Positions 1 to 64,000 of a stretch of 64,000 nt of DNA are shown here, piece by piece (within the stretch, counting starts at the first letter, position 1; every line of letters begins with the position of its first letter). The translations under genes were made by a program, and so were the position numbers. The DNA is taken from positions 67,290-131,289 of the forward strand of contig CAZBFO010000004.1 in the NCBI GenBank assembly GCA_964491475.1, given 5' to 3'. Origin of the DNA: an uncultured Gammaproteobacteria bacterium. Its GTDB lineage: Bacteria > Patescibacteriota > Patescibacteriia > SG8-24. The notes under the pieces were generated by a model that made no database searches, had not been told where the DNA came from, and saw only the letters and a program-made list of their open reading frames with translations.

Positions 1-10
1 GGCCGCTCTT

Positions 11-1240
11 TTGCTCGGCAGCCAGGCGTTCGCCAGAGGCGGGGGCGGAGGTTCCGGCGGCGGTGGCGGGGGCGGAGGCCACGGATACCATTCGTCATAT
101 TCCGGCGGCTCCGGCTCGTCAGACACGCCGATGACGCGGGGGCAGTTCGAGTTCATGCTCATCGCCGCGATTCCAACCTCGATTTTCACGCTCATTCTCC
201 TGCAACGCGCGTCCGCCATCAACAAAAAACGTCGCGAGGCCTTTTTCGCTTCCTTGCGAGCCGCGGCGGCAACCGATCCGTCCTGGGATCCAGATGCGAT
301 GCTTGCGCGTGCCAGAGACGTCTTCATGCGTTTTCAGCAGGCATGGGGCGCGAACGATACGGCCGCGATGAACGACATCTTGAGCGACTCGTATCGGACG
401 CGGGCGACGCTCGAACTGCAGGTGCTCTCGGCGATGAAGCGCCAAGACGTGATGTCCGAGATCGTCATTAAGGGCGCGTGGATCACCACCGCGTCGGTCG
501 GTGAACCCAACGCCCCAAAGTCTTTCAACGTCACTTTTGTCGCCTCCGCAACCGACAAGCTGATGGAAACGGACAGCGGCAAAACCTTGTTTACCGATAC
601 CGATCCGTTCACCGAATATTGGCATTTCGTCTGGGAAAACGGCGCCTGGAAGCTCGACCTCATCAAACAGGAGACGGAATCCGGAGCGTACGCCGAAAAG
701 GCCATCGCGGACTTCTCGCAAAAGAACGGCTTTTTCTATGACGCCGACTTCGGCTGGCTGATGATGCCCGACAAAGGCACGCTCTTTCACGCGGCCAGCT
801 TCGGAATGTCCGACATCAACAACCATGTCATCGGCACGTACCGGAACAAGATCGTCGAGTTCTACACCTATATTCCGGACCGCACCGACATGCCGCCCGC
901 CAACTATCTCGTGGCACAGGCAGTCTTGCCAAAGGAATACCACGACGTGCTCATCACCAAGCGCGGCCTGATTTCCTTTTGCCCCCGCGGATTGAAGGAA
1001 ATGTCGCTGGAGTTCCCCGATTTCAACAAGAAATTCCAAGTCTGCGTCCACCCCGACGACCAGATCAGCTCCTTGGAACTGCTCACGCCGAACTTCATGG
1101 AAAAAATCTTCGACCTCCCCTTCGACCTGCACGTCGAACTGGTCGGCAGGTTCCTGTACCTCTACACCAAAAAGCGCGACGTTTCCTACGACCAGATGTT
1201 AGAGGTCCTCTCGTGGGCCTTCGACGAGATGAAAGCGTGA
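11..1240 (+). CDS. Tim44-like domain membrane-anchored protein with glycine-rich N-terminus (start may lie upstream of the window; first codon in window is TTG)
   Basis: 409-aa ORF with a G/S-rich low-complexity N-terminus, a hydrophobic segment and a C-terminal globular part with coding-like composition (W, Y, F, N, K); architecture resembles bacterial Tim44-like proteins. Confidence 0.45.
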   Translation: MLGSQAFARGGGGGSGGGGGGGGHGYHSSYSGGSGSSDTPMTRGQFEFMLIAAIPTSIFTLILLQRASAINKKRREAFFASLRAAAATDPSWDPDAMLARARDVFMRFQQAWGANDTAAMNDILSDSYRTRATLELQVLSAMKRQDVMSEIVIKGAWITTASVGEPNAPKSFNVTFVASATDKLMETDSGKTLFTDTDPFTEYWHFVWENGAWKLDLIKQETESGAYAEKAIADFSQKNGFFYDADFGWLMMPDKGTLFHAASFGMSDINNHVIGTYRNKIVEFYTYIPDRTDMPPANYLVAQAVLPKEYHDVLITKRGLISFCPRGLKEMSLEFPDFNKKFQVCVHPDDQISSLELLTPNFMEKIFDLPFDLHVELVGRFLYLYTKKRDVSYDQMLEVLSWAFDEMKA

Positions 1241-1354
1241 ACCGAACCGGAGCCGTTTCATCTTGACCGACAGGCGCATTACTGCTATCCTGCCCCGTTC
1301 AGTCGCATCCCGCGCCTGTACGTGAGCAGCCCGAAAAAGGAGAAGGAAGCGAAC

Positions 1355-1813
1355 ATGGACCCGAGGAACATTCACCGAGCCCTCATCAAGTCCGCGCAGG
1401 TGACGAGCCGCATGCGAGGGGAAATCTCCTTCGTCGCAAACGCCATCGTGAAGACGCTCGGCATTCGCGAATGCACGGAGCAGGCCAAGAACTGGGAGCG
1501 GGATTGGCGGGAATTCAAAGCCGCCGCGATGCGATCGCCTTACGGAGGCGTCGTGTGGACAATGCGCCTCCGCGACGACCTCATGGCGATCCTCTGCAAA
1601 GACGCGGAGCAGGTCGGCAACGACGAGACGCGCGCCCTTTACCGGGCTTGCATCCATTTCGACGCCAACACGGAGCGCGACGTCGAAATCGTGGCGCCGG
1701 TGAACGTGTGGCGCGTGCATCAGCACCTCCCCACGCTCATCGATCTGGCGCGCTGGGAATTTCCCGTTCTGGAAGAACGATGGAAGCCGATGCTGTCTCC
1801 CGCGGAAATGTAA
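1355..1813 (+). CDS. hypothetical protein
   Basis: ATG at 1355 preceded by AAGGAGAAGG; natural amino-acid composition; the listed ORF start at 1322 is a GTG with no SD. Confidence 0.5.
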   Translation: MDPRNIHRALIKSAQVTSRMRGEISFVANAIVKTLGIRECTEQAKNWERDWREFKAAAMRSPYGGVVWTMRLRDDLMAILCKDAEQVGNDETRALYRACIHFDANTERDVEIVAPVNVWRVHQHLPTLIDLARWEFPVLEERWKPMLSPAEM

Positions 1814-1998
1814 CTCGAAGAGCCCCTTACGAAGCCGTGCAGGCAAGGAAGCCGTTTGGCACCTTGTCCGCACGGCTCTTGTTTATCTGCCGAAGCGCGA
1901 AAAGCGCCGATAAGCATTGCAAGTACGCCAGAAACAAGGTAAGAAACCCCCACATGCGTCGTCCCCAAAAATGCGCTAAGGCAAGGAAAATCCGCGTA

Positions 1999-2028
1999 TT
2001 TGCTACGGTCGCGCACTATCCGTTATAG
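1999..2028 (+). promoter_or_regulatory. sigma70-like promoter upstream of ftsH (TTGCTA-N17-TTATAG)
   Basis: -35 TTGCTA at 2000-2005, 17-nt spacer, -10 TTATAG/TATAGT at 2023-2029; leaves a very short leader to the ATG at 2052. Confidence 0.35.
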
Positions 2029-2051
2029 TGCACCTACCCATTACCCTACTT

Positions 2052-3962
2052 ATGAAAAATACGACCAAATCCATTACCAAGAACCTGGTCATCTCCATCG
2101 CGCTTTTCCTGGTGCTGGCGGCCGTCTTGAGCCTGTACTCGCTCGGCGGCAGCAGCGTCAAAAAGGTGCAGGTCAGCGAGGTGATCCAGCAGATCAACGA
2201 CGAGAAGGTGAAGTCCGTCGCGGTGAAGAGCGACACGCTCACCGTCACGCTGAACGACAATACAAAGGAAGTCTCCAACAAGGAGCCGGGAGACACGCTC
2301 TCCACGCTGCTCTCCAACTACAAGGTGGATCCGGCGAAGATGGAGAAGGTCCAAGTCGACATCCAGCAGGAGTCGGGCGTGGGCTATTGGGTCAGCAACA
2401 TGCTGCCGTTCATCCTCCCGTTCGTGCTGGTCGCCCTCTTCATCTTCTTCATGATGCGGCAGGTGCAGGGCGCCAACAACCGCGCCATGACCTTCGGGCA
2501 GAGCGGCGCCCGCGAGCAGGCCAAGGACGCCAAGGACCGCGTCATGTTCAAGGACGTGGCCGGCGTGAAGGAAGCCAAGGAGGAACTGCTCGAAGTCGTC
2601 GACTTCCTCCGCAATCCCAAGAAGTTCGTCGGCCTTGGCGCCAAGATTCCTAAGGGCGTCTTGCTGATGGGTTCGCCGGGCACCGGCAAGACCTTGCTGG
2701 CCCGCGCCGTAGCCGGCGAAGCCAACGTGCCCTTCTACCACATCTCCGGCTCGGAGTTCGTGGAGATGTTCGTGGGCGTGGGCGCCTCGCGCGTGCGCGA
2801 CCTGTTCAACAAGGCCAAGAAGAACGCCCCTTGCATCATTTTCATCGACGAAATCGACGCGGTCGGCCGCCAGCGCGGCACCGGCATGGGCGGCAGCCAC
2901 GACGAACGCGAACAGACCCTCAACCAGATCCTGGTCGAAATGGACGGCTTTGATCCCAACGCCGGCGTCATCATCCTCGCCGCCACCAACCGCCCCGACG
3001 TGCTCGACCCCGCGCTTCTGCGCCCGGGTCGCTTTGACCGCCGCGTGGTGCTCGACGAGCCGGACATCAACGACCGCGAGGCCATCCTCACGATTCACGC
3101 CAAGAACAAGCCGCTGGAGGACGACGTGAACCTGCGCCGCATCGCCCAGCGCACGCCCGGTTTCTCGGGCGCCGACCTGGCCAACATCATCAATGAAGGC
3201 GCGATTCTCGCCGCCCGCCGTAACAAGAAGAAGGTCGGCCAGCCGGAGCTGCTGGAGAGTATCGAGAAGGTGCTGCTCGGCCCCGAGCGCAAGAGCCACA
3301 TCCTCTCCGAGGACGAGCGCCGCGTCACCGCCTACCACGAGGCCGGCCACGCCCTCGTCTCGCACATGCTCCCCGACGCCGATCCGGTCCATAAGGTGTC
3401 CATCATCTCCCGTGGCCGCGCCGCCGGCTACACCCTCAAGCTTCCCAACGAGGACAAGCGCATGCACCGCAAGGTGGAGTTCATCGCCGACCTGGCGGTG
3501 TCGATGGGCGGCTACGTCGCCGAGACCGAGATCTTCGGCAGGGACAACCTGACCACCGGCCCCAGCGACGACCTCCGCAAAGCCACGCGCATGGCCCGCC
3601 GCCTCATCACCGACTTCGCCATGAGCGACAAGCTCGCCCCGCGCACCTTCGGCGAAAAGGAAGAAATGGTCTTCCTCGGCGGCCAAATCAACCATCAGCG
3701 CGACTACTCCGAGAAGATCGCCGAGGAGCTCGACCACGAAATCGAGAAGCTGATGAACGACGCCAAGGCCACGGCCCGCAAGATCATCACCGAGAACCGC
3801 GACAAGCTCGACAAGATCGTGGCCGCGTTGCTCGAAAAGGAAACCATCGAAAAGGAAGAGTTCGACGAGCTGATGGGCAGCCATCACCCTTCCGAAAGGC
3901 CCGCGCCGCCGGGTGGCGACCACAACGGGTCCGCCCCTCGCTTCACCCCGAAGATGGCGTAA
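2052..3962 (+). CDS. ftsH: ATP-dependent zinc metalloprotease FtsH
   Basis: N-terminal TM, AAA Walker [18 protein letters not shown], second region of homology, HEAGH zinc site, C-terminal helical domain; the GTG at 2028 lies inside the -10 box, so ATG 2052 (MKNTTKS) is preferred. Confidence 0.9.
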
Positions 3963-4084
3963 AGCGAAAACCGGCCCCCGCCCGATGCGGGGCCGGTTTT
4001 TGGTTCGCCCAGCGCGCCGGACTTCAACCCCTCCCCATCCCCGTGCTATAGTATGCGCATCGAGCCGTCGCTTTGCCTCGGCCC

Positions 4085-5107
4085 ATGCTCAACCCTATGG
4101 CCAAAAAGTTCGACAACGCACCGTTCTACCGCCGCATTATCGGCGATTCACTCCGCATCGCCTGGATGCACAAGCAGCTTTGGATTTTCGGCTTCTTTGC
4201 CACCCTCATCGGTTTCGGTGGCGTATCCGAGGTGTTTTTTACCGCCATCGAGCGCACTTCGCGGACGCTTCCGGTCGCCGCCGCGCAAGGAACCTCGTTC
4301 TGGTCCATCATCCCCGGCTATTCCACGATGCGCGCAGTCATCGAGTATTCCACGGTGCCGGCCGTAGCCCTGGTGATTTGCGCCTTCGTGCTGGCCGTCA
4401 TCGGAGCGGTGTTTGCCTGGATGTCGCTGGTTTCCGTCGGTGCGCTTGTTTCGGGGTCACGCAAGATCTCTCGCGGCGGCGAGCCGACGTTCGGTGACGG
4501 CGTGAAGGCCGGCAGCGAAGCCTTTTGGCGCCTGTTCGGCCTGAACGTCCTCACCAAGACGATCATCGCTGGCGCGCTGTTCGTTTCGAGCGCCAACCTC
4601 TACGCTCTCATGCGCGACGGTTCGCTGACCAGCAGCCTGTTCTACCTCGGCTCGTTCATGCTCCTCGTTGCGGTCTCATTCATGGCCGCGCTCATCGAAG
4701 TGTTCGGTGCCATGTACGTCGCCATAAAGAACGCCAACATACGCATTGCCCTGGCATCCTCCCTGGCGATGATCAGATTGCATTGGCTGATCGCCTTGGA
4801 GCTGGCACTGCTGCTGCTCGTCACGACAGTGACGATCGGCGCTGCGGCGGCGCTGGCAGTAATGGTGCTTTCGGTGCCGTTCATATTCCTGATCGCCATC
4901 GCCTCCTTTCTGAAAGCCGTCGCCGCAATCTACGCCCTGATCACCCTTTCCGCTGCGCTCATCATCATCTCCGTCATCTGCCTAGGCTCATTCCTCACTG
5001 CCGTTCAGGCGACCGCCTGGACGCTCCTGTGGAGCGAGCTTGAGGAACGCCGCGCATCGGGGCTCCTGCACCGTCTGGCGCGCCGCATCGCCTCTCATTT
5101 CGACTAA
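4085..5107 (+). CDS. polytopic integral membrane protein, function unknown
   Basis: at least 6 predicted TM helices; TATAGT -10 at 4047-4052 upstream; start ambiguous among TTG 4073, ATG 4085 and ATG 4097. Confidence 0.5.
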   Translation: MLNPMAKKFDNAPFYRRIIGDSLRIAWMHKQLWIFGFFATLIGFGGVSEVFFTAIERTSRTLPVAAAQGTSFWSIIPGYSTMRAVIEYSTVPAVALVICAFVLAVIGAVFAWMSLVSVGALVSGSRKISRGGEPTFGDGVKAGSEAFWRLFGLNVLTKTIIAGALFVSSANLYALMRDGSLTSSLFYLGSFMLLVAVSFMAALIEVFGAMYVAIKNANIRIALASSLAMIRLHWLIALELALLLLVTTVTIGAAAALAVMVLSVPFIFLIAIASFLKAVAAIYALITLSAALIIISVICLGSFLTAVQATAWTLLWSELEERRASGLLHRLARRIASHFD

Positions 5108-5220
5108 CGGCGAAAAAAGGGGCACACTAAGCCACGCCTCCGAGGCGTGGCTTTTCAGTACCGCGCGACGTGCCGGTTTGAGTGGAAAGAAAGCGTAAAA
5201 AATGCTATACTGATGAGACT

Positions 5221-6930
5221 ATGAGTGGCTCGATCGAAGACCTGTTGGGAAAGTCGAAAAAGCCGAGCACGCCGGGCCAAGAATCAGCCCAGGAGAAGTT
5301 CTCGACCAAGATGGAGGAAATCCGTCTCAAGAACCTCGAAAAGCTGACGATGCAGTCGGCCAAGGCGCTCGGATTCGAGTACATCGACCTCAAGGGCTTC
5401 CCGATTTCTCCGGAAGCCTTGCAGCTGATCCCGCGCGAACAGGCCAAGCAGAACAAGGTGGTGTGCTTCCTGTACACCGGCAAGGACGCGCGCATCGGAG
5501 CGGTCAACCCCAAAGACCCGATCATGGACGAAATCGTCTATCAGGTGAAGGAGCGTGCCCATCCGGAAACCGTCGGCGTCTACATGATTTCGGAACACAG
5601 CTTCGAACAGGCCGAAAAGGTCTACGACGCGCTGCCCGAAGTGAAGGAAATCGTGAAAGGCGTCGAAATCACCGAAGACGACCTCAAGAAGTTCCAAGCG
5701 GCGGTGCCCACTCTGGGCGATCTCGACGGTGCCGTCCAAAAAGTCTCCACCTCCGACTTCGTGGCCTTGATCATCGCCATCTCGCTTTCATCCGGCGTGT
5801 CCGACATTCACATCGAAGCGCAGGAAAAATCGGTCGACGTGAAGTACCGCATCGACGGCATCCTCAACAAAGTCGCTTCGGTGAAGAAGGAACTGTGGCA
5901 GCGCATCGTCAACCGCATCAAGCTGTTTTCGGGCCTCAAGCTGAACATCGTGACCGTGCCGCAGGACGGCCGTTTCACGATTTTCACCACCGAAGGCAAG
6001 GTCGACGTGCGTGTTTCCACGCTGCCGACGGCCTACGGCGAATCCATCGTCATGCGTCTGCTCAAGCCCGGTACTATCGCATTGCAATTCGAGCAGCTCG
6101 GCATCCGCGGCATCGCCTACGAGCAGCTCAAGTTCCAGGTGGAGCGCCCCAACGGCATGATCATCACCACCGGTCCTACCGGTTCCGGTAAGACGACCTC
6201 GCTGTACGCCATCCTCAACAAGCTCAACGACGGCCACACCAAGATCATCACCTTGGAAGACCCTGTCGAATACAAGCTGCAGGGCATTTCGCAGTCGCAG
6301 ATCGACAAAAGCAAAGACTACACCTTCGCCAAAGGCCTCCACTCCATCCTCCGCCAAGACCCGGACGTGGTGATGGTCGGCGAATTGCGCGAACTCGAAA
6401 CCGCGGAAGTCGCCATTCAGGCGGCGCTCACCGGTCACTTGGTGCTCTCTACCATTCACACCAACAGCGCTGCCGGTGCCGTCCCCCGTTTCCTCTCGAT
6501 GGGCGTGCAGCCGTTCCTGCTCGCGCCGGCACTGAACGCCGTCATCGGCCAGCGTCTGGTGCGCCGCATCTGCAAGGACTGCATCATCGAAGACTCGCCC
6601 GCGCCGGACCAAATCGAGAAGGCCAAGAAGATCATGTCGGAATTGAGCCCCAAGTCCGGCTACACCGTCGACCTCAACAACCTCAAGTTCTACAAGGGCA
6701 AGGGCTGCAAGACCTGCGGCAACCTGGGCTACAAGGGCCGCATGGGTATCTACGAAATCATGTCGATGACCGAGGAAATCGAAAAAATCATCTTGAGCGG
6801 CAAGGTCTCGGAGTACGACATGCAGCGCATCGCCATGGAGCAGGGCATGGTCAGCATGGTTCAGGACGGCATCCTCAAGGCTTTGGACAAGATCTCGACG
6901 CTCGAAGAGGTGTTCAGCGTCGCGGAATAA
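5221..6930 (+). CDS. type IV pilus / type II secretion ATPase of the PilB/GspE family
   Basis: N-terminal GSPII_E_N-type domain, Walker A GPTGSGKTT, Asp box, His box, tetracysteine motif CKDC...CKTCGNLGY; start ATG 5221 (MSGSIEDLL) preferred over the listed GTG 5182. Confidence 0.85.
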   Translation: MSGSIEDLLGKSKKPSTPGQESAQEKFSTKMEEIRLKNLEKLTMQSAKALGFEYIDLKGFPISPEALQLIPREQAKQNKVVCFLYTGKDARIGAVNPKDPIMDEIVYQVKERAHPETVGVYMISEHSFEQAEKVYDALPEVKEIVKGVEITEDDLKKFQAAVPTLGDLDGAVQKVSTSDFVALIIAISLSSGVSDIHIEAQEKSVDVKYRIDGILNKVASVKKELWQRIVNRIKLFSGLKLNIVTVPQDGRFTIFTTEGKVDVRVSTLPTAYGESIVMRLLKPGTIALQFEQLGIRGIAYEQLKFQVERPNGMIITTGPTGSGKTTSLYAILNKLNDGHTKIITLEDPVEYKLQGISQSQIDKSKDYTFAKGLHSILRQDPDVVMVGELRELETAEVAIQAALTGHLVLSTIHTNSAAGAVPRFLSMGVQPFLLAPALNAVIGQRLVRRICKDCIIEDSPAPDQIEKAKKIMSELSPKSGYTVDLNNLKFYKGKGCKTCGNLGYKGRMGIYEIMSMTEEIEKIILSGKVSEYDMQRIAMEQGMVSMVQDGILKALDKISTLEEVFSVAE

Positions 6931-6966
6931 GAAAGAAAAAAGCCGGTCCGAGAACGGACCGGCTGT

Positions 6967-8670
6967 TTATTTTTCCTTGAGCATCTGATCGATGCGCTCG
7001 AGGATTTCGTCAGGACTCGGATCGAAATCGACGTCGATTTCGCCGAACACCGTGCTTTCGACCTCTGCGCCCGCCGCCGGTTTTACCGGAGCCGGCTCAC
7101 CGACCGTCGGTGCAGCCTTGGAAGACGGATCGCCGAAGATGGGGTCGAGCAGAGGCTCTTTGCCGAACGGCCTGGTCGGATCGTCGCCGGCCTTGGTCGC
7201 AGCGGCCGCCTGCCGAAGGATTTCCGCGAGCAGGTCCTGTTCGGTAGCCTCGTTGAAGCCGCGCTCGTGGTCGTACTTTCGCGTCATGCAGTGCCGCGAC
7301 TCGTGCGCCAAGATGATCAGCAGGCTCTGCAACGAAGGCAGTTCCGTCCTCGTCTTGGCCTGGATCCAGATTTCCTTGAAGGCCGTCTCTCCGTACCCTG
7401 CGAACCCGAGCATGCGCCGCATGGCCTCGTCGAGGGGATGGAAGAAGTAGATCGGGTACTGCGTCCGCTGCGGGAAGTGCTTGGCGAACAGCTTCCAAGC
7501 CGCCGTGAAGCGCTGCCTGCTGGCCTCGTCGAGGCCCTCGAAAGGCACCAGTTCCAGCCGGTCTTCGGGATTCTTCGGGAAGACGTCTTCGGCGTTGGGA
7601 ACGCCCAAGTCCTTCAGGAAGAGGTGAAAATCATGACTGCCCTGACGCAACAGCGTATAGCCGTAAATCTGCACGGCGTCGCTGTTGGCCACCTCGTTGG
7701 CGCTGGCCGGGAGGGCCACCTTCGGCCCAAAGACCTCATGAACCGCGCGCAGCCAGGCCACGCGCGCCTCGGGTGTCAATCTGGGGTTGCGCAGGCAACC
7801 CAAGGCGCGTTCCTCGAACTTCGCCTTGCCTTCGGCGATGCCGCGCATCACGGTGATGCAGATGTCCGCGTCGTCGAGCTTGCCGAACATGCCGCCGACG
7901 GCCGACTGATACGTCGACGGGCTCTTGAGGATGCGTTCCTCGGAGAGCATCGCCTTGTCGTACAGCGAGTAGTCGAACAGGGACGAACGCGCCGGAGCGC
8001 TGTCGCAGTCGGCCAGGACGCCGAGCAGGAACAGCCGGGTGTTCTTCACGTCCGACTTCGGCCAGATTTCGCCGATGCCGTCGACCGTCGCGTAAGCGTG
8101 GTGCCGAGACATGAACTTGAAGTACCGTTCCGGCACGTCGAGTATCTTGCCGAATTCCTCGGTGTATTCGAGATACACCGTGGTCTGCCCCTCGCCGGCG
8201 TAGCAGCGTTCGTCCGTCAGCGCCCACTCGAAGTCCTTGTCCTCGTCGTAGGCGTTGCAGACGTGCTCGCGCAGCATCTTGAAGGTCTTCTTGTCGTCGG
8301 TGCCGATGGGCTTGTCCCAATCGGGAAACGCCTCGACCACCATGTTCGACGGGAACCGCAGACGCTTCGGCTTTTCCGGTTCCCCGCCCTCGTTGAGGTA
8401 GTAGTGGTAGTGCACGTGGTGCGAAACCACCCCCTCGACGGTGACCTCGTCGGTATCGAACTCCAGAAAATAGGAACCCTGCGGGTCCCGCGAACTGATG
8501 CCGGTCGAGAGGTTGAGACGCAGCGCGGCGACAGCCGCGAGCTTGGTGCCTGAACCCTTGTTGCCGATGGTGCCGTTCTGGCTCATTTTGTCGCGCTTGG
8601 TCGACAGGCCGATGAGCTCGAGCAGCTTGCGATTCAACGAACCCTTATTCTTAATGTGCAGGTACTTCAC
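6967..8670 (-). CDS. large hypothetical protein with C-terminal gluzincin-like HExxH...E motif
   Basis: coding-like composition throughout; motif ILAHESRHCMT followed about 20 aa later by NEATE; GTG start at 8670 (MKYLHIKNKGSL) has a GGAGG SD and overlaps the stop of the upstream small ORF in a GTGA arrangement. Confidence 0.55.
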   Translation of the reverse strand: MKYLHIKNKGSLNRKLLELIGLSTKRDKMSQNGTIGNKGSGTKLAAVAALRLNLSTGISSRDPQGSYFLEFDTDEVTVEGVVSHHVHYHYYLNEGGEPEKPKRLRFPSNMVVEAFPDWDKPIGTDDKKTFKMLREHVCNAYDEDKDFEWALTDERCYAGEGQTTVYLEYTEEFGKILDVPERYFKFMSRHHAYATVDGIGEIWPKSDVKNTRLFLLGVLADCDSAPARSSLFDYSLYDKAMLSEERILKSPSTYQSAVGGMFGKLDDADICITVMRGIAEGKAKFEERALGCLRNPRLTPEARVAWLRAVHEVFGPKVALPASANEVANSDAVQIYGYTLLRQGSHDFHLFLKDLGVPNAEDVFPKNPEDRLELVPFEGLDEASRQRFTAAWKLFAKHFPQRTQYPIYFFHPLDEAMRRMLGFAGYGETAFKEIWIQAKTRTELPSLQSLLIILAHESRHCMTRKYDHERGFNEATEQDLLAEILRQAAAATKAGDDPTRPFGKEPLLDPIFGDPSSKAAPTVGEPAPVKPAAGAEVESTVFGEIDVDFDPSPDEILERIDQMLKEK

Positions 8671-8753
8671 GACGCACCTCCAGTGCCAAAAAGCGACAAA
8701 AGACGTGGCCACGAAAGGGCGACTACGTGCGTTTCCTCATGGGAACTGCGCAT
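8667..8753 (-). CDS. small upstream ORF (28 aa) translationally coupled to the HExxH protein gene
   Basis: ATG with near-perfect SD AAAAGGAGG 6 nt upstream; ends in TGA overlapping the GTG of the downstream gene; peptide MRSSHEETHVVALSWPRLLSLFGTGGAS. Confidence 0.25.
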   Translation of the reverse strand: MRSSHEETHVVALSWPRLLSLFGTGGAS

Positions 8754-8856
8754 GGCTGCCTCCTTTTCGAACCTAACAGGAAAAAAGCCGTTTGGCAATA
8801 AGAGGACCCTCGGCGCAAGCGCGACGAGAGTCCAAGCGGAGAAGTAGGTTGCACGG

Positions 8857-9249
8857 TCAGTGCTTGCCGAAGGTGGATTGGAACCCCTGGGCGAGGTCCC
8901 TCGTGTGGAGAGTGCCGCGTTGCTGCTGCGGCTGGACGGTCGTGCCCGTGACGAAGGTTCGGTTGGAACCGGTCGGTTTGGGCGTCACCTTGGGGGCGAC
9001 GGGCTTCTTGGCCGCCGGGGCGGAAGATGCGGTCGCGACCGAAGCGGTTGCCGCAGAAGCGGCGGGCTGGGCGGCGACGTCGGTCACCTGGACAGGGCGC
9101 GTCGGTTGACCGAGCGCGACGATCGTCTGGAAGGTCGACGGCCTTTCGCCGTTGGCCGGGACGGGATCGTTCGCCTTGTGCCAAGGCATCAGGATGAAGA
9201 TGAAAATCAGCTCCAGGATGACGGCACCAGCAAGTCCGATTTTGGTCAT
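8857..9249 (-). CDS. small membrane-anchored Pro/Ala-rich protein
   Basis: ATG 9249 with SD AAGGAGA; one N-terminal TM helix then a P/A/T-rich tail; the listed ORF to 9318 is over-extended. Confidence 0.5.
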   Translation of the reverse strand: MTKIGLAGAVILELIFIFILMPWHKANDPVPANGERPSTFQTIVALGQPTRPVQVTDVAAQPAASAATASVATASSAPAAKKPVAPKVTPKPTGSNRTFVTGTTVQPQQQRGTLHTRDLAQGFQSTFGKH

Positions 9250-9333
9250 TTGTGAATCTCCTTGTATTCGTTGGCTCGTCGCGTTTTGCGACGAAGCGTC
9301 AGCGATGAGTTGCCTCATTTACTGACGCCTACA

Positions 9334-9362
9334 CTATAGCACAAAAACAGGCTTTTGTCAAG
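9334..9362 (-). promoter_or_regulatory. sigma70-like promoter (TTGACA-N17-TATAGT) for the 8857-9249 gene
   Basis: on the minus strand TTGACAAAAGCCTGTTTTTGTGCTATAGT; the -35 overlaps the hairpin CAGGCTTttgtcAAGCCTG. Confidence 0.45.
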
Positions 9363-9407
9363 CCTGTCAGGTCAATATTTAGGCTAAAATAAGCATTTTA
9401 TTTAAGC

Positions 9408-9854
9408 TCAATGCTTTTGGACGGTCAGAGAGCGTGCCTCGCCCGATGCGAAGCCGAAAGTCAGCTCGACGTAGGATTTCGAGGAGTGAATCTCCGGCAC
9501 GCGATCGGCCCACTCCACCAGGGTGACAGTCGAGGCGTCGCCGGAATATTCTTCAAACCCGATGGTCGTCAGTTCTTTCCAGGACTCCAAGCGATACGCG
9601 TCGACGTGACAGATGCGCGCAACGCCCCTTTTCTTCGCCTTGGCGCCGGTGGCGAACACCTGCATCAAGATGAACGTCGGGCTCTTCACCGCTTCCTCGA
9701 CGCCGAGCTGCTTGGCCAGCATCTGCGTGAGCGTGGTCTTTCCGGCACCGAGATCGCCGACCAAGCCGACCACGTCGCCGCCGCGAAGTGACTTCGCAAA
9801 CTCCCCTGCGAAGGCTTCCAGCTCTTTCAGATTTTTGATGATGACTTTCCGCAT
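9408..9854 (-). CDS. tsaE: tRNA threonylcarbamoyladenosine biosynthesis protein TsaE
   Basis: P-loop GDLGAGKTT, typical TsaE length when started at ATG 9854 (MRKVIIK), 5 nt after the tsaD stop; the listed start 9911 would overlap tsaD by 53 nt. Confidence 0.75.
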   Translation of the reverse strand: MRKVIIKNLKELEAFAGEFAKSLRGGDVVGLVGDLGAGKTTLTQMLAKQLGVEEAVKSPTFILMQVFATGAKAKKRGVARICHVDAYRLESWKELTTIGFEEYSGDASTVTLVEWADRVPEIHSSKSYVELTFGFASGEARSLTVQKH

Positions 9855-9858
9855 ACGG

Positions 9859-10929
9859 TCAGCGGCCCAACTCCCAGGCGGGATCGACTTCCGCCTTCTT
9901 GCCATCGTCAAATTTGCGCCGCTGGGCGGCGAAATAGGCGGCCATGGCGATCATGGCGGCGTTGTCGGTGCAGTAGGAGAACGGCGGCTCGACGAAACGG
10001 ACCAAGGGCAGATGATGCTCCAGGCGAGAACGAAGCGTCGTGCGCAGCTTGGGGTTGGCCGCGACTCCGCCTGCCAAAATCACCGTTTTTACCTTGGATT
10101 CGTGCGCCGCGCGGACGGTCTTGGCCATCAGCACGTCGACGATGGCCTGCTCCACTGAAGCGGCCACGTCACGCACGAACTGCGGGTCCGACAACCGTTC
10201 CTTTTCTTTCTGCAGGAAGTAACGGACGGCGGTCTTGAAACCGGAGAACGAGAACTCGTGGTGCTTTTCGTTCATGAACGGCCGCGGAAAATCGAAGGCT
10301 TGCGGATTACCCTCCTTAGCCAGGCGTGAAATGGCCGGACCGCCCGGATAACCGAGGCCCATCAGCTTGGCAGCCTTGTCGAAAGCCTCGCCGGCGGCGT
10401 CGTCACGCGTGGCCCCGAGCAGCTTATAACGGCCGTAGTCTTTCATCAGCAGCAGCTCGGTATGGCCGCCGGAAACGACCAGCACCAGCGCCGGAAAGAC
10501 GCCGTCGGGGTCCTTGAGCGCCGGCTCCAGCGGAGCGCCGGGCAACCACGCCGAGGCCACGTGCCCGTCGATGTGATTCACGCCGATCAGCTTCTTGTTC
10601 CAGGCAGCTGCGAGTGCGCGAGCGGTGTCGAAACCCACTTTGAGCGACGTTACCAATCCCGGCCCGCGGGTAGCGGCAACGACGTCCACCATTTTGCCGA
10701 GCGCGCGGCCATCGGCATTGCCGACCAACTTCTGGGCGAGCGCGGCAAGCAGCACCGGCACAGTTGCCGAGTGCTCGCGCGCCGCGACTTCCGGCACCAC
10801 GCCGCCATACATGGCGTGGATGGCCTGGGTGGCCACCAGCGGCTCGAAACGCAAAATCTTGCCGTCTTTCACTTCGAGAAAGGCGGCTGCTGATTCGTCG
10901 CAGGAGGATTCGAGGGCTAGGATGCGCAT
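9859..10929 (-). CDS. tsaD: tRNA N6-adenosine threonylcarbamoyltransferase TsaD
   Basis: Kae1/TsaD/Gcp family: N-terminal MRILALESSCDESAAAF, HxxGH metal site, 356 aa. Confidence 0.9.
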   Translation of the reverse strand: MRILALESSCDESAAAFLEVKDGKILRFEPLVATQAIHAMYGGVVPEVAAREHSATVPVLLAALAQKLVGNADGRALGKMVDVVAATRGPGLVTSLKVGFDTARALAAAWNKKLIGVNHIDGHVASAWLPGAPLEPALKDPDGVFPALVLVVSGGHTELLLMKDYGRYKLLGATRDDAAGEAFDKAAKLMGLGYPGGPAISRLAKEGNPQAFDFPRPFMNEKHHEFSFSGFKTAVRYFLQKEKERLSDPQFVRDVAASVEQAIVDVLMAKTVRAAHESKVKTVILAGGVAANPKLRTTLRSRLEHHLPLVRFVEPPFSYCTDNAAMIAMAAYFAAQRRKFDDGKKAEVDPAWELGR

Positions 10930-11004
10930 GCGATTGCGTAAGTGGTAAAGCGTTAGGGAGCGTACGATATTTGCGCCGTTTTATCAACCCTTTTCGGATC
11001 TCGC

Positions 11005-11038
11005 ACAACAAAAAACGACCCGCAATTGCGGATCGAAA
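11005..11038 (-). terminator. Rho-independent terminator after coaD-coaE
   Basis: perfect palindrome CCGCAATTGCGG within GATCCGCAATTGCGGGTCG, followed on the minus strand by TTTTTTGTTG. Confidence 0.5.
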
Positions 11039-11044
11039 TCAGAG

Positions 11045-12238
11045 TCATTTCTTCCCGGTAAGGCCCGGGAAGATTTTTTTGATTCTCTCGTACAGCAGGC
11101 CGATGTCGTGCAGGGCCGTGGCCGCCTGTTCGCGGCGCAAGTTCTGATGCAACAGGACATTGCCGCTCTTGGCCGCTGCGGCCGCCTTGGTCAGCGCCCG
11201 CGTCTTGCGCATGGCCGGCCACTGGATTTGCTCCATCTCCGCCTGCCTCTCGGCATCGATGCCGCGTTTGGCCATCAGCCAGGCGCGGTCGGGGCTGTCG
11301 ACCACGATGACGTTGTTGTTCGTCCATGAGCCCATCCGCATTTCGGCCGTCTGCGCCCATTCGACCACGACCAGTCCCTTTGCCGAGGCCAATGCCTCGC
11401 GGTACTTGCGGGCGACGTGCGGCATGGTGAGCTCGGTCACGAACTGACGATGATGATCGGCGCCGGGCAAGAACAGCGTTTCGGCCAGGCGTTTCCGGTT
11501 CACGATCAGGCGATCGTCCGAAAGGATGCCGACGCCGAATCTGCGTGCCAGCTCGTCACGAACGGCCTGCGCTCCCGGCGAATCCTCGTCGTAAACGTCG
11601 CGCAGCAGCTGGTCGACGTTGACGTGCTTGGCCTCCAGTTTTTCGAAGCGCGCCAGTCGCGCCAGCTCTGCCGCCACCCAGCTCTTGCCAACCGCGATGC
11701 AGCCGGTGACGCCGATGCGGTACTGGCCGAGCAGACGTTCTTCGAGCGACTGCTTCACGAACATCGGCACGAACTTGTCGACGTCCAGACGCTGCAAGAC
11801 AAACCCTTTGACCATCGACGAGGACACGATGTGCAGCTCGCGAGTGGCATCGAGATATTCGATCTGGACTTGCGGCAGGATGAGCCGGTTCAGCTCCGCC
11901 TGCTCGTCCTCGTACTCGAGATCCTTGGCGTTGCGCACGCCGCGGAACAGCCGGTCGCAGCCGTGATACAGGTAGACGTCGACCAGCAGACCGCCGGAGC
12001 CGACTACTGTGGCGTGGCGGATGCCCGCCTCGCGCACGGCGCGCTCGGTCATCTGCACGCGCTCGTCGAGCGTGTACAGGTAGGACCCGGCCTTGCGCTC
12101 GTTGTTGGCAACGAGCACCACCAGCTCTCGGCACAGCTCCTTGGCGCGGCCGATCAGGTCCAGGTGCCCGTTGGTGACGGGATCTGCAGACAGGGCGACG
12201 AGGCCCTTTTTGTACTTGGGCATCGTTGCTTGGCTCAT
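11045..12238 (-). CDS. bifunctional phosphopantetheine adenylyltransferase / dephospho-CoA kinase (CoaD-CoaE fusion)
   Basis: N-terminal PPAT signature (GLVALSADPVTNGHLDLI); C-terminal DPCK P-loop IGVTGCIAVGKSW and DPCK-like tail; ATG 12238 (MSQATMPKYKK) has SD AAAGGAAAAG. Confidence 0.75.
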   Translation of the reverse strand: MSQATMPKYKKGLVALSADPVTNGHLDLIGRAKELCRELVVLVANNERKAGSYLYTLDERVQMTERAVREAGIRHATVVGSGGLLVDVYLYHGCDRLFRGVRNAKDLEYEDEQAELNRLILPQVQIEYLDATRELHIVSSSMVKGFVLQRLDVDKFVPMFVKQSLEERLLGQYRIGVTGCIAVGKSWVAAELARLARFEKLEAKHVNVDQLLRDVYDEDSPGAQAVRDELARRFGVGILSDDRLIVNRKRLAETLFLPGADHHRQFVTELTMPHVARKYREALASAKGLVVVEWAQTAEMRMGSWTNNNVIVVDSPDRAWLMAKRGIDAERQAEMEQIQWPAMRKTRALTKAAAAAKSGNVLLHQNLRREQAATALHDIGLLYERIKKIFPGLTGKK

Positions 12239-12407
12239 GACGCTTTTCCTTTTGTGAAGGTTGCCGGCACTTGAGCCGACGGCCAACTGTAGCAGCGCCG
12301 ACGGTCGCTGTCAATCGTAAAAAGCCCGTCAGCATTGACGAAACGGAACCTCGATGACACATTGTGAACGCGTCCTTTAGAGACAGACCAACCCGCAGAG
12401 GCGTACG

Positions 12408-13565
12408 ATGTCCGTCAAAAAATACCTGGTGTTCGGAACCGGCAAGATGGGCAAAGCCATCGCCTACGACCTGCTCCACACCGACCCGAACTGTCACGTG
12501 ACCTTGGCCGATGCGAGCCCCTTGAGCCTGCTCGAGACGCTCTACGCGCTCCCCCAGGAGCGCGTGACCACCATCGTCTTCGACGGCGACAAGGAAGACG
12601 TCGCGTCCATCGCCGGCCGCATGCGCGGTCACCACGTGGCCATCGGCGCGGCACGCTACGACTTGCTCCCCAAGCTGACCGAAGCGGCCATCGCCAGCGG
12701 CACGCATTTCTGCGACCTCGGCGGTCACGCCGGCATGGTCGAGCAGCAGTTCGCGATGCACGATCGCGCCAAGGCGGCAGGCGTCCGCGTGCTCCCCGAC
12801 TGCGGCGTCGCGCCCGGCTCGGTGAGCGTGCTGGCCAAGCTGGCCATCGACAGCGTTCCCGACGTGGAGCGCGTGCTCATCCGCGTGGGGGGCCTGCCGC
12901 AAAAGCCGACCGGCCCGCTCAAGTACGCGCACGTCTTCTCCATCAACGGCCTCCTGGGCAACTACCTGGAGCAGACCGAGATCCTGCGCGACGGCAGGCG
13001 CGAGAAGACCGAGTCGCTGCGCGGCAACGAGTACCAGTTCTTCCCGGAGCTGGGCCAGCTCGAAGCCGCCTACACCGCCGACGGCTCCTCGACCCTCACC
13101 AAGACGTACGAAGGCCGAGTGAAAGACCTCGACTACAAGACGCTGCGGTACAAGGGCCACTGGGACGTCATCAGGACGATGCAGGCGCTCGGCATGTTCA
13201 GCAGCGACCTCATGCTCAAGGCCGGCGACGCCGAAGCGTCGGCACGCCAGTTCACCGAGCAGCTGCTCCTCGCCACCTTGCCCGTCGGCGTCCCCGACCT
13301 CCTGGTCATGCGCGTGGCCGCGCTCAACCGCGAGCGCAAAGGCCTGGTGCTGGACCTCGTCGACAGGATGGATCCCGCCACCGGCCACTCGGCCATGCAG
13401 CGCACCACCGGCTACTCCGCCTCGATCTGCGCCCAGATGCTGGCCTCCGGCGAAATCGCCGACACCGGCGTGCTCAAGCACGAAGACGTCGTGCCGCCGA
13501 CACGGTTCGTGGAAGAGTGGGACAAGCGCGGCATCAAGCTGACGCGGTACGACAAGATTCCGTGA
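12408..13565 (+). CDS. saccharopine dehydrogenase family NAD(P)-binding protein
   Basis: N-terminal Rossmann motif LVFGTGKMGKAIAYDL and saccharopine dehydrogenase-like C-terminal domain, 385 aa. Confidence 0.75.
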   Translation: MSVKKYLVFGTGKMGKAIAYDLLHTDPNCHVTLADASPLSLLETLYALPQERVTTIVFDGDKEDVASIAGRMRGHHVAIGAARYDLLPKLTEAAIASGTHFCDLGGHAGMVEQQFAMHDRAKAAGVRVLPDCGVAPGSVSVLAKLAIDSVPDVERVLIRVGGLPQKPTGPLKYAHVFSINGLLGNYLEQTEILRDGRREKTESLRGNEYQFFPELGQLEAAYTADGSSTLTKTYEGRVKDLDYKTLRYKGHWDVIRTMQALGMFSSDLMLKAGDAEASARQFTEQLLLATLPVGVPDLLVMRVAALNRERKGLVLDLVDRMDPATGHSAMQRTTGYSASICAQMLASGEIADTGVLKHEDVVPPTRFVEEWDKRGIKLTRYDKIP

Positions 13566-13571
13566 ACAATA

Positions 13572-13597
13572 CCCCGCGATTGCGGGGTCTTTTTTAT
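13572..13597 (+). terminator. Rho-independent terminator
   Basis: CCCCGCgattGCGGGG hairpin followed by TCTTTTTT. Confidence 0.6.
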
Positions 13598-13609
13598 GCC
13601 GTTCGAGCA

Positions 13610-13638
13610 TTGACAAAACGCCTGTTTGCTGATATATA
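13610..13638 (+). promoter_or_regulatory. sigma70-like promoter TTGACA-N17-TATATA
   Basis: TTGACA at 13610-13615, 17-nt spacer, TATATA at 13633-13638, about 28 nt upstream of GTG 13666. Confidence 0.5.
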
Positions 13639-13665
13639 CCCAGCACGAAAGGACGCAGCACGACC

Positions 13666-14115
13666 GTGGAAAAACAAGCGCAGGAATGGTCAAAGTGGTC
13701 TCGCTATTACGAAAACAGGTCGACGTACAACGGCGACCCCAAAATCGTCATCGGTGACGTTTTTCTGGACGACATCGACGCCAAACACGCATTTTTCGAC
13801 ATCAAGAACGCCAAGGGCGGAATCATCGAGCGCTGCCTCATCTTTAAGACGTACGAGGCCGGAGAATCGGGAGGCGAACCGTCTTATCCGACCACTACGG
13901 TTAAGCTCGCGGCCAAAACGCGCGACGGATGGACGATTGCTCTTGATGAAGAAACGCTCCTGCGTCGCTCCGCCGGCTCGATCAAGAAGGAGCAGCAGGC
14001 AAAGAAGAAGGAAAAAAAGCGCAAGCTCGAAGACGAGAATCGCGCTCTTGCAGAGCGTCAACGCGAGCTCACGCAAGAGCTCGCTCAGGTCACCGGCAAA
14101 TTGAAACGCGCGTAA
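13666..14115 (+). CDS. hypothetical protein with K/E-rich C-terminal coiled-coil segment
   Basis: GTG start with SD GAAAGGACG; own promoter upstream; C-terminus KKEQQAKKKEKKRKLEDENRALAERQRELTQEL. Confidence 0.5.
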   Translation: MEKQAQEWSKWSRYYENRSTYNGDPKIVIGDVFLDDIDAKHAFFDIKNAKGGIIERCLIFKTYEAGESGGEPSYPTTTVKLAAKTRDGWTIALDEETLLRRSAGSIKKEQQAKKKEKKRKLEDENRALAERQRELTQELAQVTGKLKRA

Positions 14116-14234
14116 GCACAGGCAAAAGGCCTTCCGTTCGGGAGGCCTTTTTTCACACCAACATTTGTAGTACAGGCTTGCTTTGCATGTCGTGAACCGC
14201 TACCATCAGCGAACAGTTTCACCAAGGAGACACC

Positions 14235-14687
14235 GTGAGCACATTGCAGCAGCAAATCGAGGCGCGAAAGAAAGAAGCGCACGACAAGCAGATCGAGGAG
14301 AAGGCCAGGGTCGTGGCCAGGCATCTGGGCACGGATCACCGGCCGTTCGAAGGCGTCTTTTGCAGCTACGAGTCCGACGATCTCTCGATTACGTTCCAAG
14401 ACAAGCACCTGATCAGCAGCGTGAGCATCGCCGCCAGCGGCACGATCATCACCTACGAAGGCAAGATCGTCTACCAATGCAGCAGCGAGAGGGCACCCGG
14501 ACCCTCGGGCGCCTGGGAAGAAATAGGCATCACCTGCTTCATCCCCGGCAAATGGGAGAAGCTCCTGGAGGAGTTGTACCAATCGGCACTGCCCAAAGCC
14601 GAAGCCGGACGCACCAGCGAATACCGCGAGCGCAAGCGCCGAGACCGCGAAGCCGAGGCAAAAATACGGGCAAAGTGGGGGCTCTGA
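14235..14687 (+). CDS. hypothetical protein
   Basis: GTG start with SD AAGGAGA; charged R/E-rich C-terminus; same strand and similar size as the preceding gene. Confidence 0.5.
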   Translation: MSTLQQQIEARKKEAHDKQIEEKARVVARHLGTDHRPFEGVFCSYESDDLSITFQDKHLISSVSIAASGTIITYEGKIVYQCSSERAPGPSGAWEEIGITCFIPGKWEKLLEELYQSALPKAEAGRTSEYRERKRRDREAEAKIRAKWGL

Positions 14688-14794
14688 AGACTGGTGCGAT
14701 TCCTCGCGCCTTTTTATTTCGGCCCTCCCGACGCCTTGACGGACCGCCCTTTTTGGCCTAGTATTGGCTGTATCGTGAAAAACCAGACCACCGA

Positions 14795-14869
14795 GGTCCC
14801 ATCGTCTAACGGCTAGGACGACTCCCTTTCACGGAGTAAATAGGGGTTCGATTCCCCTTGGGACTACCA
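14795..14869 (+). tRNA. tRNA-Glu (anticodon TTC)
   Basis: cloverleaf folded by hand: acceptor GGTCCCA/TGGGACT, D arm GTCT-AACGGCTA-GGAC, anticodon stem ACTCC/GGAGT with loop CTTTCAC, T arm AGGGG-TTCGATT-CCCCT, encoded CCA; close to E. coli tRNA-Glu. Confidence 0.85.
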
Positions 14870-14874
14870 AAAGC

Positions 14875-14911
14875 GACTTCTCAAAACGAGGAGTCTCTTT
14901 TTGTTTTGTTT
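14875..14911 (+). terminator. Rho-independent terminator after tRNA-Glu
   Basis: GACTTCTCaaaacGAGGAGTC hairpin followed by TCTTTTTGTTTTGTTT. Confidence 0.45.
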
Positions 14912-14986
14912 GTCACCACCTGACAATGGCAACGTGCTGCGTAAAGGTTTTCGTCGCGCCAAACAAAAAGACCTCGCAAAGAGGCC

Positions 14987-15832
14987 TCAAAATCGCATTC
15001 CGCGCACGCGTTCCCAATGCCCGTCTTCCGGCAGTCGCAGCAACTCGGACACGCGCGGCGCATACCGCACCTCGATGTGATCGCCCTGCCGGACGTCGGC
15101 AACACGGATGCCGTCCAAGAATAGCGCTGGCGGATGACGATGCCTTTCCGGAATGCCGAGGTTCGGCTCGATGCCGAGCAGGGCGAAACGTAACGAACGA
15201 CCCTCGGCCGAGAGCAGCAAGCCTGCCTGCGGCGCGACGGTGTCATGAATGCCTTTCACGTAGAGCGCGCGCACCGACGGGTCCATGCGCGGCGCATGCA
15301 GATGCACCGCCATCGGCGAGGTGGAACCGATCGCCGAACAGAGGCAGGCACCGGATCCGCGAATGTCCTTTACGAAGGCCGTTTCCTTGCCGCTGACCGA
15401 TTCTACGCGCAATCGCAGCCAGGTCATCGTGCACTCGATGGTGATGTCGTTGACCGCGCGATACGCCTGCTCGCCCCCAGAGGAGCGATGGATGACTTGC
15501 ATTGCGGGAATCGGCATGGGCGACAACCTGCCTTCAATGGCCTTGTCGAGCGTCTCGATGAGACGTTGGCGGTCGCGAACCGTCGTCAGGAAGCCCTCGT
15601 GGCCGAGATTGAACGCGAGAAGGTGCTGTCGGCGCTGTCCGTGAGCTCTCACCGCTTCAAGCAGCGTGCCGTCGCCGCCGAGCACCAGCAGCAGGTCGGC
15701 ATTTTGCGGGTCGCAAACGCGCATATTCGGATGATTTCGGCGCAAATGAGCCGCCAATTTTGCCTGCTCCGCAAGCAGCGCGTCAGTAACGACGCGGGAA
15801 AAGAACGCGTAGGTTTCGTAGTGTTTTCGCAT
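14987..15832 (-). CDS. nadK: NAD kinase
   Basis: GGDGT(L) motif in LLLVLGGDGTLLEAV, NAD kinase length and downstream conserved blocks. Confidence 0.8.
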   Translation of the reverse strand: MRKHYETYAFFSRVVTDALLAEQAKLAAHLRRNHPNMRVCDPQNADLLLVLGGDGTLLEAVRAHGQRRQHLLAFNLGHEGFLTTVRDRQRLIETLDKAIEGRLSPMPIPAMQVIHRSSGGEQAYRAVNDITIECTMTWLRLRVESVSGKETAFVKDIRGSGACLCSAIGSTSPMAVHLHAPRMDPSVRALYVKGIHDTVAPQAGLLLSAEGRSLRFALLGIEPNLGIPERHRHPPALFLDGIRVADVRQGDHIEVRYAPRVSELLRLPEDGHWERVRGMRF

Positions 15833-15879
15833 GTCTCCATGCTACCTGCCTCCGCGAAAATCGCCGCGTGGAACGCTGT

Positions 15880-15902
15880 ATTTGTACTTTGAAAGTACAT
15901 TT
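15880..15902. promoter_or_regulatory. operator-like palindrome ATTTGTAC-N7-GTACATTT between nadK and the divergent 15998 gene
   Basis: palindromic core TGTACTTTgAAAGTACA; same half-sites and spacing as the site at 24846-24868. Confidence 0.45.
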
Positions 15903-15997
15903 GAATGTCGACGGCGACCACCGCGGAAAAAGACCTGCTAGCGTGAAGGCACGAGGTACTCACGCCTCGCGCTCGTTCACACTAACGGAGAAACGCC

Positions 15998-16936
15998 ATG
16001 CAACACGATTACAACGGGTTCCCCAACCAGCACATCGCGCGGGAAATCGCCACGCGGTTTCCCAACAACGCGCGAGTCATCGTACACAAGGACCGAGACC
16101 TGCTGGTACCGGTCTTCGACCAGAAGGACGCGGCCATCCTGACGCCCAATGCCGCAGATGCCGGGATTTCGGTGTCCAATGACGAGCCTGTCGTCCGCGA
16201 CATCAACTCCACTTGGGACATCGGCAAGCACGCCGAAGCGCGGCGACCGGTGTCGCTCGGCGCAGTCGGTGAGGACATTCGCGAGGCGTTCGTGCGGCCG
16301 CTCCCCGTCTGGACGCAGCACGTGCTCGACATGCCCATCAAGTTCCCAGGCACCGACGTGCGCGTGCCGGGCGTGCTGGCCAGCGTCGTGCCGGCCATCC
16401 AGCGCGTGCTCGACGTCGAGAAGGCCTTGAACCCGCGCTATGACGAATACTACGCCTACCTTTCGGTCCATCAGGCGACCTTGGTGCGCGGCGAACGCAT
16501 GCGTGAAAATCCGTATCACGTCGACGGATTCCAAGGTCCGCGATGGGAGACCAAGCATCCGGTCAACCACAGCTACCTGCTGTCCGACGCCCTGCCGACG
16601 GTGTTCTACCCCATCGGCTTCCCCCTCGACCACATCGATCCCTGTTTCGACGACGTCTACGCGGAGTTCGCGCAGCGCATCGAGCGCGGACCGGGCGCGC
16701 CGACCTGGCGCGCGGAGGACTTCGAGCTGGTACTCATGGACGCCTACTGCGTGCATCGCGGCGACCTGGCCGACCGGCCGATGACCCGCACCTGGCTCCG
16801 CATCTCCTGGGAGACGCGCGTCTTCGACCGGCTCGGAAACACCCACAATCCCCTGTTTGCCTACGACTGGGAGATGGTCGCGCGAGACACCGATCCGCGA
16901 GTCCGTCCCCGACTTGCTGCCGCCGTGGCCGCGTGA
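15998..16936 (+). CDS. hypothetical protein
   Basis: 312-aa ORF with protein-like composition; the overlapping 507-aa minus-strand ORF is R-rich antisense. Confidence 0.55.
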   Translation: MQHDYNGFPNQHIAREIATRFPNNARVIVHKDRDLLVPVFDQKDAAILTPNAADAGISVSNDEPVVRDINSTWDIGKHAEARRPVSLGAVGEDIREAFVRPLPVWTQHVLDMPIKFPGTDVRVPGVLASVVPAIQRVLDVEKALNPRYDEYYAYLSVHQATLVRGERMRENPYHVDGFQGPRWETKHPVNHSYLLSDALPTVFYPIGFPLDHIDPCFDDVYAEFAQRIERGPGAPTWRAEDFELVLMDAYCVHRGDLADRPMTRTWLRISWETRVFDRLGNTHNPLFAYDWEMVARDTDPRVRPRLAAAVAA

Positions 16937-17023
16937 ACTGCAGCCGCCCACGACTTGGGCGGCTTTTTCTGTGCCGCGCCTGTCCGGGAGCCGGAAAGTG
17001 TGGGATACTTGGAGTGATATCCT

Positions 17024-17731
17024 ATGTGTTTTTCCGCTACGGCCAGCTTCGTTGCCGGCGGCACGTTGAGCGCGGCCGGCATCGCGGTGTTGCGGCGCGC
17101 CCGCACTCGCGAACGCATTCCGATCGCCTCGATTCCCCTGCTCTTCGGCGTCCAACAGCTGGTGGAAGGTGTCGTTTGGCTGACATTCTCGAGCCATCCG
17201 ACGATTCATGCCGCAGCCACAGTGCTCTTTGCGCTGTTCTCGCACGTCCTGTGGCCGTTCTACATACCGCTCGCGGTCATGCTCAACGAGACGGGCCCGA
17301 GGAGGAGGAAGGCCCTCAAATGGATGCTCGTCTTCGGCGTGTCGGTCAGCATCTACATGCTGTATTACGTCCTCACGGGACCGGTCTACTCGGAGATCGT
17401 TCAGAACTGCATTTACTACTATCTTCCCTATTCGGAATCGTACCTGCTGCTTGCCGCTTACGTCGTCGCCACCTGCGTCTGCTGCTTCATTTCGAGCCAC
17501 AAGTTCATCCGCACCTTCGGCCTGGCGGTCTTCGGCGGCTTGATCATCTCGCTGTGGTACTACCTGTACGCCTTCTATTCAGTGTGGTGCTACTTCGCGG
17601 CCATCTTGAGCCTGATCATCTACGTGCACTTGGGCCCGCGAAAGAAGTTGCAGGAAGTGGTGCAGAGGGTGAGAACCGAACTGCCGAAGCATCTCCCCAA
17701 ACTCCCGCCGATTGACCGCAAGCCCCGATGA
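17024..17731 (+). CDS. integral membrane protein (about 6 TM helices)
   Basis: highly hydrophobic, W/Y/F-rich, 235 aa. Confidence 0.55.
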   Translation: MCFSATASFVAGGTLSAAGIAVLRRARTRERIPIASIPLLFGVQQLVEGVVWLTFSSHPTIHAAATVLFALFSHVLWPFYIPLAVMLNETGPRRRKALKWMLVFGVSVSIYMLYYVLTGPVYSEIVQNCIYYYLPYSESYLLLAAYVVATCVCCFISSHKFIRTFGLAVFGGLIISLWYYLYAFYSVWCYFAAILSLIIYVHLGPRKKLQEVVQRVRTELPKHLPKLPPIDRKPR

Positions 17732-17749
17732 ACGTAGGGTGGAGCCACT

Positions 17750-18742
17750 ATGGACTCCCTCTCGGTCACGGCAGCCAAGAACGTCGGCGACATCATCCGC
17801 ATGGCGCTCAAACATGAGGATTCGCGCAAGGCGCTGGTGGTCTACGACCTCCGCACGCCGCTTTCGCGTCTCATCACCGAAGCGTACGCGTCGGCGCTGC
17901 CGAACGCCGTCCGCATGGACTTTGACGCGACCGCGCAAGCCGACGTCCTCGCCGCGATTCAGACGCTTTCGCCCAAGGACCTAGTGGTGCTGGTGCAATC
18001 ATCCAACTTCAGGTTGGCCGAGTACCGCATCCGCATCGAGCTGTTCCAGCGCGGATTGGCGGTCATCGAGCACGTGCACCTCGAACGCGCCGTCGACGAA
18101 CGGCAGCTGGGAACTTATGTCGACGCGCTCGCCTATGACACGGAGTACTATCGCGGCGAGGCGCGCAGGCTTAAGGAGAAAATCGACGCCGCCAAGACGA
18201 TTACGGTGCGCTGCATCGGCGGCACCGTCCTCACCTACGAGGGCGGAATGGAGGACACCAAATGGAATGTCGGCGACTACGCGGGGATGAAGAACGTCGG
18301 CGGCACCTTTCCCATCGGCGAAGTGTTCAGCGAGCCGCGGGACTTCTCCGGAGTCAACGGCGAAGCGATGGTCTTCTCGTTCGCGGGCACAGACCACGTG
18401 GTGCAGATGCACGAGCCGTTCAAGATCGTCATCGAGCAGGGCATCCTCACGCGGCACGAAGGTCCGCCGGGCTTCCAAGAAGTGCTCGACCAGATCAGCT
18501 CGGAAGAAAAAATCCTGGTGCGCGAGTTCGGCATTGGCCTGAATCGCGCCATGGACAAGACGCGCGTTCTCGACGACATCACCGCCTTTGAACGGCAGCG
18601 CGGCCTCCACTTTTCGCTGGGAGAAAAGCACGGCGTCTACAAAAAGCCCGGCATGGCCCCGAAAAAGACCCATTTTCACATCGACATTTTCGTCGACGTA
18701 GACGTAATCGAGGCCGACGGGGAGGAAATCTTCAGAGTCTAG
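17750..18742 (+). CDS. hypothetical protein, possibly M29 (aminopeptidase T)-like fold
   Basis: 330 aa; segment FPIGEVFSEP recalls the GEVF(T)AP block of M29 peptidases; assignment is weak. Confidence 0.45.
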   Translation: MDSLSVTAAKNVGDIIRMALKHEDSRKALVVYDLRTPLSRLITEAYASALPNAVRMDFDATAQADVLAAIQTLSPKDLVVLVQSSNFRLAEYRIRIELFQRGLAVIEHVHLERAVDERQLGTYVDALAYDTEYYRGEARRLKEKIDAAKTITVRCIGGTVLTYEGGMEDTKWNVGDYAGMKNVGGTFPIGEVFSEPRDFSGVNGEAMVFSFAGTDHVVQMHEPFKIVIEQGILTRHEGPPGFQEVLDQISSEEKILVREFGIGLNRAMDKTRVLDDITAFERQRGLHFSLGEKHGVYKKPGMAPKKTHFHIDIFVDVDVIEADGEEIFRV

Positions 18743-18801
18743 AGGAAATGACGCGACGCAAAAACGGGAGCCGGATGGGGCGCCCGTTTTTTCTGTCTTT
18801 A

Positions 18802-19677
18802 TCAGGAAAACAGTTCCGCATTGAATCCCTGCGAGAACCTGGCGCTCATGTCGGCGCCCACGGTCAGGAATGCAAAGTCAAAGTGCGGGGCGAGCGTTTC
18901 GGGACTTACCAGAAAAAGCGCGGTGGCGATGGCGTCTGCGACCATGGCGGTGTCGGCCACGACCCAAGCCGCCAGCAGGTGTCGCGGTGACAGCAGCGTA
19001 CGCGGGTCGATGATGTGATGATAATCCGCCCAGTTGCGACGATTGCCGGCAGAGCCGCAGATGCTCTCGTTGCCGAGCTCGACCACGCCGATCACTTGGC
19101 TGAAATTGCCGGGATGCTCCAAGCCGACGCGGCGCCGGCTGCCGTCGGTGCTGCAATGCAGGATGTCCTGCCCCGCATCGATGCAGAACGCCCGTACGCC
19201 GTTATCGAGCAGCACTTGGCCGACGATGTCTATCAGGTATCCTTTTCCGGCCGAGCCGAAGTCCAACCAGGCCGGCTGCTTCACTTCGAGCACCGGATGA
19301 TGATACGAGAGGGCGTCCTCCCAGCGCGGCGGCCGCGTGAGCGGCTGCGGCCTGAAGGAATACTTGGCGTCATAGCCCGCATCTACCATGACGTTGCCGA
19401 TCAGCGGCGTGAACCGTCCGTCGGTGAGATCATACAGCCGGCGGTAGATGGCCATCATCGGCGCAGCGTCGTCCGGGAGCGTATAGGTGCCGGCCTTGCG
19501 GGCCATCTCGGCAATCAGCGAATCCTCTCGAAAACGCGAGTAGTCACGGTCAAAAACGTCAATGCGCGCGAGAATCGCGCGCATCAACTGGTCCCGTTTT
19601 TCGGAAGAGACGTCCTGCAGCAGGTCGATCTTCCAGGTGGTGCCGATGGCGTCGAAGGCCAGCGGTTGGACCGGCAT
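18802..19677 (-). CDS. FAD:protein FMN transferase (ApbE family)
   Basis: ApbE-like length and blocks (GKGYLID, IDAGQDI); starts 4 nt after the upstream FMN-binding protein gene. Confidence 0.8.
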   Translation of the reverse strand: MPVQPLAFDAIGTTWKIDLLQDVSSEKRDQLMRAILARIDVFDRDYSRFREDSLIAEMARKAGTYTLPDDAAPMMAIYRRLYDLTDGRFTPLIGNVMVDAGYDAKYSFRPQPLTRPPRWEDALSYHHPVLEVKQPAWLDFGSAGKGYLIDIVGQVLLDNGVRAFCIDAGQDILHCSTDGSRRRVGLEHPGNFSQVIGVVELGNESICGSAGNRRNWADYHHIIDPRTLLSPRHLLAAWVVADTAMVADAIATALFLVSPETLAPHFDFAFLTVGADMSARFSQGFNAELFS

Positions 19678-19681
19678 AGCG

Positions 19682-20179
19682 TTACTTGGAAGCCTGGGTC
19701 TTCACCTGGGCCACGGCATCGTTGAAACCCATCAGGGTGAGCGAGGAGCCGGAGATATTGCCGGAAAGCTTCACGTCATTGATGTTCTTGCCGACGACCT
19801 GGGCCTTGTAGCCGCTGATGAAGGAGTTCTGCATGAACACCGACTTCTTGTTGGTGGCCTGCGCCTTGACGTCAGCATCGGTGATGACGTTGCCCTTGAG
19901 CGTCAGCGTGACGTTGATCGTCTCCGGGCCGGCGGGAGAGGTATAGTGACCGACGGCACTGTAGGTGCCGTCCTTGTAAGTGCCCTTCGCCTGCATCGCG
20001 GCGCCACTGGCTCCCGTGTCCGTGGCCGCAGGGGCCGGAGCACCGTCCTTGGCACCGTCCTTGTCGGCCGCGGGTGCGGCGCAACCTGCGCCGACCATGA
20101 GAAGGGCGGAGCCGGCCAGCGCGGTGAGCGCGACGGCCTTCGACTTGAGCTTCTTTTCGTTCTTCACGATTGCTTCCAT
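19682..20179 (-). CDS. FMN-binding domain lipoprotein (candidate ApbE flavinylation substrate)
   Basis: signal peptide with lipobox VGAGC, low-complexity linker, FMN_bind-like C-terminal domain with an SGSS motif at the expected flavinylation site. Confidence 0.7.
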   Translation of the reverse strand: MEAIVKNEKKLKSKAVALTALAGSALLMVGAGCAAPAADKDGAKDGAPAPAATDTGASGAAMQAKGTYKDGTYSAVGHYTSPAGPETINVTLTLKGNVITDADVKAQATNKKSVFMQNSFISGYKAQVVGKNINDVKLSGNISGSSLTLMGFNDAVAQVKTQASK

Positions 20180-20228
20180 AGTGCGTGGTTAAGTGCGTGA
20201 ATTGCTGGCAAAATGCATGACAGTCCTG

Positions 20229-20256
20229 ACTATACTACAGCCTGTCGTTTTGGCAA
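20229..20256 (-). promoter_or_regulatory. sigma70-like promoter (TTGCCA-N16-TATAGT) for the FMN-binding/ApbE operon
   Basis: minus strand reads TTGCCAAAACGACAGGCTGTAGTATAGT about 45 nt upstream of ATG 20179. Confidence 0.45.
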
Positions 20257-20348
20257 AGAACGGCGGTGCATAAGGCATTCCAAAACCGTGACGATGTGCT
20301 AGCGTTGTTTCGTATCGCATTTACCCTTCTCCTCTTCCGAAAACTCTT

Positions 20349-20885
20349 ATGCGCATTTCGTACGGCACCAGGCTCCTCGCCGCCACGGCCCTGCTCGCAT
20401 CGCTTGTTCTCGTTGGCGCGGGCTGCAAGGCCCCTAAATCCGGAGAAACGTCCGCGGGACCGTCTGCCGGCGTGACTGCGCCGCCGAGCGGCCCAGGCGC
20501 AGGGATGCCCTACCCGACGACGACTCCTACTCCCGCCGCCCCTCCGCGCAGGGTCACCATCCCGCTTCGTGACGTGAAAGGCGGAACGTCTCAATACGGA
20601 TCGGTGACGCTCACCGACTTGCCGGGCAACTCCACGCGCGTCGACATCGCCCTTGCTGGCGCCAAGTCGAAATCGGTACAGCCGGCCGCCATCTACGCCG
20701 GCACCTGCGCGACGCAGCAGGCCGAAGTGCAGTATCCGCTGAACCCGGTGGTGAACGGCAAATCGAGCACCGCGCTTGCGGTGAACATCGGCGCAATTCT
20801 CGACAAGGCTCCGCAGGCGCTCAAGGTCCGCGAAGACGGCGCGACGCCCAACTTGCCCTTCGCAGCCTGCGCGGAACTCAAGTGA
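20349..20885 (+). CDS. hypothetical lipoprotein
   Basis: signal peptide plus lipobox LVGAGC, Pro-rich linker, single globular domain. Confidence 0.5.
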   Translation: MRISYGTRLLAATALLASLVLVGAGCKAPKSGETSAGPSAGVTAPPSGPGAGMPYPTTTPTPAAPPRRVTIPLRDVKGGTSQYGSVTLTDLPGNSTRVDIALAGAKSKSVQPAAIYAGTCATQQAEVQYPLNPVVNGKSSTALAVNIGAILDKAPQALKVREDGATPNLPFAACAELK

Positions 20886-20975
20886 AGAAAAGCAAAAGCC
20901 GGCAGAGAGCCGGCTTTTTGGCACAAATAAAGACGTCCCCCGGCAAAAGATTGCCGGGGGACGTGCGCTGACGGG

Positions 20976-21635
20976 TTACTGCTCCCAGAGCTTGGCGAAA
21001 CCTCTCACCGTCGCCGGGGCGGTCGGAGTCGTGAACAGCTCACGACGGAGATCGGACGGATCGAGATCGTCAGTCAGCGTCTCGATGAGGCTGTTGACGC
21101 TGACATCGTCCGCGAGCACCGAAGTGCGGATGCGGAAGCCCTGGCACTCCTTGAGTCCGGCCAACCTCACGCGGGTGAGGCCGTAGACCAGGAGCTCGAG
21201 GTGCGGGCTGTGACCCACGACGAGCACGCGCGCGTCGCGGGGCAGGCTCAACACCCACTCCTTGAAGAGCTGCACGACCGTCGCGCTGGTCTCCTCTGCC
21301 AAGTCGGCATCGAAGGCGAACGCCGCAGCGACCATGTCGTCGCCTGCCTTCTCGGCCTTGTGGCAGATGTTCCACATCTGCTGCAGGCCGGGAGACAGGA
21401 CGTAGAGAGGAGCCACGGAGGCCTTCCTCTCGACATCGGTCCATCGGGCGCCTTCGGCGAACGCCTCGAGCGTCTGCATGGTGCGCGGGACGGCGCTGAC
21501 GAAGAAGTTATCGAACTGCTTGCCGATCAGGAACTCCTGACCGACGGCGCGGGCGAACAGCTTTCCGAGCGATCCGACCGTGCCCATCTTGTCGCCGTCC
21601 TTGATCGAATGCCTGCGGAACTCGAATGTGGTCAT
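20976..21635 (-). CDS. histidine phosphatase superfamily (PGAM/SixA-like) protein
   Basis: N-terminal RHS(IKDGD) catalytic-type motif and a C-terminal H in VLVVGHSPHLEL; 219 aa. Confidence 0.55.
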   Translation of the reverse strand: MTTFEFRRHSIKDGDKMGTVGSLGKLFARAVGQEFLIGKQFDNFFVSAVPRTMQTLEAFAEGARWTDVERKASVAPLYVLSPGLQQMWNICHKAEKAGDDMVAAAFAFDADLAEETSATVVQLFKEWVLSLPRDARVLVVGHSPHLELLVYGLTRVRLAGLKECQGFRIRTSVLADDVSVNSLIETLTDDLDPSDLRRELFTTPTAPATVRGFAKLWEQ

Positions 21636-21699
21636 TATGCTTCTCCAGGGTTGGAATGTGTGGTCATCGCTGCTGAAAATGGTGTTTCAGCAACCGTGC

Positions 21700-21728
21700 A
21701 AGATAGCACAAAAGCGGCATTTTGTCAA
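21700..21728 (-). promoter_or_regulatory. sigma70-like promoter (TTGACA-N17-TATCTT)
   Basis: minus strand TTGACAAAATGCCGCTTTTGTGCTATCTT upstream of the 21635 start. Confidence 0.4.
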
Positions 21729-21817
21729 CGGTATCAGGGAGTATTTTTTCCTAAATTAAGCCATATAATTTGCATGAGAAAAGAAAAAACCCCGCAACAA
21801 GCGGGGCGTGGCGACCT

Positions 21818-22831
21818 TTACGGCCGCCGTTTGGCTTCATCTTCGGCCAGACAGAGGAGCCCGACGTTGCGCATCCCTTCGATGCCGCCGACTTCGGGCT
21901 CACGATCTTCACGGATCGCCGTGATGAAGTCCTGCAGCTCCCCCACGTACGGATCGACCGGCGTGAAGTCGAAGGGCTCTCCGTCCACGGTGATCGAACC
22001 GGTGCCGCGGGCGCCGAGCGTGTCGACGCATTCGATGACGGACCTGGAGCCGTGGATCTCCATTCGCTTGTAGCGAGGCAGCACCACCGACACGGAGATC
22101 GAAGCCGTGGCGCCGTTTTTGAAACGCAACGCAATCGTCGCAGACTCGTCGCGTCCGCTCCTGAAACAGGAATCGGAAGTCACGGCACGAACCGAGGTCA
22201 CTTCGCCGCAGGTCGGCATCATGAACCAACGAACGAGATCAAGGCAGTGCGAACCGAGCGCGGCCATGGACCACCAGCGTCCGACTTTGCCTTTCGCCCG
22301 CCAGTTGTCGGCGCCTTTGGCCGGACTGGCCCAGTGCACGTTCATATGGCGCAAATCGCCGACGAAGGGTCCGGCGCGAAGCGCGTTTGCCAGCTTTCGA
22401 TGGCCCGCGTGCCAGCGGTTGTGGTAGGCGATGCCCAGCTTCACTCCCGCGTTCCAGCACTCTTCCGTCATGGCCAGCGTCGCATTGACGTTGGTGGCCA
22501 TCGGCTTTTCGCAGAAGACGTGCTTGCCTGCCTTCGCGGCGGCGATAGCTTGCTCGGCGTGCAGCCCGTCGGGCGTGGCGATGATGACGGCGTCGACGGT
22601 GGGGTCGGCCAGCATCAGGCTGTAGCTGCTATAGGCAGGTTGCTTTGAAAGCGGACGATGCTTCTCGACGAAGCGGCGAGCCTTCCCGGAGTCAGGATGC
22701 ATCACCGTCCAGAGAACGCCGTCGCTGACGTTGCGAAGTGCCGGAGCCAAATGCGTGTCTGCGGCCTCGCCACAGCCGACCATCGCGAACCTGATTGGTC
22801 TCGGAATCGTCATTTCTCTTTCCTTTTCCAA
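21818..22831 (-). CDS. Gfo/Idh/MocA family oxidoreductase
   Basis: N-terminal Rossmann motif IRFAMVGCGEAADTH, EKP motif, family-typical length. Confidence 0.8.
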   Translation of the reverse strand: MEKEREMTIPRPIRFAMVGCGEAADTHLAPALRNVSDGVLWTVMHPDSGKARRFVEKHRPLSKQPAYSSYSLMLADPTVDAVIIATPDGLHAEQAIAAAKAGKHVFCEKPMATNVNATLAMTEECWNAGVKLGIAYHNRWHAGHRKLANALRAGPFVGDLRHMNVHWASPAKGADNWRAKGKVGRWWSMAALGSHCLDLVRWFMMPTCGEVTSVRAVTSDSCFRSGRDESATIALRFKNGATASISVSVVLPRYKRMEIHGSRSVIECVDTLGARGTGSITVDGEPFDFTPVDPYVGELQDFITAIREDREPEVGGIEGMRNVGLLCLAEDEAKRRP

Positions 22832-22940
22832 AGGGCAATGCGCAAAACACCGTGCTTGCGACCGCTGAACTTAGCCAAAGAAACGCGGGGTTGTCAATCG
22901 TCAGCCAAAAGAAAAAGTCCGGGAACACCCGGACTTGCCG

Positions 22941-23507
22941 TTACATTGCCGGACCCATCGGAGGATGACGGGTGCCGAACAGGCGAATCAACTCCGCGAA
23001 CTTGTGCAATGCCGCAGTATGCAGCGGGAACGCGAGAGTCTCGTCGCCCTTGAGGATGACCAGCTCCTGGGTCTCGTTCTCCCCCGTTTCGGGGTTGGGC
23101 ACCTGCACCAGTTCCGGCAGCTCCGGCAAGTGCAGGTCGACGATGCCGAAGGTGAGGTGGTGCCGACCGTCGTTGCCGGTCATGGTATCGAACAGGGTGA
23201 CCTGCTCGACGGCGGCGACGATGCCGGTTTCCTCGTGCAGCTCGCGCACCAGCGCCTTCTGCCAGGTTTCGCCGTAGGTGTGGAAGCCGCCTGGCAGTGC
23301 CAGTTCACCTCTCTTCTCCTCCAGGCCCCGGCGCACGCCCAGAATGCCGTCGGCGACGCGCACCAGCGCCACGCTGACCGTGGGCGGGTTGCGGTACGTG
23401 ATGTAGCCGCATGCACCGCACTTGCGCGGCCAGTCGAATTCGCCGTGATCGGTCGCGTAACCGGTACCGCAGCACGAACAGTGCGAGAACGGCTTCGGAT
23501 CCTTCAT
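22941..23507 (-). CDS. NUDIX hydrolase with N-terminal zinc ribbon (NudC-like NADH pyrophosphatase candidate)
   Basis: CxxC...CxxC ribbon (CSCCG...CGACG) followed by Nudix box GGFHTYGETWQKALVRELHEETGI; 10 nt downstream of nadA. Confidence 0.75.
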   Translation of the reverse strand: MKDPKPFSHCSCCGTGYATDHGEFDWPRKCGACGYITYRNPPTVSVALVRVADGILGVRRGLEEKRGELALPGGFHTYGETWQKALVRELHEETGIVAAVEQVTLFDTMTGNDGRHHLTFGIVDLHLPELPELVQVPNPETGENETQELVILKGDETLAFPLHTAALHKFAELIRLFGTRHPPMGPAM

Positions 23508-23517
23508 GATGACCTCC

Positions 23518-24789
23518 TCATTTGACCGTCAGCATGCGATCGATGGCCACTTTGGCCCGCGTCGCGGCTGTACGGTTGAGACGAATGACGTTCCCGTCGA
23601 TGACTTCGCTGGCCGCAGGCACGGCATCGTCGAAGACGATCTCGTACTTGTCTTCGCGGAGCGAAGCCGCCAGCTTCTCCAGGGTGTTCTGCTTCATGAA
23701 GTCGCAGACGGCGTCATCGGAGATGGGATGGAAGGTGCGGTCCGGGCACAGCTTGCGAAGGCGATAGATCATCCCCTTCTCCGTGCCGACCACGAAGGTC
23801 TTGGCGCTGCTCTCGCGCACGCGTTCCAGCATGCCTTCGGTCGAGCGGTAGTACACCCGGTTCTTGGGCAGCAGGCCGGCGTTGAGCTTGAACAGGCAGG
23901 CCGAGGCGCAGCCGCACTCCGGGTGGAGCAGCAGCTCGGAGTCCTCGTACTTGTCGAGGGCTTCCTCGGGCGCGTCGGCGCCGATGCGCTCGTGCACGTA
24001 GCAGCAGGCGTTGTAGCCGGCGAAGGGGTTGGCGTAGACCTCGATGTTGTCGGGATCGACTGCCACGCCTTGCGCGGAAGCTAGCTCCAACGCGCGTGCC
24101 TTCATGACCAGGCCGAGGAACTTGTCGGGCATCACCAGGATTTTCTTTCCCGGATTCAGCCTGGCCGCCTCGACGATGATTTTGTCGGTGTTGGCGCTGG
24201 TGCTGATGTAGTCGCTCATGGTCTTGGCCAGCACGTCGCTGTTGACGTAGGTGACCACGATGCCGCCGGGGTTGCGCTGCTTCCAGCGCTCCACCCAGGC
24301 GTGATCGGTGCCGCGCACCAACGAGCAGCTGTGCACGGCCGGGTCGCCCTGCACGAACACGCGCGTGCCCTCGCCCGCGATGATCTTCGCCGTCGCGCCC
24401 ATGAAGTGCACGCTCGAGAAGTCCACGCGGGGCGCCTTGAGGTCGCGGACCTTGAACGACAGCCCCAGCGAATCGCCGACGAAGTGCGCGACTTCGTGCA
24501 GCTCGGGGAACTGGTAGTTGTGCGCCACGATGGTCGACTTCTTCTGCTCGGCCAAGATGCGTGCCTCGACGGCCATGTCGGCCAGGTCGGTGCAGATATC
24601 CTTGGTGTAGCGCCCCGGGTAGAGGTCGCCGGCAAGCCGGTTGAAGTCCTCATGCCATTGGGCCGCGATGGCCTTCACGCAGGATCGCCAGATGATTGCG
24701 CGTCCTCGCATCGTCTCTATCCTTTCTTTGATTGGGTTGCATGACAAGGAACGACGTACAAACCTAGCATCGACAGGGGTCACCGTCAA
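23518..24789 (-). CDS. nadA: quinolinate synthase NadA
   Basis: NadA blocks (VAHNYQ, HFMGATAK, three conserved Cys including CDFMKQNT), 423 aa. Confidence 0.8.
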   Translation of the reverse strand: MTVTPVDARFVRRSLSCNPIKERIETMRGRAIIWRSCVKAIAAQWHEDFNRLAGDLYPGRYTKDICTDLADMAVEARILAEQKKSTIVAHNYQFPELHEVAHFVGDSLGLSFKVRDLKAPRVDFSSVHFMGATAKIIAGEGTRVFVQGDPAVHSCSLVRGTDHAWVERWKQRNPGGIVVTYVNSDVLAKTMSDYISTSANTDKIIVEAARLNPGKKILVMPDKFLGLVMKARALELASAQGVAVDPDNIEVYANPFAGYNACCYVHERIGADAPEEALDKYEDSELLLHPECGCASACLFKLNAGLLPKNRVYYRSTEGMLERVRESSAKTFVVGTEKGMIYRLRKLCPDRTFHPISDDAVCDFMKQNTLEKLAASLREDKYEIVFDDAVPAASEVIDGNVIRLNRTAATRAKVAIDRMLTVK

Positions 24790-24845
24790 CGCCAGGCGTC
24801 AGAGACCGTACCACGCTGCAGCCGTCCTTTGCGGAAAGCCGAATC

Positions 24846-24868
24846 AAATGTACCTTTACAGTACATTT
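24846..24868. promoter_or_regulatory. operator-like palindrome AAATGTAC-N7-GTACATTT in the nadA / regulator divergent region
   Basis: perfect inverted repeat AAATGTAC...GTACATTT ending 14 nt before the regulator ATG. Confidence 0.45.
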
Positions 24869-24881
24869 AACGTTTACCATC

Positions 24882-25607
24882 ATGCCCCTCTCCCCCGCAG
24901 CGCTTTTCGTTCGTGCCGGCCTCACCCGAGACGACGGCCTTGCGTATGCCGTCCTGGCCAAGCATGACGGCATCTCCATCGCCGACATCTGCCGCAAGAT
25001 CGGCCTGCACCGACCGGCCGCGTATCGCGCCTTGGCCCGCCTGGAAAAAGCCGGGCTCCTGCGCAAAACGAAACGCGGAAAACGGTTCATCTACTCCGCC
25101 GCCGATCCGGACAGGCTGGAACGCCTGCTTGCCCGCGCGGACGCGGAAAACGCACGTTCCGCCGAGATGTTCAACACCGTGCCGTCCGGCAACGGCGTCG
25201 TGACCGTGCTGCGCGGCAGCAAAGGGCTCGCGACGGTGCTCGACGACTTGGCACGCACGCTCGGCAAAGACGAAATCTTTTACCGCATCTCGTCGCGCAA
25301 GCCGAGCACCAGCGTCGAGGGCTTCGTGCCGAAGGACTTCCTGCGCACGCGCGACGGCAAAAAATTGCAGCAGTTCGTGCTATGCAACGCCGCGCTCCGC
25401 GCCGCACCGCACAAGAAACGCATCGACGGCCTCTCGAAGGTGGTGCCGGAAGGCGGAGCGCCTTTCGAGTACGACATCGCGCTGGTCATCTACGGCGACA
25501 AAGTCGCCACGGTCGACTACGCCGCAAAACAGGCGGTGGTCGTAAAAAATGCGCGACTGGCCAAGTTCCATATTCGTCTCTTCAAGATGCTTTTTGATCG
25601 GATATAA
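24882..25607 (+). CDS. TrmB-like winged-helix transcriptional regulator (paralog 1)
   Basis: N-terminal wHTH (ISIADICRKIGLHRPAAYRALARLEKAGLL) plus a C-terminal effector-type domain; paralogous in layout to 33041-33823. Confidence 0.6.
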   Translation: MPLSPAALFVRAGLTRDDGLAYAVLAKHDGISIADICRKIGLHRPAAYRALARLEKAGLLRKTKRGKRFIYSAADPDRLERLLARADAENARSAEMFNTVPSGNGVVTVLRGSKGLATVLDDLARTLGKDEIFYRISSRKPSTSVEGFVPKDFLRTRDGKKLQQFVLCNAALRAAPHKKRIDGLSKVVPEGGAPFEYDIALVIYGDKVATVDYAAKQAVVVKNARLAKFHIRLFKMLFDRI

Positions 25608-25648
25608 AAGACCCCCATCATTGATGGAGGCCTGATGAGATGCGCGAC

Positions 25649-25984
25649 CTAACGACGCATGCCCTGCCGGGGCCGCAGCTTTGGCGCGTTCTCGCGAAGC
25701 GTCTTCGCGGCTGCGGCGCGTTCCGGATTCGCCTCGGCCCATTCTTTGTCCGTCGGCAGCGAAACGAAAGGTTCCGGAAGGACGGTCTGGGCGCCGCAAC
25801 AAGGGCACATCATGACCGTCTCGTCGCGGGCCCCGCCGATGTCGTGCGTGTGCTTCTGAAAAAGATCCGCTTTGGTGACGCGGAGCAAGGCTCCGCAGCC
25901 TGTGGGACCGTTGTATTCGGTGCCCGTGCACTCGAACTCTTTGCTCCAGCCATCCTGCTCCCGTCCAGGTCGAACGATTTCCAT
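25649..25984 (-). CDS. small zinc-ribbon protein (WSKE...C...C...CPxCG family, paralog 1)
   Basis: WSKEFEC...GCG...CPCCG motifs shared with 32341-32580 and 32597-32866; SD GGAGGA. Confidence 0.55.
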   Translation of the reverse strand: MEIVRPGREQDGWSKEFECTGTEYNGPTGCGALLRVTKADLFQKHTHDIGGARDETVMMCPCCGAQTVLPEPFVSLPTDKEWAEANPERAAAAKTLRENAPKLRPRQGMRR

Positions 25985-26100
25985 GTTTCCTCCGTGGTCG
26001 GCGTACCGACCCGAGGATGCTGCCAGAAAAAGCCGTTTTTGTCAACGGTGCCTCGTCCGTCGCGGTATAAAAAACCCCCGACGAGCGTCGGAGATTTCGT

Positions 26101-26877
26101 TCAAGCGGTTCGCGGATACAGTTCCTTGAACGCATCGATGATTTCGACTTTGCGGTAGAGCGGCAGCGGCGCCAAGCTGCGCCCCTTGCGGTTGCCGGGC
26201 GCGTTCCACGGGCGGCCCGTGACCATCACGCTCAACACCTTTTCGCCCAGCGGCCGGACGTAGTGCCAAGCGGTCGGATCGACCATCTCGTACTTTTCGC
26301 CGTTGCCGATGACTTTGGCGTTGCCCTTCGGCGGCGCAGGTCCGTCCGATGGCCCGTGTCCGTACGCCGTTTCGTACCAACCGCGGCAGATGCGCATGGC
26401 CGAGGGCCACGGGTGCGGGTGATACAACGGCTCGCTGGCGTAGCAGGGATGAATGACGTGCAGGCACAGCCGACCGTCGCCGTACGGCATCCAGACGCGT
26501 TCCACGTTGGGCTTTTCGTCTGCGATGAGCAGGCTCTCCCACTCGGGAACGTGCAACAGCAACGCCGGCAGCTCGCGTTCGGCCTGTTCGAGCGTCGGCA
26601 GCATGCTGCCGCCGGGCGTGCTTCCCCAAGCGAAGCGGTCGCAGGGATGCTGGCGCGTCTCGACGAAGCGCTTGCAGTTGCGAAGCATCAGCTCCGGGTC
26701 CAGCAAGGTCTCGGCATGGACACCGTCCGGCAACAGGCCGTACAGCTTTTCGTCGTCGATCCAACAGCGGTCGTCGCCGCGCTGGTCGCGGTGGGCGCGG
26801 ATGCCGTGGCGAAGACGCCGCACTTCCTGCCGCAACTTTTCCTTGTTGAGGACCAAAAGGTCGTCGTCTTTGGACAT
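26101..26877 (-). CDS. hypothetical protein, possibly cupin-like
   Basis: 258 aa, W/Y/H/P-rich, HVIHP...E metal-type motif; SD AGGAGG; hairpin terminator CCGACGagCGTCGG downstream. Confidence 0.5.
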   Translation of the reverse strand: MSKDDDLLVLNKEKLRQEVRRLRHGIRAHRDQRGDDRCWIDDEKLYGLLPDGVHAETLLDPELMLRNCKRFVETRQHPCDRFAWGSTPGGSMLPTLEQAERELPALLLHVPEWESLLIADEKPNVERVWMPYGDGRLCLHVIHPCYASEPLYHPHPWPSAMRICRGWYETAYGHGPSDGPAPPKGNAKVIGNGEKYEMVDPTAWHYVRPLGEKVLSVMVTGRPWNAPGNRKGRSLAPLPLYRKVEIIDAFKELYPRTA

Positions 26878-26930
26878 CGTTCCTCCTAGCGCCTTTCGGC
26901 AAGCGCATTGAAGCAGCAGCGCGGGCGACG

Positions 26931-26945
26931 GTCAACGGCGTTGAC
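26931..26945. promoter_or_regulatory. palindrome GTCAACggcGTTGAC in divergent promoter region
   Basis: perfect 6-3-6 inverted repeat between 26877 (minus) and 27013 (plus) starts. Confidence 0.3.
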
Positions 26946-27012
26946 TCGCGTTGCGCGAACGGGTAGGTTGGACCATCGGCAATCGCCGCAACAAGCATAA
27001 GGAGGATGGCCG

Positions 27013-27582
27013 ATGAAGTCAGCCCGTTTGTTCCTTTCGTTCATCGTCGGTGCGGTCGCGCTTGTCATCGCATGCAAGCGCGTTCCCCCACTGCCCGACG
27101 CCGACGGCACCGACATCGTCACGCGCAAACAGCCTGCGGAGTGGAGCATCGTGGAGCGGCCGGCATTGCCGCCGCCCGTGACGCTGAAGGACGGCGGCTG
27201 CGTCCGTCGCGGACCGCTGCCCGACCCGCTGTGCACGCCCGGCAAGGCCAACCCCGGCGTAAAGGCCACGCACATCTGCACGCCGGGATTTTCCAAGAAC
27301 CTGCACGGTGCCACCGACAAAACGAAGCGCAAAGTCTTGCAGATGTACGGCGAGACTTCCGGCGCGGGCGAGATCGACTACCTCATCTCGCTGGAGCTGG
27401 GCGGTTCGACCGATGCCAGCAACCTCTGGCCGGAACGCGCCGAGCCTCGTCCGGGACTGCACGAAAAGAACAAGGCCGAGGAATACTTGCGCCGCCAAGT
27501 CTGTCAGGGACACATGACCCTGGAAGAAGCGCAGCGCCTCATCGCCGCCGACTGGATGGCCGTCTACCGCAGCATGCGGTGA
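27013..27582 (+). CDS. secreted lipoprotein with HNH / His-Me-finger nuclease-like C-terminal motif
   Basis: signal peptide and lipobox LVIAC; block EIDYLISLELGGSTDASNLWPE resembles DUF1524/HNH nuclease cores; SD AAGGAGG. Confidence 0.45.
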   Translation: MKSARLFLSFIVGAVALVIACKRVPPLPDADGTDIVTRKQPAEWSIVERPALPPPVTLKDGGCVRRGPLPDPLCTPGKANPGVKATHICTPGFSKNLHGATDKTKRKVLQMYGETSGAGEIDYLISLELGGSTDASNLWPERAEPRPGLHEKNKAEEYLRRQVCQGHMTLEEAQRLIAADWMAVYRSMR

Positions 27583-27754
27583 CAACTCCGAAACGCCCGC
27601 CGCTTGGCGGGTTTTTTCTTTGCCGCGGCTCCCGTTACCAATCAAGGTCTCTGACTCCCCACCACCTTTGACGAAAGCACGGATTTACGCTGATATGAGC
27701 ACCGAAGCAACGGTGCTTCGCCCGTACATTCACACCCACATTCGGAGAATGCTC

Positions 27755-30328
27755 ATGAAGAAGTCCGGCTCCCTGATTCGGGCGACACTGCTTACCGCTG
27801 CCATCGGTTTTCCCCTCGGCTGCGGCAGCCACGACGCCGATCCGCCTGCGGCCGTCTTCCCCGACGCCATTACGCTCGGCTCGTCCGACGCCAAGGTGGT
27901 CCTGACGCTCCGTCCCCACTTCGGCATGTCGGTCATCAAGAACGACGGCTCCGCAGTGCTGCGGACGCTGGCGGACGATCACGCGGTGCAGGGCGACAGC
28001 CTCGGCGCGTACGTGCCGGTCGGCGCCACGCATCGTGACGTCGAACTGACCTCCACGCTGCTCGAAGGGTTCGACCACGTGTCGGACACGGATCAGCCGT
28101 GGCTGCGCGCGACGAACGTCGTCTCGGCCACGTCGGATGCGGCCAGCGCGCACGTCGTACTGGCCGACCCGAAGGAATCGGGTACCAAGCTGGCTATCGA
28201 AGTCAGCGTGAACGGCACCGCCGTGGACGTCAGCGTGACTCCCGTCGCCAATCGCGGCGACGCCAGCAAGGCGCTGAACCTGTTCGGCCAGTCCTTCGCC
28301 ACCGACCCCGACGAGCAGTTCGTCGGTTTCGGCGAGCACGAGAACGCCGTGAACCATCACGGCGAGCGGTTGAAGAGCTGGGTGGAAGAAGGCGGACTCG
28401 GCGGCGGCGAAAAGGCGCCCCCGAGCGAGTTCAATCCCGCCCCCAACGGCCCGGGCATGACGCACGTGCCGATGCCGTTCTTCATCTCGTCGCACGGCTA
28501 CGGCCTGTGGATCCGCACCAGCTTTCGCACCGATTTTTCGCTCGGCAGCGACGATCCCGGCGCAATCCGCATCCAAGCGGAGGAGCCGCAGCTGCGCTAC
28601 CGCGTCTACGTGCGCGGTACGCCGCGCGAGGTGCTGGCCGACTTCACCGCCGACAACGGACGGGCACGGCTGCCCGCACCGTGGGTCTTCGGACCGCGGC
28701 GGCGCATGGACACGAACAAGGTCATCAAGCAGCCCGGCGGCGACGTTTTGGAAGCGCAGCTGATGCGCGACCGCAGCGTGCCGACCACCTGCGCCGACGA
28801 CACCGTCCACTTCCTGCCGAACAACGGTTCGGCAGGACGCGAGGCCGAGCTCAAGGCCTGGACCGACAAGCTGCACTCTCTCGGCTACAAGGCCATCGGC
28901 TACTTCAACGGTCATGTCTCCGCCGAAAATCCCGACGCAGCCGCGTTGCTGAACGACGGACGCTCCAAAGGCGTCTTCGTGAAGCTCGACGACGGCACGG
29001 AATCGCTGGTGCGGATCAACTCCGCCGGCTGGCAGCAAGTGGCCACCCTCGACCTGACCAACCCGGCCGCCGTGACCTGGTTCGAAGGCCGCATGGCCGG
29101 CGCATTGGCGCTCGGCTACGACGGCTGGATGCTGGACTTCGGCGAATACCTGCCGCAACGTGCCAGGCTGACCAACGGCATGAGCGGATGGGAGGCCCAC
29201 AACCTCTATCCGATCTTCCTGCAGACGGCCACCACCGACTACCTGCGGCGCGTACGGGGAGACGACTTCCTGATCTTCGCGCGCAGCGGCTACGTCGGCT
29301 CGCAGGCGCACACCACCGTGGTGTGGTCCGGCGATCCGTCCGCCAGCTTCGACAACGCCCGCGGCCTTCCGGCCATGGTGCGCTCCGGAATGAACGCCGG
29401 GCTGTCCGGCATCCCCTTCTGGGGCTCGGACATCAGCGGCTTCACCTGCATCAGCGGCGACCCCGCCGACAAGGAAGTGTACCTGCGTTGGGCCGAGTTC
29501 GGCGCGCTGTCCTCGGACATGCACGACGAGAACGCCTGCGCCGGAAAGCCCGCCAGTGCGCCCGACAAATGGACGCTCTGGAGCGACGACGAAACGGTCA
29601 CCGTTTACGGCCGTTACGCCTCGCTGCACACGCGCCTGTTCCCCTACCTGTACGCCGCTGCCGACGAGTCCGTTGCCACGGGCATGCCGGTCATCCGCCA
29701 TCCGCTGCTGATGACCCCGGAACAACCGGACGCCTGGAAGGCCGAGCATTCCTACTGGTTCGGACCGTCGCTCTACGTCGCACCGGTCGTCCATCGAGGC
29801 GACCGCAGTCGGACCTTCTGGCTTCCCCCGGCAACGTGGTTCGACTGGTGGACCTCCACGGCAACCACCGGCGGCACAAAAGTGACGCGTGACGCGCCGC
29901 TCGACGTGCTCCCGCTGTACTTCAAAGCCGGCAGCCTCATCGTGATGCTCCCGGAAGAAGTGCAGACGCTGGCGCCGTCTGACGATCCCAAGGTCGTCGA
30001 CATGTACGACCGCGACGGCTCGTACGTCGTCCGCTCCGGTCTCACCGCCGCGGAACCGAACGCCGAAGCGAAGATACATGACGGCTCCACCTTCACCGCA
30101 GCGGTGCGGCAGGGCCCTCTCACCCTGCCGGCAGACGTCCCCCTGGCCGCGACCGACGCCGAACTGCACGACTGCGCCCGCTGCGGCAGAATCGACATCC
30201 TGCCGGACGGCACCACGCGAGTCCGCGTGACCGCCGACGGCGCATCGCTGCAAGCAGGCGCGCTGACGCTGTCTGCCGACCGACCAGGCAAGGCACTGCG
30301 CGTCCGCTGGGACGTGCTGGTGCACTGA
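27755..30328 (+). CDS. glycoside hydrolase family 31 (alpha-glucosidase/alpha-xylosidase-like) lipoprotein
   Basis: GH31 catalytic region (WMLDFGEY ... GDPSASFDNARG ... FWGSDISGF); ATG 27755 with GGAGA SD gives signal peptide with lipobox PLGC. Confidence 0.8.
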   Translation: MKKSGSLIRATLLTAAIGFPLGCGSHDADPPAAVFPDAITLGSSDAKVVLTLRPHFGMSVIKNDGSAVLRTLADDHAVQGDSLGAYVPVGATHRDVELTSTLLEGFDHVSDTDQPWLRATNVVSATSDAASAHVVLADPKESGTKLAIEVSVNGTAVDVSVTPVANRGDASKALNLFGQSFATDPDEQFVGFGEHENAVNHHGERLKSWVEEGGLGGGEKAPPSEFNPAPNGPGMTHVPMPFFISSHGYGLWIRTSFRTDFSLGSDDPGAIRIQAEEPQLRYRVYVRGTPREVLADFTADNGRARLPAPWVFGPRRRMDTNKVIKQPGGDVLEAQLMRDRSVPTTCADDTVHFLPNNGSAGREAELKAWTDKLHSLGYKAIGYFNGHVSAENPDAAALLNDGRSKGVFVKLDDGTESLVRINSAGWQQVATLDLTNPAAVTWFEGRMAGALALGYDGWMLDFGEYLPQRARLTNGMSGWEAHNLYPIFLQTATTDYLRRVRGDDFLIFARSGYVGSQAHTTVVWSGDPSASFDNARGLPAMVRSGMNAGLSGIPFWGSDISGFTCISGDPADKEVYLRWAEFGALSSDMHDENACAGKPASAPDKWTLWSDDETVTVYGRYASLHTRLFPYLYAAADESVATGMPVIRHPLLMTPEQPDAWKAEHSYWFGPSLYVAPVVHRGDRSRTFWLPPATWFDWWTSTATTGGTKVTRDAPLDVLPLYFKAGSLIVMLPEEVQTLAPSDDPKVVDMYDRDGSYVVRSGLTAAEPNAEAKIHDGSTFTAAVRQGPLTLPADVPLAATDAELHDCARCGRIDILPDGTTRVRVTADGASLQAGALTLSADRPGKALRVRWDVLVH

Positions 30329-30455
30329 ACGCAACGGCTCCGCATTCGCGGGGCCGTTTTTTATAGGCCGTCGCAACGAAAAGCGCATGCCCACCTACAT
30401 CATCCGACCGAGACCTTGGCAGAAACGGCCGTTGAGTACGGTATACTGCATCCGT

Positions 30456-31724
30456 ATGACCGCCCTCCGACGCGTAATCATCGCCGCCATTGTCTTTTTT
30501 GCTCCGATTTGCGCTTTTGCCGCTGCTCCGGGCGATCTGGTCAAGATTCCGTGTCCTGGCGGCGAAGCCGCCGACCACCCTTGCCGCGCGGTCTACTACT
30601 ACGGCGGCGACGGTCGCCGACACGCCTTCCCCAACGAACGCAACTACTTCAGCTGGTACCCGAACTTCAGCGCAGTAAAAATCGTCAGTGAGAGCGGCAT
30701 GGCCGCAATCCCCCTGGGCGAGAACGTCACCTACCGTCCCGGCAGCACCTTGGTGAAATTTCCGTCCGAAGGGAAGGTGTATGCAGTCGCCTCCGACCGC
30801 GCCCTTCGCTGGGTCACAAGCGAGTCCATCGCGGTCGACATTGCCGGACTGAACTGGACCAAGAAGGTCGACGACATCTCCGAAACTTTTTTCGGCGACT
30901 ACTCCTTTGGAGCCAACATCACCGCCGCCTCCGGCTATAACGCCTCTTCCGAGCTCGCCGGCGCGCCCAACATCGACGCCGCGCTCCCCGATTCGTACCG
31001 TACGCTCAAGGTCGACACCGACCGCGGAACGTTCGACGTACAGGTGATTTCGTTGCGCAAAGACCGTTTCTCGATGATTACCGCTGTTGCCGCGCCCACG
31101 CCTGACTGCATCGACAATTGCGCCACCGAACCCCTGGCCGACTACGCCGCTGCCGCCGGCGCGCTGATCGGCGTCCACGGCACGTACTTCTGCCCGCCCG
31201 ACTACGCCGACTGCCAAGGCAAAACCAATACCTTCAACCCACCGGTATTCCGCACCTCCGACCGCGTCATGTTCCAACCGTTCGGCCTGCAAGTGCACAA
31301 GGGCCCGATGATCGCCTACATGTCCGACGGAAAATACGTCTTCCTGCGCTTGGCCACGGACAGCGGCGGCTCCGTTTCCGCCCTTGAGTCGCACCAATCG
31401 GCGCTGCTCGTCGCTGCCATTTCGAATTACCCCGCATTGATGCAGGGCGGCCAAGTCGTGGTCGATAACGACCCCTTGCTGGAAGACATCCAGCGCACCA
31501 AAAAATCAACACGCGCCGGCATCGGCTTGGATGAAAAACGCCTGCTCATCGTCGTGGCCAAGAACGCCACGGTCCCCGACCTCGCCTCGGTATTTGCCGC
31601 CCTCGGTGCCAAAGACGCGCTGAACTTGGACGGCGGCGGCTCCACCGCGCTCATGTATGGCGGGGCGTATAAGGCCGGCCCGGGCCGCACCCTGCCTAAT
31701 GCCGTGCTTTTTAAGGCGCGCTGA
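30456..31724 (+). CDS. phosphodiester glycosidase family protein (DUF2233/NAGPA-like), secreted
   Basis: C-terminal LNLDGGGSTALMYGG block; ATG 30456 gives a signal peptide; TATACT -10 sits only 9 nt upstream, suggesting a leaderless mRNA. Confidence 0.7.
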   Translation: MTALRRVIIAAIVFFAPICAFAAAPGDLVKIPCPGGEAADHPCRAVYYYGGDGRRHAFPNERNYFSWYPNFSAVKIVSESGMAAIPLGENVTYRPGSTLVKFPSEGKVYAVASDRALRWVTSESIAVDIAGLNWTKKVDDISETFFGDYSFGANITAASGYNASSELAGAPNIDAALPDSYRTLKVDTDRGTFDVQVISLRKDRFSMITAVAAPTPDCIDNCATEPLADYAAAAGALIGVHGTYFCPPDYADCQGKTNTFNPPVFRTSDRVMFQPFGLQVHKGPMIAYMSDGKYVFLRLATDSGGSVSALESHQSALLVAAISNYPALMQGGQVVVDNDPLLEDIQRTKKSTRAGIGLDEKRLLIVVAKNATVPDLASVFAALGAKDALNLDGGGSTALMYGGAYKAGPGRTLPNAVLFKAR

Positions 31725-31795
31725 CCCCTTTGACGCCGCTGCCGTTTTGAGCTAGCCTGAACAAAGCCCATTTAAAGGGCACAAAGGAGTTCCCG

Positions 31796-32269
31796 TTGAA
31801 CAAATCACCCGCTGAACGACAAGCCGCCGTAACCGGCGGCCTAGCGCAGGGCCGAAAGCTCGGTGTCCTGCTGCGCGCCGGCAAGAGCGCCAAACGCATC
31901 CGCATGCTCGGTGAGCTGCAGGAAAATGCCTCGTTCCACGAGAGCGAGAACCTCATCCGGAGCCTGGCCACCTGCGCCGACGCTTCGCTCGGCGACGACG
32001 CCGATCAAAGCGGCGCTATCCGTGCCGCCGCCACCGGTTTCCGCGACGTCCTCGTGGCGTTCCCGCCCAAGGACAAGCGCGACTGGAGGGAGATCAACGA
32101 TGCGCTCAAGGTGCCGGCGTCGGCCAAGAAGGCCGACGAGGACGAGGAGCCTGTCACGCTCCGTGCACCGGCCCATCACGTGCTCCCCACGCCGTCTTCC
32201 GAGGACCACGACTACGGCGACGACGAAAACGTCCGCTACCGCTACCTCGACGAAAAAGACGGCAGCTAG
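31796..32269 (+). CDS. hypothetical acidic protein
   Basis: TTG start with SD AAAGGAG; followed by a terminator. Confidence 0.4.
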   Translation: MNKSPAERQAAVTGGLAQGRKLGVLLRAGKSAKRIRMLGELQENASFHESENLIRSLATCADASLGDDADQSGAIRAAATGFRDVLVAFPPKDKRDWREINDALKVPASAKKADEDEEPVTLRAPAHHVLPTPSSEDHDYGDDENVRYRYLDEKDGS

Positions 32270-32276
32270 CCGCAGT

Positions 32277-32304
32277 AAACCGCTCCGCTTGGGGCGGTTT
32301 TTTC
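32277..32304 (+). terminator. Rho-independent terminator
   Basis: AAACCGC...GCGGTTT stem followed by TTTTTC. Confidence 0.5.
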
Positions 32305-32307
32305 TAT

Positions 32308-32333
32308 GAAAAAGCCCCCGAAACATCGGGGGC
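32308..32333 (-). terminator. Rho-independent terminator for the zinc-ribbon gene pair
   Basis: GCCCCCGaaacatCGGGGGC hairpin, T-run on the minus strand. Confidence 0.5.
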
Positions 32334-32340
32334 AAAGGGA

Positions 32341-32580
32341 TCAGTCCCAAGCGCTGGAATACTTTCGTTTCCGGTCGACCTCGTCACGCACGCGCTTGGA
32401 AAGATCGCCGCTCTTGATCTCGATGCGCTCGCCGCAAAGGGCGCAGAGACAGTAGAAGCCGGTGCCGTAGTCGACGGGCTTCACGTCTTTCTCCTCCACG
32501 AGGAGCACGCCTTTGCAGGTGCCGCACTCGTGTTCCTTCGACCACGGGTTCTTCCAGTTGCCTTCCTTGATGATCTTCAT
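32341..32580 (-). CDS. small zinc-ribbon protein (paralog 3)
   Basis: NPWSKEHECGTCKG...CLCALCGERIE; same motif order as the other two paralogs. Confidence 0.55.
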   Translation of the reverse strand: MKIIKEGNWKNPWSKEHECGTCKGVLLVEEKDVKPVDYGTGFYCLCALCGERIEIKSGDLSKRVRDEVDRKRKYSSAWD

Positions 32581-32596
32581 GACTTCCTCCTTCGCA

Positions 32597-32866
32597 TCAC
32601 TTGCGGCTCTTGGTTCTATCCTTCACGCATTCGAGCGGCCCGCTGCCGATCTGCCATTCGGGATACAGCTTCTGACCGCAGGCCGGACAGATGACGTGGA
32701 AGGTCCAATCGCCTTCGCAGTCCCGATGGCCCTTGATGTCATCGAGCGTGATTTCGATGAGGGCGAAACAGCCGTCTACGCGATGCGGACCGGCAAAACC
32801 GCTGACCGGATGCGCGCAGCGGATGACCGCCGACCATTCCTTCTTGCCTTCGACGATTTTTGCCAT
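32597..32866 (-). CDS. small zinc-ribbon protein (paralog 2)
   Basis: KEWSAVIRC...DGC...HVICPACGQKLYPE; tandem with paralog 3. Confidence 0.55.
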   Translation of the reverse strand: MAKIVEGKKEWSAVIRCAHPVSGFAGPHRVDGCFALIEITLDDIKGHRDCEGDWTFHVICPACGQKLYPEWQIGSGPLECVKDRTKSRK

Positions 32867-32968
32867 GACTGACTCCTCGGTTGTAATGGTCTTGGCGCGG
32901 GACGTTCCCGCGACAAAGCCATCATTCCAGATTGATACGAACTTTGCCGTACTTTTTTACATTTTCAC

Positions 32969-32996
32969 TTGCTAAAAAGTGACTTTTTGCTATACT
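32969..32996 (+). promoter_or_regulatory. promoter TTGCTA-N16-TATACT with embedded perfect palindrome AAAAAGTgACTTTTT (32974-32988)
   Basis: a 15-nt perfect palindrome exactly fills the spacer of the promoter for the TrmB-like regulator at 33041, which is a typical autoregulatory operator layout. Confidence 0.45.
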
Positions 32997-33040
32997 AAGC
33001 CAAGTAAAGGATTTCCATTACTACGTCATATATCGTAATT

Positions 33041-33823
33041 ATGAACATTCCTCATCTGACCGCCGCGCGGAAAAAAGAGATTGCCGAAGTGCTCACCCGG
33101 TTCGGGCTCGATGCCAAGGAACAGGCCATGTACCTGGCATTGCTGCCCATGGGCACCACGACGCTGCGGCCGCTGGCGCAGGCCTCGGGATTCCAGCTGA
33201 CCACCGCGCAATCCGTTGCCGCGCGTCTTGCCGATGCGGGCCTTGTCAACGTGACCAAGCGCGGCGGGCGGCAGTCGTACGAGGCGCACGATCCCGAAAC
33301 GCTGTCGCGCATCCTTGAACGCCAGGCCGAAGAAGTCGCAGGCATCATCCCGGTTCTGCGCAAGATGAAAAACGCCGAATCGGCGCCGGCGGCCCTGCGC
33401 GTCTATTGGCGCGAACGCCGGACGGACATCTTTCACGAAGCGCTGGCCGCCAAGGAAAAACTGGTGTTCGAAATCGTCGCCGCGCGGGACATCCAGGAAG
33501 TGCTCGGAGAAAAGTTCCACTTCACCCGCCGCCGAATGCAGGCCGGCGTGAAACTGCGAAGCCTGCGCGTCGAGTCGCAGGAAATCAAAAAATATTCCCG
33601 AGCCAGGCATGCGACCGAGCTGCGGGAAGCCAAGTTCTTGCCGCGCGAGCTGACCTTTCGCTGCAGCATCATGTGCTGGGACGACACCGTCGCATTTTTC
33701 GCCACGGAGAGGGAAAAGCTTGCCTGGACGGTGCGTTCGGCATCGATGGCCGAAACGGTCAGGCAGCTGTTCGCCCTGCTTTGGGAAGTCAGCCGAAAGA
33801 TGGAAAATGACGTTGCGACCTAA
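33041..33823 (+). CDS. TrmB-like winged-helix transcriptional regulator (paralog 2)
   Basis: N-terminal wHTH plus effector-type domain; same layout as 24882-25607. Confidence 0.6.
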   Translation: MNIPHLTAARKKEIAEVLTRFGLDAKEQAMYLALLPMGTTTLRPLAQASGFQLTTAQSVAARLADAGLVNVTKRGGRQSYEAHDPETLSRILERQAEEVAGIIPVLRKMKNAESAPAALRVYWRERRTDIFHEALAAKEKLVFEIVAARDIQEVLGEKFHFTRRRMQAGVKLRSLRVESQEIKKYSRARHATELREAKFLPRELTFRCSIMCWDDTVAFFATEREKLAWTVRSASMAETVRQLFALLWEVSRKMENDVAT

Positions 33824-33858
33824 AGGCCTTTGGCACGAAATGCGGTTGCCTTTATACT

Positions 33859-34410
33859 GTGAGGGATATGTACCTCAACGTCGGCGACAAGGCGCCGCGC
33901 TTCTCCGTGACGGATGTCCGGGGCAGGGCCGTAAACCTCAAGGATTTCGCAGGCAAGCACCTGCTGCTTTGCTTTTACCGGTACGCAGGCTGCCCCTTTT
34001 GCAACTTGAGCCTCAAGGAGCTGGTGGCCTTCGTAAACAAGCGACGAAAGAATGACCTGGCCGTCGTCGCGTTTTTCCAGTCACCGCGGGAAAGCGTCCT
34101 GGCGCAGCCCGGCAAGCTCTCCCCGCCCTTCCCGCTGGTTGCCGACCCCACTCGATCGGTTTACGACAGATACGGCATCGGGACATCGTACATGGGGGCC
34201 ATCCGCAGCATCAGCAAGACTCTTCGTTGGGTCCGAGCAAACAACGAAGGGTTCCCGCAGGGGCCGATTGACGGCAGCTTTTACCTGATGCCGGCGCAGT
34301 TCCTCGTTTCGCCATCGCAAAACATAGAGCTGGCGCACTATTGGAACACGTTCGGGGACGAAACGCCCTTCGCGGAGATCGAGGCGATCCTGAAGAAACG
34401 ACGTCCATAG
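33859..34410 (+). CDS. peroxiredoxin-like redoxin (AhpC/TSA/Bcp family)
   Basis: thioredoxin-fold with CPFC in LLCFYRYAGCPFCNLSLKEL. Confidence 0.7.
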   Translation: MRDMYLNVGDKAPRFSVTDVRGRAVNLKDFAGKHLLLCFYRYAGCPFCNLSLKELVAFVNKRRKNDLAVVAFFQSPRESVLAQPGKLSPPFPLVADPTRSVYDRYGIGTSYMGAIRSISKTLRWVRANNEGFPQGPIDGSFYLMPAQFLVSPSQNIELAHYWNTFGDETPFAEIEAILKKRRP

Positions 34411-34475
34411 CGGATCGAGCGGAAAATTGACCTCGGCTGGCCCAGCGGCTACCGTGACAACCAAGGAGTAAGGGC

Positions 34476-34892
34476 ATGAAAATCCTTCGTTGGCTCGTTT
34501 TGCTCCCCGTCGTCGGCTTGCTCCTCTGCGTCCTTTTGGCGCGGTATGACGCGGGCGCGGCGACGGCTGAACCGACGGCAGACCTGCCGCGTCTCGATGA
34601 CGCCTGCCATCCCGGCAAGCCGACGCTGGTCGTCTTTACTGCCGACTGGTGCGGCTACTGCAAAGTCCTCAAGGAAAAGACCTTGGCGGACCCTGCGGTC
34701 AAAGCGCGTCTCAAGAACTACGTCATCGTGTTCGTCAACGTGGAGAAGAACCGCGGCCTTGCCCGCATCGCCGGCGTATCGGCGCTCCCCACCACCTTCG
34801 CGCTGTCGAAGAGCTGCGAAACCAAGGGTAAGCTCGAGGGCGCTTACCCGCCCGAGGACTTCCTTAAGTGGCTCGACGAAGCCGAAAAATGA
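34476..34892 (+). CDS. thioredoxin-like protein, secreted or membrane-anchored
   Basis: N-terminal hydrophobic segment; WCGYC active-site motif (TADWCGYCKVLKE). Confidence 0.7.
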   Translation: MKILRWLVLLPVVGLLLCVLLARYDAGAATAEPTADLPRLDDACHPGKPTLVVFTADWCGYCKVLKEKTLADPAVKARLKNYVIVFVNVEKNRGLARIAGVSALPTTFALSKSCETKGKLEGAYPPEDFLKWLDEAEK

Positions 34893-34943
34893 AGCGCCTG
34901 CCGGTCAGGCATGACCGGCTTTTTTATTGAAAAAGCCGCGCTG

Positions 34944-35330
34944 TCAACGGCCCGTGACTTCGCGCACCTTCTCCAGCACTTCGGAGAAAATGACGTCGGA
35001 TTTGAGGAAGTAGGCGTGCACGCCGCGCCCCTTGATTTCTTCCGCGAAGGCGTCCTGATTCAGGTTCGTGACGATGATGACCGGCAGATCGCGGAGCACG
35101 GGATCGTCGTGGCTGCGCAGCTTGGCCAGAAGCTCCAAGCCGGTGATTTTGGGCAGGACCAGGTCCAGGAGCAGCACGTCGGGACGGTCCTCGTGGAGCT
35201 TCTTCCAGCCATCCTCGCCGTCGCCGGCGAGCCGGACTTCAAAGCCTTCCTCGGCGAACTTGGCCGCGTAAATTTCGGAGAACAGGCGGTCGTCCTCTAC
35301 GACCAGGATTTTTTTCTTTGATGCGCTCAT
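34944..35330 (-). CDS. receiver-only (CheY-like) response regulator
   Basis: 128 aa receiver domain (ILVVEDD ... LLLDLVLP ... K); ATG 35330 overlaps the kinase stop (ATGA); the listed 340-aa ORF is over-extended. Confidence 0.75.
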   Translation of the reverse strand: MSASKKKILVVEDDRLFSEIYAAKFAEEGFEVRLAGDGEDGWKKLHEDRPDVLLLDLVLPKITGLELLAKLRSHDDPVLRDLPVIIVTNLNQDAFAEEIKGRGVHAYFLKSDVIFSEVLEKVREVTGR

Positions 35331-37573
35331 ACGTTTTTGCGGGGTGCGGCGGCAGCGACCGGCACGGTGAAGAAGAAGGTGGTGCCCTTTTGCTCCTCGG
35401 AAGTGAACCAGATCTTGCCGCCAGACAGCTCGATGACCGATTTCACGAAGTACAGCCCCAAGCCGGTCCCTTGCACGGCGCTCTTCAGCGCGTTGCCGGC
35501 GCGGAAGAACTTCTTGAACAGCTGGTTCTGGTCGGCCTTGGGAATGCCGATGCCGTCGTCTTTGACCGACGTGAGCAGCGAGTCGCCGCGCAACTCGATC
35601 GCGACGGTCACCATGCCCCCTTCCCTTGAATACTTGATGGCGTTGGAAACGACGTTGGCGACCGCCTCGCGAACGAGCATGGGATCGACGCTCGCCTTCG
35701 GCAGCGACTTCTTGTCGAAAACGAGGGTCTGCTTCTTGGCGGCGAAGAGCGGCGCCGCCTCGGTGAGCACCGCGTCCATGAGCGCCACGAAGTCTGTGGG
35801 TTCGGGGCTGGGCTTGGAGACGCCGGCATCGAGACGCGAGACGTTGAGCAGCTCGTTCACCAGCACCACCATGCGCTCGTTGGCCGTAAACAGCTTGTCG
35901 GCCAATTCCTGCTGCTTGGGCTGCAGGGCGCCGACGTCGCCTTTGCGGAGCATGTCGGTAAGCCACTTGGTGGCGGCAAGCGGCGTCCGCAGCTGGTGCG
36001 AGGCGATGGAGATGAACTCCGTCTTGCGCTTGTCGAACTCGGCCTCGTCGGTGATGTCGCGAATGACCTCGATGGCGCCGATGATGTCCTTGCCGAAGGC
36101 GACCGGCGACACCGTCACGTTCACGGGGTACGAAGTGCCGTCCTTGCAGATCAGCGAATACGGCTTGGGAAACGGCGCCAGCACCGATTTTTCGCCGGTC
36201 TTGAGGGCGATGCGAGCCGGACGCAATTCCGGGTCCATCTGCTTGCCGTCGGCATCGACGAACTTGATCACGTCCTGCTCCTTCTGGCCGACCAGCTCCG
36301 GCGCGATCCAGCCCATGGCCTGCTCGGCCTCTTGGTTGATGAAGATGATGCGCCCCTCCTTGTCGGTGGCAATCACCCCTTCGCCGATGCTGGCGATCAG
36401 CGCCTCGGTGCGGGCTTTTTCCAGCTCGGCCATGCCCTTGTTGAACTCGAGGTCGGCGGTGCGCGTCAGCACTTTCTGGTCGGTATTCGACATGGTGTCG
36501 ATCAGCTTCCGGTGCATGCGCTCAAAAATCGCCGCAAGCTCGTCGAGTTCGCCCATGCCGCCCGGAATGTCATCGGCCGAACCGCCGTCGCCGACGGCCA
36601 CGCCGCGCATCGCCTCGACCAGCTTGCGGATGCGCCGGAGGATGAGCAGGTCGCCGAGCGTCAACGTGGCCCACAATGCCAAGAGGCCGAGGGGGAAGGC
36701 GATTGCGGCCGCACGGTAGGCGGCGCTGCGCACGGAAGCCAGGGCAAGACTGCGCGGCACGCCGACGTACACGTAACCCGAGGGCGAGGCCACTCGGGCC
36801 AGCGGAGCGAAGGCGTAGAGCCGTTCGGTGCCGTCATCGCCCGTCCGCGTCGCCGTTCCGGTCTTTCGCGACAGGATGTCAGTCGCCAAATCAGACTCCT
36901 TCAGCTCCTTGCCCGTCCACTTGTCCTTATCGGGGCCGCGGAGAACGGCGACGGTGCGCGCGTCGATGATGCCGAAAACGGATCCCGCCGGCAGTGACGC
37001 CAGCATTTCGGCAGTATCCAAGTCGTGAACGTTCACGATGACGAAAACAGCGCCGGCGACGTCGGGGCCGCTCATTACGGGCTGCGCGAAACCGACCGTG
37101 GGCTTGCCCAACACGTTTTCATAAGTGTAGTCGCCCATCGAAAACGCGCGCGAAGCCAAGGCGCGGCGGAAGAAGGCTCGCTCTGCCAGCACCACCGTTC
37201 CCTGCGAAGCGCCGCAAGTGACGATGCCGGTCGGCGTGGCGAAACCGACCGCAAGGACCTTGCCTTCGCGCTTCAGGACGTCGTTTGCTGCCGCCGTGCA
37301 GTTCTTGCCGTCGGAGGCAGCGGCCGAAACCTCGTCAAGCGCCCGTTTGGCGTCGTCGATGAAACCCCGAGAAGCCAAATCGACGACAGGCGCGAGCCGT
37401 TGCGCCGCCGATTCCGCGTCAGCAATGACGGCCCGACGAACGTCGAGGGCCGCGCCGACGGCGATGCCGGCGATGGAAAACGCCGAAAACACGGCCAAGA
37501 GCGCGATGCGGCTGCCCAAACCGTGAATGTGCACGTGCCTGCGCGCCGTGACCTTGGCGGATTCAATGCGCAT
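35327..37573 (-). CDS. sensor histidine kinase (TM, periplasmic Cache-like, HAMP, PAS, HisKA, HATPase)
   Basis: two TM segments flanking an extracytoplasmic domain, H-box ISIASHQLRTPL, N/G1/G2 boxes (GTGLGLYFVKSVIELSGGKIW); TATAAT plus GGGAG upstream. Confidence 0.85.
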   Translation of the reverse strand: MRIESAKVTARRHVHIHGLGSRIALLAVFSAFSIAGIAVGAALDVRRAVIADAESAAQRLAPVVDLASRGFIDDAKRALDEVSAAASDGKNCTAAANDVLKREGKVLAVGFATPTGIVTCGASQGTVVLAERAFFRRALASRAFSMGDYTYENVLGKPTVGFAQPVMSGPDVAGAVFVIVNVHDLDTAEMLASLPAGSVFGIIDARTVAVLRGPDKDKWTGKELKESDLATDILSRKTGTATRTGDDGTERLYAFAPLARVASPSGYVYVGVPRSLALASVRSAAYRAAAIAFPLGLLALWATLTLGDLLILRRIRKLVEAMRGVAVGDGGSADDIPGGMGELDELAAIFERMHRKLIDTMSNTDQKVLTRTADLEFNKGMAELEKARTEALIASIGEGVIATDKEGRIIFINQEAEQAMGWIAPELVGQKEQDVIKFVDADGKQMDPELRPARIALKTGEKSVLAPFPKPYSLICKDGTSYPVNVTVSPVAFGKDIIGAIEVIRDITDEAEFDKRKTEFISIASHQLRTPLAATKWLTDMLRKGDVGALQPKQQELADKLFTANERMVVLVNELLNVSRLDAGVSKPSPEPTDFVALMDAVLTEAAPLFAAKKQTLVFDKKSLPKASVDPMLVREAVANVVSNAIKYSREGGMVTVAIELRGDSLLTSVKDDGIGIPKADQNQLFKKFFRAGNALKSAVQGTGLGLYFVKSVIELSGGKIWFTSEEQKGTTFFFTVPVAAAAPRKNV

Positions 37574-37623
37574 AATCTCCCTTATTATAGCAAAAAATGC
37601 GCCTCTTTAAAAGGGGGTGATGG

Positions 37624-37653
37624 CAACAAAAAATCCCCGACAAGTCGTCGGGG
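37624..37653 (-). terminator. Rho-independent terminator after the 37660-38592 gene
   Basis: CCCCGACaagtcGTCGGGG hairpin with T-run on the minus strand. Confidence 0.5.
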
Positions 37654-37659
37654 AAATCG

Positions 37660-38592
37660 TCATGTCGGTTCGAATTCGTCGCAGCATTCCTTGACGATGC
37701 TGGTGACTTGCTCGGGGGTCAGCTTGCTGCGACGTTTCCTGGGCGATCCGCCGCCGTTGTCGCCGCCGTCCCACTTGTCGGGATCCTTCGGAGAGATGCC
37801 TTCCGCCTCGTTGAGCCGAGCGAACATCTTGTCGACCGGAAACCAGTTGATGAACCGCGAGCGGCGCAGGATGATGTAGCGGTTCACCGGACCCTGCTCG
37901 CCCACCAGCGCGACGAAAGCCTTGATGCCCTTTTGGGCCAGGCCGAGTCGCGCGTTGCGGCCGATCTCGTTGATGAACTGCCATTTGCCGAAGTCCTCGA
38001 TCACGTCGAAACGCATGTCCGGCTCGACTTCCTTGCCCCTGCCGAACAGCGTGGCGCGAATGCGCTTGTGCGTCTGCTCGATGACCGCCTCCATCTTGAC
38101 GGAGCTCATCTTGCAGAGGCTGCCGTCAGCCCGCGCTTCCGCGTACGGGGCGCTGATCCAAAGCAGGCGTTTCAGCAGGTGCCAGCGCTTCTTGATGGGG
38201 TAGAAGCCCACGGACATGTCCAAGAGGTCGGCCAACTGCACGGCCAGCTTGAGCCGCGTCCGATCGACGTGCTCCGGGTGCATCAGGATGTAGGTGCACC
38301 ACTGGATGTCCTCGTCGCAGTCGTTGACGAAGAGGTGGGCACGGGGCTTCCCCTTCTGCGAGAAAGTCTCGAACATGCCCATCTTCACCAAATGCAGCGC
38401 CTGCGCGCAGCTGGACCGCGTCGCGATCCGGTCGCAATCCTGATGATGGTTGATGTTCAGCCGAAGCCCGTCCGGACTCGAACGGGGCGGCCCGTCGCAG
38501 TAGCCGTCGATGGCCACGCTGAACGCCGGATATTCCTGGAACGCGTCCCAGCTGACCGTCTTGTCCGGCTGGACGATTAGTCGCACACCCAT
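37660..38592 (-). CDS. hypothetical protein
   Basis: 310 aa with natural composition (W/C/H/F-rich); own terminator. Confidence 0.5.
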   Translation of the reverse strand: MGVRLIVQPDKTVSWDAFQEYPAFSVAIDGYCDGPPRSSPDGLRLNINHHQDCDRIATRSSCAQALHLVKMGMFETFSQKGKPRAHLFVNDCDEDIQWCTYILMHPEHVDRTRLKLAVQLADLLDMSVGFYPIKKRWHLLKRLLWISAPYAEARADGSLCKMSSVKMEAVIEQTHKRIRATLFGRGKEVEPDMRFDVIEDFGKWQFINEIGRNARLGLAQKGIKAFVALVGEQGPVNRYIILRRSRFINWFPVDKMFARLNEAEGISPKDPDKWDGGDNGGGSPRKRRSKLTPEQVTSIVKECCDEFEPT

Positions 38593-38732
38593 GGTGAAAC
38601 CTCACTTTTCTCAGCCGGTAAAGGCAATGAAAGGAACGACCCTAAACGCTACTCCCCCAAAGGATTGTGTCAACAGGGCCTTTCCACCACCGGCCGATTT
38701 AGTGCTATACTGGGCCTATCCACGTCATTCCT

Positions 38733-39182
38733 ATGCCGAACGCAAAGCAGAAGCACCGCGTCGATGACGACCTGATCCTGTTCCCCGAAGCGGAACAGCA
38801 GGTTTCCGGCTCGCATGCGGGTTCGCGCACCGAAGACGGCTGGTTCAATGACGACGAGGGCCGCCTGGCCATCGACATCAGCGAGACCGACAAGGAGATC
38901 GTCATCCTGTCGCCCATTGCCGGAGTGAAACCGGAAGACCTGGAAGTGTTCATGCACAACGACATGCTGACGATCCGCGGCAATCGTCATCACGACCTGG
39001 GTACGGTGCCCGGAGGCAAGCACGTCGTCCGCGAATGCCACTGGGGCGCGTTTTCGCGTTCCGTCATCCTGCCCATCGAAATCGATCCGGACGCCATCAC
39101 CGCTACCATCAAGGACGGCGTGCTGACGGTGCGCCTGCCCAAGACGGAGCGCTCGCGCCGCATCGCCGTCAGGGAGCTGTAG
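38733..39182 (+). CDS. Hsp20/alpha-crystallin family small heat-shock protein
   Basis: ACD-type blocks including the GVLTVRLPK signature. Confidence 0.8.
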   Translation: MPNAKQKHRVDDDLILFPEAEQQVSGSHAGSRTEDGWFNDDEGRLAIDISETDKEIVILSPIAGVKPEDLEVFMHNDMLTIRGNRHHDLGTVPGGKHVVRECHWGAFSRSVILPIEIDPDAITATIKDGVLTVRLPKTERSRRIAVREL

Positions 39183-39222
39183 CGCCCTTGAACAAGCGCG
39201 GGCTTCGTGAAAAGCTACACCC

Positions 39223-41124
39223 ATGACCGAGAAACGCGACAAGCGCGGAAGGACGCGGTCACCGTTTGTCCTACGGGCGGTGGCACTTTTTTTATTGGCT
39301 GCCGTCTTTACCGGCATGGCCGCCTACGGCGCGCTTGCCACAGTCAAACAGGACCAGATCATCCAAGGGGTGTCCATCCACGGCATCAGCATCGGCGGCC
39401 GGACCGCCGACGAGGCTTTTGCCGAAATAAAAAAGCAGGTGGAGGGCCTGCGCCTGCATTTCTCCCTCAACGGAGAGACCGTCGAAATCGATCCTGACGC
39501 CGGTGACGTGCCGATCGCCAAATACGACGTCGATACGGCGGTGAGGAAAGCGCTGGAGGTGGGACGGTCGGGCAATCCCGTGATTGCCATGTACGAGAGG
39601 GTGCGCACCGCGCTGGTCGGCACCTCGATCGACCTGCCGCACGCACTCAACGCCACGGCACTTCGCTACGCCCTGGAAAAACGCTTCAGCGACACCATCT
39701 CGCTCGGGAGAGGCGCACGTTTCGCGATTGCCATCGACGGCAACGGCGCGCCCGACGTGACCATCGAACCGGAGCGTGACGGCGCCATGGTCAACTTCGA
39801 CGCCGTGACCCGCGCCACCGATAACCGCCTTTCCGCGCTTTCCGACGAAACCATTGTCATTCCCGCCAAGCGCGACAAGCCGAAGCTGACCAAGGAAGGC
39901 ATTTCGCCGCTGACCCAATCGGTGCTCACGGCCGTGAAGCGCGCGCCGTTCACCCTTATAGCCAAAACCGAGACCTGGACCGTGTCGCGCAGCACCTTTG
40001 CCGACTGGATTGTCGCCGTTCCGGCGGACAACGACGGCGCCCCCGTGCTTTCGCTCGACCGCGACAAGGTACGCGCGTTCATCGAGTCCCGCGCCGGCGG
40101 AATCAGGACCGAACCGAAGAGCGCCGTCTTCGAAGAAAAGGACGGCAAAGTGGTGAATTTCGAGCCCAGCGTCGACGGCGAGACGGTCGATCCGGGCGCG
40201 TCGGCCATCGTCATCGGCGTGCTGGCCTTCGGCACCGATGAGGTGAAACCGATCACCCTGCCGCTAATGCCCGTCCATCCCGACATCGACACCGAGAGGT
40301 CCAACCCGTACGGCATCAAGGAGATCATCGGCGTTGGCGCGACCAACTTCCGCGGCAGCCCCAAGAACCGTCGTCACAACATCGCGGTCGGCGCTGCCAG
40401 CGTGAACGGCACGCTCATTGCGCCCGACGAGGAGTTTTCGATGCTCAAGACGCTCGGCACCATCGACGCCACCACCGGCTACCTGGAGGAGCTGGTCATC
40501 AAGGAAAACAAAACCACGCCGGAGTTCGGCGGCGGCCTCTGCCAGATCGGCTCCACCGCTTTCCGTGCCACGCTCGACTCGGGCTTGCCTGTGACCATGC
40601 GCCAGAATCATTCCTATCGCGTCCCCTATTACGAGCGTGACGGCGACGGCAATGACATCGGTCCGGGCAAAGATGCCACCATCTACGACCCCGCGCCGGA
40701 CTACCGTTTCATCAACGACACCGGCCACGAAATCCTCATCTGGACCAAAATCACCGGCAACAAGCTGACCTTCACCTTTTGGGGCGTGAAGGACGGCCGC
40801 ACCTCCGCACAGACCAAATCGCGCGTTTACAACATCGTGCAGCCCCCGCCCAAGAAGGTCATCCAGACCAGCGAACTCAAGATCGGCGAGGAAAAATGCA
40901 CCGAACACGCCCACGTGGGCAGCGAGGCGGTCTTCGATTACACGGTGGTCTATGCAGACGGCGCCAAGAAGGAGAAGGAGTTCCACAGCCACTACAAACC
41001 GTGGCAAGAAGTCTGCCTGATCGGCGTCGACCCCTCGACGCTCCCGCCCGGCGTCACTTCGCAGGAACTGATCACCTCTCCCGACTCGGCGGCAGCAGAC
41101 ATGCCGACGACGACCAAACCGTAG
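39223..41124 (+). CDS. VanW family protein (YoaR-like) with N-terminal TM anchor
   Basis: TM anchor, peptidoglycan-binding-type N-terminal domain, VanW core (GGGLCQIGSTAFRATLDSGLPV ... HSYRVPYY). Confidence 0.8.
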   Translation: MTEKRDKRGRTRSPFVLRAVALFLLAAVFTGMAAYGALATVKQDQIIQGVSIHGISIGGRTADEAFAEIKKQVEGLRLHFSLNGETVEIDPDAGDVPIAKYDVDTAVRKALEVGRSGNPVIAMYERVRTALVGTSIDLPHALNATALRYALEKRFSDTISLGRGARFAIAIDGNGAPDVTIEPERDGAMVNFDAVTRATDNRLSALSDETIVIPAKRDKPKLTKEGISPLTQSVLTAVKRAPFTLIAKTETWTVSRSTFADWIVAVPADNDGAPVLSLDRDKVRAFIESRAGGIRTEPKSAVFEEKDGKVVNFEPSVDGETVDPGASAIVIGVLAFGTDEVKPITLPLMPVHPDIDTERSNPYGIKEIIGVGATNFRGSPKNRRHNIAVGAASVNGTLIAPDEEFSMLKTLGTIDATTGYLEELVIKENKTTPEFGGGLCQIGSTAFRATLDSGLPVTMRQNHSYRVPYYERDGDGNDIGPGKDATIYDPAPDYRFINDTGHEILIWTKITGNKLTFTFWGVKDGRTSAQTKSRVYNIVQPPPKKVIQTSELKIGEEKCTEHAHVGSEAVFDYTVVYADGAKKEKEFHSHYKPWQEVCLIGVDPSTLPPGVTSQELITSPDSAAADMPTTTKP

Positions 41125-41400
41125 GCGAACGAAAAAACACCCCAATGAGTCGCGCTCAAGAAGAATACTCGGAGGGTAGATCGAGCCGGAGCCCAATACA
41201 TCCTTCAAGTAGTCCCCATGCTTGTCGTGAGCGCGAATCGCTAAGGTGTTTTTTGGTGGCAATTGAAGCTGCTGCTTCAACGACATAGGAACGTACCACG
41301 GCTGGATAAAGCTGTCAAGGGCCCGATGGCCATACAATGACGTCAGGGTCCATAATTCAAAATTTCGCTTATTTTAAGCCAAAAATGTCCCATGTCAGCC

Positions 41401-41429
41401 TTGACAAGGCGGCCCAAATATGTTATGGT
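41401..41429 (+). promoter_or_regulatory. sigma70-like promoter TTGACA-N17-TATGGT
   Basis: TTGACA at 41401-41406, TATGGT at 41424-41429; drives an approximately 180-nt leader before ATG 41611. Confidence 0.5.
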
Positions 41430-41610
41430 GTTACGTTCCTTTCCGAAGAAGCTTTGCCCGGCAGTCCTGTCCGCGGACGGGAGTGCGGGGCGAGGAGTCT
41501 TCCTCGACGTTCACTTAACAACGCGTACGCCACAGAGGTACTGCATGAAACAGTCGAGACGCTGACGGGCGATACCGCCCATGACCATTGACACGAATAG
41601 GAGAAGTGCG

Positions 41611-42189
41611 ATGAGAAATACGACTGCACGAAAGACTCGTCCATACGTAACCATGCCCGTGGACAGCGACGAGAGCGTCTACCTGACGGGTTGCACCGAC
41701 AAGCCGGCCAACTCCAGGGACGATGAAATCCGAATCCGCTTCAAGGACGGACCGGGCTTCATGCCTTCGTGGATATTCTCGTGGATCATGCGCTTCATGC
41801 AGAGCCCGAGGACCTCCAAGACCGAGGACGACCGCGTACGGCAAATCGCCGAAAACGAGTTCGTCTTCACCAGAGGGCGGATCACGGCCCACGCCGTGAA
41901 GTACGACGACCGCATCCTGATGAAGGTCGTCGTGCGCCTGCGCGACGACGAAGGCACCTTCGAGCGCGAACTCGACAGCGTGACCTGCGCGGAAATCGAG
42001 AAACGGATTACGGACATGCGCAGTGCGCTTAACCGTTACGACGGCACCAAGGCTTTCCCCGAAATCGCCGACGACGAGAGCCGCTGGTTCGAATCCTTCG
42101 ACAAGTCAGCCTCCGGCGAACCCGCCAGCGGAAGCCGGAGCTCCGAAAACGAGATTCCGGCGTCCGCCGACGCAAGCCAGTCGGCCTAG
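41611..42189 (+). CDS. hypothetical protein
   Basis: ATG 41611 with SD AGGAGA; 192 aa; acidic S-rich tail. Confidence 0.5.
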   Translation: MRNTTARKTRPYVTMPVDSDESVYLTGCTDKPANSRDDEIRIRFKDGPGFMPSWIFSWIMRFMQSPRTSKTEDDRVRQIAENEFVFTRGRITAHAVKYDDRILMKVVVRLRDDEGTFERELDSVTCAEIEKRITDMRSALNRYDGTKAFPEIADDESRWFESFDKSASGEPASGSRSSENEIPASADASQSA

Positions 42190-42197
42190 GCCGACTG

Positions 42198-42234
42198 CCC
42201 CTGCACGTTCTTACGTGCAGGGGTTTTCTTTTTG
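42198..42234 (+). terminator. Rho-independent terminator
   Basis: CCCCTGCACGttcttaCGTGCAGGGG hairpin followed by TTTTCTTTTT. Confidence 0.55.
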
Positions 42235-42286
42235 CCTCCGCTGGGCTTTACTGAACGCGGCTCCTTATCACGGAAAGAGAGGGCAC

Positions 42287-43243
42287 ATGTCCGATCATCA
42301 CCACGCGCATGACGGTGGCGGCCATGGCGCCGGCAAGGCAGTCAGCGTCACCTTGGTCGTGAACTTGTGCATCACCGCCGCAAAGTGGTTCGCCTTCGCC
42401 GTCACGCGATCGCCTTCGCTGTTCGGCGAGGCGGCGCATTCGACGGCGGACTCCCTGAATCCTCTGGTGCTGTGGCTCGGCCATCGTCGCAGCGGCAGGC
42501 CCGCGCACGATCGTCACCCGCACGGGCACGGGCGCGAAGCGTACTTCTGGTCGCTGATCGCCGCGCAGCTGATGCTGCTGGTAGGCGCCACGCTGACCGC
42601 CTGGCATGGCATCGAGACCATCGTCGACGGCAACGTGCCGCGCATCTCCGCCGCGGCCATCATCGTCATGGCCTTTGCGGCCGTCGGCGAATCGTATTCC
42701 CTGTTCGTCGTCTGGCGGCAGATGCGGGAAGAACGGCGGCAGGGCAAGGAGGGCAAGAACCCCATCCTGCTCGCGCTGCTCGTCGAGAACGGCGCGGACG
42801 TGCTGGGCGTGCTGCTGGCCTTCGCCGGCTACGGCATCTACGCGCTCACGGGCAACGCCTTGTGGGATGCGGGATTCTCGATGGCCATCGCCGCGCTCCT
42901 GGCCGCAACCTCCCTCTTTCTCATCAACCGCAGCCGTTCGCTGATCATCGGCGAGTCCGCCGGCCCCGGAGTGGAAGCGGCGGTGAGGGACGCCATCGAA
43001 GAGCGCCCGCGCTTTGCCACCGCGGTTCGCGTCACCACCACGATGCGCGGACCGGAAGAAATCGAATGCCATGTGGAGATGCAATGGAACCACATGTGGT
43101 TCATCGTCCGAGCCGATTTCAAAGAGCCTGACAACGAGCCGCTGAAGTCCTTTCGCAGGGCCCGCAGGCAGATACGTGCGCTCCGCGCAGAGATCAAAAA
43201 GCGGGCCCCCCAGGTCACCCGCATCATCATCGAAATCTCCTGA
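42287..43243 (+). CDS. cation diffusion facilitator (CDF) family metal efflux transporter
   Basis: His-rich N-terminus MSDHHHAHDGGGHG, six TM segments with the CDF signature, C-terminal cytoplasmic domain; ATG 42287 with SD AAGAGAG; the listed 406-aa ORF adds a P/R-rich artefactual N-terminus. Confidence 0.85.
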   Translation: MSDHHHAHDGGGHGAGKAVSVTLVVNLCITAAKWFAFAVTRSPSLFGEAAHSTADSLNPLVLWLGHRRSGRPAHDRHPHGHGREAYFWSLIAAQLMLLVGATLTAWHGIETIVDGNVPRISAAAIIVMAFAAVGESYSLFVVWRQMREERRQGKEGKNPILLALLVENGADVLGVLLAFAGYGIYALTGNALWDAGFSMAIAALLAATSLFLINRSRSLIIGESAGPGVEAAVRDAIEERPRFATAVRVTTTMRGPEEIECHVEMQWNHMWFIVRADFKEPDNEPLKSFRRARRQIRALRAEIKKRAPQVTRIIIEIS

Positions 43244-43280
43244 ACCCGGCCGTATGCCGGGTTTTTATCTGCCGCAGGGC

Positions 43281-44102
43281 CTACTTCCTGGCAAACGAAC
43301 CGGCCGCCGATTTCCCGACGGAAACCAGCGCGAACAGGACGAGCATCAGCAGGACGATCGTGCCGCCGGTGGAGAGGTTGTAGGCGAACGACACGAAGAT
43401 GCCGGCGATCACCGAGGCGACCGACACGAGTTCCGCCACCATCACGGTCACGACGAAGCTCTGGCGGAGCTGCAGCGCGGTGACGACCGGAATGACGATA
43501 AGCGCGGAAATCAGCAGCACGCCGACGATGGGAATGGACAACGACACCGTCAGCGCCGACAGGATGATCAGCACCGCGTTCACCACGCCGGTCGGAATGC
43601 CGCCCACCTTGGCGGCGTCCTCGTCGAAGGCCACGAACACCAGCTCCTTGAAGAAGGCCGCGAGAGCGATCGCCACGGCGACGGCCAAGCCCACGATGAC
43701 CCGCACGTCCGCGTCGGTGACGGTGACGATGCTGCCGAAGAGATAGCTGAACAAGTTGGCGTTCAGACCCTTCGCGAGGCTCAACAGCACGATGGCCAGC
43801 GCCAAGCTGCCGGAAAGGAACAGCGCCAGGGCCGACTCGCCGTAGACGCGCTTGGTGCCGCGCAGCCGTTCGATGCCCAAAGAAGCCGCCACCGTCGTGG
43901 CGATCGCCGTGATCACCGGATCGATGCGCGCCAAGAGGCCGATGGCAATCCCGGCCAGCGAGACGTGCGCCAGGGTGTCGGCGATCAGCGAATAGCGGCG
44001 CAGCACCAGGAAAATCCCGATGAGCGGCGCTATCACGGCGACGACGATGCCTGCTTCGAGGCCGCGGACGATAAATCCGTAATGGAAAAGCGAGGACAGC
44101 AT
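43281..44102 (-). CDS. znuB: metal (Zn/Mn) ABC transporter permease
   Basis: ABC-3 family permease, about 8 TM segments; ATG 44102 overlaps the znuC stop (ATGA). Confidence 0.8.
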   Translation of the reverse strand: MLSSLFHYGFIVRGLEAGIVVAVIAPLIGIFLVLRRYSLIADTLAHVSLAGIAIGLLARIDPVITAIATTVAASLGIERLRGTKRVYGESALALFLSGSLALAIVLLSLAKGLNANLFSYLFGSIVTVTDADVRVIVGLAVAVAIALAAFFKELVFVAFDEDAAKVGGIPTGVVNAVLIILSALTVSLSIPIVGVLLISALIVIPVVTALQLRQSFVVTVMVAELVSVASVIAGIFVSFAYNLSTGGTIVLLMLVLFALVSVGKSAAGSFARK

Positions 44103-44875
44103 CAGTGGTTGTGGCGATGGTGAGTCATGAGCCGCACGTCCTGGCCGAACAGGTTGGCGGTGGCGCTTTCCTTGAGGTACTCCTGCGGCGACATGTGGCA
44201 CACCAAGGTCTTGTCGATGCAGGCGATGTGCATGACTTCCTTGGTCACCATGGCGATGTCGTGCGACACCAGCACCAAGGTCAACCCGAGCTTCTCGTTC
44301 AGCCGCTTCAACAGGGCGTAAAATTCCGCTTGGGCGCGCTCGTCAATGCCCGTGGTCGGCTCGTCCAAGAAGACGATTTCGGGCTTGCCGGCCAGCGCGC
44401 GAGCGATGAACACCCGCTGCTGCTGGCCTCCGGACAGGTCGCCGATGAGACGATTCTTGAATTCGGCCATGCCCACTTGCTCAAGCGCGCGCAGGGCAGC
44501 CTGATGATCCTGCCTGGTCATGCTCCTGAACAGGCCGCGGCGCGCGTAACGCCCCATCAGCACGACCTCGAGCACCGTCGCCGGAAAGTTGACGTCGAAG
44601 TTGGTGACCTTCTGCGGCACGTAGCCGATGCGCGACCAGTCGCGGAACTCGGTGACGTCCTGCCCGAACAGCAGCACTTTTCCGGCCGACGGCCTGATCA
44701 GGCCGAGCATGATCTTGAGCAGCGTGGTCTTGCCGGACCCGTTCGGCCCGATCACGCCCAAATAGTCGCCCTCATGGACGTCGAAGGTGATGTCGGTCAG
44801 CACCTGCTCCTTCCCATAGGAAAAGCCGATGCCCCGGACTTCCACGATGTTCTTGATCTCGCTTACATGCGGCAT
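44102..44875 (-). CDS. znuC: metal ABC transporter ATP-binding protein
   Basis: Walker A GPNGSGKTT, LSGGQQQR signature, Walker B IVFLDEPT. Confidence 0.85.
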   Translation of the reverse strand: MPHVSEIKNIVEVRGIGFSYGKEQVLTDITFDVHEGDYLGVIGPNGSGKTTLLKIMLGLIRPSAGKVLLFGQDVTEFRDWSRIGYVPQKVTNFDVNFPATVLEVVLMGRYARRGLFRSMTRQDHQAALRALEQVGMAEFKNRLIGDLSGGQQQRVFIARALAGKPEIVFLDEPTTGIDERAQAEFYALLKRLNEKLGLTLVLVSHDIAMVTKEVMHIACIDKTLVCHMSPQEYLKESATANLFGQDVRLMTHHRHNH

Positions 44876-45879
44876 TGGAGTGCGGCGCGAAGGTTCGCCA
44901 AGTTATTTCTCATGACCGAAAGATAGTCTTGTCCCTGTGCCGGCGAATCCTGCTGCAATCCCTCGATCGGATCGAGCACCGATGTCTTTGCGCCGGTTTC
45001 GGCGGCGACCGTATCGGCCAGCTTCGGGCTGACCAGGCTCTCGAAGAAGATTGTACCAACTTTGCGCTTCCTCACGAAGGCGGCAATGTCGGCAAGTTCC
45101 TTTGGCGAGGGCTCGGCGTCAGGTGACAGGCCCGCGATCGGCACCTGGTTGAGGCCGTACGCCTTGGCCAGATAGCCGAATGCGGCGTGCGACGTGACGA
45201 TGTCCTTCTTCTCGCAGGAAGACAATCCCTTGCGGTAATCGGCATCGAGCGAATCCAGGTCATTTTTCAGGACGTCGGCATTGGCGCGAAAGGCATCCGC
45301 GTCGGCGGGATCGGCCTTCAGGTATGCCGCCGCGATATGATCCACCATTTGCTTGGCCAAGACGGGACTCAACCATACGTGAGGATCCGCCACATTCTGC
45401 CCCTCCTCCATCATGTGGTCGGTCATGAGGTCCTGACCGACGTTCACCACCAACGTATTGTCCCCGTCGAGGTTCTTTGCCACGCGGCCGCCCCAGGATT
45501 CCAAGCCGCCGAGCAGGATGACCATCTTGGCATCCTCCATTTCGGCGATATCCTGTGCCGTCGGCTCATAGTCATGCGGTTCCGCGCCGGCCGGCGTCAC
45601 GTTCACTACGGAGGCGCGGTCGCCGCCGATTCGCGAGGCGAGGTAATAGAGAGGATAGAAGCTGGTGACCACGCGCACCTTGCCGCCCGCCTCGGGAGCC
45701 TCCGGGGGCCGCACCGCAGGTCGCGTCTGCCACAAAAGGAATGCGCCGACGCCCGCTGCCAAGAGCGCGGCGGCAGTCACCAACGGTTGCCGCCAGTTCG
45801 GCTCTCGACCTTTCGAATCTTTCATTTGATCTGTCATAGCCATCATGGGGGGGTTGCCAATTGCTCTCCCTTCCAGCAT
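44863..45879 (-). CDS. znuA: metal ABC transporter substrate-binding protein (ZnuA/TroA family); start uncertain
   Basis: cluster 9 SBP blocks, H/D/E-rich loop; candidate starts at ATG 45879, 45846, 45837 or 45825, none with a clear SD. Confidence 0.75.
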   Translation of the reverse strand: MLEGRAIGNPPMMAMTDQMKDSKGREPNWRQPLVTAAALLAAGVGAFLLWQTRPAVRPPEAPEAGGKVRVVTSFYPLYYLASRIGGDRASVVNVTPAGAEPHDYEPTAQDIAEMEDAKMVILLGGLESWGGRVAKNLDGDNTLVVNVGQDLMTDHMMEEGQNVADPHVWLSPVLAKQMVDHIAAAYLKADPADADAFRANADVLKNDLDSLDADYRKGLSSCEKKDIVTSHAAFGYLAKAYGLNQVPIAGLSPDAEPSPKELADIAAFVRKRKVGTIFFESLVSPKLADTVAAETGAKTSVLDPIEGLQQDSPAQGQDYLSVMRNNLANLRAALQCRM

Positions 45880-45904
45880 AATGCAACATAGTTGCGTTTG
45901 TCAA

Positions 45905-46384
45905 ATGTCGAGCCCTATGCCGATCCCAAAAGAAAATCCCTTGGCTGTCCTCCTCCGCCAACGTTCTCTCAAAGTGACGCGCCTGCGCCTCGCCATCCTT
46001 GGCATCCTCCAAAAAGCCCACTCCCCCGTCGGCGCCCCCGAAATCATCACCGCCGCCAGGGAAGAAGGCGCGAATTACGTCACCGTCTACCGCGCCCTCA
46101 ACGCGCTCGAAAAATCAGGCATCCTCCGCCGCGTAAACCTCCGCCACAACCACGCCGACTACGAACTCCAAGACGACGGCGACCACCACCACATCATCTG
46201 CAAAACCTGCGGCAAAATCGAATCTTTCGAAAATTGCCAAATCGACAAGCTCACCAAAGAAATACTCTCCAAGAGCAAGGCGTTCGTGAACGTCGACGAC
46301 CACTCGCTGGAGTTCTTCGGCCAGTGCAAGAACTGCGCCCAGAGCCCACGCAAGACTGCTTTGCGCAGCAAGCAGCCGAGGTGA
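45905..46384 (+). CDS. zur: Fur family transcriptional regulator, likely zinc-responsive Zur
   Basis: Fur-family DNA-binding helix plus HHHxxCxxC and C-terminal CxxC pairs; divergent from znuA; ATG 45905 or 45917 preferred over the listed 45845 because a TGCAACataGTTGCG inverted repeat lies at 45882-45896. Confidence 0.75.
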   Translation: MSSPMPIPKENPLAVLLRQRSLKVTRLRLAILGILQKAHSPVGAPEIITAAREEGANYVTVYRALNALEKSGILRRVNLRHNHADYELQDDGDHHHIICKTCGKIESFENCQIDKLTKEILSKSKAFVNVDDHSLEFFGQCKNCAQSPRKTALRSKQPR

Positions 46385-46521
46385 GCCGGGACTGGCGGGC
46401 ACCGCCAGACATTGCGCAGCAAAAAACTGGCCGCAGCCAGTTTTTTGTGAGCCTTAGACCAAAACGTTCCCGCAGGAACGTTTTGAGTCGTGTCTGGCGG
46501 CGCCCGCCAGTCCCGGCTCAC
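46380..46521. repeat. about 30-nt inverted repeat arms enclosing two bidirectional hairpin terminators
   Basis: left arm GGTGAGCCGGGACTGGCGGGCACCGCCAGAC is the reverse complement, with 1 mismatch, of the right arm at 46491-46521; between them AACTGGccgcagCCAGTT with A6/T6 flanks and AACGTTCCcgcaGGAACGTT with A4/T4 flanks. Confidence 0.4.
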
Positions 46522-46542
46522 CCCCTGTATGAACCGCAACAA

Positions 46543-47145
46543 CTACTTGATGATCTTATCGACAATCCCGTACTCCAAGGCCTCCTCGGCGGTCATGAAG
46601 TAATCGCGATCGGTGTCCTTCTCGACTTTCGAAAAAGGATGCCCGGTGTTGTTGGCAAGAATCTTGTTCAGCTGGTCCTTCATCTTTATGATGCGCTCCG
46701 CGCGGATCTTGATGTCGGAAGCCTGGCCTTCGGCTCCGCCGAGCACCTGGTGAATCATCACTTCGGAATTGGGGAGGACGAAGCGCTTGCCTTTGGCGCC
46801 GGCCGAGAGCAGCACGGCGCCCATCGAGGCGGCCATGCCCACGCAGATGGTGGCGACGTCGCACTTCACCAAGTTCATGGTGTCCATGATGGCCAGGCCG
46901 GCGGTAACGGAGCCGCCCGGGGAGTTGATGTACAGCTTGATGTCCTTGGTCTTGTCCTGGCTCTCGAGGAACAGCAGCTGGGCGATGACGATGTTGGCGA
47001 CATGGTCGTCGATGCCGTCACCGAGGAAGATGATGCGGTCCTTGAGCAGACGGGAGTAGATGTCGTAGGCGCGCTCGTAACCGCCGGACTTTTCGATGAC
47101 CGTGGGGATGAGCATGTTCGAAACGATGTCGTGTGAGCGTGACAT
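46543..47145 (-). CDS. clpP: ATP-dependent Clp protease proteolytic subunit ClpP
   Basis: canonical ClpP sequence with catalytic Ser in GMAASMGA, His and Asp present; ATG 47145; the listed 539-aa ORF is a spurious upstream extension. Confidence 0.9.
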
Positions 47146-47283
47146 AGGAAAAGGTATGAGCAATGCCTGCAGTATAACTTGCCTGCGAGGTCTTGGCCAT
47201 TCAACGCAAAAGCATTGACGTTTCGGCGTTTTTTTGCCAAGGTCGCAACGTTGATCTTTCTCGTCAACGGAAGGAGAAAAAGG

Positions 47284-48012
47284 ATGACGCAAAGGATTTT
47301 CAGGGCCGCATGGGCGGCCGCAGCGCTCGCGCTCATGTCGCCGCTGGCCTGCAGCTCGGACAAGGACACGCCGCCGGCACGGTTGGACCTGCTCTCGCAG
47401 GACATCGCCGACGGAACGCTCGCCCTGCACAAAGGCGACAGCTCGCTGGTGGGCGTCAACGCCTACGATGCCGACGGCAATCAGGTGACCGCCAAGTCGG
47501 GAGACTACAGCTGGATCTCGGAGGACCCGAAGGTGCTGACGGCCAAGACGCTGGGCAGCGCCGCGCTGATCCACGGCGAATCCGACTGGTTCGACACCGT
47601 CGCCCCGCCGCCTGATCCGGATGCCGGTGCGGACGGAGGTCCCGCGAAGAGCGACGCGCCTCCCCCGGAGGGCCACGAGCCCACGACGACGTTGCGTGTC
47701 GTCTATGGCACGGGCAACGGAGCGCCCGCGGCTTCCGTGAAGGTCGCCATCGTCATCGACGTCACCGGCCGCTGGCAGGCGAACGTCGACGGCGTCGGCT
47801 CGCAGCAGCTGACGCTCGACCAGCACGGACGCAACGTCAAAATGGTCGGCAGCGGCACCCAGGCCAGCGGCATCGTGACCGGCAACGGGTTCTCGCTGAA
47901 CCAGCAGGGGTTCGTCCTGCACGGCACCTTTTCCTCGCGGACGGACGTCGCCGGCACCTACACGGGCCCTGGCGGCGTTTCCGGCAACTGGAACGCGCAC
48001 AAGATTCAGTAG
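47284..48012 (+). CDS. hypothetical lipoprotein
   Basis: ATG 47284 with SD GGAAGGAGAAAAAGG; signal peptide with lipobox PLACS. Confidence 0.55.
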
Positions 48013-48148
48013 GCCGAAGCGCATCACGCCTCCCGACGTCCGTCGGGAGGCTTTTTCTTTATGCCCTTGACCGTTCAGGTTGTGTCGGTAGGTGAGCGCT
48101 GCTATCCTCAAAATAGGGTTCCTTTCACGCCTACAGGGAGTACATCCC

Positions 48149-49009
48149 ATGGCGCAAAACACTCGTCAGCTGTTCTTCGCGTTCGTCCTTCTCTGCGTTT
48201 CCCAGCTGGTGGGTTGTGGCGCCGCGGCACCGCAGGCGGCAGCGGCAGCAATGCCGGCCGCGCCCGCAAGCAACGCAGGAGAAATGGCTCGCTATCGCCT
48301 CAACAGCGACGCGACCTACCGCATCGACGTGATCTCCCCCGACGGTCACGGCCACGGTTCCGGCGTCGTGATCTCGACCGAGGGGTACATCCTCACGGTC
48401 AATCACGTCGTCGACCATCCGGGCAACCTGTCCATCATGGTCTCGGAGGGCCCTGGCCCGCCCAAGACCTACCCGCTCCGGGTCATTGCCACCGACAAGG
48501 TGCACGACCTGGCCGTGGTCAAGGTCGAGCGGCGCTTCGCGAATCCCGCGATTCTCGAGGACATCCGCAACGTGCACCCCGGCGACGAGGTGTACAACAT
48601 CGGCTACCCGTACGACTACGGCGAGATGGTCGCCCGCGGCCACGTGATGCGCCTGCACTACTCGATGCCCGAGGACGAGAACGACAAGAAGCTCCCGGCG
48701 GACCGGCGCATCTACGTGCGCGACATGATCCTCTCGGACTTCCTGGCGGGCCCCGGCACCTCCGGTTCCGGCATCTTCCTCTCGTCGAGCGGCAAGCTGG
48801 TCGGCGTGATGCGCCTGCTCATCTGGCAGGGCGGCGGATACGTCGCGATGACGACCCGAGCCCTGGTTCCCGTGAACCAGGTCGAGGACTTCCTGCGGCT
48901 GTACCGCATTCCCCACGTGACGTCGGACGGCACGGTGGCCACTTACCCGCCGCTGCCTCCGCCGGCGCCGCCGGCACCTTCCGTTCCCACGCTGCAGCCA
49001 CATAAGTGA
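48149..49009 (+). CDS. trypsin-like serine protease (S1 family, catalytic triad intact), secreted
   Basis: signal peptide and lipobox LVGCG; His in ILTVNHVV, Asp in DLAVVKV, Ser in GTSGSGIF; ATG 48149 with SD AGGGAG. Confidence 0.7.
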
Positions 49010-49083
49010 CGGCAGCCCCCGCGGTCCGCTTATCGGACCGCCTTTTTTATTCCAGACGAAAAAGAGAGCGGCGCTCGCTCTCC

Positions 49084-50094
49084 TTATTCCACCCGCCAGC
49101 CTGTCGCCGCTTCCTTGATCCGGCCCGGCACGGTGAATCCGGCGGCCTTCTTGTGTCCGCCGCCGCCGAGCATCTTGGCCGGCAGCGATACGTCCGTATC
49201 GTCCGCGCTGCGGAAACTGCCCTTCACCTTGTTGCCCGGCACTTCCTTGAGGACCAGCACCGCCTTCGTATCCAAAAACTGATTCAGGAAGTTGGAAATG
49301 CCTTCCACATGCTCCTCCTCGACGCCTTCGGCGGCGACCTCGTGCTCGAAAATGGCAGTCGAGGAAACGCCCAGCTTCTCGTCGTGCTTGAGGCGCCCCA
49401 AAACGGTGCCCCACAGGCGCAACGACATCAGCGATTTGTTGCGCATCAGCTTGTTGGCGACCTCCTGGATTTTGCCGCCGCGCTTCACCAGATCGGATGC
49501 GGCGCCCAACGAAGTCCAGGTGGTCGCAGGGTTCGAGAAGTTGCCGGTATCGGTCAGGATGCCGGTGAGCAGGCAGGTGGAGATGGCGCGGTCGATGTCG
49601 GCGCCGGCGGTCTGCAGGAAGTCGTAGACCACTTCGGCCGTGGAAGACGCCGTGACGTCGAGGATGTTGATGTCGCCGTACCGCTCGTTGGTGGCGTGAT
49701 GATCAAAGTTGATGATGAACGGACGAGGAGACATCTTCGCCACCAAATCGGCGATGCCGGCGAAGCGGAGGTCGCCCGCGTCGAACACTGCCAGCACGTC
49801 GTGCTCGGGGTTTGCGAACACCGAAGGGTCGTTCGTGTAATGCTCCGTGCCCGGCATGTAGGCATACTGCTGCGGCACCTGGTCCTGGCAGTAACCGGTC
49901 ACTGGAATCCCCTCGCGCTGGCAAAAATTGTACATGGCGGCACCGGCACCGAGGGTGTCGCCGTCCGGTTTGGGATGCGAAACCGCCAGCACGCGTTTGG
50001 CGCGGCGGATGACATCGAGGGCGTTGCGGTGGAGATAGGCGATATCCATAAACGTTGAGCAAATCAACGTACCAACGCGACGCGACGCCGTCAA
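49084..50094 (-). CDS. nrnA: DHH-family phosphoesterase NrnA-like (oligoribonuclease/pAp phosphatase)
   Basis: DHH motif block HPKPDGDTLGAGAAM, DHH plus DHHA1 architecture; start may be ATG 50049. Confidence 0.8.
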   Translation of the reverse strand: MTASRRVGTLICSTFMDIAYLHRNALDVIRRAKRVLAVSHPKPDGDTLGAGAAMYNFCQREGIPVTGYCQDQVPQQYAYMPGTEHYTNDPSVFANPEHDVLAVFDAGDLRFAGIADLVAKMSPRPFIINFDHHATNERYGDINILDVTASSTAEVVYDFLQTAGADIDRAISTCLLTGILTDTGNFSNPATTWTSLGAASDLVKRGGKIQEVANKLMRNKSLMSLRLWGTVLGRLKHDEKLGVSSTAIFEHEVAAEGVEEEHVEGISNFLNQFLDTKAVLVLKEVPGNKVKGSFRSADDTDVSLPAKMLGGGGHKKAAGFTVPGRIKEAATGWRVE

Positions 50095-50187
50095 GGCGGC
50101 GCGCCCGCGAGTTGACCGTACCGCCGGGACGCGGAATGATAGCGGCGTTCTTTGGCAACGCCATTCGCGTAGAAAAAAGAGGCTTAC

Positions 50188-50916
50188 ATGCGCACCGCGT
50201 TTTTCGCCTTGCTGCTGCCGTTCTCCTTGAGCCTGTGCGACGATTCACCCACGCCCGTCGGCTCTCCTGCACCAGTGCAGCCCAAGCCGGCCGTCGCGGC
50301 GGAAACCGTCGAAACGGTGCTGCGCGTCGACATGGGCGGCAAGTATCGCGGCCCCGGCGTCGTCGTTTCCCCCGCCGGCTACGTGATCACGGCAGTCGAA
50401 AATCTGCCGGAGTACGTCTTCTGGAAGTACAGGGTGACCGTCGGCAGCGAGCGCGTTCCGGGGACCATCGTCGCCGTGGATGAACAGCTGGGCCTGGCGC
50501 TCATCCATGCCGACCGGCCGATCCGACTGTGCGCCACCTTCACTTCGCGCATCGATTTCAAGGCCGGCGACCCCGCTGTTGCCGTCGGCTATCTCGACTT
50601 CGACGGTGAGCCGCAGCTGGTGGAGCGGAGGCAGGTGCCCGCGACGATCGTCGAGGTCCATAAGCGCGGCGAGAGCGTCGGCCGTCTCGACTTGCGCGAC
50701 ATGACCACCGTTTCTCTCGAGCACGTCGAAGGGCGGCTGCACATCCTGGGCACAGGCGTCTTCTCGTCGAACCCCGACGCCTTCATCGGCATCATCGTCG
50801 GCACTTCCGAAAAGGCGTACGGGACGAGCACGCCCACTTCGCCGCTGTTCGTCGTCCCGTCGACCTCCGTGGCGACCTTCATGCGCCGTCACGGTACGGA
50901 ACCGAAAACGCAGTAG
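50188..50916 (+). CDS. trypsin-fold protein lacking the catalytic triad (pseudoprotease), lipoprotein
   Basis: aligns to the 48149 protease, but His is replaced (ITAVENL), Asp is replaced by Gly (GLALIHA) and there is no GxSGG serine motif; lipobox LSLC. Confidence 0.55.
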   Translation: MRTAFFALLLPFSLSLCDDSPTPVGSPAPVQPKPAVAAETVETVLRVDMGGKYRGPGVVVSPAGYVITAVENLPEYVFWKYRVTVGSERVPGTIVAVDEQLGLALIHADRPIRLCATFTSRIDFKAGDPAVAVGYLDFDGEPQLVERRQVPATIVEVHKRGESVGRLDLRDMTTVSLEHVEGRLHILGTGVFSSNPDAFIGIIVGTSEKAYGTSTPTSPLFVVPSTSVATFMRRHGTEPKTQ

Positions 50917-51034
50917 TTTCCCCCGACCGCACGCCTTCGTGCGGTTTTTCCTTAATTGACTTTCGTTCCCGGCGAGCCCAAAATGAGGCCGTTCTTTCCT
51001 TTCGCGCATCATTCGCCGAAATCAGGAGGATCCC

Positions 51035-51745
51035 ATGGGTTCCGCGAAACGTTTCCGGCTCCTAGCCTTCTTGGCCATTGTCTTTTTCGCCGCGCTGGTC
51101 GGTTCGCCGACCGGGCCGTCGACGGCTGCGGCCGAAGAACCGCCACCGATCACGTCCAAGGCCGACAAGGCCACCGTGCGCATCGACGCCAACGGCAATT
51201 ACGTCGGAGTAGGCGTCGTCGTTTCTGCCAGCGGACACGTGCTCACTTCCGTACAGGCCGCGGGCAGCTGGCGCTACGCCAAGTTCACCGTCGGCGACGC
51301 ACGCCTTCCCGCAAACGTGGTGGACTTCGACGAGAGCCACGGCTTGGCGCTGCTCAAGGCGGCCGCCCCTCTCCAGAACGCGCCTGTCACCCTGGCTTCG
51401 GCCCGTGCCGCAAAGAACTCCGCGGTGATGCTGATCTGCTATCGGCAGGTGTCGAGCGAACCGCCGATGATCTCTCGTCGCAAGGACACGGGCCTAGTCA
51501 CCGACCCGTCATACGGCGGCGAATCGTCGGGGACGCTCGACCTCCGCGACCTGGAAATCGTCCGCGTGCGCGGCCAAGAACAGATGTCGCCCTACGCGTA
51601 CGCCCCCGTCATCTCCGCGAAAACCGGAGAAATCGAGGGATTCGTCATTGGCAACATGCGCCGCTACGACGTCACCGACGTGCTGGTGATGCCGGCAAGC
51701 GTCATCAGGACGTTCCTTCAGGCGCAGAAGGTGCCTCTTCCGTGA
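51035..51745 (+). CDS. trypsin-fold protein lacking the catalytic triad (pseudoprotease), secreted
   Basis: paralog of 50188-50916: VLTSVQAA replaces the His block, GLALLKA replaces the Asp block, no Ser motif; signal peptide. Confidence 0.55.
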   Translation: MGSAKRFRLLAFLAIVFFAALVGSPTGPSTAAAEEPPPITSKADKATVRIDANGNYVGVGVVVSASGHVLTSVQAAGSWRYAKFTVGDARLPANVVDFDESHGLALLKAAAPLQNAPVTLASARAAKNSAVMLICYRQVSSEPPMISRRKDTGLVTDPSYGGESSGTLDLRDLEIVRVRGQEQMSPYAYAPVISAKTGEIEGFVIGNMRRYDVTDVLVMPASVIRTFLQAQKVPLP

Positions 51746-51841
51746 CCTTTCTCCCGCAACCGTTGCGGGTTTTTTATTGGGAAATCGGAGGTTGCGGTTG
51801 CCCGCCGGTTTGCTACACTTCGAGCAGAAATTCACCTCCCT

Positions 51842-54160
51842 ATGCATCTCCAAAAGCTCGAACTTGTCGGATTCAAGTCGTTTGCCGAAAAGGCCGAACT
51901 CGATTTTCTCTCGCCCGCCAACGGAGGCAAGGGCATTACCGCCGTAGTCGGCCCCAACGGTTCGGGCAAATCCAACGTCGCCGACGCCATCCGCTGGGTG
52001 CTGGGCGAGCAGTCGCTCAAGCTGCTCCGCGGCAAAAAGGCCGAGGACGTCATCTTTTCCGGTTCCGAAAAGCGCTCCCGCTCCGGCTTTGCCGAAGTCA
52101 CCCTCTACTTCAACAACGAGGACGGCAAAATGCCGGTCGACTTTTCGGAAGTGGCCATCTCCCGCCGCATTTACCGCGACGGCGACTCCGAATACCTCAT
52201 CAACAAGAACAAAGTCCGCCTTGCCGACATCCAGCTGCTCCTGGCCCAGTCCAACTTCGGCGCGCGCTCCTACTCGGTCATCGGCCAGGGCATGATCGAG
52301 GGTGTGCTCATTGCGACGCCCCAAGAGCGTAAGGAATTCTTCGACGAAGCCGCCGGCGTAAAGCAGTTCCAGCTCAAGCGCCACCAGTCGGTAATCAAGC
52401 TCGAAGCCACCCGCGAAAACCTGCAGCAGGCCGAAATGCTTTTGGCCGAAATCGAGCCCCGCATGCGCTCGCTCGCCCGCCAGGTGAAGCGCCTGGAGGA
52501 GCGCGGCAGCATCGAAGAAGAGCTGCACGCGCTCAAGCACCAGTACTACGGCAGCCTGTGGTTCGACCTCAAGAAGCAGATTGATGCCCGCGGCGCGACC
52601 GTGGCAAAGCTCGAAAAGGAATGGCGCGAAAAGGAGTCCACGCTCGATTCTGCCAAGGCCGAACTGTCCTCTTTGGAAATCGAAGAAACCGGCAGCGACG
52701 CCTTCTCCGCGCTCCAGGGCGACTACGAAAAGCTGCTCGAGGAGAAGAACCGCCTCCGCAGTGCCGAGATGACCGCGCGCGGCAAGATCGAAATAGCCGA
52801 ACAGGTGAAGAAGCGCGTGGCCGCTTCGGTGGCAGCTGCAAAAACCAGCATGCCGCTCTCCAAGATCATCGAGGAGATCGGCAGCGTCGCCAAGCGCCAG
52901 GACGCTTTGGTAGCCCGCGTGCGCTCTGCGAAGACGCTCGAAGCAGTGCAGGCGGTGTTGCCGGAATTGGAGAAGCTAACCGGCGACGTCGAAGCTCTGC
53001 GCGACCGTCTGGAACGCCCAGTGGCCGAGCCACAGGCCGAAAAGTCGGCGGCAGAACAGGAAACTGACCCGGCGCTGCTCAAGGAAGTCGCCGACCTCGT
53101 TGCGGGCATCTCCGCCCTCGACGTGAAGCTGCGCGAGGCCCAGTCCAAGCTCCAGACCTACAACCAAGGCGAGATGAAAAAGAAGGAAAAGTTCTTCTCC
53201 CTCCAGCGCACGCTGCAGGAGAAGATCAACGCCGCGCACCAGCTTGAACGCCGCCTTGGCGACGAGCGCGTGGAGCAGGCCCGCCTGGACACCCGCCGCG
53301 AGCAGCTCGAATCCGAAATGGCTGCCGAGCTCGGCGAAAAGGCCAAGCACGTCCGCGACAGCTTCACGCCCACCGACGACCCGGCCCAGCGCCCCGACGC
53401 CGTGCTCCCCCAGATGAACCGCCTCAAGTACCAGCTGCAGCTCATAGGCGGGATCGACCCGGAGGCGGTCAAGGAATACGAGGAGACCAAAGGCCGATTC
53501 GACTTCCTCGAAGGCCAGACCAGCGACCTTCGCAGGGCCATCGACGACTTGGACCGCGTCATCGCCGAACTCGACATCACCATCAAGGCCAAGTCCGAAT
53601 CGGCCTTCCGCCAACTGAACCGCGACTTCAACGACTACTTCAAGCAGCTGTTCGGCGGCGGTCATGCCGAATTGATCCAGCTCCGCGAAGAGCCGAAAGA
53701 TGAGGACGACGAAGGTGCGGTCGCCGAAGGCACACAGGAAAAAGACGAACCCAAAGCCCAGAAAAAGGCTTCGGACCACATCGTCGGCATCGACATCCAT
53801 GCCACTCCCCCGGGCAAGAAGATCAAGAACATCGCCATGCTCTCCGGCGGCGAGCGCGCCCTGATCTCCATCGCGCTCATCTGCGCCATCATGAACAGCA
53901 ACCCCTCGCCGTTCGTGGTGCTCGACGAAGTCGACGCCGCGCTTGACGAGTCCAACGCCGACAAGTTCGCCAGCATCATCGAGACCCTGGCCGAGAAGAC
54001 GCAGTTCATCGTCATCACCCACAACCGCTACACCATGCGCAAGGCCAACGTCCTCTACGGCGTGACCATGCGGCAGGACGGCACCTCGATGCTGCTCTCC
54101 ATCAACCTCGACGAGGTCGGCACGCTCGCGAACGCCAGCAAGGAGAAGATGACCGTCTAA
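51842..54160 (+). CDS. smc: SMC-family ATPase lacking a hinge domain (772 aa)
   Basis: SMC-specific N-terminal block LELVGFKSFAEK ... GPNGSGKSNVADAIRWVLGEQS and C-terminal block LSGGERALISIALICAIM ... VLDEVDAALDE ... FIVITH; about 450 aa of coiled coil with no glycine-rich hinge. Confidence 0.8.
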   Translation: MHLQKLELVGFKSFAEKAELDFLSPANGGKGITAVVGPNGSGKSNVADAIRWVLGEQSLKLLRGKKAEDVIFSGSEKRSRSGFAEVTLYFNNEDGKMPVDFSEVAISRRIYRDGDSEYLINKNKVRLADIQLLLAQSNFGARSYSVIGQGMIEGVLIATPQERKEFFDEAAGVKQFQLKRHQSVIKLEATRENLQQAEMLLAEIEPRMRSLARQVKRLEERGSIEEELHALKHQYYGSLWFDLKKQIDARGATVAKLEKEWREKESTLDSAKAELSSLEIEETGSDAFSALQGDYEKLLEEKNRLRSAEMTARGKIEIAEQVKKRVAASVAAAKTSMPLSKIIEEIGSVAKRQDALVARVRSAKTLEAVQAVLPELEKLTGDVEALRDRLERPVAEPQAEKSAAEQETDPALLKEVADLVAGISALDVKLREAQSKLQTYNQGEMKKKEKFFSLQRTLQEKINAAHQLERRLGDERVEQARLDTRREQLESEMAAELGEKAKHVRDSFTPTDDPAQRPDAVLPQMNRLKYQLQLIGGIDPEAVKEYEETKGRFDFLEGQTSDLRRAIDDLDRVIAELDITIKAKSESAFRQLNRDFNDYFKQLFGGGHAELIQLREEPKDEDDEGAVAEGTQEKDEPKAQKKASDHIVGIDIHATPPGKKIKNIAMLSGGERALISIALICAIMNSNPSPFVVLDEVDAALDESNADKFASIIETLAEKTQFIVITHNRYTMRKANVLYGVTMRQDGTSMLLSINLDEVGTLANASKEKMTV

Positions 54161-54182
54161 GCGGACGTAATCGAAAAGCTCT

Positions 54183-54416
54183 ATGAACCAATATTATTCG
54201 GCCTTCGGAGGCGGCCACTACTGGGCGGTCGGCCTGCTCCTGATGTGGGCGCTCCCCTGGAAAGCCTGGTCGATGTGGATCGCGGCCAAGCAGAACCAGA
54301 AGATCTGGTTCATCGCGCTGCTGGCGGTCAACACCGCCGGCCTGCTCGAGATCCTGTACATCTTCGTCTTCAGCAAGCATTACGCCAAACCCAAGACGGG
54401 CGGCCAAAAGGAGTAA
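54183..54416 (+). CDS. small two-TM membrane protein
   Basis: 77 aa, two hydrophobic helices rich in W; weak SD; followed by a hairpin terminator. Confidence 0.4.
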   Translation: MNQYYSAFGGGHYWAVGLLLMWALPWKAWSMWIAAKQNQKIWFIALLAVNTAGLLEILYIFVFSKHYAKPKTGGQKE

Positions 54417-54535
54417 AAGCGAGAACGGCCTGCGGGCCGTTTTTGCTTTGGGATGTCGTGACGATCGACTCCGGAAAAAGAAAAACGGCCCGACAAATGT
54501 CGGGCCGCGAGTGACGCCGCGGCGTCCGTGACGTA

Positions 54536-55234
54536 TCAGGCCGGCGCGCCGCCCGCCTTCTTCTTCATCTGCTCGATGAGCGCCTTGGCCTTGGCCGCAC
54601 GGACCGCGTCCGCGCTGCTGCCGCCGCTGGTGCTGGCGAGCGCCTCGTTGAGCCGCTCGTCCTGCACCGCGCCTTCGCGCTTCATGCGGGCCGCGATGTC
54701 GTCGACCGAGACGGCGCCGGCGCCGTTCGAGAGCGCCGCCACCTGCGTCAGCGCGTCCGCCGCGTTCTTCTTGGCGTTGGACGTGCGCTGCATGTTCTCG
54801 AGCCGGTTGATGTTGCGAATCAGCTCGGTCTTCTTGGCAGACAGCTTGTTGCTGGCCTCGGCCATGCCATCGGCGACCTTCTTGGCGTCGGCCAGCGCCT
54901 GTTCCTGCTCCGCGAGCGTCTCCTGCAAGGTGACGACCTCCTCCATCAGCGTGGTGGCCACGTTGTCGTTGGACGGATCATCGTCGCTGAGGAGCATCTG
55001 CGCGTTGGCGGTGTTCTCGTCGATGCGGTGCTTGGTGCCGTCGACCGCCGCCTGCGCCATGCCGACGTCGGCCCGTGCCGCCGCCGCATGGCGCTTCAGG
55101 TTGTTGGACTCGTCCTCGATCTTCCGCACCTGCTCCTTGCAGGCCCCGACGCTGTCGAGGTCGATGGCTGCGTCGAGCAGAGCGTGGATGTTGGAACCGA
55201 TGAGGGTGCTGATCTTGTCGAAGATTCCGGCCAT
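54536..55234 (-). CDS. pspA: PspA/IM30 (Vipp1) family protein
   Basis: N-terminus MAGIFDKISTLIGSNIHALLDAAID matches the PspA/IM30 amphipathic helix and first coiled coil; about 230 aa all-helical; terminator downstream. Confidence 0.8.
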   Translation of the reverse strand: MAGIFDKISTLIGSNIHALLDAAIDLDSVGACKEQVRKIEDESNNLKRHAAAARADVGMAQAAVDGTKHRIDENTANAQMLLSDDDPSNDNVATTLMEEVVTLQETLAEQEQALADAKKVADGMAEASNKLSAKKTELIRNINRLENMQRTSNAKKNAADALTQVAALSNGAGAVSVDDIAARMKREGAVQDERLNEALASTSGGSSADAVRAAKAKALIEQMKKKAGGAPA

Positions 55235-55300
55235 GGTGTCTCTCCTGTTTCTTTCGTGTTCGTTTTCGTTTTCGTTTCGGGGTTTCGTGTCCGGTCGGGT

Positions 55301-57592
55301 TCAGAGGTCGTCGTTGCTGCCGTCGTTTCCTCCGCCCGACGAGTCGTCGGAGCTGCCCAAGTCGTCGCTGCCGCCCATGAGTCCGCCACCGCCGCTGTCC
55401 AAGTCGGACGAGGGGGAGGTGTAGGAGCTCGAGTCGTCAGTGCCTCCGTCGAGGCTGTCGTCGCCGCCCATCAGTCCGCCGCGGGACTGCTGCGGGTAGC
55501 CGAGCGACGAGTTGTCGTTTCCGTTGTTGCGCGAGCCGATGGCCGCGCCGACAGCCACCCCGCCCGCAAAGGCGATGGAGGCGTCGACTGCCGCCCGTTG
55601 GCGCGCAGCTTCTTCGTCGATACGACGACGTTCCGCAGCCGATTCGACCGCCGCCGCTGCCTGGGCGCGCATCTGCACGTTGTGTGCCGCGTCGCCGCGT
55701 GCGCTCTGCAGCACGTCGGCGGCCACCTTCGTGGCGACCTCGGCTGCAGAGACCAGTGCCAGATAGTCCGGCTTGGTCGTCCTTCGTACGGTTTCTTCGG
55801 CCGGCAGCTTGGCCTCGGCATCGCGGAGCTGCTGCAGGAGGTTGCCCTCCAGCACGTCCTCGATATCCGCGGCGTTCGCGGCGATGAAGCGGTTGGCTTC
55901 TGCCACGGCCGCACGTGCGGACGCAAGCTTGGCGGGCGTTTCGGCCTTGGCGGCCTGAAGCCTCTGCCTCGTCGCCGTGAGGGCAGTCAGGTACCCGGCG
56001 GCCTTGGCAAGCCGTTCTTCGGCGTCGCCGAGGAACTGCTCCGCGCCCTTCCAGTCCTGCTGCTCCATGCCGACCGACTTGGTCGCGGCGTCGCAGCTTT
56101 GCGTCGCCGACTCCGCCCCGGAGGCGGCGTTGGCGACGTTGTTCCGGACGGATTCCCAGGACGTCGACACGAATCCGCTTTGGATCGCGGCGAAGTCCTT
56201 CTTGCCCGTTTCGATGTCCGCTGCGGTAGAGGCGATGCTCGCCTTCACCCTGGCGATACGGGCCTCGATGGCCTGCTTGCGCGAGACCAGACCCTTGGCG
56301 TCGGCACCGGCCTTCTTGGCCTTCACCGAACCGGAGCTGCAGGTGGTGGTTGCCGCGGCCGCTCGGCCTTCGCCGATTGCCGCAGTAGCCGTCTCCTGGT
56401 CCGCAATCGCTTCTGCCAACGCGGATTCCAGATCACCGGTCTTGAAACCGGCTTTCTGCACCTCGGCGATGTCCGCTGCCGCCGCCTCGATGTCCTTGCC
56501 CAGCTTCTCTAATGCGGGCTTGGCCTGATCGGCCGCCCGCTTGATCTCGCCGAGCTTGTTGTCGAGCGCGGTCTGGCTGCGCTTGGCGTCGTCGAGCCCG
56601 TTGAGCAGCTTGTCGTACGACTTCTCGATCGACTCATACTCTTGGACCGACTTGCCGTCATCGTCGGGATTCGACGATTGCGACAGCCTGCCGTACTGCT
56701 TGGTCGCCTCTGCCGAGCGCGTCTTGAGCGCGTTCAGCAGCGCGGTGAGCGAACGGGCATCATCCGGCGAACAGCCCTTCGATGCCGCAGTCACCTTGGC
56801 TTCCAGCACGGTCATTGCCGTGGGGCTGAAAGCCTCGATTTCCGTGGCGCACGACGTGGCCTTGTTCTTGGCGTTCTGCTGCGCGGCCTTGGCTTCCGCC
56901 TTGGACCGCCGCACGAAGAAGAAGGCGATGCCTCCTCCTGCCAGCACCAGAATGCCGAGGAACACCCACAGCCCTGCCGACGAACCGCCCGAAGACGGCG
57001 CCGGAGTGACGACAGTGGGTGCCGGAACGGGAGCGGGCACCGGCACGACAGGAATCGGCGCGGGCCGCGGCGCGACCTGCGTCGGGGCCGGCGGCTGCAC
57101 CGCGACGGGAGACCCGCCGAGCGCGCCGCTGATGCCGTTCAGTCCGCCGACTGCCGCGCCGGAGTAATCCCCGACGTTGAAGCGCGGACCGATCTGACTG
57201 GTCTTGATGCCCTGCCACTGCGCGTTGAGCCGGTTTTGGAACCGGCTGCCGGCATAGACGTTGGCTTTTCCCTTGTTGGTCGCGGGGTCGCGGTACAGGA
57301 CGAACACGAGCAGGTCGCTGCGTGCCGCCGAACCGCTCTTCCACGACTGACAAGGGCGAATCATCCCGGGGATGTCTTCGTAGGTGGCCAGCGATGCGGT
57401 GGTGCGCACGCGCACGAACGCGCCTTGCGCCGCGAGCCTCTGGGCCGCGGCGGCGACGGAATCGCCGCTGCTTCCGAAAAGCCCGGCATCGTCACCGACG
57501 ACCTGGTCGCAGGTAGCCGCCCGTGCGGTCCCGGCGAAGCAAAGCGCGGTGACCAGCATGGCCATCGCCGCGAGCAATTGTCCTAGTTTCAT
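55301..57592 (-). CDS. TPM-domain (TLP18.3/Psb32/MOLO-1) membrane protein with long coiled coil and Gly/Ser/Asp-rich C-terminus
   Basis: ATG 57592 with SD AGGAGAG gives a signal peptide; TPM-like domain (LFGSSGDSVAAAAQRLAAQGAFVRVRTT); Pro-rich linker, TM helix, about 400 aa of Ala-rich coiled coil; the listed ORF start 57817 is over-extended. Confidence 0.65.
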   Translation of the reverse strand: MKLGQLLAAMAMLVTALCFAGTARAATCDQVVGDDAGLFGSSGDSVAAAAQRLAAQGAFVRVRTTASLATYEDIPGMIRPCQSWKSGSAARSDLLVFVLYRDPATNKGKANVYAGSRFQNRLNAQWQGIKTSQIGPRFNVGDYSGAAVGGLNGISGALGGSPVAVQPPAPTQVAPRPAPIPVVPVPAPVPAPTVVTPAPSSGGSSAGLWVFLGILVLAGGGIAFFFVRRSKAEAKAAQQNAKNKATSCATEIEAFSPTAMTVLEAKVTAASKGCSPDDARSLTALLNALKTRSAEATKQYGRLSQSSNPDDDGKSVQEYESIEKSYDKLLNGLDDAKRSQTALDNKLGEIKRAADQAKPALEKLGKDIEAAAADIAEVQKAGFKTGDLESALAEAIADQETATAAIGEGRAAAATTTCSSGSVKAKKAGADAKGLVSRKQAIEARIARVKASIASTAADIETGKKDFAAIQSGFVSTSWESVRNNVANAASGAESATQSCDAATKSVGMEQQDWKGAEQFLGDAEERLAKAAGYLTALTATRQRLQAAKAETPAKLASARAAVAEANRFIAANAADIEDVLEGNLLQQLRDAEAKLPAEETVRRTTKPDYLALVSAAEVATKVAADVLQSARGDAAHNVQMRAQAAAAVESAAERRRIDEEAARQRAAVDASIAFAGGVAVGAAIGSRNNGNDNSSLGYPQQSRGGLMGGDDSLDGGTDDSSSYTSPSSDLDSGGGGLMGGSDDLGSSDDSSGGGNDGSNDDL

Positions 57593-57663
57593 CGTTTCAA
57601 TCTCTCCTGTTTGCGTTGTCAACGACCGTTTCAGCGCCAGAGGCCTGTGCCACGTAGCACAGA

Positions 57664-57692
57664 CAGATAACGATAAATAAGCCGTTTTGTCA
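57664..57692 (-). promoter_or_regulatory. sigma70-like promoter (TTGACA-N17-TTATCT) for the TPM-pspA operon
   Basis: minus strand TTGACAAAACGGCTTATTTATCGTTATCT about 70 nt upstream of ATG 57592. Confidence 0.4.
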
Positions 57693-57743
57693 AGGCGGGC
57701 GGGAATAAAAAACCGGCAGCCAGATGCCGCCGGGTAGAGTGTC

Positions 57744-58043
57744 CTATCGCCCTTCGGAACGCGGAATCGCCTTGCCCAGCACCTCGTCGAGCAGTTCGAC
57801 GACCTTGTGCGGGTCATGCTTTCCGCCGGAGAGGTAGGACCGCATGGTCAGGCAGGCCCGATACAAATCGGGTGCCGCCGCCATCAGCGCCCACAGTTGC
57901 CGCGGCGTCAATTGCCGCTCTTCCAGGTTCGGCCTCTTGCCGACCAGCACCGGCACGACCACCGGGTCACCGAGGTTGAAGCGGTCTCCCGCATCCCCCG
58001 AGGGGACCATCTGTTTCCTTGCTCGAGTCCTTTTTGCCGCCAT
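57744..58043 (-). CDS. hypothetical protein (99 aa)
   Basis: ATG 58043 with SD GGGAGA; divergent from rpsP. Confidence 0.4.
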   Translation of the reverse strand: MAAKRTRARKQMVPSGDAGDRFNLGDPVVVPVLVGKRPNLEERQLTPRQLWALMAAAPDLYRACLTMRSYLSGGKHDPHKVVELLDEVLGKAIPRSEGR

Positions 58044-58126
58044 GTCGTTCTCCCATTCTGAAAACGGTGAGCACATAGGGCATAGAGAATGAAAAAACTG
58101 ATTTTGTCAATGTTGGCGGGCTCGTC

Positions 58127-58155
58127 TTGACACCGGCGGAGGTCGGTGGCACAAT
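58127..58155 (+). promoter_or_regulatory. sigma70-like promoter TTGACA-N17-CACAAT for rpsP
   Basis: TTGACA at 58127-58132, 17-nt spacer, CACAAT at 58150-58155. Confidence 0.5.
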
Positions 58156-58314
58156 CGTGCTGCTGTAGGAACCCGGGGTTGCTCATCCCGTCAGTTCCGC
58201 AAACTCGCGGCGTCCGACCGCATCGACCGAGACCATCTATCTCGAGACTGCATCGGACCTGCCGCATCCAAGGTGCCGAACCGGCACTTTCAATTATCTT
58301 TCATCCACTCAAGC

Positions 58315-58623
58315 ATGCTGGTCATCCGCCTCACCCGCGTCGGCAAGAAGAAGCAGCCGACCTACCGCCTCATCGTCCAGGAGAAGTCGCAGGACCCCTG
58401 GGGCAAGTCCAAGGAAATCGTCGGCAACTACAACCCCCGCACTAACCCCAAGTCGATCAGCCTCAAGGCCGATCGCATCAAGTACTGGATCGGTCTGGGG
58501 GCCCAGCCGTCCCCGTCGGTCCACAACCTCTTGGTGGACGCCAAGGTCCTGACCGCCGAAAAGCGGCCCGCCGCCTCCGGCACGGGCAAATCCGGCGCAA
58601 AGGAAGCCGCAGCCAAGGAGTAA
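58315..58623 (+). CDS. rpsP: 30S ribosomal protein S16
   Basis: MLVIRLTRVGKKKQPTYRLIV is the canonical S16 N-terminus; ATG 58315; C-terminal Ala/Lys-rich extension. Confidence 0.9.
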   Translation: MLVIRLTRVGKKKQPTYRLIVQEKSQDPWGKSKEIVGNYNPRTNPKSISLKADRIKYWIGLGAQPSPSVHNLLVDAKVLTAEKRPAASGTGKSGAKEAAAKE

Positions 58624-58640
58624 AAAACAGACATGTCAAA

Positions 58641-58668
58641 ACGCCCCCGCAACGGGGCGTTTTTGATT
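58641..58668 (+). terminator. Rho-independent terminator after rpsP
   Basis: ACGCCCCcgcaacGGGGCGT hairpin followed by TTTTGATTTT. Confidence 0.5.
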
Positions 58669-58695
58669 TTCCTGATGAAGTTATCAACGTCCGTT

Positions 58696-58724
58696 TTGAC
58701 AGCCTCCACGCTCGCTTTTATACT
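58696..58724 (+). promoter_or_regulatory. sigma70-like promoter TTGACA-N17-TATACT for the KH-domain gene
   Basis: TTGACA at 58696-58701, TATACT at 58719-58724. Confidence 0.5.
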
Positions 58725-58835
58725 AGACGCAGTTCCCGCCTCGCGGGAATCCGCGCCGAAAAGGACGCGGCTATTCATTAGAAGGATGCACCTTCTTCAC
58801 CCGGAGCGACCGGGAAAGAGCGTCACCGCCAAGAT

Positions 58836-59207
58836 ATGGCAGAACGGTTTTCCGATCAGGAATTCGTCGAATACGTCGTTAAGGGAATTGTCGGTCATCC
58901 GGAAGACGTCAAAACCGAAAGGACCATCGATGAGCGCGGAGTCCTCATCACGCTGCACATCAATCCGGAAGACATGGGCTACGTCATAGGCCGCCAAGGT
59001 CAGACCGCCCGATCCATCCGCACGCTGCTCAAGATCGTCGGCGCCAAGAACAACGCCCGCGTGAACCTCAAGATCTACGAGCCGGAAGGCAGCCGCCGCG
59101 CCCATCGTGAGCGCCAGGAAGCCGAAGGCCACCATGAGCCGGCCCACGCTGCCGCCTCGGTCAGCCGCGAGGACATCGACACCTCGGCCGTCGACCTCAC
59201 CATCTAA
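58836..59207 (+). CDS. KH-domain RNA-binding protein (YlqC/UPF0109 family)
   Basis: GxxG KH loop in YVIGRQGQTARSIRTLL; conserved neighbour of rpsP; His/Glu-rich tail. Confidence 0.8.
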   Translation: MAERFSDQEFVEYVVKGIVGHPEDVKTERTIDERGVLITLHINPEDMGYVIGRQGQTARSIRTLLKIVGAKNNARVNLKIYEPEGSRRAHRERQEAEGHHEPAHAAASVSREDIDTSAVDLTI

Positions 59208-59218
59208 GCGACCAAAAA

Positions 59219-59250
59219 GACGTCCGATTCGCCTCGGACGTTTTTGTTTG
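59219..59250 (+). terminator. Rho-independent terminator
   Basis: GACGTCCGAttcgccTCGGACGT hairpin followed by TTTTTGTTTG. Confidence 0.55.
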
Positions 59251-59336
59251 CGCCAGCACCGCAAACCCTTGATTTTTACGCGGAAACGTGTCATAACTTC
59301 ACGCAGTCCCTTCAAAGGACGGAAAAGGAACGTGCC

Positions 59337-60287
59337 ATGGCAGGCACCGCCAAAAAAGAATTCACCGGCCGAAACGACGGCTTTCAGAAGTACATCCAGC
59401 AGTGGGTTGGTCACGCGCTGCTCACGAAGGAACAGGAATACGACCTGATTCGCCGAGCGCAGGAAGAGGAACGCCAGCGCCTGGCGAACAAAAGCAAGCT
59501 GAAGCGACTCGGCAGAAAGGGCGCACGCCCGAAACGGAAGCCGAAGAAGCCCGTGGCGATGACCGCACTGGTCAATGCCAACGTGAGGCTGCTGCTCTCC
59601 ATCGCGCAGAAGTTCAACCGAGCGGGTGCGCTCCGCGGCGTCTACCTGGAAGACCTTTTTAACGTCGCCGCAATCGGCCTGAACAAGGCCGTGCTGAAGT
59701 TCGACTTCACCATGGGCTGCCGGCTCAACACCTATGCGACCTGGTGGATAAGGCAGGAACTGGCCAGGGCGCTGAACGACCTCGGCAGCACCATCCGGCT
59801 TCCCGTCTACGTGACCGAAGATCGCCGCAAGCTGCGGCGAGCGGCAAACCTCTACCAAGCCGAATTCGGACGCGAACCGGACGAAGAGGCGCTGGGCCAG
59901 ATGGTCCGCCTGCGTTCAGGCCGGGTGCAGGCCGTTTTGGACGCGCCTGCCGAGCCGTACTCGCTCGACAAACCGGCGCGAAGCCATGACGGGTCCTCCG
60001 ACATGCCCGGCACCATGCTGGACATGATGGCCGACACCGCGCACGAAGGGGAGTCCGCCGAGGACAAGGTGCTGCGTTCGGAAAAATACGCAGCGCTGAA
60101 CGCCGCTGCCGAACGGTGCCTCGACGAAAGGGCGCGCGAGATCTTGCGCTGCCGCTTCCGCGACGAGATGACGTTGGACGAGACCGCGGCCGCCATCGCC
60201 GAGCCGGGCGAAATGCCGCTCTCGCGCGAACGCATCCGGCAAATCGAAACGGCCTCGCTCGAACGGCTCCGCAAAGTCCTGCGGTAG
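59337..60287 (+). CDS. sigma-70 family RNA polymerase sigma factor (regions 2-4; no region 1.1)
   Basis: region 2 blocks (LLSIAQKF, RLNTYATWWIRQ), region 3, region 4.2 HTH (LDETAAAI...SRERIRQIE); ATG 59337 with SD GGAAAAGGAACG. Confidence 0.8.
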   Translation: MAGTAKKEFTGRNDGFQKYIQQWVGHALLTKEQEYDLIRRAQEEERQRLANKSKLKRLGRKGARPKRKPKKPVAMTALVNANVRLLLSIAQKFNRAGALRGVYLEDLFNVAAIGLNKAVLKFDFTMGCRLNTYATWWIRQELARALNDLGSTIRLPVYVTEDRRKLRRAANLYQAEFGREPDEEALGQMVRLRSGRVQAVLDAPAEPYSLDKPARSHDGSSDMPGTMLDMMADTAHEGESAEDKVLRSEKYAALNAAAERCLDERAREILRCRFRDEMTLDETAAAIAEPGEMPLSRERIRQIETASLERLRKVLR

Positions 60288-60293
60288 TCCCGC

Positions 60294-60323
60294 GCCCGTC
60301 CTTCATGGACGGGCTTTTTGTTT
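60294..60323 (+). terminator. Rho-independent terminator
   Basis: GCCCGTCCttcatGGACGGGC hairpin followed by TTTTTGTTTG. Confidence 0.5.
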
Positions 60324-60378
60324 GCCGAAGCGCTCTCGTCTGGTGGCGCCGGTGCTGTCATACTTACGAGACTCGCCT

Positions 60379-62121
60379 ATGTCAGCCCGCACCCGCCACC
60401 TGTTCGCCTTCTCCGCATGCGCCCTGCTGGCCGTCGTTTTCACTTGGCCGCTGGCAGCGCACATGAACGCCAGCTTCCCGTCAGCCGGCGTGTGGACCGC
60501 CGGCGACCCCGAAATGTTCATCTGGTGGTTCGATGTCGCCGCCAAGTCGTTGCGCGGCGCCTTGCCGACCGCTGCGTCAAAAATGCTGTTCTGGCCCAAC
60601 GGCATCAACCTGCTGGCCGGCTATGACGGCCCGCTGATGCTGGCCGTCGGCGTCCCCCTCACGCTGCTTTTCGGCAATCCCGTCCTAGCCTACGACCTGT
60701 TCATCCTGACCGCGCTTGCAGGCTCGGCGTTTGCCGCATACTTGTTGGGAATGCGGCTCACCCGTTCCTGGCCTGCGGCCATGTTGGTCGGCTTCCTCTT
60801 CGGCTTGAGTCCCTACATGCTTGTGCGTGCCGCGCAGCACCCCAACCTGCTGATGACCGGAACGCTGCCGCTGCTGCTGCTTGCCGCCTTTCGCTGGCTC
60901 GACCGACCGAAAGACAAAAGCTCTTACGCCTGGCTGGCATTGGCCGCGGCCGCAAATGCGGCATCGTCATGGTATTACGCCATCGCGGGACTCATTTTCC
61001 TGGCGATACTTTTTCTTTTCCAAGCCGACACCTGGCGAAAAAATGCGGCGCGTCTGATCGCTGCAGTTGCGGCCGTCGGCGTGGGAACAGGAATAGTCGC
61101 GCTTCCGCTGCTGTTCTCTCCCACCGGGGGAAGCGCGCCGTCCAGCGCGGCGTTCGTCGCTCGCATGGGTGCCAAGCCCATCGACTTCATCCTTCCGAAC
61201 GCGCTCACCAACGTCTTCGGCGATCTGCGCCGCGGCCTTCGCGATGACCCGCCAGCCTCCGACACGTTGCCCACGCCGAACGTGTTCGAACGGTCCTCCT
61301 ACTTCGGCATTCCGCTGCTGGTACTGGTTGCCATCTTCGCATGGCGACGGCGCACTTCAACATTGCCCGTGCCCGCTTTCTGGATTTGCGCCCTGATAAC
61401 GTTCACCTTGCTGTCCCTCGGCACCGAGGTCACCGTCCTCGGCCAACATCTCCCGATGCCCTTTGCGCTGCTGCGAGGTCTCTTTCCCTTCTCGCTGGCA
61501 CGCGTCCCAAACAGGTTCTTTGTGGGCGCCCTCCTCTGCGCGGCCGTGATGGCCGGCGACGTCGCTGCCCGATGGCTGGCGCAAAAACGCCTCCTTACCT
61601 TCGCGAATCGGGCCACGGCGGCCTGCTTCGGCATCATGTTCGTCGCAGAACGGCTCATCTTCCCCTATCCGATCTTCACCCAAGAAGTCTCCTCTTTCTT
61701 CGTAAGCATGGCCGCAGACCGGGACTTTTATGCCGTTGCCGACCTTCCCATCCCCTACACGGAGTTCAGCGAGTTCGACTACTACCAGATCCATCATGGC
61801 AAACCGACGACCGGCGGCGCCTACTATTACCCCGCGTACACGCCCGAGGTGCTTTCCTTCATCCGCAAGAATCCGCTGCTGGCCGCTTCGCTGTGCACGC
61901 CGCGCTTGCCCCACCCGAATCCCATCGACCTTGCTCGCGAAGTCTGGCCCGCCTTCCGCGGACAGAACGTCCGCTACGTCATCATTCACAACCTCCTGCT
62001 CCACGACATCCCGGAATGCGCCGGCATCCAGCAGACGCTCCGCGAGACGTTCCGGGAGCTCACGCCGTACTTTGCCGATGGCGACATCACCGTCTACCGT
62101 GTCCCCGCCCCAAACCGGTAG
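60379..62121 (+). CDS. large polytopic membrane protein, possibly GT-C-type glycosyltransferase-like
   Basis: about 12 TM segments in the N-terminal 400 aa, then a soluble C-terminal domain; ATG 60379 (MSARTRHLFAF). Confidence 0.5.
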   Translation: MSARTRHLFAFSACALLAVVFTWPLAAHMNASFPSAGVWTAGDPEMFIWWFDVAAKSLRGALPTAASKMLFWPNGINLLAGYDGPLMLAVGVPLTLLFGNPVLAYDLFILTALAGSAFAAYLLGMRLTRSWPAAMLVGFLFGLSPYMLVRAAQHPNLLMTGTLPLLLLAAFRWLDRPKDKSSYAWLALAAAANAASSWYYAIAGLIFLAILFLFQADTWRKNAARLIAAVAAVGVGTGIVALPLLFSPTGGSAPSSAAFVARMGAKPIDFILPNALTNVFGDLRRGLRDDPPASDTLPTPNVFERSSYFGIPLLVLVAIFAWRRRTSTLPVPAFWICALITFTLLSLGTEVTVLGQHLPMPFALLRGLFPFSLARVPNRFFVGALLCAAVMAGDVAARWLAQKRLLTFANRATAACFGIMFVAERLIFPYPIFTQEVSSFFVSMAADRDFYAVADLPIPYTEFSEFDYYQIHHGKPTTGGAYYYPAYTPEVLSFIRKNPLLAASLCTPRLPHPNPIDLAREVWPAFRGQNVRYVIIHNLLLHDIPECAGIQQTLRETFRELTPYFADGDITVYRVPAPNR

Positions 62122-62166
62122 CCAGCTTGTCAGGACGCCTCTTTCACGCTAGAGTAGCCAGTCACT

Positions 62167-62844
62167 ATGCGATTCGACGTACTGACCATCTTCCCCGCGA
62201 TGTTCGAGAGCTATTTCTCGGAATCCATCATCAAGCGCGCTCGCGAGCGCGGCCTTTTGGACATCCGCGTGCACGATCTCCGCGCCTGGGCCGAAAACAA
62301 GCACAACCGCGTCGACGACAAGCCCTACGGCGGCGGTCCGGGCATGGTCATGCAGGTCGGACCGTTCTATCGGGCGCTCAAGGCCCTCAAAGCGCTCACG
62401 CCGACCACGCGCAAGAAGATCCGAATCATCCTCATGTCCGCCAAGGGCAAGCGCTTCACGCACAAGGACGCCGTCCGCCTGGCAAAATACTCGCGCATCG
62501 TGCTGCTGTGCGGCCGCTACGAGGGCGTCGACGAGCGCGTGGCCGAACATTTGGCTGACGAGGAAATCTCCATCGGCGATTTCGTGCTGACCGGCGGCGA
62601 ACTGCCGGCCATGACGCTCATCGATTCGGTTTCGCGCCAGGTCAAAGGTGTCCTCGGCAAAAGCGAATCGCTGGCGCGCGAATCGCACGCCGAACCGGGC
62701 CTGACCGAACATCCCCAATACACCCGTCCTGAAGTCTTCGAGCCAAAGAAAGGCCAACGCTGGTCAGTCCCCGACGTTCTGGTGGGCGGCGACCACGCCA
62801 AAATCGAGGCTTGGCGCAAAAAGCAGCAAAAGCCGGCCAAGTAG
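62167..62844 (+). CDS. trmD: tRNA (guanine37-N1)-methyltransferase TrmD
   Basis: MRFDVLTIFPAMFESYF N-terminus, SPOUT knot motifs (YGGGPGMVM, LLCGRYEGVDERV), 225 aa. Confidence 0.9.
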   Translation: MRFDVLTIFPAMFESYFSESIIKRARERGLLDIRVHDLRAWAENKHNRVDDKPYGGGPGMVMQVGPFYRALKALKALTPTTRKKIRIILMSAKGKRFTHKDAVRLAKYSRIVLLCGRYEGVDERVAEHLADEEISIGDFVLTGGELPAMTLIDSVSRQVKGVLGKSESLARESHAEPGLTEHPQYTRPEVFEPKKGQRWSVPDVLVGGDHAKIEAWRKKQQKPAK

Positions 62845-62945
62845 GCCCGATATTGCGCGCAGGAAGGGAGAGGTATAGGATTGCTATTGCCATCTCCAAG
62901 GGTGGCGGCCGTCACAGTCCTTTCCCCGGGAAACAGGAGACAGCG

Positions 62946-63149
62946 ATGTCGTTCTTCAGCAAAATCGCAGCGTGCACCGCGCTGGCGTTCGCCGTCATGG
63001 CGATTTCACCGGCAACCGCCGAGGCAAGCCACAAGGGCAAGACGCACTCGGCCCAACAGGCCAAGAAGCATGGCAAGAAGCATGCCAAGCCTCGGCACCA
63101 CAAGAAGGGCCATCACAAGGCCCACAAGAAGGGCGCGCACAAGAAGTAA
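62946..63149 (+). CDS. secreted His/Lys-rich peptide (about 40-residue mature form)
   Basis: ATG 62946 with SD CAGGAGA; signal peptide MSFFSKIAACTALAFAVMAISPATAEA; mature SHKGKTHSAQQAKKHGKKHAKPRHHKKGHHKAHKKGAHKK; terminator follows. Confidence 0.55.
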   Translation: MSFFSKIAACTALAFAVMAISPATAEASHKGKTHSAQQAKKHGKKHAKPRHHKKGHHKAHKKGAHKK

Positions 63150-63170
63150 GCGCCAGTCACGTCACCGCCC

Positions 63171-63200
63171 GACCCGCCTGATCAAGGCAGGGTCTTTTTT
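63171..63200 (+). terminator. Rho-independent terminator (imperfect stem)
   Basis: GACCCgCC...GGcaGGGTC stem with internal loop, followed by TTTTTTT. Confidence 0.4.
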
Positions 63201-63292
63201 TACGCCCGGTCGCCACGTTGACAGGCCGGCATTTTTTTGCTTAGCTTTGAAGGTGTTCGACGCCACACGGCCTCACACGAGGAGCTCATTTC

Positions 63293-64000
63293 ATGGACGA
63301 CAACCGGCTCGAATTCATACAGCAACCGTGGGGATTCCGCAGAGACAAAACGCAGCCCGATTGGCTGCATTTCCCGAGGTTACGCTTGCTGCTGGGCTGG
63401 GGGCCCGGCATTCGGGAGTACTTCAGGAAGTCATCTCTGTCTGGTTTACGCACCATCGTCATTCCGGAGAGCGCGGACATCTCCCGTCCGCCCCTCGTCT
63501 GGCTTATGACCTGGTATGACGAGCACTTCCTCTTCAACACCCGCCTGCGTGAGAACGCCCCGCCGCTTGCCGTCTTTAGCGCCGGCAAGCAGAACCAGTG
63601 TTTCCGCCTCGGCGACGAAGGACTGCACAAGACCGAGCTGGACTCGACCATCAAAGGTCTGTTCCCAGTGAGCACATCTCCGGAGTTCGGAGTACGTCAC
63701 GCCGTCGACGATGACGGATCGCGGCTGGTGCTGGTTCAACGGTCCAAGCGGCTTAAGGCCAAATACCAGGAACGGATGAAACAGTTCGGCCTGGTGTACG
63801 CGCCCGGAACGGGCAAACGGGACAACAGCCCCGATGACCAACGCACGCCCAGCGAGCAGCACTTCGTCGAGTTCATCAGCGCAATCAAGCACGAGTACAT
63901 CGAGAAACGTGCCCGCGAACTCGAAAAGCACCCCGGCCTGCGACCGCCCAACTACGAGGAGCGTCGCAAGGCGCATATCCGATCTCGGCTCGGCGAGATG
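63293..64000 (+). CDS. hypothetical protein, 3' end beyond the window
   Basis: ATG 63293 with SD ACGAGGAGC; open in this frame to the window end; promoter-like TTGACA-N17-TTAGCT at 63218-63246; absent from the ORF track only because no stop occurs in-window. Confidence 0.5.
   Translation, partial: MDDNRLEFIQQPWGFRRDKTQPDWLHFPRLRLLLGWGPGIREYFRKSSLSGLRTIVIPESADISRPPLVWLMTWYDEHFLFNTRLRENAPPLAVFSAGKQNQCFRLGDEGLHKTELDSTIKGLFPVSTSPEFGVRHAVDDDGSRLVLVQRSKRLKAKYQERMKQFGLVYAPGTGKRDNSPDDQRTPSEQHFVEFISAIKHEYIEKRARELEKHPGLRPPNYEERRKAHIRSRLGEM

Follow-up and report, generated by a model that had tools for sequence, protein, structure and literature searches.

Transcription factors of the TrmB family (Pyrococcus TrmB and TrmBL1, Thermococcus Tgr, Halobacterium VNG1451C and TrmBL2) share the PF01978 winged helix and a DNA-contact tyrosine, which in TrmB and TrmBL2 is Y50 (PMC4158304). 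The members characterised in a 2014 review were all archaeal; they activate or repress according to the position of the site relative to the promoter, and VNG1451C has been seen to bind its own promoter (PMC4158304). Targets of the family are genes of sugar transport, glycolysis and gluconeogenesis, and the published sites (TACT-N3-AGTA and TACT-N7-8-GAGTA) are palindromes with TACT/AGTA-like halves. TrmBL2 is a chromatin protein and shows little sequence specificity.

The NAD regulators NadR, NiaR and NrtR are described as repressors (PMC2330246, PMC2330245 and PMC6800001). NrtR is often autoregulated, has a genomic tie to the Nudix fold and nadA, and controls NAD-synthesis genes through a palindrome of ~21 bp (PMC2330246, PMC6800001). 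It is a single protein, in which a Nudix-like domain is fused to a C-terminal winged helix, and the core of its palindrome is GT-N7-AC. The locus described here resembles this system in its palindrome and in the genes around it. It differs in that the regulator has no Nudix domain, and the Nudix protein encoded nearby has no DNA-binding domain and an intact catalytic box; the NrtR core is out of register with the GTAC-N7-GTAC found here.

Two palindromes in divergent intergenic regions

The DNA analysed was a stretch of 64 kb (the window), which was the part of the source genome, an uncultured MAG, that was scanned. Two near-identical palindromes of 23 bases had been predicted in it, and both were present exactly, at 15880-15902 (site 1, ATTTGTACtttgaaaGTACATTT) and 24846-24868 (site 2, AAATGTACctttacaGTACATTT). 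Both copies lie in divergent intergenic regions. Site 1 is between an NAD-kinase-like gene, whose ATG (15832, minus strand) is 47 nt from the end of the site, and the gene of a 312-aa oxygenase-like protein, whose divergent ATG (15998) is 95 nt away. Site 2 is between nadA and the gene of a TrmB-family regulator, and a gap of 13 nt separates it from the regulator's ATG (24882). The likeliest start of nadA is ~135 nt downstream of site 2; the ORF-listing program extended the frame to a TTG at 24789, and the ATG at 24711 was taken as the most likely start.

GTAC is common in the window (148 copies), and at such a density 0.34 GTAC-N7-GTAC pairs are expected. With one mismatch allowed, TGTAC-N7-GTACA matched the 64 kb twice, at sites 1 and 2 (shuffle expectation 0.34; two matches were reached in 7 of 100 shuffles). 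When the 23-mer was used with up to three mismatches, the two sites were again the only matches (expectation 0.02; two matches in 0 of 100 shuffles). A weight matrix made from nine sites was then applied to ~160 kb of non-redundant sequence, comprising the window and nine related loci. No extra match of at least 14 bits was detected in the window beyond the known sites, and at the nine loci the matches were confined to the expected intergenic positions. The consensus is AAAyGTAC-N7-GTACATTT, and most copies have the form G-TACT-N5-AGTA-C. The TACT-N5-AGTA part resembles the TrmB-family sites, whereas the half-site spacing GTAC-N7-GTAC is new to the family.

The regulator

The regulator (241 aa; 24882-25607, plus strand) matched PF01978, the TrmB winged helix, with E 4e-10 (39.8 bits against a cut-off of 25.6). 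In its AlphaFold model (pLDDT 93.9) a winged helix at the N-terminus is followed by a long helix and then by an alpha/beta domain at the C-terminus. Among structures matched over the full length, TrmBL2 (5bpd, E 7e-11) and TrmB (3qph) were the best, and the model superposes on them from end to end. Residue Y48 is invariant and aligns with Y50 of these proteins. Unlike the TrmB-family members of the 2014 review (PMC4158304), the regulator is bacterial, and a profile search gave no match to the sugar-binding domain PF11495. The chromatin role of TrmBL2 would be a poor fit to two specific sites. Domain and structure searches placed the regulator outside the NadR, NiaR and NrtR families, as originally predicted. 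The window also codes for a second TrmB-like paralogue (33041-33823).

Conservation at related loci

A GTAC-N7-GTACATTT site was found 13-17 nt from the regulator start codon at 7/7 distinct orthologous loci (window included), with nadA-Nudix divergent from the regulator at each. The regulators of these loci are 60-69% identical, and the operator was kept while the flanking intergenic DNA diverged; the right half GTACATTT is invariant in the alignment of the window and the six others. The related carriers of the conserved site are uncultured soil bacteria. The regulator is directly divergent from nadA-Nudix in the window, L001, L005, L012 and L013, and in L011 two small genes intervene. The nadA-Nudix pair itself is kept in L001, L005, L011, L012 and L013, and at P0002, which has the closest regulator homologue, the Nudix gene adjoins. 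The predicted ties of the palindrome and of the TrmB-like gene to nadA-Nudix were thus seen at every orthologous locus.

The palindrome also recurs at NAD-kinase-like genes elsewhere. The pair of an NAD-kinase-like gene and a conserved ~310-aa gene is present in two other genomes, and counterparts of site 1 occupy the same intergenic region (TGTACcattttcaGTACA with N8 spacing in L016; AAATGTAAaaaatcaGTACATTC in L017). A regulator of the same family, 36% identical, adjoins this gene pair in the L016 and P0166 contigs, and in L016 the diverged regulator is accompanied by the N8 spacing. At the P0011 locus, where the regulator is 35% identical, the palindrome is a different one and NAD genes are absent. 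Judged from L016 and P0011, operator and regulator are taken to change together.

Promoters and predicted regulation

Where the regulator gene itself starts, the operator contains TACTAT or TACATT, the start codon follows the core at the distance given above, and there is no Shine-Dalgarno sequence. The distal nadA promoter P2 would be the extended -10 TGGTACGGT (24805-24813, minus strand), which has no recognisable -35 and stands 36 nt from the operator core. A P2-type extended -10 was found 36-37 nt from the operator in 7/7 orthologous loci. The 312-aa gene has TGCTAGCGT (15936-15944, plus strand) 37 nt from the core. In L001 an orthologue of the GFO/IDH/MocA oxidoreductase and an oxygenase-like paralogue share an operator-like site of their own (AAACGTACtatcattGTTCATTT, L001 2361-2383), with TGCTAGGCT 37 nt from it. 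Of the 11 target sides, 10 have TGnTAnnnT at a distance of 36-37 nt from the core (background 2.1e-4 per position), with examples on the nadA, oxygenase and GFO sides. The kinase-like mRNA is probably leaderless, with TAGCAT at 15839-15844, 6 nt before the ATG; the start codon of the kinase gene is exactly 51 nt away from the operator core, in the window as in L016 and L017. Because the L016 N8 operator retains both distances (36-37 nt and 51 nt), each promoter appears to be spaced from its nearest half-site. These -10 assignments are pattern matches; a generic scanner, which needs a -35, gave none of them.

Downstream of P2, nadA has a proximal promoter P1 (24761-24789, minus strand; -35 TTGACG at 24784-24789, 17-nt spacer, TGCTAGGTT at 24761-24769), whose TGACA box and TGCTAnnGT are conserved in an alignment of six loci. 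Two tandem copies of a conserved element of ~30 nt are present upstream of nadA, and are read as promoters (TGnTAnnnT) plus a short conserved leader. In position and tandem arrangement they are reminiscent of the NAD+-I riboswitch (nadA motif RNA). An Rfam search of these regions, however, found no credible family even at E up to 10.

In the divergent layout of LysR-type regulators, the site is near -65 of the target and overlaps the regulator's own promoter. A similar activator/self-repressor layout is suggested here because the operator would be near -60 of four targets (nadA P2, the oxygenase-like gene, the L001 GFO unit and the leaderless kinase gene) and over the promoter of the divergent regulator gene. 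The likeness is one of regulatory logic alone, the regulator having neither a LysR HTH nor a LysR substrate-binding domain.

The explanation that we favour, and regard as fairly probable, is that the palindrome is the operator of the adjoining TrmB-family regulator in a small, lineage-conserved regulon. The regulator would most likely bind the palindrome at its own and at its target genes, each site serving as a single operator for two divergent promoters. Binding over the -10/start region would repress the regulator's own transcription, since the operator overlaps this promoter. The targets are most likely activated, because the operator centre is ~60 bp upstream of the putative transcription starts and the promoters have an extended -10 or a -10 alone, with no -35. 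A site at -60 is no proof of activation, as extended -10 promoters can function without an activator. The canonical P1 would fit basal nadA expression with an activator-dependent boost from P2. The C-terminal domain probably binds a small-molecule effector that triggers activation, and a pyridine nucleotide or precursor would be our guess. Such an effector is not assured, because the domain resembles TrmBL2, which lacks an effector-binding domain (PMC4158304). Of the autoregulated repressor originally predicted, the autoregulation agrees with the operator position; "repressor" was an assumption, and an operator centred near -60 would suit a regulator that activates the targets and represses its own gene.

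That the same regulator and operator make up a pure repressor system is possible, if rather unlikely. The half-sites (TACATT, TACGTT) would then double as back-to-back -10s, for they look like TAnnnT on both strands, and both directions would be shut off, perhaps with NAD or a precursor as co-repressor; TGnTAnnnT would represent secondary promoters or lie within the leader. The operator is clearly over the regulator's own start region, nadA retains an independent canonical promoter, and NadR, NiaR and NrtR are described as repressors in the sources cited above. However, simple occlusion does not readily explain why fixed spacings of 36-37 nt and 51 nt recur across three non-homologous promoter classes, and the downstream element is invariant exactly at the TG, TA and T of an extended -10 and varies elsewhere, which is the signature of a promoter and not of a leader. 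Moreover, the nadA-side half in L001 (GTACGTAT) is no good -10, and P1, being downstream of the operator, would escape repression.

Genes of the putative regulon

The nadA product (397 aa from the ATG at 24711; 23518-24711, minus strand) belongs to the quinolinate synthase family (PF02445, E 4e-65). Its match to solved quinolinate synthases covers the greater part of their length (E 6e-35), and its score falls short of the NCBIfam equivalog cut-offs (219.8 against 294). The Nudix gene (188 aa; 22941-23507, minus strand; PF00293) is predicted to be co-transcribed with nadA. The NudC-like protein originally proposed was borne out in its N-terminal Cys4 zinc ribbon of NudC type and its intact Nudix box; the SQPWPFP motif of NudC was not seen in the translation, and the best matches were ADP-ribose pyrophosphatase domains (NadM-Nudix) as well as NudC. 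A terminator-like hairpin read from the sequence (GTCCGGG-tgtt-CCCGGAC plus a T run; 22910-22934, minus strand) stands 3' of the Nudix gene, separating nadA-Nudix from the downstream GFO/IDH/MocA gene (21818-22831, minus strand), which has no operator of its own in the window; the L001 equivalent of the hairpin is at ~2395-2425.

The "NAD kinase" of the original prediction (281 aa; 14987-15832, minus strand) is a member of the NAD-kinase family by its PF01513 N-terminal domain (E 4.8e-12) and by its GGDG, NxGxxGFLT and GST motifs, which align with solved NAD kinases. It represents a divergent subfamily with seven close relatives found, is far under every NCBIfam NAD-kinase cut-off, and gave no match to the Pfam C-terminal NAD-kinase domain. 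Its substrate and that of the Nudix protein are putative, and nadA encodes the only clear NAD-pathway enzyme of the set.

The 312-aa protein (15998-16936, plus strand) had no match in Pfam or NCBIfam. It has 553 homologues, and its family is widespread. The predicted structure (pLDDT 90.5), whose best matches were KanJ, ColD, GriE and FtmOx1, together with H174-x-D176, H253 and R264, invariant or nearly so in the family, identifies it as Fe(II)/2-oxoglutarate-oxygenase-like at the level of the modelled fold. Besides nadA, this is the most consistent operator-linked gene: the family is linked to the operator at site 1 and in the second unit of L001, where the 40% identical paralogue lies just 3' of nadA-Nudix. 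In relatives it is paired with the GFO/IDH/MocA dehydrogenase gene. A DUF6629 gene (17024-17731) and a 330-aa gene (17750-18742) follow on the same strand (17024-18742, plus strand) and may be co-transcribed with the 312-aa gene, which would make them regulon members; the 330-aa protein shares 69% identity with one of 353 aa encoded near the equivalent L016 module.

The regulon would thus comprise nadA-Nudix, the regulator gene (with a 3' Mqo/LhgO-like flavoenzyme gene in relatives), the divergent kinase-family gene and the oxygenase-like gene (with GFO/IDH/MocA in relatives). The predicted scope, NAD synthesis, turnover and NADP formation, is too narrow in view of the operator-linked oxygenase-like gene. 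It is unlikely, though worth weighing, that the regulon serves not NAD homeostasis but a pathway around the oxygenase-like protein, the dehydrogenase, the kinase-fold protein and the flavoenzyme, with nadA and Nudix recruited to it or serving it. In Nannocystis the GFO gene and the oxygenase-like gene are translationally coupled as a pair, and their neighbourhood contains no NAD genes, the widespread oxygenase-like family is uncharacterised, and the kinase has the low scores and the missing domain match noted above. In addition, the scan of window ORFs, which covered most of the larger ones, found no nadB, nadC, nadD or nadE. Against this, nadA is the gene most constantly adjoining the regulator (all seven loci with DNA) and its product matches solved quinolinate synthase structures, the kinase retains the NAD-kinase signature motifs, and the best Nudix matches are NAD-related.

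That another factor binds the palindrome, or that it is a general promoter or structural motif of the lineage next to the TrmB-like gene by a coincidence of synteny, is very improbable: the second paralogue would be a candidate, but it goes with a distinct palindrome of its own (TACG-N8-CGTA, which is also conserved in L001), no sites occurred at unrelated positions in the sequence scanned, the site accompanies the regulator family into the different gene neighbourhood of L016, and its half-sites are similar to known TrmB-family sites.

Under the favoured explanation, in which the TrmB-family regulator acts on the palindrome, the predicted targets (nadA, Nudix, kinase-family and oxygenase-like genes) differ from the sugar-related targets of the family, and NAD genes would come under a type of regulator with which they had not been connected before.

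The palindromes and their conservation

The two near-identical palindromes named in the original prediction were both found, at 15880-15902 (ATTTGTACtttgaaaGTACATTT, site 1) and at 24846-24868 (AAATGTACctttacaGTACATTT, site 2). Each lies in a divergent intergenic region: site 1 between a NAD-kinase-family gene (14987-15832, minus strand) and the gene of a 312-aa oxygenase-like protein (15998-16936, plus strand), site 2 between nadA (23518-24711, minus strand) and the gene of a TrmB-like protein (24882-25607, plus strand), the presumed regulator. They are the sole matches in the 64-kb window. A search for TGTAC-N7-GTACA with at most one mismatch gave two matches against 0.34 expected; with the 23-mer and at most three mismatches two were obtained against 0.02 expected, and none of 100 shuffles reached two. 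GTAC itself is not rare (148 copies in the window), and 0.34 is the number of paired occurrences expected at that density.

Close relatives of the regulator are few (ten at 60-69% identity, one at 35%). DNA was analyzed for six more orthologous loci, all distinct (L001, L005, L008, L011, L012 and L013); wider searches yielded one locus from GTDB species genomes and three from JGI metagenomes. The regulator gene is linked to NAD genes in relatives: it is divergent from nadA and the Nudix gene in five of the six loci, L011 having two small genes in between. For L008, the operator was confirmed together with the regulator gene and, downstream of it, a flavoenzyme gene. All six loci carry GTAC-N7-GTACATTT 13-17 nt from the regulator start codon (ATACGTACcatcggaGTACATTT, AAACGTACtatcaaaGTACATTT, AAACGTACcatctgaGTACATTT, AATTGTACtatcataGTACATTT, AAATGTACtattagaGTACATTT and AAATGTACtatcgaaGTACATTT), and the remaining intergenic DNA around this operator has diverged, except for promoter-like blocks. 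Submitters assigned the related metagenome-assembled genomes to Candidatus Eisenbacteria and Candidatus Binatia. The proteins common to them are 75-79% identical, a similarity that seems too high for different phyla, so one label, or both, looks unreliable.

A weight matrix was built from nine sites and used at a threshold of 14 bits to scan about 160 kb (the window and the loci). Had the palindrome been a general promoter motif, many unrelated matches would be expected; besides the known sites, a single further match was found, AAACGTACtatcattGTTCATTT at L001 2361-2383. It comes directly after the terminator of nadA-Nudix, upstream of two genes encoding a GFO/IDH/MocA dehydrogenase and a 316-aa protein (together the GFO unit). 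The right half GTACATTT is invariant in all sites except this one, where it is degenerate (GTTCATTT) and where no transcribed gene lies rightward. Most operator copies read G-TACT-N5-AGTA-C; published sites of TrmB-family proteins are TACT-N3-AGTA, TATCAC-N5-GTGATA and TACT-N7-8-GAGTA. The GTAC palindrome is predicted, with high confidence, to be the operator of this TrmB-family regulator. The combined statement, which adds a regulon conserved in the lineage and activation of the targets, is rated lower, as reasonably probable, and leniently so since the operator and the regulon are its core.

The regulator

The PF01978 winged helix was detected at residues 13-76 of the regulator (E 4.1e-10, 39.8 bits against a cut-off of 25.6), and the family profile matched TrmB (3qph, E 7.8e-10). 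A deep profile search gave at least 178 cluster representatives at E <=1e-30; among the 150 listed, most are about 240 aa long. In Foldseek searches with the AlphaFold model (pLDDT 93.9), the best full-length matches were TrmBL2 (5bpd, E 7e-11) and TrmB (3qph), with 252-268 columns aligned to TrmBL2 chains (E ~1e-10) and 255 to 3qph (E 2e-7). TM-scores were 0.38-0.49, a difference in domain orientation being probable. The architecture (winged helix, coiled helix, C-terminal alpha/beta domain) is that of the TrmB family.

Tyrosine 48 shows no variation within the close clade and at least 90% conservation in a set of 91 family members. It aligns with the tyrosine of the TrmB sequence NRVYD and the TrmBL2 sequence PRTYD; the residue that follows is R or K, not D. 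In Pyrococcus TrmB and TrmBL2, Y50 is the recognition-helix tyrosine that contacts DNA (PMC4158304). The sugar-binding effector domain PF11495, with its G320/E326-type residues, was not detected at E <=0.01, and with 241 aa the regulator fits the short TrmBL2 type, which has no PF11495-like domain. The regulator is a TrmB-family member of the short, TrmBL2-like type. Its C-terminal domain has many conserved arginines and lysines, which might accommodate a ligand with phosphate groups; however, these residues are kept throughout the family, also in members unlinked to NAD genes.

The known controllers of bacterial NAD synthesis are NadR, NiaR and NrtR, together with NadQ and riboswitches. NrtR consists of a Nudix-like domain fused to a C-terminal winged helix, whereas the regulator has no Nudix match and the 188-aa Nudix protein encoded next to nadA has no detectable DNA-binding domain. 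The NrtR operator is a 21-bp palindrome with the core GT-N7-AC; in GTAC-N7-GTAC the GT and AC are 11 nt apart, out of register. Enterobacterial NadR combines a helix-turn-helix with NMN adenylyltransferase and ribosylnicotinamide kinase domains, neither of which is present in the regulator, and its operator, TGTTTA-N6-TAAACA, differs from the one described here. NiaR (YrxA) carries HTH_11 and the 3H niacin-binding domain; the regulator has a weak HTH_11 match below the cut-off and no 3H domain. Because these domain tests fail and the NrtR core is out of register, the regulator is none of the three, as had been proposed. A full-text literature search found neither a publication on a TrmB-type NAD-gene regulator nor, in the literature covered, a described function for the bacterial TrmBL2-type group.

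Tandem elements in the nadA leader suggested an NAD+-I riboswitch (nadA motif). This idea was rejected: Rfam gave no credible match in the window intergenic region at the gathering threshold or at E <=10, and none in the six related loci at E <=1, and the elements are read as promoters.

A second TrmB-like paralogue of 260 aa is encoded in the window (33041-33823) and in L001 (13316-14104), with 74% identity between the two. Its promoter is canonical (TTGCTA-17-TATACT), and right before its start codon there is a palindrome, TACG-N8-CGTA, distinct from the GTAC operator (window 33010-33040; L001 13285-13315). The 35% identical family member P0011 (L003 9880-9960) has recQ and a gene for UPRTase as neighbours instead of NAD genes; upstream of it lies a different inverted repeat, ATTACACAAATATGTAAT, along with a second copy, ACATATTTGTGTGA.

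The linked genes

The nadA product matches solved quinolinate synthases over most of the length of the latter (E 6e-35). The Nudix gene (22941-23507, minus strand) follows. Its product has a Cys4 zinc ribbon aligning with that of NudC and an intact GX5EX7REUXEEXGU box; the best-scoring matches came from the ADP-ribose pyrophosphatase domain of NadM-Nudix and from NudC. Among the scanned window ORFs, which comprise most of the larger ones, nadB, nadC, nadD and nadE were not found.

NAD kinases are recognized by GGDG, NxGxLGFLT and a Gly/Ser/Thr-rich TGSTAY-type motif, and by two Pfam domains. The product of 14987-15832 was predicted to be a NAD kinase. In favour of this, the N-terminal domain PF01513 is matched, and GGDG, FNLGHEGFLT (NxGxxGFLT) and IGSTSP (GST) align with solved NAD kinases; however, the C-terminal domain PF20143 was not detected and every NCBIfam NAD-kinase score is at most 50 bits, against cut-offs of at least 211. 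It belongs to a small divergent subfamily: seven relatives share 45-56% identity with it, and ordinary NAD kinases at most 32%. A tRNA gene (14795-14866), the window's sole Rfam match at the gathering threshold, lies just downstream.

The kinase-like gene is divergent from a ~310-aa gene in all four visible contexts, the latter encoding proteins 61-79% identical to the 312-aa protein. A related operator lies between the two genes in both other genomes for which DNA was available, TGTACcattttcaGTACA with N8 spacing in L016 and AAATGTAAaaaatcaGTACATTC in L017. In L016 and in the P0166 contigs, which carry the same gene pair, the ~310-aa gene is immediately followed by one for a TrmB-like protein of 245-247 aa. 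In L016 this protein is 36% identical to the regulator, and next to its gene there is a divergent gene for an Mqo/LhgO-like flavoenzyme. A gene of this flavoenzyme family is also found downstream of the regulator in L001, L005 and L008. These several independent arrangements tie together the regulator family, the palindrome, nadA-Nudix, the kinase, the 312-aa family and the flavoenzyme. A regulon centred on NAD is favoured slightly over other contents.

The window lacks the flavoenzyme gene downstream of the regulator. A homologue (61% identity) of a 281-aa protein of L001 is retained at 26101-26925, and the gap holds a 172-aa ORF of doubtful coding quality (25640-26158); a 172-aa gene is also called there in the closest relative. 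The 281-aa gene, which adjoins the regulator in L001 and L005, was considered as a NAD-kinase orthologue and dismissed, BLASTP similarity being absent.

No Pfam or NCBIfam model matched the 312-aa protein, which has 553 homologues, some of them in Myxococcota and in candidate phyla. Fe(II)/2OG dioxygenases are marked by a double-stranded beta-helix, an HxD/E...H iron triad and a basic residue binding 2-oxoglutarate. The model of the 312-aa protein (pLDDT 90.5) resembles the Fe(II)/2OG dioxygenases KanJ, GriE, FtmOx1 and ColD, with Foldseek probabilities of ~1.0 but TM-scores of only 0.3-0.4; in the family H174-x-D176 and H253 do not vary, and R264 hardly does. The L001 316-aa protein is a 40% identical paralogue whose gene has its own operator-like site.

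The GFO/IDH/MocA and oxygenase-like genes form a conserved pair, adjacent in L001 (331-2275) and translationally coupled in Nannocystis pusilla (L019 7048-8951), where the oxygenase-like gene overlaps the GFO/IDH/MocA stop codon and NAD genes are absent nearby. The pair looks like an uncharacterised two-enzyme module across phyla. Two other window genes were noted. The longest ORF at 46543-48162 (minus strand; 539 aa) has a ClpP domain at residues 362-539 only, reflecting either an over-extended start or an unusual N-terminal extension of ~360 aa. An ORF of 413 aa (11045-12286, minus strand) is an apparent fusion of CoaD (pantetheine-phosphate adenylyltransferase) and CoaE (dephospho-CoA kinase).

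Promoter geometry and the sign of regulation

Of 11 target sides, 10 carry an extended -10 element, TGnTAnnnT, which is oriented toward the target gene and lies 36-37 nt away from the operator core: seven at nadA, two at the oxygenase-like gene (window and L016) and one at the GFO unit of L001. In L017 the equivalent position reads GGnTAnnnT. The background frequency of TGnTAnnnT is 2.1e-4 per position. Only TG, TA and the final T are constant, which indicates a promoter pattern rather than an RNA helix. No recognisable -35 precedes these elements, and their spacing places the operator centre near -60 of the inferred transcription starts. Downstream of this distal nadA promoter (P2) lies a canonical one, P1 (24761-24789, minus strand; TTGACG-17-TAGGTT with TG before the -10).

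In the window, in L016 and in L017, the distance between operator core and kinase start codon is exactly 51 nt. For L017 (9908-10000) this holds when translation begins at a GTG that precedes the annotated start by 42 nt and that also restores the conserved N-terminus (Y-K/E-T-Y); the annotated start appears to be mis-called. A -10-like hexamer (TAGCAT, TATGAC or TAAAAA) 6 nt before the kinase start codon implies a leaderless mRNA and an operator centre near -59. Both distances are kept at the N8 operator of L016, so the spacing of each promoter is set from the half-site closest to it. On the regulator side, -10-like hexamers (TACTAT, TACATT) lie within the operator, and the start codon has no Shine-Dalgarno sequence.

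Each TGnTAnnnT element is followed by a conserved block in the leader, CGTCCTTTCACAA, which also occurs as CGCTCCTTACA and CGCTCGTTCACAC (window 24712-24845 and 15945-15997, L001 4108-4270, L016 9838-9900). The Shine-Dalgarno sequences of nadA and the 312-aa gene come right after it, and before nadA it is duplicated in tandem. The block, which matches no Rfam family, looks like an anti-Shine-Dalgarno sequence and could pair with GGAGGA. Two other readings of the nadA leader were discarded. Plus-strand promoters toward the regulator (TTGTGA-N17-TAnCAC) would have C or G at the last -10 position in most copies and a box spacing of ~38 nt at the 312-aa gene, and the ATG of a possible upstream ORF is not conserved in the window.

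Of the original prediction of an autoregulated repressor, autoregulation would fit the overlap of the site with the regulator's own promoter, whereas the geometry at the targets favours activation. A site ~60 bp upstream of four targets lacking a -35, and over the regulator's own promoter, is a divergent-activator layout, which argues for autorepression combined with target activation. LysR-type regulators follow this divergent-activator logic, and the likeness to them is one of regulatory logic, with the site ~60 bp upstream of the target. Bound at the operator, the regulator would repress its own gene and would activate nadA P2, the kinase gene and the oxygenase-like gene, and in relatives also the GFO unit. 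The main rival is a pure repressor, and extended -10 promoters are able to fire unaided. Judged from the spacing, activation of the targets is preferred by a narrow measure. Archaeal TrmB, TrmBL1 and VNG1451C activate or repress according to site position (PMC4158304).

Discussion

The regulator family and an ordinary palindromic operator are known; the target set, the bacterial context and the unusual fixed geometry are rated as new. The lineage is narrow and uncultured, and binding and direction of regulation are inferred from sequence. A more speculative and rather unlikely reading is that the operator marks an unrecognised pyridine-nucleotide pathway, comprising NadA and the oxygenase-like, GFO/IDH/MocA, Mqo/LhgO-like and kinase-fold enzymes, under a pyridine-nucleotide-sensing TrmBL2-type dual activator and autorepressor. 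Possible roles of such a pathway are an alternative iminoaspartate or oxaloacetate supply replacing NadB, or synthesis or repair of modified NAD(P).

The rigid spacing near -60 offers a testable case of LysR-like logic arising in a different protein scaffold. The common operator provides a functional lead for three uncharacterised families, each tied to quinolinate synthase: the Pfam-less 2OG-oxygenase-like proteins (more than 550 homologues), the divergent NAD-kinase-fold protein and the Mqo/LhgO-like flavoenzyme. If true, a TrmB-family regulator of NAD genes would add an unrelated family to the bacterial NAD controllers, and would give the bacterial TrmBL2-type group, of at least 178 sequence clusters, an operator-defined regulon.

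Follow-up and report, generated by a model that had tools for sequence, protein, structure and literature searches.

The window analysed here, a stretch of 64,000 nucleotides, carries three genes of a widespread, unnamed and uncharacterised four-Cys zinc-ribbon family, and the conserved partner of the arrays formed by such genes is a Nudix hydrolase, which occurs next to the arrays as well as fused to zinc ribbons and was overlooked by the earlier sequence-only reading. Judged by sequence comparison, the linkage of this family to a TrmB-like regulator (regulator 2) is real. We infer that the zinc-ribbon proteins most likely serve nucleotide pyrophosphatases as accessory or adaptor modules.

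All three genes lie on the minus strand and encode proteins of 111 (gene A, 25649-25984), 89 (gene B, 32597-32866) and 79 amino acid residues (gene C, 32341-32580), as had been read from the open reading frames. Gene A is located downstream of a gene for a cupin-like protein and is followed by a terminator-like site at 25633-25609, while gene B heads an operon with gene C, which starts 16 bp past B, and the operon is closed by an intrinsic-terminator-like hairpin (32314-32333, minus strand; 8-bp stem with 7 GC pairs, then TTTTT). The Trp, the two Cys pairs and the C-x-x-C-G motif proposed to be shared are present in all three proteins; the first Cys pair has the C-x2-C spacing only in C, while A has C-x10-C and B has C-x15-C. 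The proposed paralogy is borne out by alignment: pairwise BLASTP of A, B and C gave E values of 5e-5, 2e-4 and 3e-3, and an HMM of 37 family members, from which the window proteins were left out, matched only B (2.7e-37), A (2e-21) and C (9e-20) in a search of the 416 window ORFs with 50 or more amino acids. Moreover, hhalign of the subfamily profiles gave probabilities of 99.4% for C-A (E 1.8e-21), 94.7% for C-B (E 5.9e-8) and 86.2% for B-A (E 4.9e-6). On these alignments A, B and C are true paralogs, one from each of the subfamilies A, B and C. In the family alignment B shows 56–72% identity to other B-type proteins, while C and A share 80% and 58% identity with their orthologs in loci L044 and L018, respectively. 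The structure models of B (AlphaFold) and A have pLDDT values of 83.9 and 81.

The family comprises about 1,300 clusters at 50% identity (1,299 at E<=1e-3), with 1,133 type-A proteins counted, and its hosts are Patescibacteria, the ultra-small CPR bacteria, and large phages. It is only from the four Cys, invariant across 40 family sequences, that we infer zinc binding. Further traits are an N-terminal MK[IV][IL]K.G strand and a conserved Trp, and what sets the subfamilies apart is an insertion loop within the first zinc knuckle, which is long and Gly-rich in A and contains RVDGCF in B. There is no Pfam or NCBIfam model for the family and no PDB fold match; in Pfam, neither the three window proteins nor 40 type-A members gave a match, nor did the fusion proteins beyond NUDIX. 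The best-matching curated family is the phage family phrog_2834, matched by 23 of 40 members, although these are weak, partial matches (best E 4.7e-5) to a family that has no functional annotation. In phages the genes are found on contigs of 100–450 kb, single or as tandem pairs, amid small early-type genes. A lineage-specific expansion of zinc ribbons, with about 35 copies, is described for the jumbo phage Bacillus phage G (PMC7824862). By description such expansions resemble the present family, being small free-standing zinc ribbons with several paralogs in large phages; however, the family here is also chromosomal and, in Patescibacteria, linked to a repressor, with a Nudix partner.

Regulator 2 (33041-33823, plus strand, 260 aa) is divergent from the B-C operon, and regulator 1 (24882-25607, plus strand, 241 aa) lies next to gene A. 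With 35.3 and 39.8 bits, respectively, both exceed the cutoff of the Pfam TrmB family PF01978 (25.6 bits), in agreement with the earlier assignment; the two are indeed paralogs, but distant ones, whose N-terminal 110 aa are 31% identical (E 1e-9). An ortholog of regulator 2 of 255–263 aa is divergent from an array of one to five zinc-ribbon genes in 13 independent loci (the window and 12 others), and the 12 orthologs are 45–90% identical to it and conserved over the full length, while the surrounding genes otherwise differ. This supports the proposed small regulated module around an uncharacterised zinc-ribbon family, as well as the expectation that the TrmB-like neighbour would recur in relatives. 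The tandem arrays vary among the Patescibacteria (Uhrbacteria/Parcubacteria-type genomes), with B usually first. Since most of the array loci were located via their zinc-ribbon genes, the pairing count is biased; two of three loci located via the regulator carry an array, and L045 has a regulator ortholog without any. Altogether 321 homologs of regulator 2 were found in Patescibacteria at E<=1e-10. Like archaeal TrmB and TrmBL2, regulator 2 has an N-terminal TrmB winged helix with a following helix, its profile aligning to residues 6-149 of P. furiosus TrmB (3QPH), and an operator palindrome whose half-sites are 5 bp long; in length the protein comes close to TrmBL2. Unlike them it is bacterial, has no match to the sugar-binding C-terminal domain of TrmB and scores far below the cutoffs of the NCBIfam TrmB and TrmBL1 models.

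The 174-bp intergenic region between gene B and regulator 2 contains an operator-like palindrome, O1 (TACGTCATATATCGTA, 33022-33037), 3 nt before the ATG of regulator 2, and a second copy, O2 (TACGAACTTTGCCGTA, 32936-32951), on the side of the B promoter. The consensus, TACGA-N6-TCGTA, is found upstream of the regulator in 13/13 loci with 0–1 mismatch. Its first position is -19 relative to the called start in ten loci; in the remaining three, where the start call is uncertain, it is -16, -27 and -34. The exact motif occurs once per locus; the window has two copies with one mismatch, both in this region, against 0.46 expected in 64 kb, and half-sites are 4-fold enriched in the intergenic regions of the loci. 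O2 is common to the window and L044 only, while elsewhere a half-site lies at -84 or -94; the case for regulation of the array by regulator 2 therefore draws chiefly on the divergent gene order. The promoter-like site of regulator 2 (32969-32996, plus strand; TTGCTA-16-TATACT with a TG extension) is reflected in the conserved -35 element and extended -10 of the orthologous regions. The 15-nt palindrome AAAAAGTGACTTTTT (32974-32988), to which attention had been drawn earlier, does lie in the spacer of this promoter, but it is missing from most orthologous spacers. Thus, by comparison of the loci, the conserved element is TACGA-N6-TCGTA, unlike the 15-nt spacer palindrome.

A gene for an ADP-ribose-pyrophosphatase-like Nudix hydrolase follows the array in 8 of the 13 loci (L001, L003, L005, L007, L012, L015, L017 and L046); the other five have no adjacent Nudix gene, and in one of these, L016, the contig ends about 250 bp past the array. 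Furthermore, Nudix domains are fused to zinc ribbons of type A (P0137 and L005:7176-7874) and type C (P0097), a type B fusion (P0063) has a degenerate, weakly Nudix-like partner, and in P0155 and P0178 a type A ribbon is fused to an ITPase-like domain (NTPase_I-T). The module Nudix has an intact Nudix box, and its nearest matches (E 1e-16 to 4e-19) are the NadM-Nudix ADPR-pyrophosphatase domain and the ADPR-responsive repressor family. In phages, a narrow profile of it found nothing within 5 kb in 22 of 23 loci and a weak match in one; in phage Lacusarx, a gene annotated as RNA pyrophosphohydrolase lies 4 kb away from the zinc-ribbon gene. The coupling of a four-Cys zinc module to a Nudix domain, seen in the fusions P0137, P0097 and L005, resembles that of the zf-NADH-PPase module of NudC and of the Pfam module Nudix_N_2, and a Nudix protein in the window (22941-23507) bears a classical N-terminal ribbon of this kind; however, in the Pfam scans these modules have no detectable sequence relation to the present family, which is mostly free-standing and in multi-copy arrays.

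The surroundings of gene A are different. A regulator does stand beside each zinc-ribbon locus, as proposed; at the second locus the arrangement is divergent and conserved, while at the first the 3' ends of regulator 1 and gene A face each other across 41 bp, so that the two are convergent. Regulator 1 is instead divergent from nadA-Nudix, and its palindrome ATGTAC-N7-GTACAT (24848-24866) is common to the upstream region of the NAD kinase gene and has no counterpart at gene A; it is more likely that regulator 1 controls nadA-Nudix and NAD kinase than gene A. The Nudix hydrolase gene downstream of nadA (22941-23507, minus strand; PF00293), whose product has the N-terminal CxxC...CxxC ribbon, shows weak similarity (E 2e-7 and 2e-6) to the module Nudix, of which it may be a displaced counterpart, and has its best NCBIfam matches in NadM-Nudix and NAD diphosphatase. 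Directly upstream of gene A lies the gene for the 258-aa cupin-like protein (26101-26877, minus strand), which is 86% identical to its counterpart in L018 and 39% identical (E 8e-22) to the product of a gene that follows the Nudix gene in L001 (9041-9577); the latter matches phrog_4786, 'cysteine dioxygenase' (1e-5).

Taken together, we propose, tentatively and as somewhat short of probable, that the regulated zinc-ribbon array encodes putative accessory modules of nucleotide-diphosphate hydrolases and that the module is fragmented in this genome. A dimer of regulator 2 would bind the palindrome TACGA-N6-TCGTA between the promoter and the start codon of its gene and thereby repress its own operon, and the palindrome, with extra half-sites between the two promoters, would let it control the divergent array too. 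The zinc-ribbon proteins would be zinc-stabilised interaction modules, not redox proteins, and might serve as accessory, targeting or regulatory subunits of Nudix and ITPase-like hydrolases. Because a homolog of the 258-aa protein follows the Nudix gene in L001, the module would be fragmented in the window: B and C would have remained next to regulator 2, gene A would lie 6.6 kb off with the cupin-like gene, a module member elsewhere, and the Nudix gene would lie beside nadA, 2 kb further on from A.

The sequence-only reading had suggested a possibly redox- or metal-responsive module. That the zinc-ribbon proteins are thiol/zinc redox switches or respond to metals, and belong with a co-regulated peroxiredoxin and thioredoxin to a module for oxidative or metal stress, we now consider very improbable. 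There are four conserved Cys, and regulator 2 is indeed followed on the same strand by genes for an AhpC/TSA-fold CxxC protein (33859-34410, plus strand; PF00578, 70 bits, motif CPFC) and a thioredoxin-like protein (34476-34892, plus strand; PF13098/PF00085, motif WCGYC, hydrophobic N-terminus), with a terminator-like site at 34900-34919. Moreover, the gene of the stress protein HSP20 comes after the regulator in four loci, and phage Lacusarx has a thioredoxin-2 gene 1.1 kb from its zinc-ribbon gene. However, the redoxin pair, supposed to accompany each locus, is present at the second only, and as a conserved neighbour it fails: tblastn with the two window proteins found no homolog in L001-L020, Pfam calls gave neither in L045 and L046, and L044, the only other locus with the thioredoxin (73% identity), lacks AhpC even though its regulator is 90% identical. 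In addition, the AhpC gene has its own strong promoter-like site (33830-33858, 10/12 matches), Pfam gave no match of the zinc-ribbon proteins to rubredoxin, Hsp33 or anti-sigma zinc families, and the stress theme belongs to the regulator's own operon rather than to these proteins. In four other loci HSP20-VanW directly follows the regulator, while in the window these genes (38733-41124, plus strand) lie 4.9 kb further on; thus the thioredoxin/AhpC genes with a two-component block look like a lineage-specific insertion, and the pair appears, from gene order, to be lineage-specific neighbours outside the conserved module.

It is also conceivable, if unlikely, that the zinc-ribbon proteins act as small transcription factors or bind RNA polymerase or nucleic acid, and that the Nudix enzyme acts on RNA 5' ends (NAD/Np4A decapping); NudC, a decapping Nudix enzyme, has a zinc motif as well. 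The abundance of the family within blocks of small early-type genes in the 100–450 kb phage contigs fits this, as do the JGI label 'Elf1' on two members and weak PDB sequence matches (E 0.2–0.8) to the zinc ribbons found in RNA polymerase subunits and in ribosomal proteins. A transcription-factor, polymerase-binding or nucleic-acid-binding role has been predicted for the jumbo-phage expansions (PMC7824862). However, no significant fold match to any RNA polymerase or transcription-factor ribbon was found, and the proteins have acidic cores, modestly basic tails and a near-neutral pI, properties better suited to protein interaction than to bulk binding of nucleic acid. Moreover, the identifiable fusion domains are enzymes and none was recognised as DNA-binding; the C-terminal regions of 3 of the 10 long members scanned had no Pfam match. 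Alternatively, array and Nudix could form a phage-host conflict module, for defence or as domesticated counter-defence, in which the paralogs are sensors or decoys and the Nudix destroys signalling nucleotides derived from NAD or ADPR. The loci do differ in the number and the subfamilies of their zinc-ribbon genes (the array is A+C in L044 but B+C in the window), type A is fast-diverging, with 58% identity compared with 86% for its neighbour, phage homologs are common, on one phage contig genes for a NadM-Nudix-like protein and an ADP-ribosylglycohydrolase lie near the zinc-ribbon gene, and the module Nudix is of the ADPR type. We still regard this as improbable, since PADLOC gave no match for the zinc-ribbon proteins and matched the Nudix only to a candidate single-gene model, type B is more conserved (56–72%) than the regulator (45–55%) in the same loci, the loci lie among housekeeping genes, and the Pfam calls of loci with gene calls contain no integrase or mobile-element gene.

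As for other small four-Cys proteins, LysW-type amino-group carrier ribbons likewise have a flexible C-terminal tail ending in a conserved aromatic-acidic motif; type C proteins end in ...SS.W(R)D, and the tail KRKYSSAWD of the gene C product is conserved. The PDB sequence match (5k2m_E, E 0.005) is weak and covers the CxxC knuckle only. Unlike in LysW systems, there are no LysX/ArgX-type ligase genes nearby, and the tail motif is missing from types A and B. In addition, the predicted leader of gene B contains an imperfect 17-bp inverted repeat (32886-32922, minus strand), and some orthologous B leaders have hairpins at the equivalent place with, as judged by eye, little sequence conservation.

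The three small minus-strand genes of the window, A (25649-25984, 111 aa), B (32597-32866, 89 aa) and C (32341-32580, 79 aa), are all present as described in the sequence-only reading, and its claim that they are paralogous is borne out by BLASTP, HMM and profile-profile comparison. In pairwise BLASTP the E-values are 5e-5 for A-C, 2e-4 for A-B and 3e-3 for B-C, and a search with the alignment of the three against 5.8 billion proteins yielded 40 proteins in three clear subfamilies, each of which contains one window protein and is named after it, with Cys invariant at four positions in 40/40 sequences. When the 416 window ORFs of 50 aa or more were searched with an HMM trained on 37 family members, from which the window proteins were left out, B (2.7e-37), A (2e-21) and C (9e-20) were the only matches. 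Moreover, the subfamilies match each other in profile-profile comparison (C-A 99.4%, E 1.8e-21; C-B 94.7%, E 5.9e-8; B-A 86.2%, E 4.9e-6). On these four lines of evidence, the proteins are homologous rather than alike by chance Cys spacing, and the sequence comparisons establish the three genes as paralogs. Each protein has two knuckles with two Cys per knuckle; the second is CxxC in all members aligned, and the main difference between the subfamilies is the first, which is C-x2-C to C-x5-C in subfamily C (C-x2-C in the window), C-x10-C with a nearly invariant Gly-rich loop (CTG.GNGGGGC) in subfamily A, and C-x15-C ending in RVDGCF in subfamily B. Type C also keeps a C-terminal tail (...DLP.R[VI]K..LD.KRKYSS..W(R)D), and this tail resembles a docking peptide. 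The pI of the proteins is near neutral (6.7-7.7), with acidic cores and modestly basic tails, which favours protein contacts over bulk nucleic-acid binding.

The family had been described as a rubredoxin-like zinc ribbon, and this holds for the fold group but not for rubredoxin proper (PF00301). In the AlphaFold models of B (pLDDT 83.9) and A (pLDDT 81.0), four to five strands flank the Cys positions and the helices are C-terminal, so that a four-Cys double knuckle and a beta-hairpin sheet, the features of the zinc-ribbon (rubredoxin-like) fold group, are both found in sequence and model; with their four invariant Cys, A, B and C are putative zinc binders. As to rubredoxin itself, A, B and C have no Pfam match to it (E<=0.1) and a single PDB match at E 0.9, and it is missing from the best 25 of 31 Pfam families matched at E<=1 by 40 type-A members. 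Neither Pfam (to E<=0.1) nor NCBIfam has a model for A, B or C, no Pfam family covers the 40 type-A members, and the best curated match in PHROGs is phrog_2834, which carries no functional annotation and is matched weakly by 23/40 members. The PDB searched by sequence gave matches at the knuckle level alone (best E 0.0026), and Foldseek with the models of B and A found nothing under E 0.4 among solved structures. In the literature, no paper was found on this zinc-ribbon family or on a relevant link between small zinc fingers and Nudix proteins.

The expectation that the family would be found beside TrmB-like regulators in other genomes was confirmed. In the surroundings of zinc-ribbon family members and regulator orthologs, every locus was scanned with three HMMs, one each for the zinc ribbon, the 260-aa regulator and an ADP-ribose-pyrophosphatase-like Nudix gene (the module Nudix). 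In 13 distinct loci, a count that carries the ascertainment bias of this sampling, a zinc-ribbon array and an ortholog of regulator 2 (33041-33823, plus strand) are arranged head to head. These are the window, L044 (a relative with 90% identity in the regulator) and the comparison loci L001, L003, L005, L007, L011, L012, L014, L015, L016, L017 and L046. The regulator 2 orthologs have 255-263 aa, are 45-90% identical and are conserved over the full length; the distance between regulator and array is constant at 158-220 bp, and the remaining flanking genes vary by locus. Read from the regulator side, the array is B, C in the window; A, C in L044; B, A, Nudix in L001 and L012; B, A, C, Nudix in L003; B, A, A-like, A and an A-Nudix fusion in L005; B, Nudix in L007, L015 and L017; A-like, C in L011; C, B in L014; B and one further copy before the contig end in L016; and four copies followed by Nudix in L046. 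The regulator ortholog of a further locus, L045, has no array. Compared with the window (32341-32866), L044 (3002-3514) has type A instead of B beside the regulator, while its second gene, of type C, is 80% identical, which suggests that paralogs are rapidly exchanged in the array. The MAGs of L016 and L017 are labelled 'uncultured Gammaproteobacteria' and 'Candidatus Saccharibacteria', respectively, reflecting either a wider range of the module or mis-binned contigs. In L011 (2498-4553) and L045 (6795-8834) the regulator is flanked by an operon for PRPP synthetase, NTPase_I-T and phosphoribosyltransferase, and NTPase_I-T is the domain also fused to type-A ribbons in the family proteins P0155 and P0178.

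Both regulators, which had been taken for TrmB-like paralogs, pass the Pfam model for the TrmB winged helix-turn-helix (PF01978, cutoff 25.6 bits) with 39.8 bits for regulator 1 (24882-25607, plus strand) and 35.3 bits for regulator 2, but their paralogy is distant: the N-terminal 110 residues are 31% identical. The regulator profile aligns to TrmB (3QPH, E 1.8e-6), and the PDB alignment ends at residue 157. The N-terminal winged helix and the helix after it place the regulator in the TrmB family, whereas the C-terminal sugar-binding effector domain of TrmB/TrmBL1 is absent (no Pfam match past the N-terminal domain); the NCBIfam scores are 19.5 bits for TrmB (cutoff 600) and 24.6 bits for TrmBL1 (cutoff 650). 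The regulator family comprises 321 proteins at E<=1e-10 in Patescibacteria, and no paper was found on TrmB-type regulators in this group.

A 15-nt palindrome had been noted in the promoter spacer of regulator 2. It is indeed there, as AAAAAGTGACTTTTT at 32974-32988 within a promoter-like site (TTGCTA-16-TATACT), but it is not conserved in the orthologous intergenic regions, even in L044, and is therefore rejected as an operator. What the aligned orthologous regions do share is the -35 element, an extended -10 and the palindrome TACGA-N6-TCGTA just 5' of the regulator start codon. Exact copies occurred once per locus in the module loci first scanned, invariably just upstream of the regulator start, and with one mismatch at most the palindrome is present in 13/13 loci, starting at -19 from the called start codon in ten of them and at -16 (L016), -27 (L014) and -34 (L044) in the three whose start calls are uncertain. 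In the window, three one-mismatch matches occur in 64 kb, against 0.46 expected, and two of them (33022-33037 and 32936-32951) fall inside the 174-bp intergenic region between regulator 2 and B (32867-33040). Furthermore, half-site density is four times higher in the module intergenic regions than elsewhere in the loci, and an extra half-site at -84 or -94 recurs between the divergent promoters. We infer from this conservation that TACGA-N6-TCGTA is the probable operator of regulator 2. The palindrome ends 3-4 nt from the regulator ATG (window 33019-33043 and the orthologous loci), which leaves no space for a Shine-Dalgarno sequence, and as RNA it could form a 5-bp hairpin beside the start codon. 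On the other side, the predicted 5' leader of B contains an imperfect 17-bp inverted repeat (32886-32922), and some orthologous B leaders have hairpins of different sequence at the same place. Rfam found one tRNA and nothing else in the window, so the leader hairpin is not a known riboswitch.

The first locus differs from this arrangement. Gene A is adjacent to regulator 1, as had been reported, but the two are convergent, with stop codons 41 bp apart and a terminator-like hairpin between them. Upstream of A lies a gene for a 258-aa protein (26101-26877), which has its own terminator and no Pfam match. Both genes also stand together in a related contig (L018, 1-468), where the 258-aa protein is 86% and A 58% identical, and a relative of the 258-aa protein (39% identity), with a weak match to a cupin-type phage family 'cysteine dioxygenase', is encoded in L001 (9041-9577) immediately after the module Nudix. 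The 258-aa protein may belong to the module as an additional, occasional component. In the window, A, the 258-aa gene and a Nudix gene (22941-23507) are all within 4 kb, and on this gene content the first locus is best understood as the distal part of the same module, moved away from the rest, rather than as a second locus tied to a regulator. The window Nudix gene is directly downstream of quinolinate synthase, and its product has an N-terminal CxxC-x17-CxxC ribbon of the classical NudC-like type, unrelated to the A/B/C family. Regulator 1 is divergent from this nadA-Nudix operon, and the 92-bp intergenic region contains an exact palindrome, ATGTAC-N7-GTACAT (24848-24866). Its sole other near copy in the window, with one mismatch (15882-15900), lies between the NAD kinase gene (14987-15832, minus strand) and an uncharacterised 312-aa gene, upstream of NAD kinase. 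Taken together, this divergence and the second copy suggest that regulator 1 is a TrmB-type regulator of NAD metabolism; as the regulator of A it was rejected, since the genes are convergent and the palindrome recurs upstream of NAD kinase.

The partner that does recur with the array is the Nudix gene, which follows it directly in 8 of the 13 loci. In addition, Nudix fusions exist in all three subfamilies, the B-type partner being degenerate: type A is N-terminal to Nudix in P0137 and in L005 (7176-7874), type C is at the C-terminus of the Nudix fusion protein P0097, and type B is joined to a degenerate Nudix-like domain of weak similarity (E 0.001) in P0063. Two further proteins have type A fused to NTPase_I-T, an ITPase/XTPase-type domain. 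An alignment of four module Nudix proteins shows an intact Nudix box (G-x5-E-x7-REUxEExGU), and PF00293 is assigned to the module Nudix genes of L001, L003, L005 and L007. The nearest relatives are the ADP-ribose pyrophosphatase domain of NadM-Nudix (E to 4e-19) and the ADPR-responsive repressor family, with all matches under the full-length cutoffs, and by similarity the enzyme is a putative ADP-ribose pyrophosphatase. The closest known arrangement is that of NudC and Pfam Nudix_N_2, in which a zinc motif is attached to a Nudix enzyme; however, that motif has no detectable sequence relation to the present family, whose domain is mostly free-standing and multi-copy.

The redoxin genes do not accompany the module in this way. 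A CxxC peroxiredoxin-like and a CGYC thioredoxin-like protein are both encoded on the same strand after regulator 2, as had been described, but no named peroxiredoxin subfamily fits the former: it has the AhpC/TSA fold (PF00578, 70.4 bits, cutoff 26) with a CPFC motif instead of the usual peroxidatic-Cys context, and its best NCBIfam score, 81.6 bits for 'SelL-related redox protein', is below the cutoff of 120 (BCP, 42 against 140). The latter passes PF13098 (58.4 bits) and PF00085 (43.9 bits), has the motif WCGYC and, judged from its hydrophobic N-terminus, is probably exported. The AhpC gene has its own strong promoter-like site (33830-33858, TTGGCA-17-TATACT, 10/12 matches), which ends exactly at the called GTG start; translation may really begin at the ATG at 33868, in which case the leader would be very short or absent. 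Outside the window, tblastn with AhpC and thioredoxin against L001-L020 found no homolog, Pfam calls in L045 and L046 include neither, and L044 has thioredoxin directly 3' of the regulator but no AhpC. In L001, L012, L015 and L016, HSP20 follows within about 10 bp of the regulator and VanW comes next, while in the window (33823-41124) and L044 the HSP20-VanW pair is 4.9-5.4 kb downstream, beyond a block of thioredoxin (and AhpC in the window), a response regulator, a histidine kinase and a 310-aa gene. Judged from this displacement, the thioredoxin/two-component block appears to have been inserted into an older regulator-HSP20-VanW order. HSP20 or Trx/AhpC in the regulator operon hints at a stress signal, yet one that is clade-specific. 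The sequence-only reading of a possibly redox- or metal-responsive module is thus not upheld; as an explanation of the array, a redox or metal switch is now very improbable, and the tempting but unsupported redox annotation of the module has been removed.

Instead, we tentatively favour a model of a repressor-controlled array whose zinc ribbons serve nucleotide-diphosphate hydrolases, which goes beyond what is directly observed, namely the paralogy of A, B and C, the pairing of array and regulator, the conserved palindrome, and the Nudix adjacency and fusions. A dimer of the TrmB-like regulator would bind TACGA-N6-TCGTA downstream of its own promoter and repress its own operon, and the same site together with the upstream half-sites would also place the divergent array under its control. 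The zinc-ribbon proteins would then act as zinc-stabilised interaction modules, that is, as targeting or regulatory subunits of the hydrolases. For phage zinc-ribbon expansions, binding to RNA polymerase or nucleic acid has been proposed (PMC7824862); in view of the neutral pI and of the fusions to enzymes, we regard such a role as unlikely here. Paralog turnover, the fast evolution of type A and the abundance of the family in phages would also suit a phage-host conflict module, but type B is strongly conserved and PADLOC found no match of four zinc-ribbon proteins to any defence-system model, which makes this reading rather improbable. PADLOC assigned generic HTH models to the regulators and the candidate single-gene model PDC-S07 to Nudix. 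As a long shot, the array and Nudix might form a so far unrecognised system, shared by CPR bacteria and large phages, whose targets derive from NAD or ADP-ribose, such as ADPR signals or NAD-capped RNA. In it, the rapidly exchanging paralogs A, B and C would serve the hydrolase as specificity or sensor subunits that can replace one another, and the conserved TrmB-like repressor would free the operon on stress or infection.

What is new here is the zinc-ribbon family, a conserved CPR regulon and the link to Nudix hydrolases, with a function that is conjectural. CPR bacteria (Patescibacteria) have small genomes in which regulators and small proteins are mostly unstudied, and the module offers one concrete regulon with a regulator, a likely operator and a predicted target array. 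When 1.84 billion cluster representatives were searched exhaustively with an HMM of the family, 1,299 proteins matched at E<=1e-3, of which 245 reached E<=1e-10; almost all have 75-140 aa and carry the domain from residue 1. A type-A profile search gave 1,133 proteins. This defines a large family of about 1,300 sequence clusters with no Pfam or NCBIfam model or solved structure, which its fusions connect to Nudix and ITPase-like nucleotide hydrolases. The members with organism names belong to Candidatus Uhrbacteria, the Parcubacteria group and the Patescibacteria group. Type A also occurs, singly or in tandem pairs, in 23 IMG/VR contigs, mostly of 100-450 kb and with GC from 28% to 70%. The family is common in jumbo-size phages, where abundant small zinc-ribbon proteins lack explanation, and a function established in CPR bacteria or phages would carry over to the other setting. 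In a phage-like contig (L009, 2720-8456), the type-A gene is near genes for a NadM-like adenylyltransferase-Nudix fusion, an ADP-ribosylglycohydrolase, Cpn10 and a DNA methylase. Among cultured phages the sole carrier is Sphingobium phage Lacusarx, whose homolog, annotated as hypothetical, was found independently by the type-A query and is the best viral Foldseek match for the B model (probability 0.96). This gene, LAV_00162, lies within a long series of small hypothetical genes (L047, KY629563.1, 98304-108540), in which an 'RNA pyrophosphohydrolase' (Nudix) is encoded 4 kb upstream and thioredoxin-2 1.1 kb downstream of it.

Follow-up and report, generated by a model that had tools for sequence, protein, structure and literature searches.

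Gene content of the locus

The window, by which we mean the whole stretch of 64,000 nucleotides analysed here, derives from an ultra-small groundwater bacterium of the Patescibacteria lineage, the sole classified relative of which belongs to class ABY1, order SG8-24. A preliminary description of this DNA had placed three genes for trypsin-fold proteins, here called P1, P2 and P3, in this region, and all three open reading frames are present at the positions that it gave (Table 1). The one gene lying between P1 and the P2/P3 pair is in the opposite orientation, and X, P1, P2 and P3 are each followed by a terminator-like hairpin of their own. P1, P2 and P3 all look monocistronic, so that co-regulation is not implied. 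Rfam and tRNA scans of the window returned just one tRNA-Glu, located far from the protease locus.

Table 1. Genes and putative transcription signals around the trypsin-fold genes (positions in the window).
Feature	Position	Strand	Properties
Lipoprotein X	47284..48012	+	242 aa; no family match in Pfam or NCBIfam searches
P1, PDZ-less HtrA-type serine protease lipoprotein	48149..49009	+	Intact triad His86, Asp120, Ser205
Terminator-like hairpin 3' of P1	49021..49041	+	8-bp stem, 7 GC pairs, then T run
DHH/DHHA1 phosphoesterase (NrnA-like)	49084..50049	-	DHH E 2.4e-14, DHHA1 E 6.6e-10
Promoter-like site 5' of P2	50112-50140
P2, catalytically dead trypsin-fold protein, probable lipoprotein (Cys17)	50188..50916	+	Glu71, Gly102, Leu187 at triad positions
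Terminator-like hairpin 3' of P2	50925-50946
Promoter-like site 5' of P3	50956-50984
P3, catalytically dead trypsin-fold protein	51035..51745	+	N-terminal signal peptide or anchor; no Cys; no Ser motif
Terminator-like hairpin 3' of P3	51753-51769
Short SMC	51842..54160	+	772 aa; canonical Smc heads, no recognisable hinge; context gene

Lipoprotein X (N-terminus: [23 protein letters not shown]) has a conserved position directly 5' of the P1-type gene. Its orthologs adjoin P1 in loci L001, L006, L008 (two copies) and L009, and a homologue (34% identity, E 6e-29) is found in the protease-free locus L013.

The DHH gene had been named nrnA, and significance had been attached to the siting of the trypsin-fold genes beside it and the SMC gene. 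The DHH and DHHA1 domains are indeed present, but the name holds only approximately, the protein scoring 65 bits against NF053633 (cut-off 350). Its start codon was set according to the orthologs, which are 321 aa long. In L013 and L014, which are more distant relatives, the gene order is ClpP-DHH-SMC-S16, with the DHH gene adjoining the SMC gene and with no trypsin-like genes, whether of the P1 type or dead. Since this order exists without the protease genes, the neighbourhood of nrnA and SMC represents inherited gene order with no functional link, and the DHH gene is part of an ancestral backbone outside the protease module. The protease-free loci, together with the separate hairpins of X, P1, P2 and P3, thus leave the significance that had been given to the siting unsupported, and on these grounds an operon of P2/P3 with either SMC or nrnA was rejected.

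P1 is an HtrA-type protease with an intact triad

P1 matches Trypsin_2 with an E-value of 7.5e-22 (79.1 bits; cut-off 27.6), and the sequences closest to it are HtrA-family proteases. Its triad is intact, in agreement with the preliminary description: TVNHVV, DLAVVKV and GPGTSGSG are aligned with the blocks that contain the His, Asp and Ser, respectively, of Helicobacter pylori HtrA (5y28, E 2.6e-16). An upstream GTG at 48092 offers an alternative start codon, but the ATG at 48149 is favoured because the orthologs are 278–286 aa long. Export signals, which had been proposed for all three proteins, were found in all three when the sequences were read by eye. In P1 the signal ends in a canonical lipobox, LVGC. 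In P1 and all 15 P1-like sequences listed a Cys follows directly after the hydrophobic segment, and the lipoboxes, likewise read by eye, all conform to x-[GA]-C (e.g. LVGC, LSAC, IPAC).

P1 scores only 74.5 bits against the HtrA/DegP model TIGR02037 (cut-off 416), and against the MarP model NF033740 (cut-off 250) the scores are 34.2 bits for P1 and 17.4 for P3. No PDZ domain was matched at E≤1 in P1, P2 or P3, in contrast to HtrA-family proteases.

P2 and P3 lack the catalytic residues

P2 and P3 score 26.2 and 26.3 bits, respectively, against Trypsin_2, just under the Pfam gathering threshold of 27.6 and over the N-terminal barrel only; beyond Trypsin_2 no further significant Pfam domain match was obtained for either protein. 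In pairwise comparisons P2 and P3 are 28% identical (E 7e-17) and P1 and P2 23% identical (E 2e-5), and P1 and P3 gave no significant match. However, homology of P2/P3 to the P1 type is secure at the profile level, since profiles of the active and the pseudo-family align in hhalign with 99.9% probability and an E-value of 3.4e-31 over 191 columns.

For comparison of the active sites, this profile-profile alignment was used together with secondary structure taken from the P2 model. His86, Asp120 and Ser205 of P1 correspond to Glu71, Gly102 and Leu187 of P2, and the oxyanion Gly203 corresponds to His185. P3 has Gln in place of the His, Gly in place of the Asp, and no Ser; loss of the triad is seen across 20 dead-family members. 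The claim that P2 and P3 have no His-Asp-Ser triad is therefore borne out, and a mere shift in the alignment does not account for the missing residues.

The AlphaFold2 model of P2 (pLDDT 79.7, pTM 0.78) has a two-barrel trypsin fold, with MarP, DegS and DegP as the best PDB matches in Foldseek (E 5e-10 to 2e-8). P1 and P3 would, by homology, share this two-beta-barrel chymotrypsin fold. These closest solved folds, including MarP (Rv3671c), are likewise extracytoplasmic, but the scores of P1, P2 and P3 are well short of the cut-offs of the DegP, DegS and MarP models in NCBIfam, and P2 and P3 in addition have no triad. In the stead of the four-helix N-terminal membrane domain of MarP the three proteins carry a single signal or lipobox segment. 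The hydrophobic N-terminus of P2 ends in a Cys conserved in its clade, with an atypical residue at position −1 of the lipobox (LSLC in P2; LSLC, MSLC and GTMC within the clade). In P3 a conserved A-x-A site comes after the hydrophobic N-terminus, and the P3 clade is without the Cys. The mature proteins were not distinctive in charge or pI.

A small conserved family of dead copies

The extent of the family was assessed by a profile search of 1.84 billion representatives, which gave 10 matches at E≤1e-30 and ∼15–20 full-length dead members; the next-best full-length matches were P1-like active lipoproteins. The ∼15–20 dead clusters share two motifs absent from their active relatives, S-[DE]-P-P-M-[IV]-x-R-R, a six-residue insertion at HtrA loop LD, and G-E-S-x-x-x-L-D-L-x-D at loop L3, the loops being assigned from sequence alignment and model secondary structure without inspection of coordinates. 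P142, P143, M144, R148, G161, S163, D168, L169 and D171 are each found in at least 16 of 20 members, and in a neighbour-joining tree the PPM-type dead proteins and the active ones fall into separate clades. P2 and P3 are thus members of a small, conserved and previously undescribed family of pseudoproteases, pseudoproteases themselves being a known kind of protein.

The good conservation of the polar residues S163, D168, D171 and R148 could be taken to mean that P2 and P3 are still proteases that use non-canonical catalytic residues. We consider this very unlikely: none of the four is invariant (GES is replaced by GET, GEA or VET), they lie in loops away from the triad positions, the nucleophile position is occupied by Leu, Ala or a variable residue, and the oxyanion-hole Gly is lost.

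Intact orthologs of the dead copies are present at at least seven loci, with identities of 79%, 54% and 51% for P2 and 61–76% for P3. Between the window and L005, P2 and P3 each have a dN/dS of 0.16, and P1 has one of 0.20. Over the pairs compared, the P2/P3 values span 0.16–0.34, those of the more distant pair being rough because its dS of ∼1.0 is near saturation. These figures answer the question of whether P2 and P3 are recent pseudogenes in the negative. More broadly, the idea that they are decaying, or else form one functional unit with nrnA and SMC, draws on the missing catalytic residues and on the position of the dead genes, which is always directly upstream of SMC. It is largely refuted by the intact frames and the dN/dS range, by the signals, promoter-like sites and terminator-like hairpins that the genes have of their own, by the occurrence of the ClpP-DHH-SMC backbone without P2/P3, and by the export of P2/P3 as opposed to the cytoplasmic SMC and DHH proteins; we give it almost no weight. 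The term 'neofunctionalised', used in the preliminary description, is fair for old genes that remain intact, are subject to purifying selection and possess conserved motifs of their own.

Dead copies arose repeatedly. Each locus that has them holds one to three, and one copy retains the His and Asp with Ile replacing the Ser. The window, L001, L005, L008 and L009 each contain one or two active and one to three dead genes, so that dead genes accompany a P1-type gene wherever the contig was of sufficient length for a judgement (n=5 loci), in a sample that is small (five informative and two negative loci). It stayed small because searches with the P3-clade alignment found one genome only in the GTDB species set and none of the JGI metagenome contigs. 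The co-occurrence may simply stem from local duplication. A literature search on Patescibacteria with HtrA returned nothing relevant.

Possible roles of P2 and P3

Our tentative reading, to which we give slightly less than an even chance, is that P2 and P3 belong to a dead HtrA-fold family derived from duplication of a P1-type gene and would be non-catalytic binding subunits working with P1. A P1-type lipoprotein protease would have been duplicated within one Patescibacteria sublineage to give rise to the P2/P3 family. P2, probably lipid-anchored, and P3, secreted or anchored, would be positioned on the outside of the cell membrane, where they may bind peptides or proteins without catalysis, alongside P1, and thereby tune its activity or present substrates to it. 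A role as binding or regulatory partner of P1 appears the most likely of those considered.

A dead HtrA domain might instead act by itself, given that DegP retains chaperone activity without its catalytic Ser. P2 and P3 could be non-catalytic proteins independent of P1, such as an extracytoplasmic holdase or chaperone or, in an episymbiont, a surface-exposed receptor or adhesin that recognises peptides or proteins of the host cell. The evidence on fold, export and selection, and the conserved loops on the cleft side, fit this equally well, the three genes seem to be transcribed separately, and P2 and P3 diverge rapidly in the manner of surface proteins (55–62% identity between the window and L001, compared to 88–91% for DHH and SMC). 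Against it, P2 and P3 occur only in loci that also hold a P1-type gene, and nothing points to any particular ligand; we regard independence from P1 as rather unlikely.

Partnership with P1 might also take a more specific form, which we consider improbable, namely mixed HtrA-like surface oligomers of P1, P2 and P3, in which the remodelled LD and L3 loops of the dead subunits would switch P1 on or off or capture specific proteins, possibly host-derived, while the locus keeps spawning dead subunits. The bacterium is ultra-small and probably host-dependent, and P1 would be the single live subunit of such an oligomer. One to three dead copies, with intermediates such as loss of the Ser only, would in these terms correspond to continuing birth.

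Finally, P2 and P3 might be pseudoproteases that bind metal as MamO does, perhaps with a connection to zinc. Among PDB sequences the family profile best matches the protease domain of MamO (5hm9/5hma, E 4e-4), the P3 clade has a conserved His immediately preceding the site of the former Asp (ESHGLALL) that aligns with MamO H148, and ZnuABC and a Fur-family regulator (zur) are encoded 2–5 kb upstream. However, the match is weak and confined to the N-terminal barrel, P2 and P3 have no TauE domain, and the corresponding region of L008, L013 and L014 has no Znu/Zur. A MamO-like di-His site was rejected for both proteins, since the P2 clade is without the first His and the P3 clade does not conserve the second ligand, on the C-terminal helix of MamO. 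Metal binding of this kind is consequently a remote prospect.

A short SMC without a recognisable hinge

The SMC protein had been described as hinge-less, and this is supported. It exceeds the cut-off of TIGR02168 (627 bits; cut-off 567), and its Smc-type ABC ATPase head, the two parts of which lie at the N and C termini, matches the Bacillus subtilis Smc head (5xg3) with an E-value of 1.5e-102, Foldseek matching the Smc head plus joint. No match to SMC_hinge (PF06470) was obtained at E≤1, residues 300–460 gave no hinge match in the PDB, and the centre of the AlphaFold2 model consists of two short helices between low-confidence linkers, without a hinge. The arms in the model measure roughly 135–150 aa, whereas those of standard Smc measure ∼340 aa. 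None of the 120 Patescibacteria homologue clusters listed (519–808 aa, mostly 735–808) contains a hinge domain. Literature searches on hinge-less bacterial SMC and on the Patescibacteria SMC hinge found nothing relevant.

Engineered Mini-Smc and Smc with a Rad50 zinc hook in place of the hinge (PMC5344682) similarly have canonical heads, arms of reduced length and an apex that is not a hinge, and are reported to be functional in arm-length ranges of ∼253–267 and 321–344 aa. Unlike these, the protein described here is natural and its kind is found in all 120 clusters listed; its arms are below the functional ranges, and it has no CxxC hook. The short SMC bears on the open question of how much arm, and which dimerisation element, a working Smc needs, and it may be the more interesting lead.

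Relation to known pseudoproteases and significance

Regulation of a live paralog by a pseudoenzyme is a widely recurring theme, but to our knowledge few bacterial examples are understood, and MamO is essentially the sole studied regulatory pseudoenzyme with a trypsin/HtrA fold that we know of. MamO promotes the activity of MamE without use of its own triad (PMC4794232). MamO and MamE resemble P2/P3 and P1 in that a trypsin/HtrA fold with a degenerate triad is kept beside an active HtrA-type paralog, and MamO and P2/P3 were both born by duplication and lost activity independently several times. However, MamO alone has a fused TauE transporter domain, binds metal via H148 and H263 and functions in biomineralisation. 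P2 and P3 are exported Patescibacteria proteins, small and made up of one domain, with no complete di-His site, with an LD-loop insertion of their own and with a putative partner, P1, that has no PDZ domain; they score 11–17 bits against the MamO model NF040961 (cut-off 800). A second parallel is provided by the CspA and CspC pseudoproteases of Clostridioides difficile, dead paralogs encoded beside the live CspB, for which they act as receptors or regulators (PMC7200643). Their signalling role is experimentally established, but the Csp proteins are spore proteins of the subtilisin fold, whereas P2 and P3 are of the trypsin fold.

In practical terms the significance is limited, as the organisms are uncultured, the lineage is narrow and the role is inferred. 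Nevertheless, the locus family constitutes a compact natural series, with one live gene, one to three dead copies and partial-loss intermediates. Since a streamlined genome is unlikely to keep 'useless' genes, it would be a reasonable system for studying why a dead HtrA domain is kept.

An HtrA-like protease and its triad-less paralogues

The protein encoded by P1, the HtrA-type protease gene of the window, matches Trypsin_2 with an E-value of 7.5e-22, and its TVNHVV, DLAVVKV and GPGTSGSG segments align with the blocks that hold His, Asp and Ser in H. pylori HtrA (5y28, E 2.6e-16). Judged by its sequence, P1 is a PDZ-less HtrA-like protease; since it falls below the NCBIfam cut-offs of DegP, DegS and MarP, none of these names should be given to it. 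The two downstream genes, P2 and P3, reach a Trypsin_2 score of only 26 bits, restricted to the first barrel. In pairwise comparisons, P2 and P3 share 28% identity (E 7e-17) and P1 is weakly related to P2 (E 2e-5), while the comparison of P1 with P3 was not significant. A hidden Markov model built from 15 P1-like sequences, however, matched P2 with an E-value of 1.2e-20 and P3 with one of 2e-14, and hhalign aligned the active (triad-retaining) family to the dead (triad-less) one over 191 columns, covering both barrels and the C-terminal helix (probability 99.9%, E 3.4e-31). Homology of P2 and P3 to the P1 type is therefore secure at the level of profiles.

In the hhalign alignment of P1 to P2, His86 corresponds to Glu71, Asp120 to Gly102, Ser205 to Leu187 and the oxyanion-hole Gly203 to His185; P3 displays Gln at the His position and Gly at the Asp position, and its Ser motif is absent. 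Structure prediction, which the preliminary description had proposed, yielded an AlphaFold2 model of P2 (pLDDT 79.7, pTM 0.78) with the two-barrel fold and a C-terminal helix, the closest PDB structures being MarP (Rv3671c), DegS and DegP. The earlier reading of one triad-intact and two triad-less trypsin-fold paralogues is thus borne out by Trypsin_2, the 5y28 alignment, hhalign and the P2 model. Export signals, likewise noted earlier for all three proteins, were recognised by eye. In P1 and all 15 P1-like relatives listed, a Cys directly follows the hydrophobic segment, forming a lipobox of the x-[GA]-C type; sequences of the P2 clade keep this Cys, preceded by an atypical residue, and in the P3 clade the hydrophobic stretch is followed by a conserved A-x-A site with no Cys.

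A family of dead proteases

Word-indexed searches returned just 4–5 close homologues each for P2 and P3. A profile search against 1.84 billion representatives resulted in 176 matches with E≤1e-3, ten of them at E≤1e-30, with approximately 15–20 full-length dead representatives of 220–265 aa; after the dead members, the best full-length matches were P1-like active lipoproteins. We found no description of the dead family in Pfam, NCBIfam or the literature. In the 20 dead members compared, no Ser motif remains, the His position is occupied by E, S, Q, R, T, A or M, and the Asp position is mostly Gly, with Asp kept in two; cryptic catalysis by P2 and P3 is unlikely. Between strands 7 and 8, at least 15 of the 20 possess a six-residue insertion, S-[DE]-P-P-M-[IV]-x-[RK]-[RK], and at least 15 a G-E-S-x-x-x-L-D-L-x-D motif between strands 8 and 9, neither of which occurs in active relatives. 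Judging from the alignment and from the model's DSSP string, the insertion probably lies at the position of HtrA loop LD and the G-E-S motif at that of loop L3.

Gene decay, that is, the possibility that P2 and P3 are recent pseudogenes, which the preliminary description had raised, is unlikely and fails against the intact full-length relatives and the dN/dS values obtained by the Nei-Gojobori method: 0.16 for both P2 and P3 (0.20 for P1) between the window and the related locus L005. Relative to the more distant L001 the values were 0.27–0.30, with dS near saturation. Judged from these comparisons, P2 and P3 belong to a real family and are not pseudogenes.

In the NJ tree, the insertion-bearing dead clade, comprising the P2 and P3 subclades, is set apart from the active clade, and dead copies without the insertion fall elsewhere (L005 4899–5609, L009 3626–4309, L015 312–1001 and the related trypsin-like sequences P0024 and P0032). 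The first of these, the third dead copy of L005, has Gln for His and Gly for Asp, and its GCSNGTP motif still contains a Ser. A gene of L009 downstream of the DHH phosphoesterase gene (4417–5124) retains His (TTAHFV) and Asp (LDLALL), with Ile replacing Ser (GAIGAG), and looks like an intermediate step of inactivation. The scattered dead copies, together with this loss of Ser only, show that catalysis was lost more than once at the locus. Repeated inactivation has also been reported among magnetosome proteases (PMC4794232).

Genomic neighbourhood

The genes and putative transcription signals around P1–P3 are listed below. Searches of all window ORFs with the active- and dead-family profiles revealed no trypsin-like genes beyond P1, P2 and P3.

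Genes and candidate transcription signals around the protease genes (window numbering)
Feature	Position	Strand	Basis or remark
znuB, znuC, znuA and Fur-family regulator	43281–46384	znu −, regulator +	just upstream of clpP
X, lipoprotein, 242 aa	47284–48012	+	ORF call; family not matched
Hairpin, T run	48028–48051		after X; GC-rich
P1, 286 aa	48149–49009	+	ORF call
Hairpin, T run	49021–49041		after P1; GC-rich
DHH/DHHA1 phosphoesterase	49084–50049	−	ORF call
Promoter-like site	50112–50140		P2
P2, 242 aa	50188–50916	+	ORF call
Hairpin, T run	50925–50946		after P2; GC-rich
Promoter-like site	50956–50984		P3
P3, 236 aa	51035–51745	+	ORF call
Hairpin, T run	51753–51769		after P3; GC-rich
SMC, 772 aa	51842–54160	+	ORF call
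DUF5652 membrane protein, 77 aa	54183–54416	+	E 1.2e-19; directly 3' of SMC
Coiled-coil protein (PspA-like), 232 aa	54536–55234	−	same place as PspA_IM30 gene of L008
TPM-domain membrane protein, 838 aa	55301–57817	−	long Ala-rich coiled region; Gly/Ser/Asp-rich tail

The hairpins follow the stop codons of X, P1, P2 and P3 within 8–16 bases. Since each gene has its own hairpin with a T run, and promoter-like sites precede P2 and P3, the four genes may constitute separate transcription units, both kinds of site being consensus matches only.

The closest genome (loci L001 and L007) is the MAG nzgw371, a 1.17 Mb Patescibacteria genome of class ABY1, order and family SG8-24 (PMC12455944 supplement), and the SMC homologues are labelled Patescibacteria, Uhrbacteria and 'Parcubacteria bacterium SG8_24'. 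L001, L005, L006, L008 and L009 repeat the order ClpP ... X, P1, DHH (reverse strand), dead copies and SMC, and the short contigs L010 and L015 have more dead copies directly upstream of SMC. One active and two dead genes are present in the window and L001, one and three in L005, one and one in L008, and two and three in L009. L005 also contains an extra gene for a 205-aa lipoprotein-like protein between P1 and DHH (1487–2104), and L008 a 157-aa ORF, without signal peptide or family match, between DHH and its single dead copy (7432–7905). The znuABC/Fur-regulator arrangement is common to the window and L001 and is not found in L008, L013 or L014; the DUF5652 gene also stands right behind SMC in L009, and the PspA-like and TPM-domain pair is kept downstream of SMC in L008.

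Two more distant loci with the same short SMC, L013 and L014, have the order ClpP, (X), DHH (reverse strand), SMC, S16, KhpA and TrmD, and contain no trypsin-like genes, which indicates that the protease genes were added to an older backbone. In every related locus X immediately precedes the P1-type gene (as two tandem copies in L008), and since it has a homologue in the protease-free L013, it is older than the protease module. The significance previously attached to the nrnA (DHH) and SMC neighbourhood is consequently not borne out: the ClpP-DHH-SMC backbone exists without proteases, and the placement of the latter is historical.

The remark that the adjacent SMC is hinge-less does hold: its heads are of the canonical Smc type, and neither Pfam nor PDB sequence searches gave a hinge match. 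Its AF2 model has arms of roughly 135–150 aa and an all-helical central element of about 50–90 aa with two short helices (340–362 and 366–391) between low-confidence linkers; PLSKIIEE and LRxRLERP in this centre are conserved across 30 homologues. PF06470 is absent from all 120 Patescibacteria homologue clusters listed, nearly all of which are 735–808 aa long, the few shorter ones being partial sequences. In B. subtilis Smc the hinge fold is replaceable, and arm length is limited to certain ranges, which lie well above the arms of the window SMC (PMC5344682). No paper on a natural short hinge-less form was found in the searchable literature.

Possible role of the dead copies

Among PDB sequences, the MamO protease domain (5hm9/5hma, E 4e-4) matched the dead-family profile best, followed by HTRA1 (E 0.23); the MamO match is confined to the first barrel. 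The P3 clade has a conserved His at the place of MamO H148, which together with the match weakly suggests a MamO-like metal site; with no conserved second ligand, and with even the first absent from the P2 clade, such a site is very improbable. P2 and P3 resemble MamO-type pseudoproteases in a loose sense; they lack the TauE fusion and di-His site that define MamO.

In the five informative loci (the window, L001, L005, L008 and L009), dead genes were not found without a live one. Taken with the conserved elements at the presumed positions of the HtrA activation and sensor loops, this co-occurrence leads us to favour, tentatively, P2 and P3 as non-catalytic partners of P1 in regulation or substrate capture, a role in binding or as chaperones independently of P1 being almost as probable. 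Partnerships of this kind are known: MamO promotes the activity of MamE without needing its own triad (PMC4794232), and the dead CspA and CspC act together with the active CspB (PMC7200643). As partners of P1, the dead copies would tune the protease or capture its substrate, without catalysis of their own.
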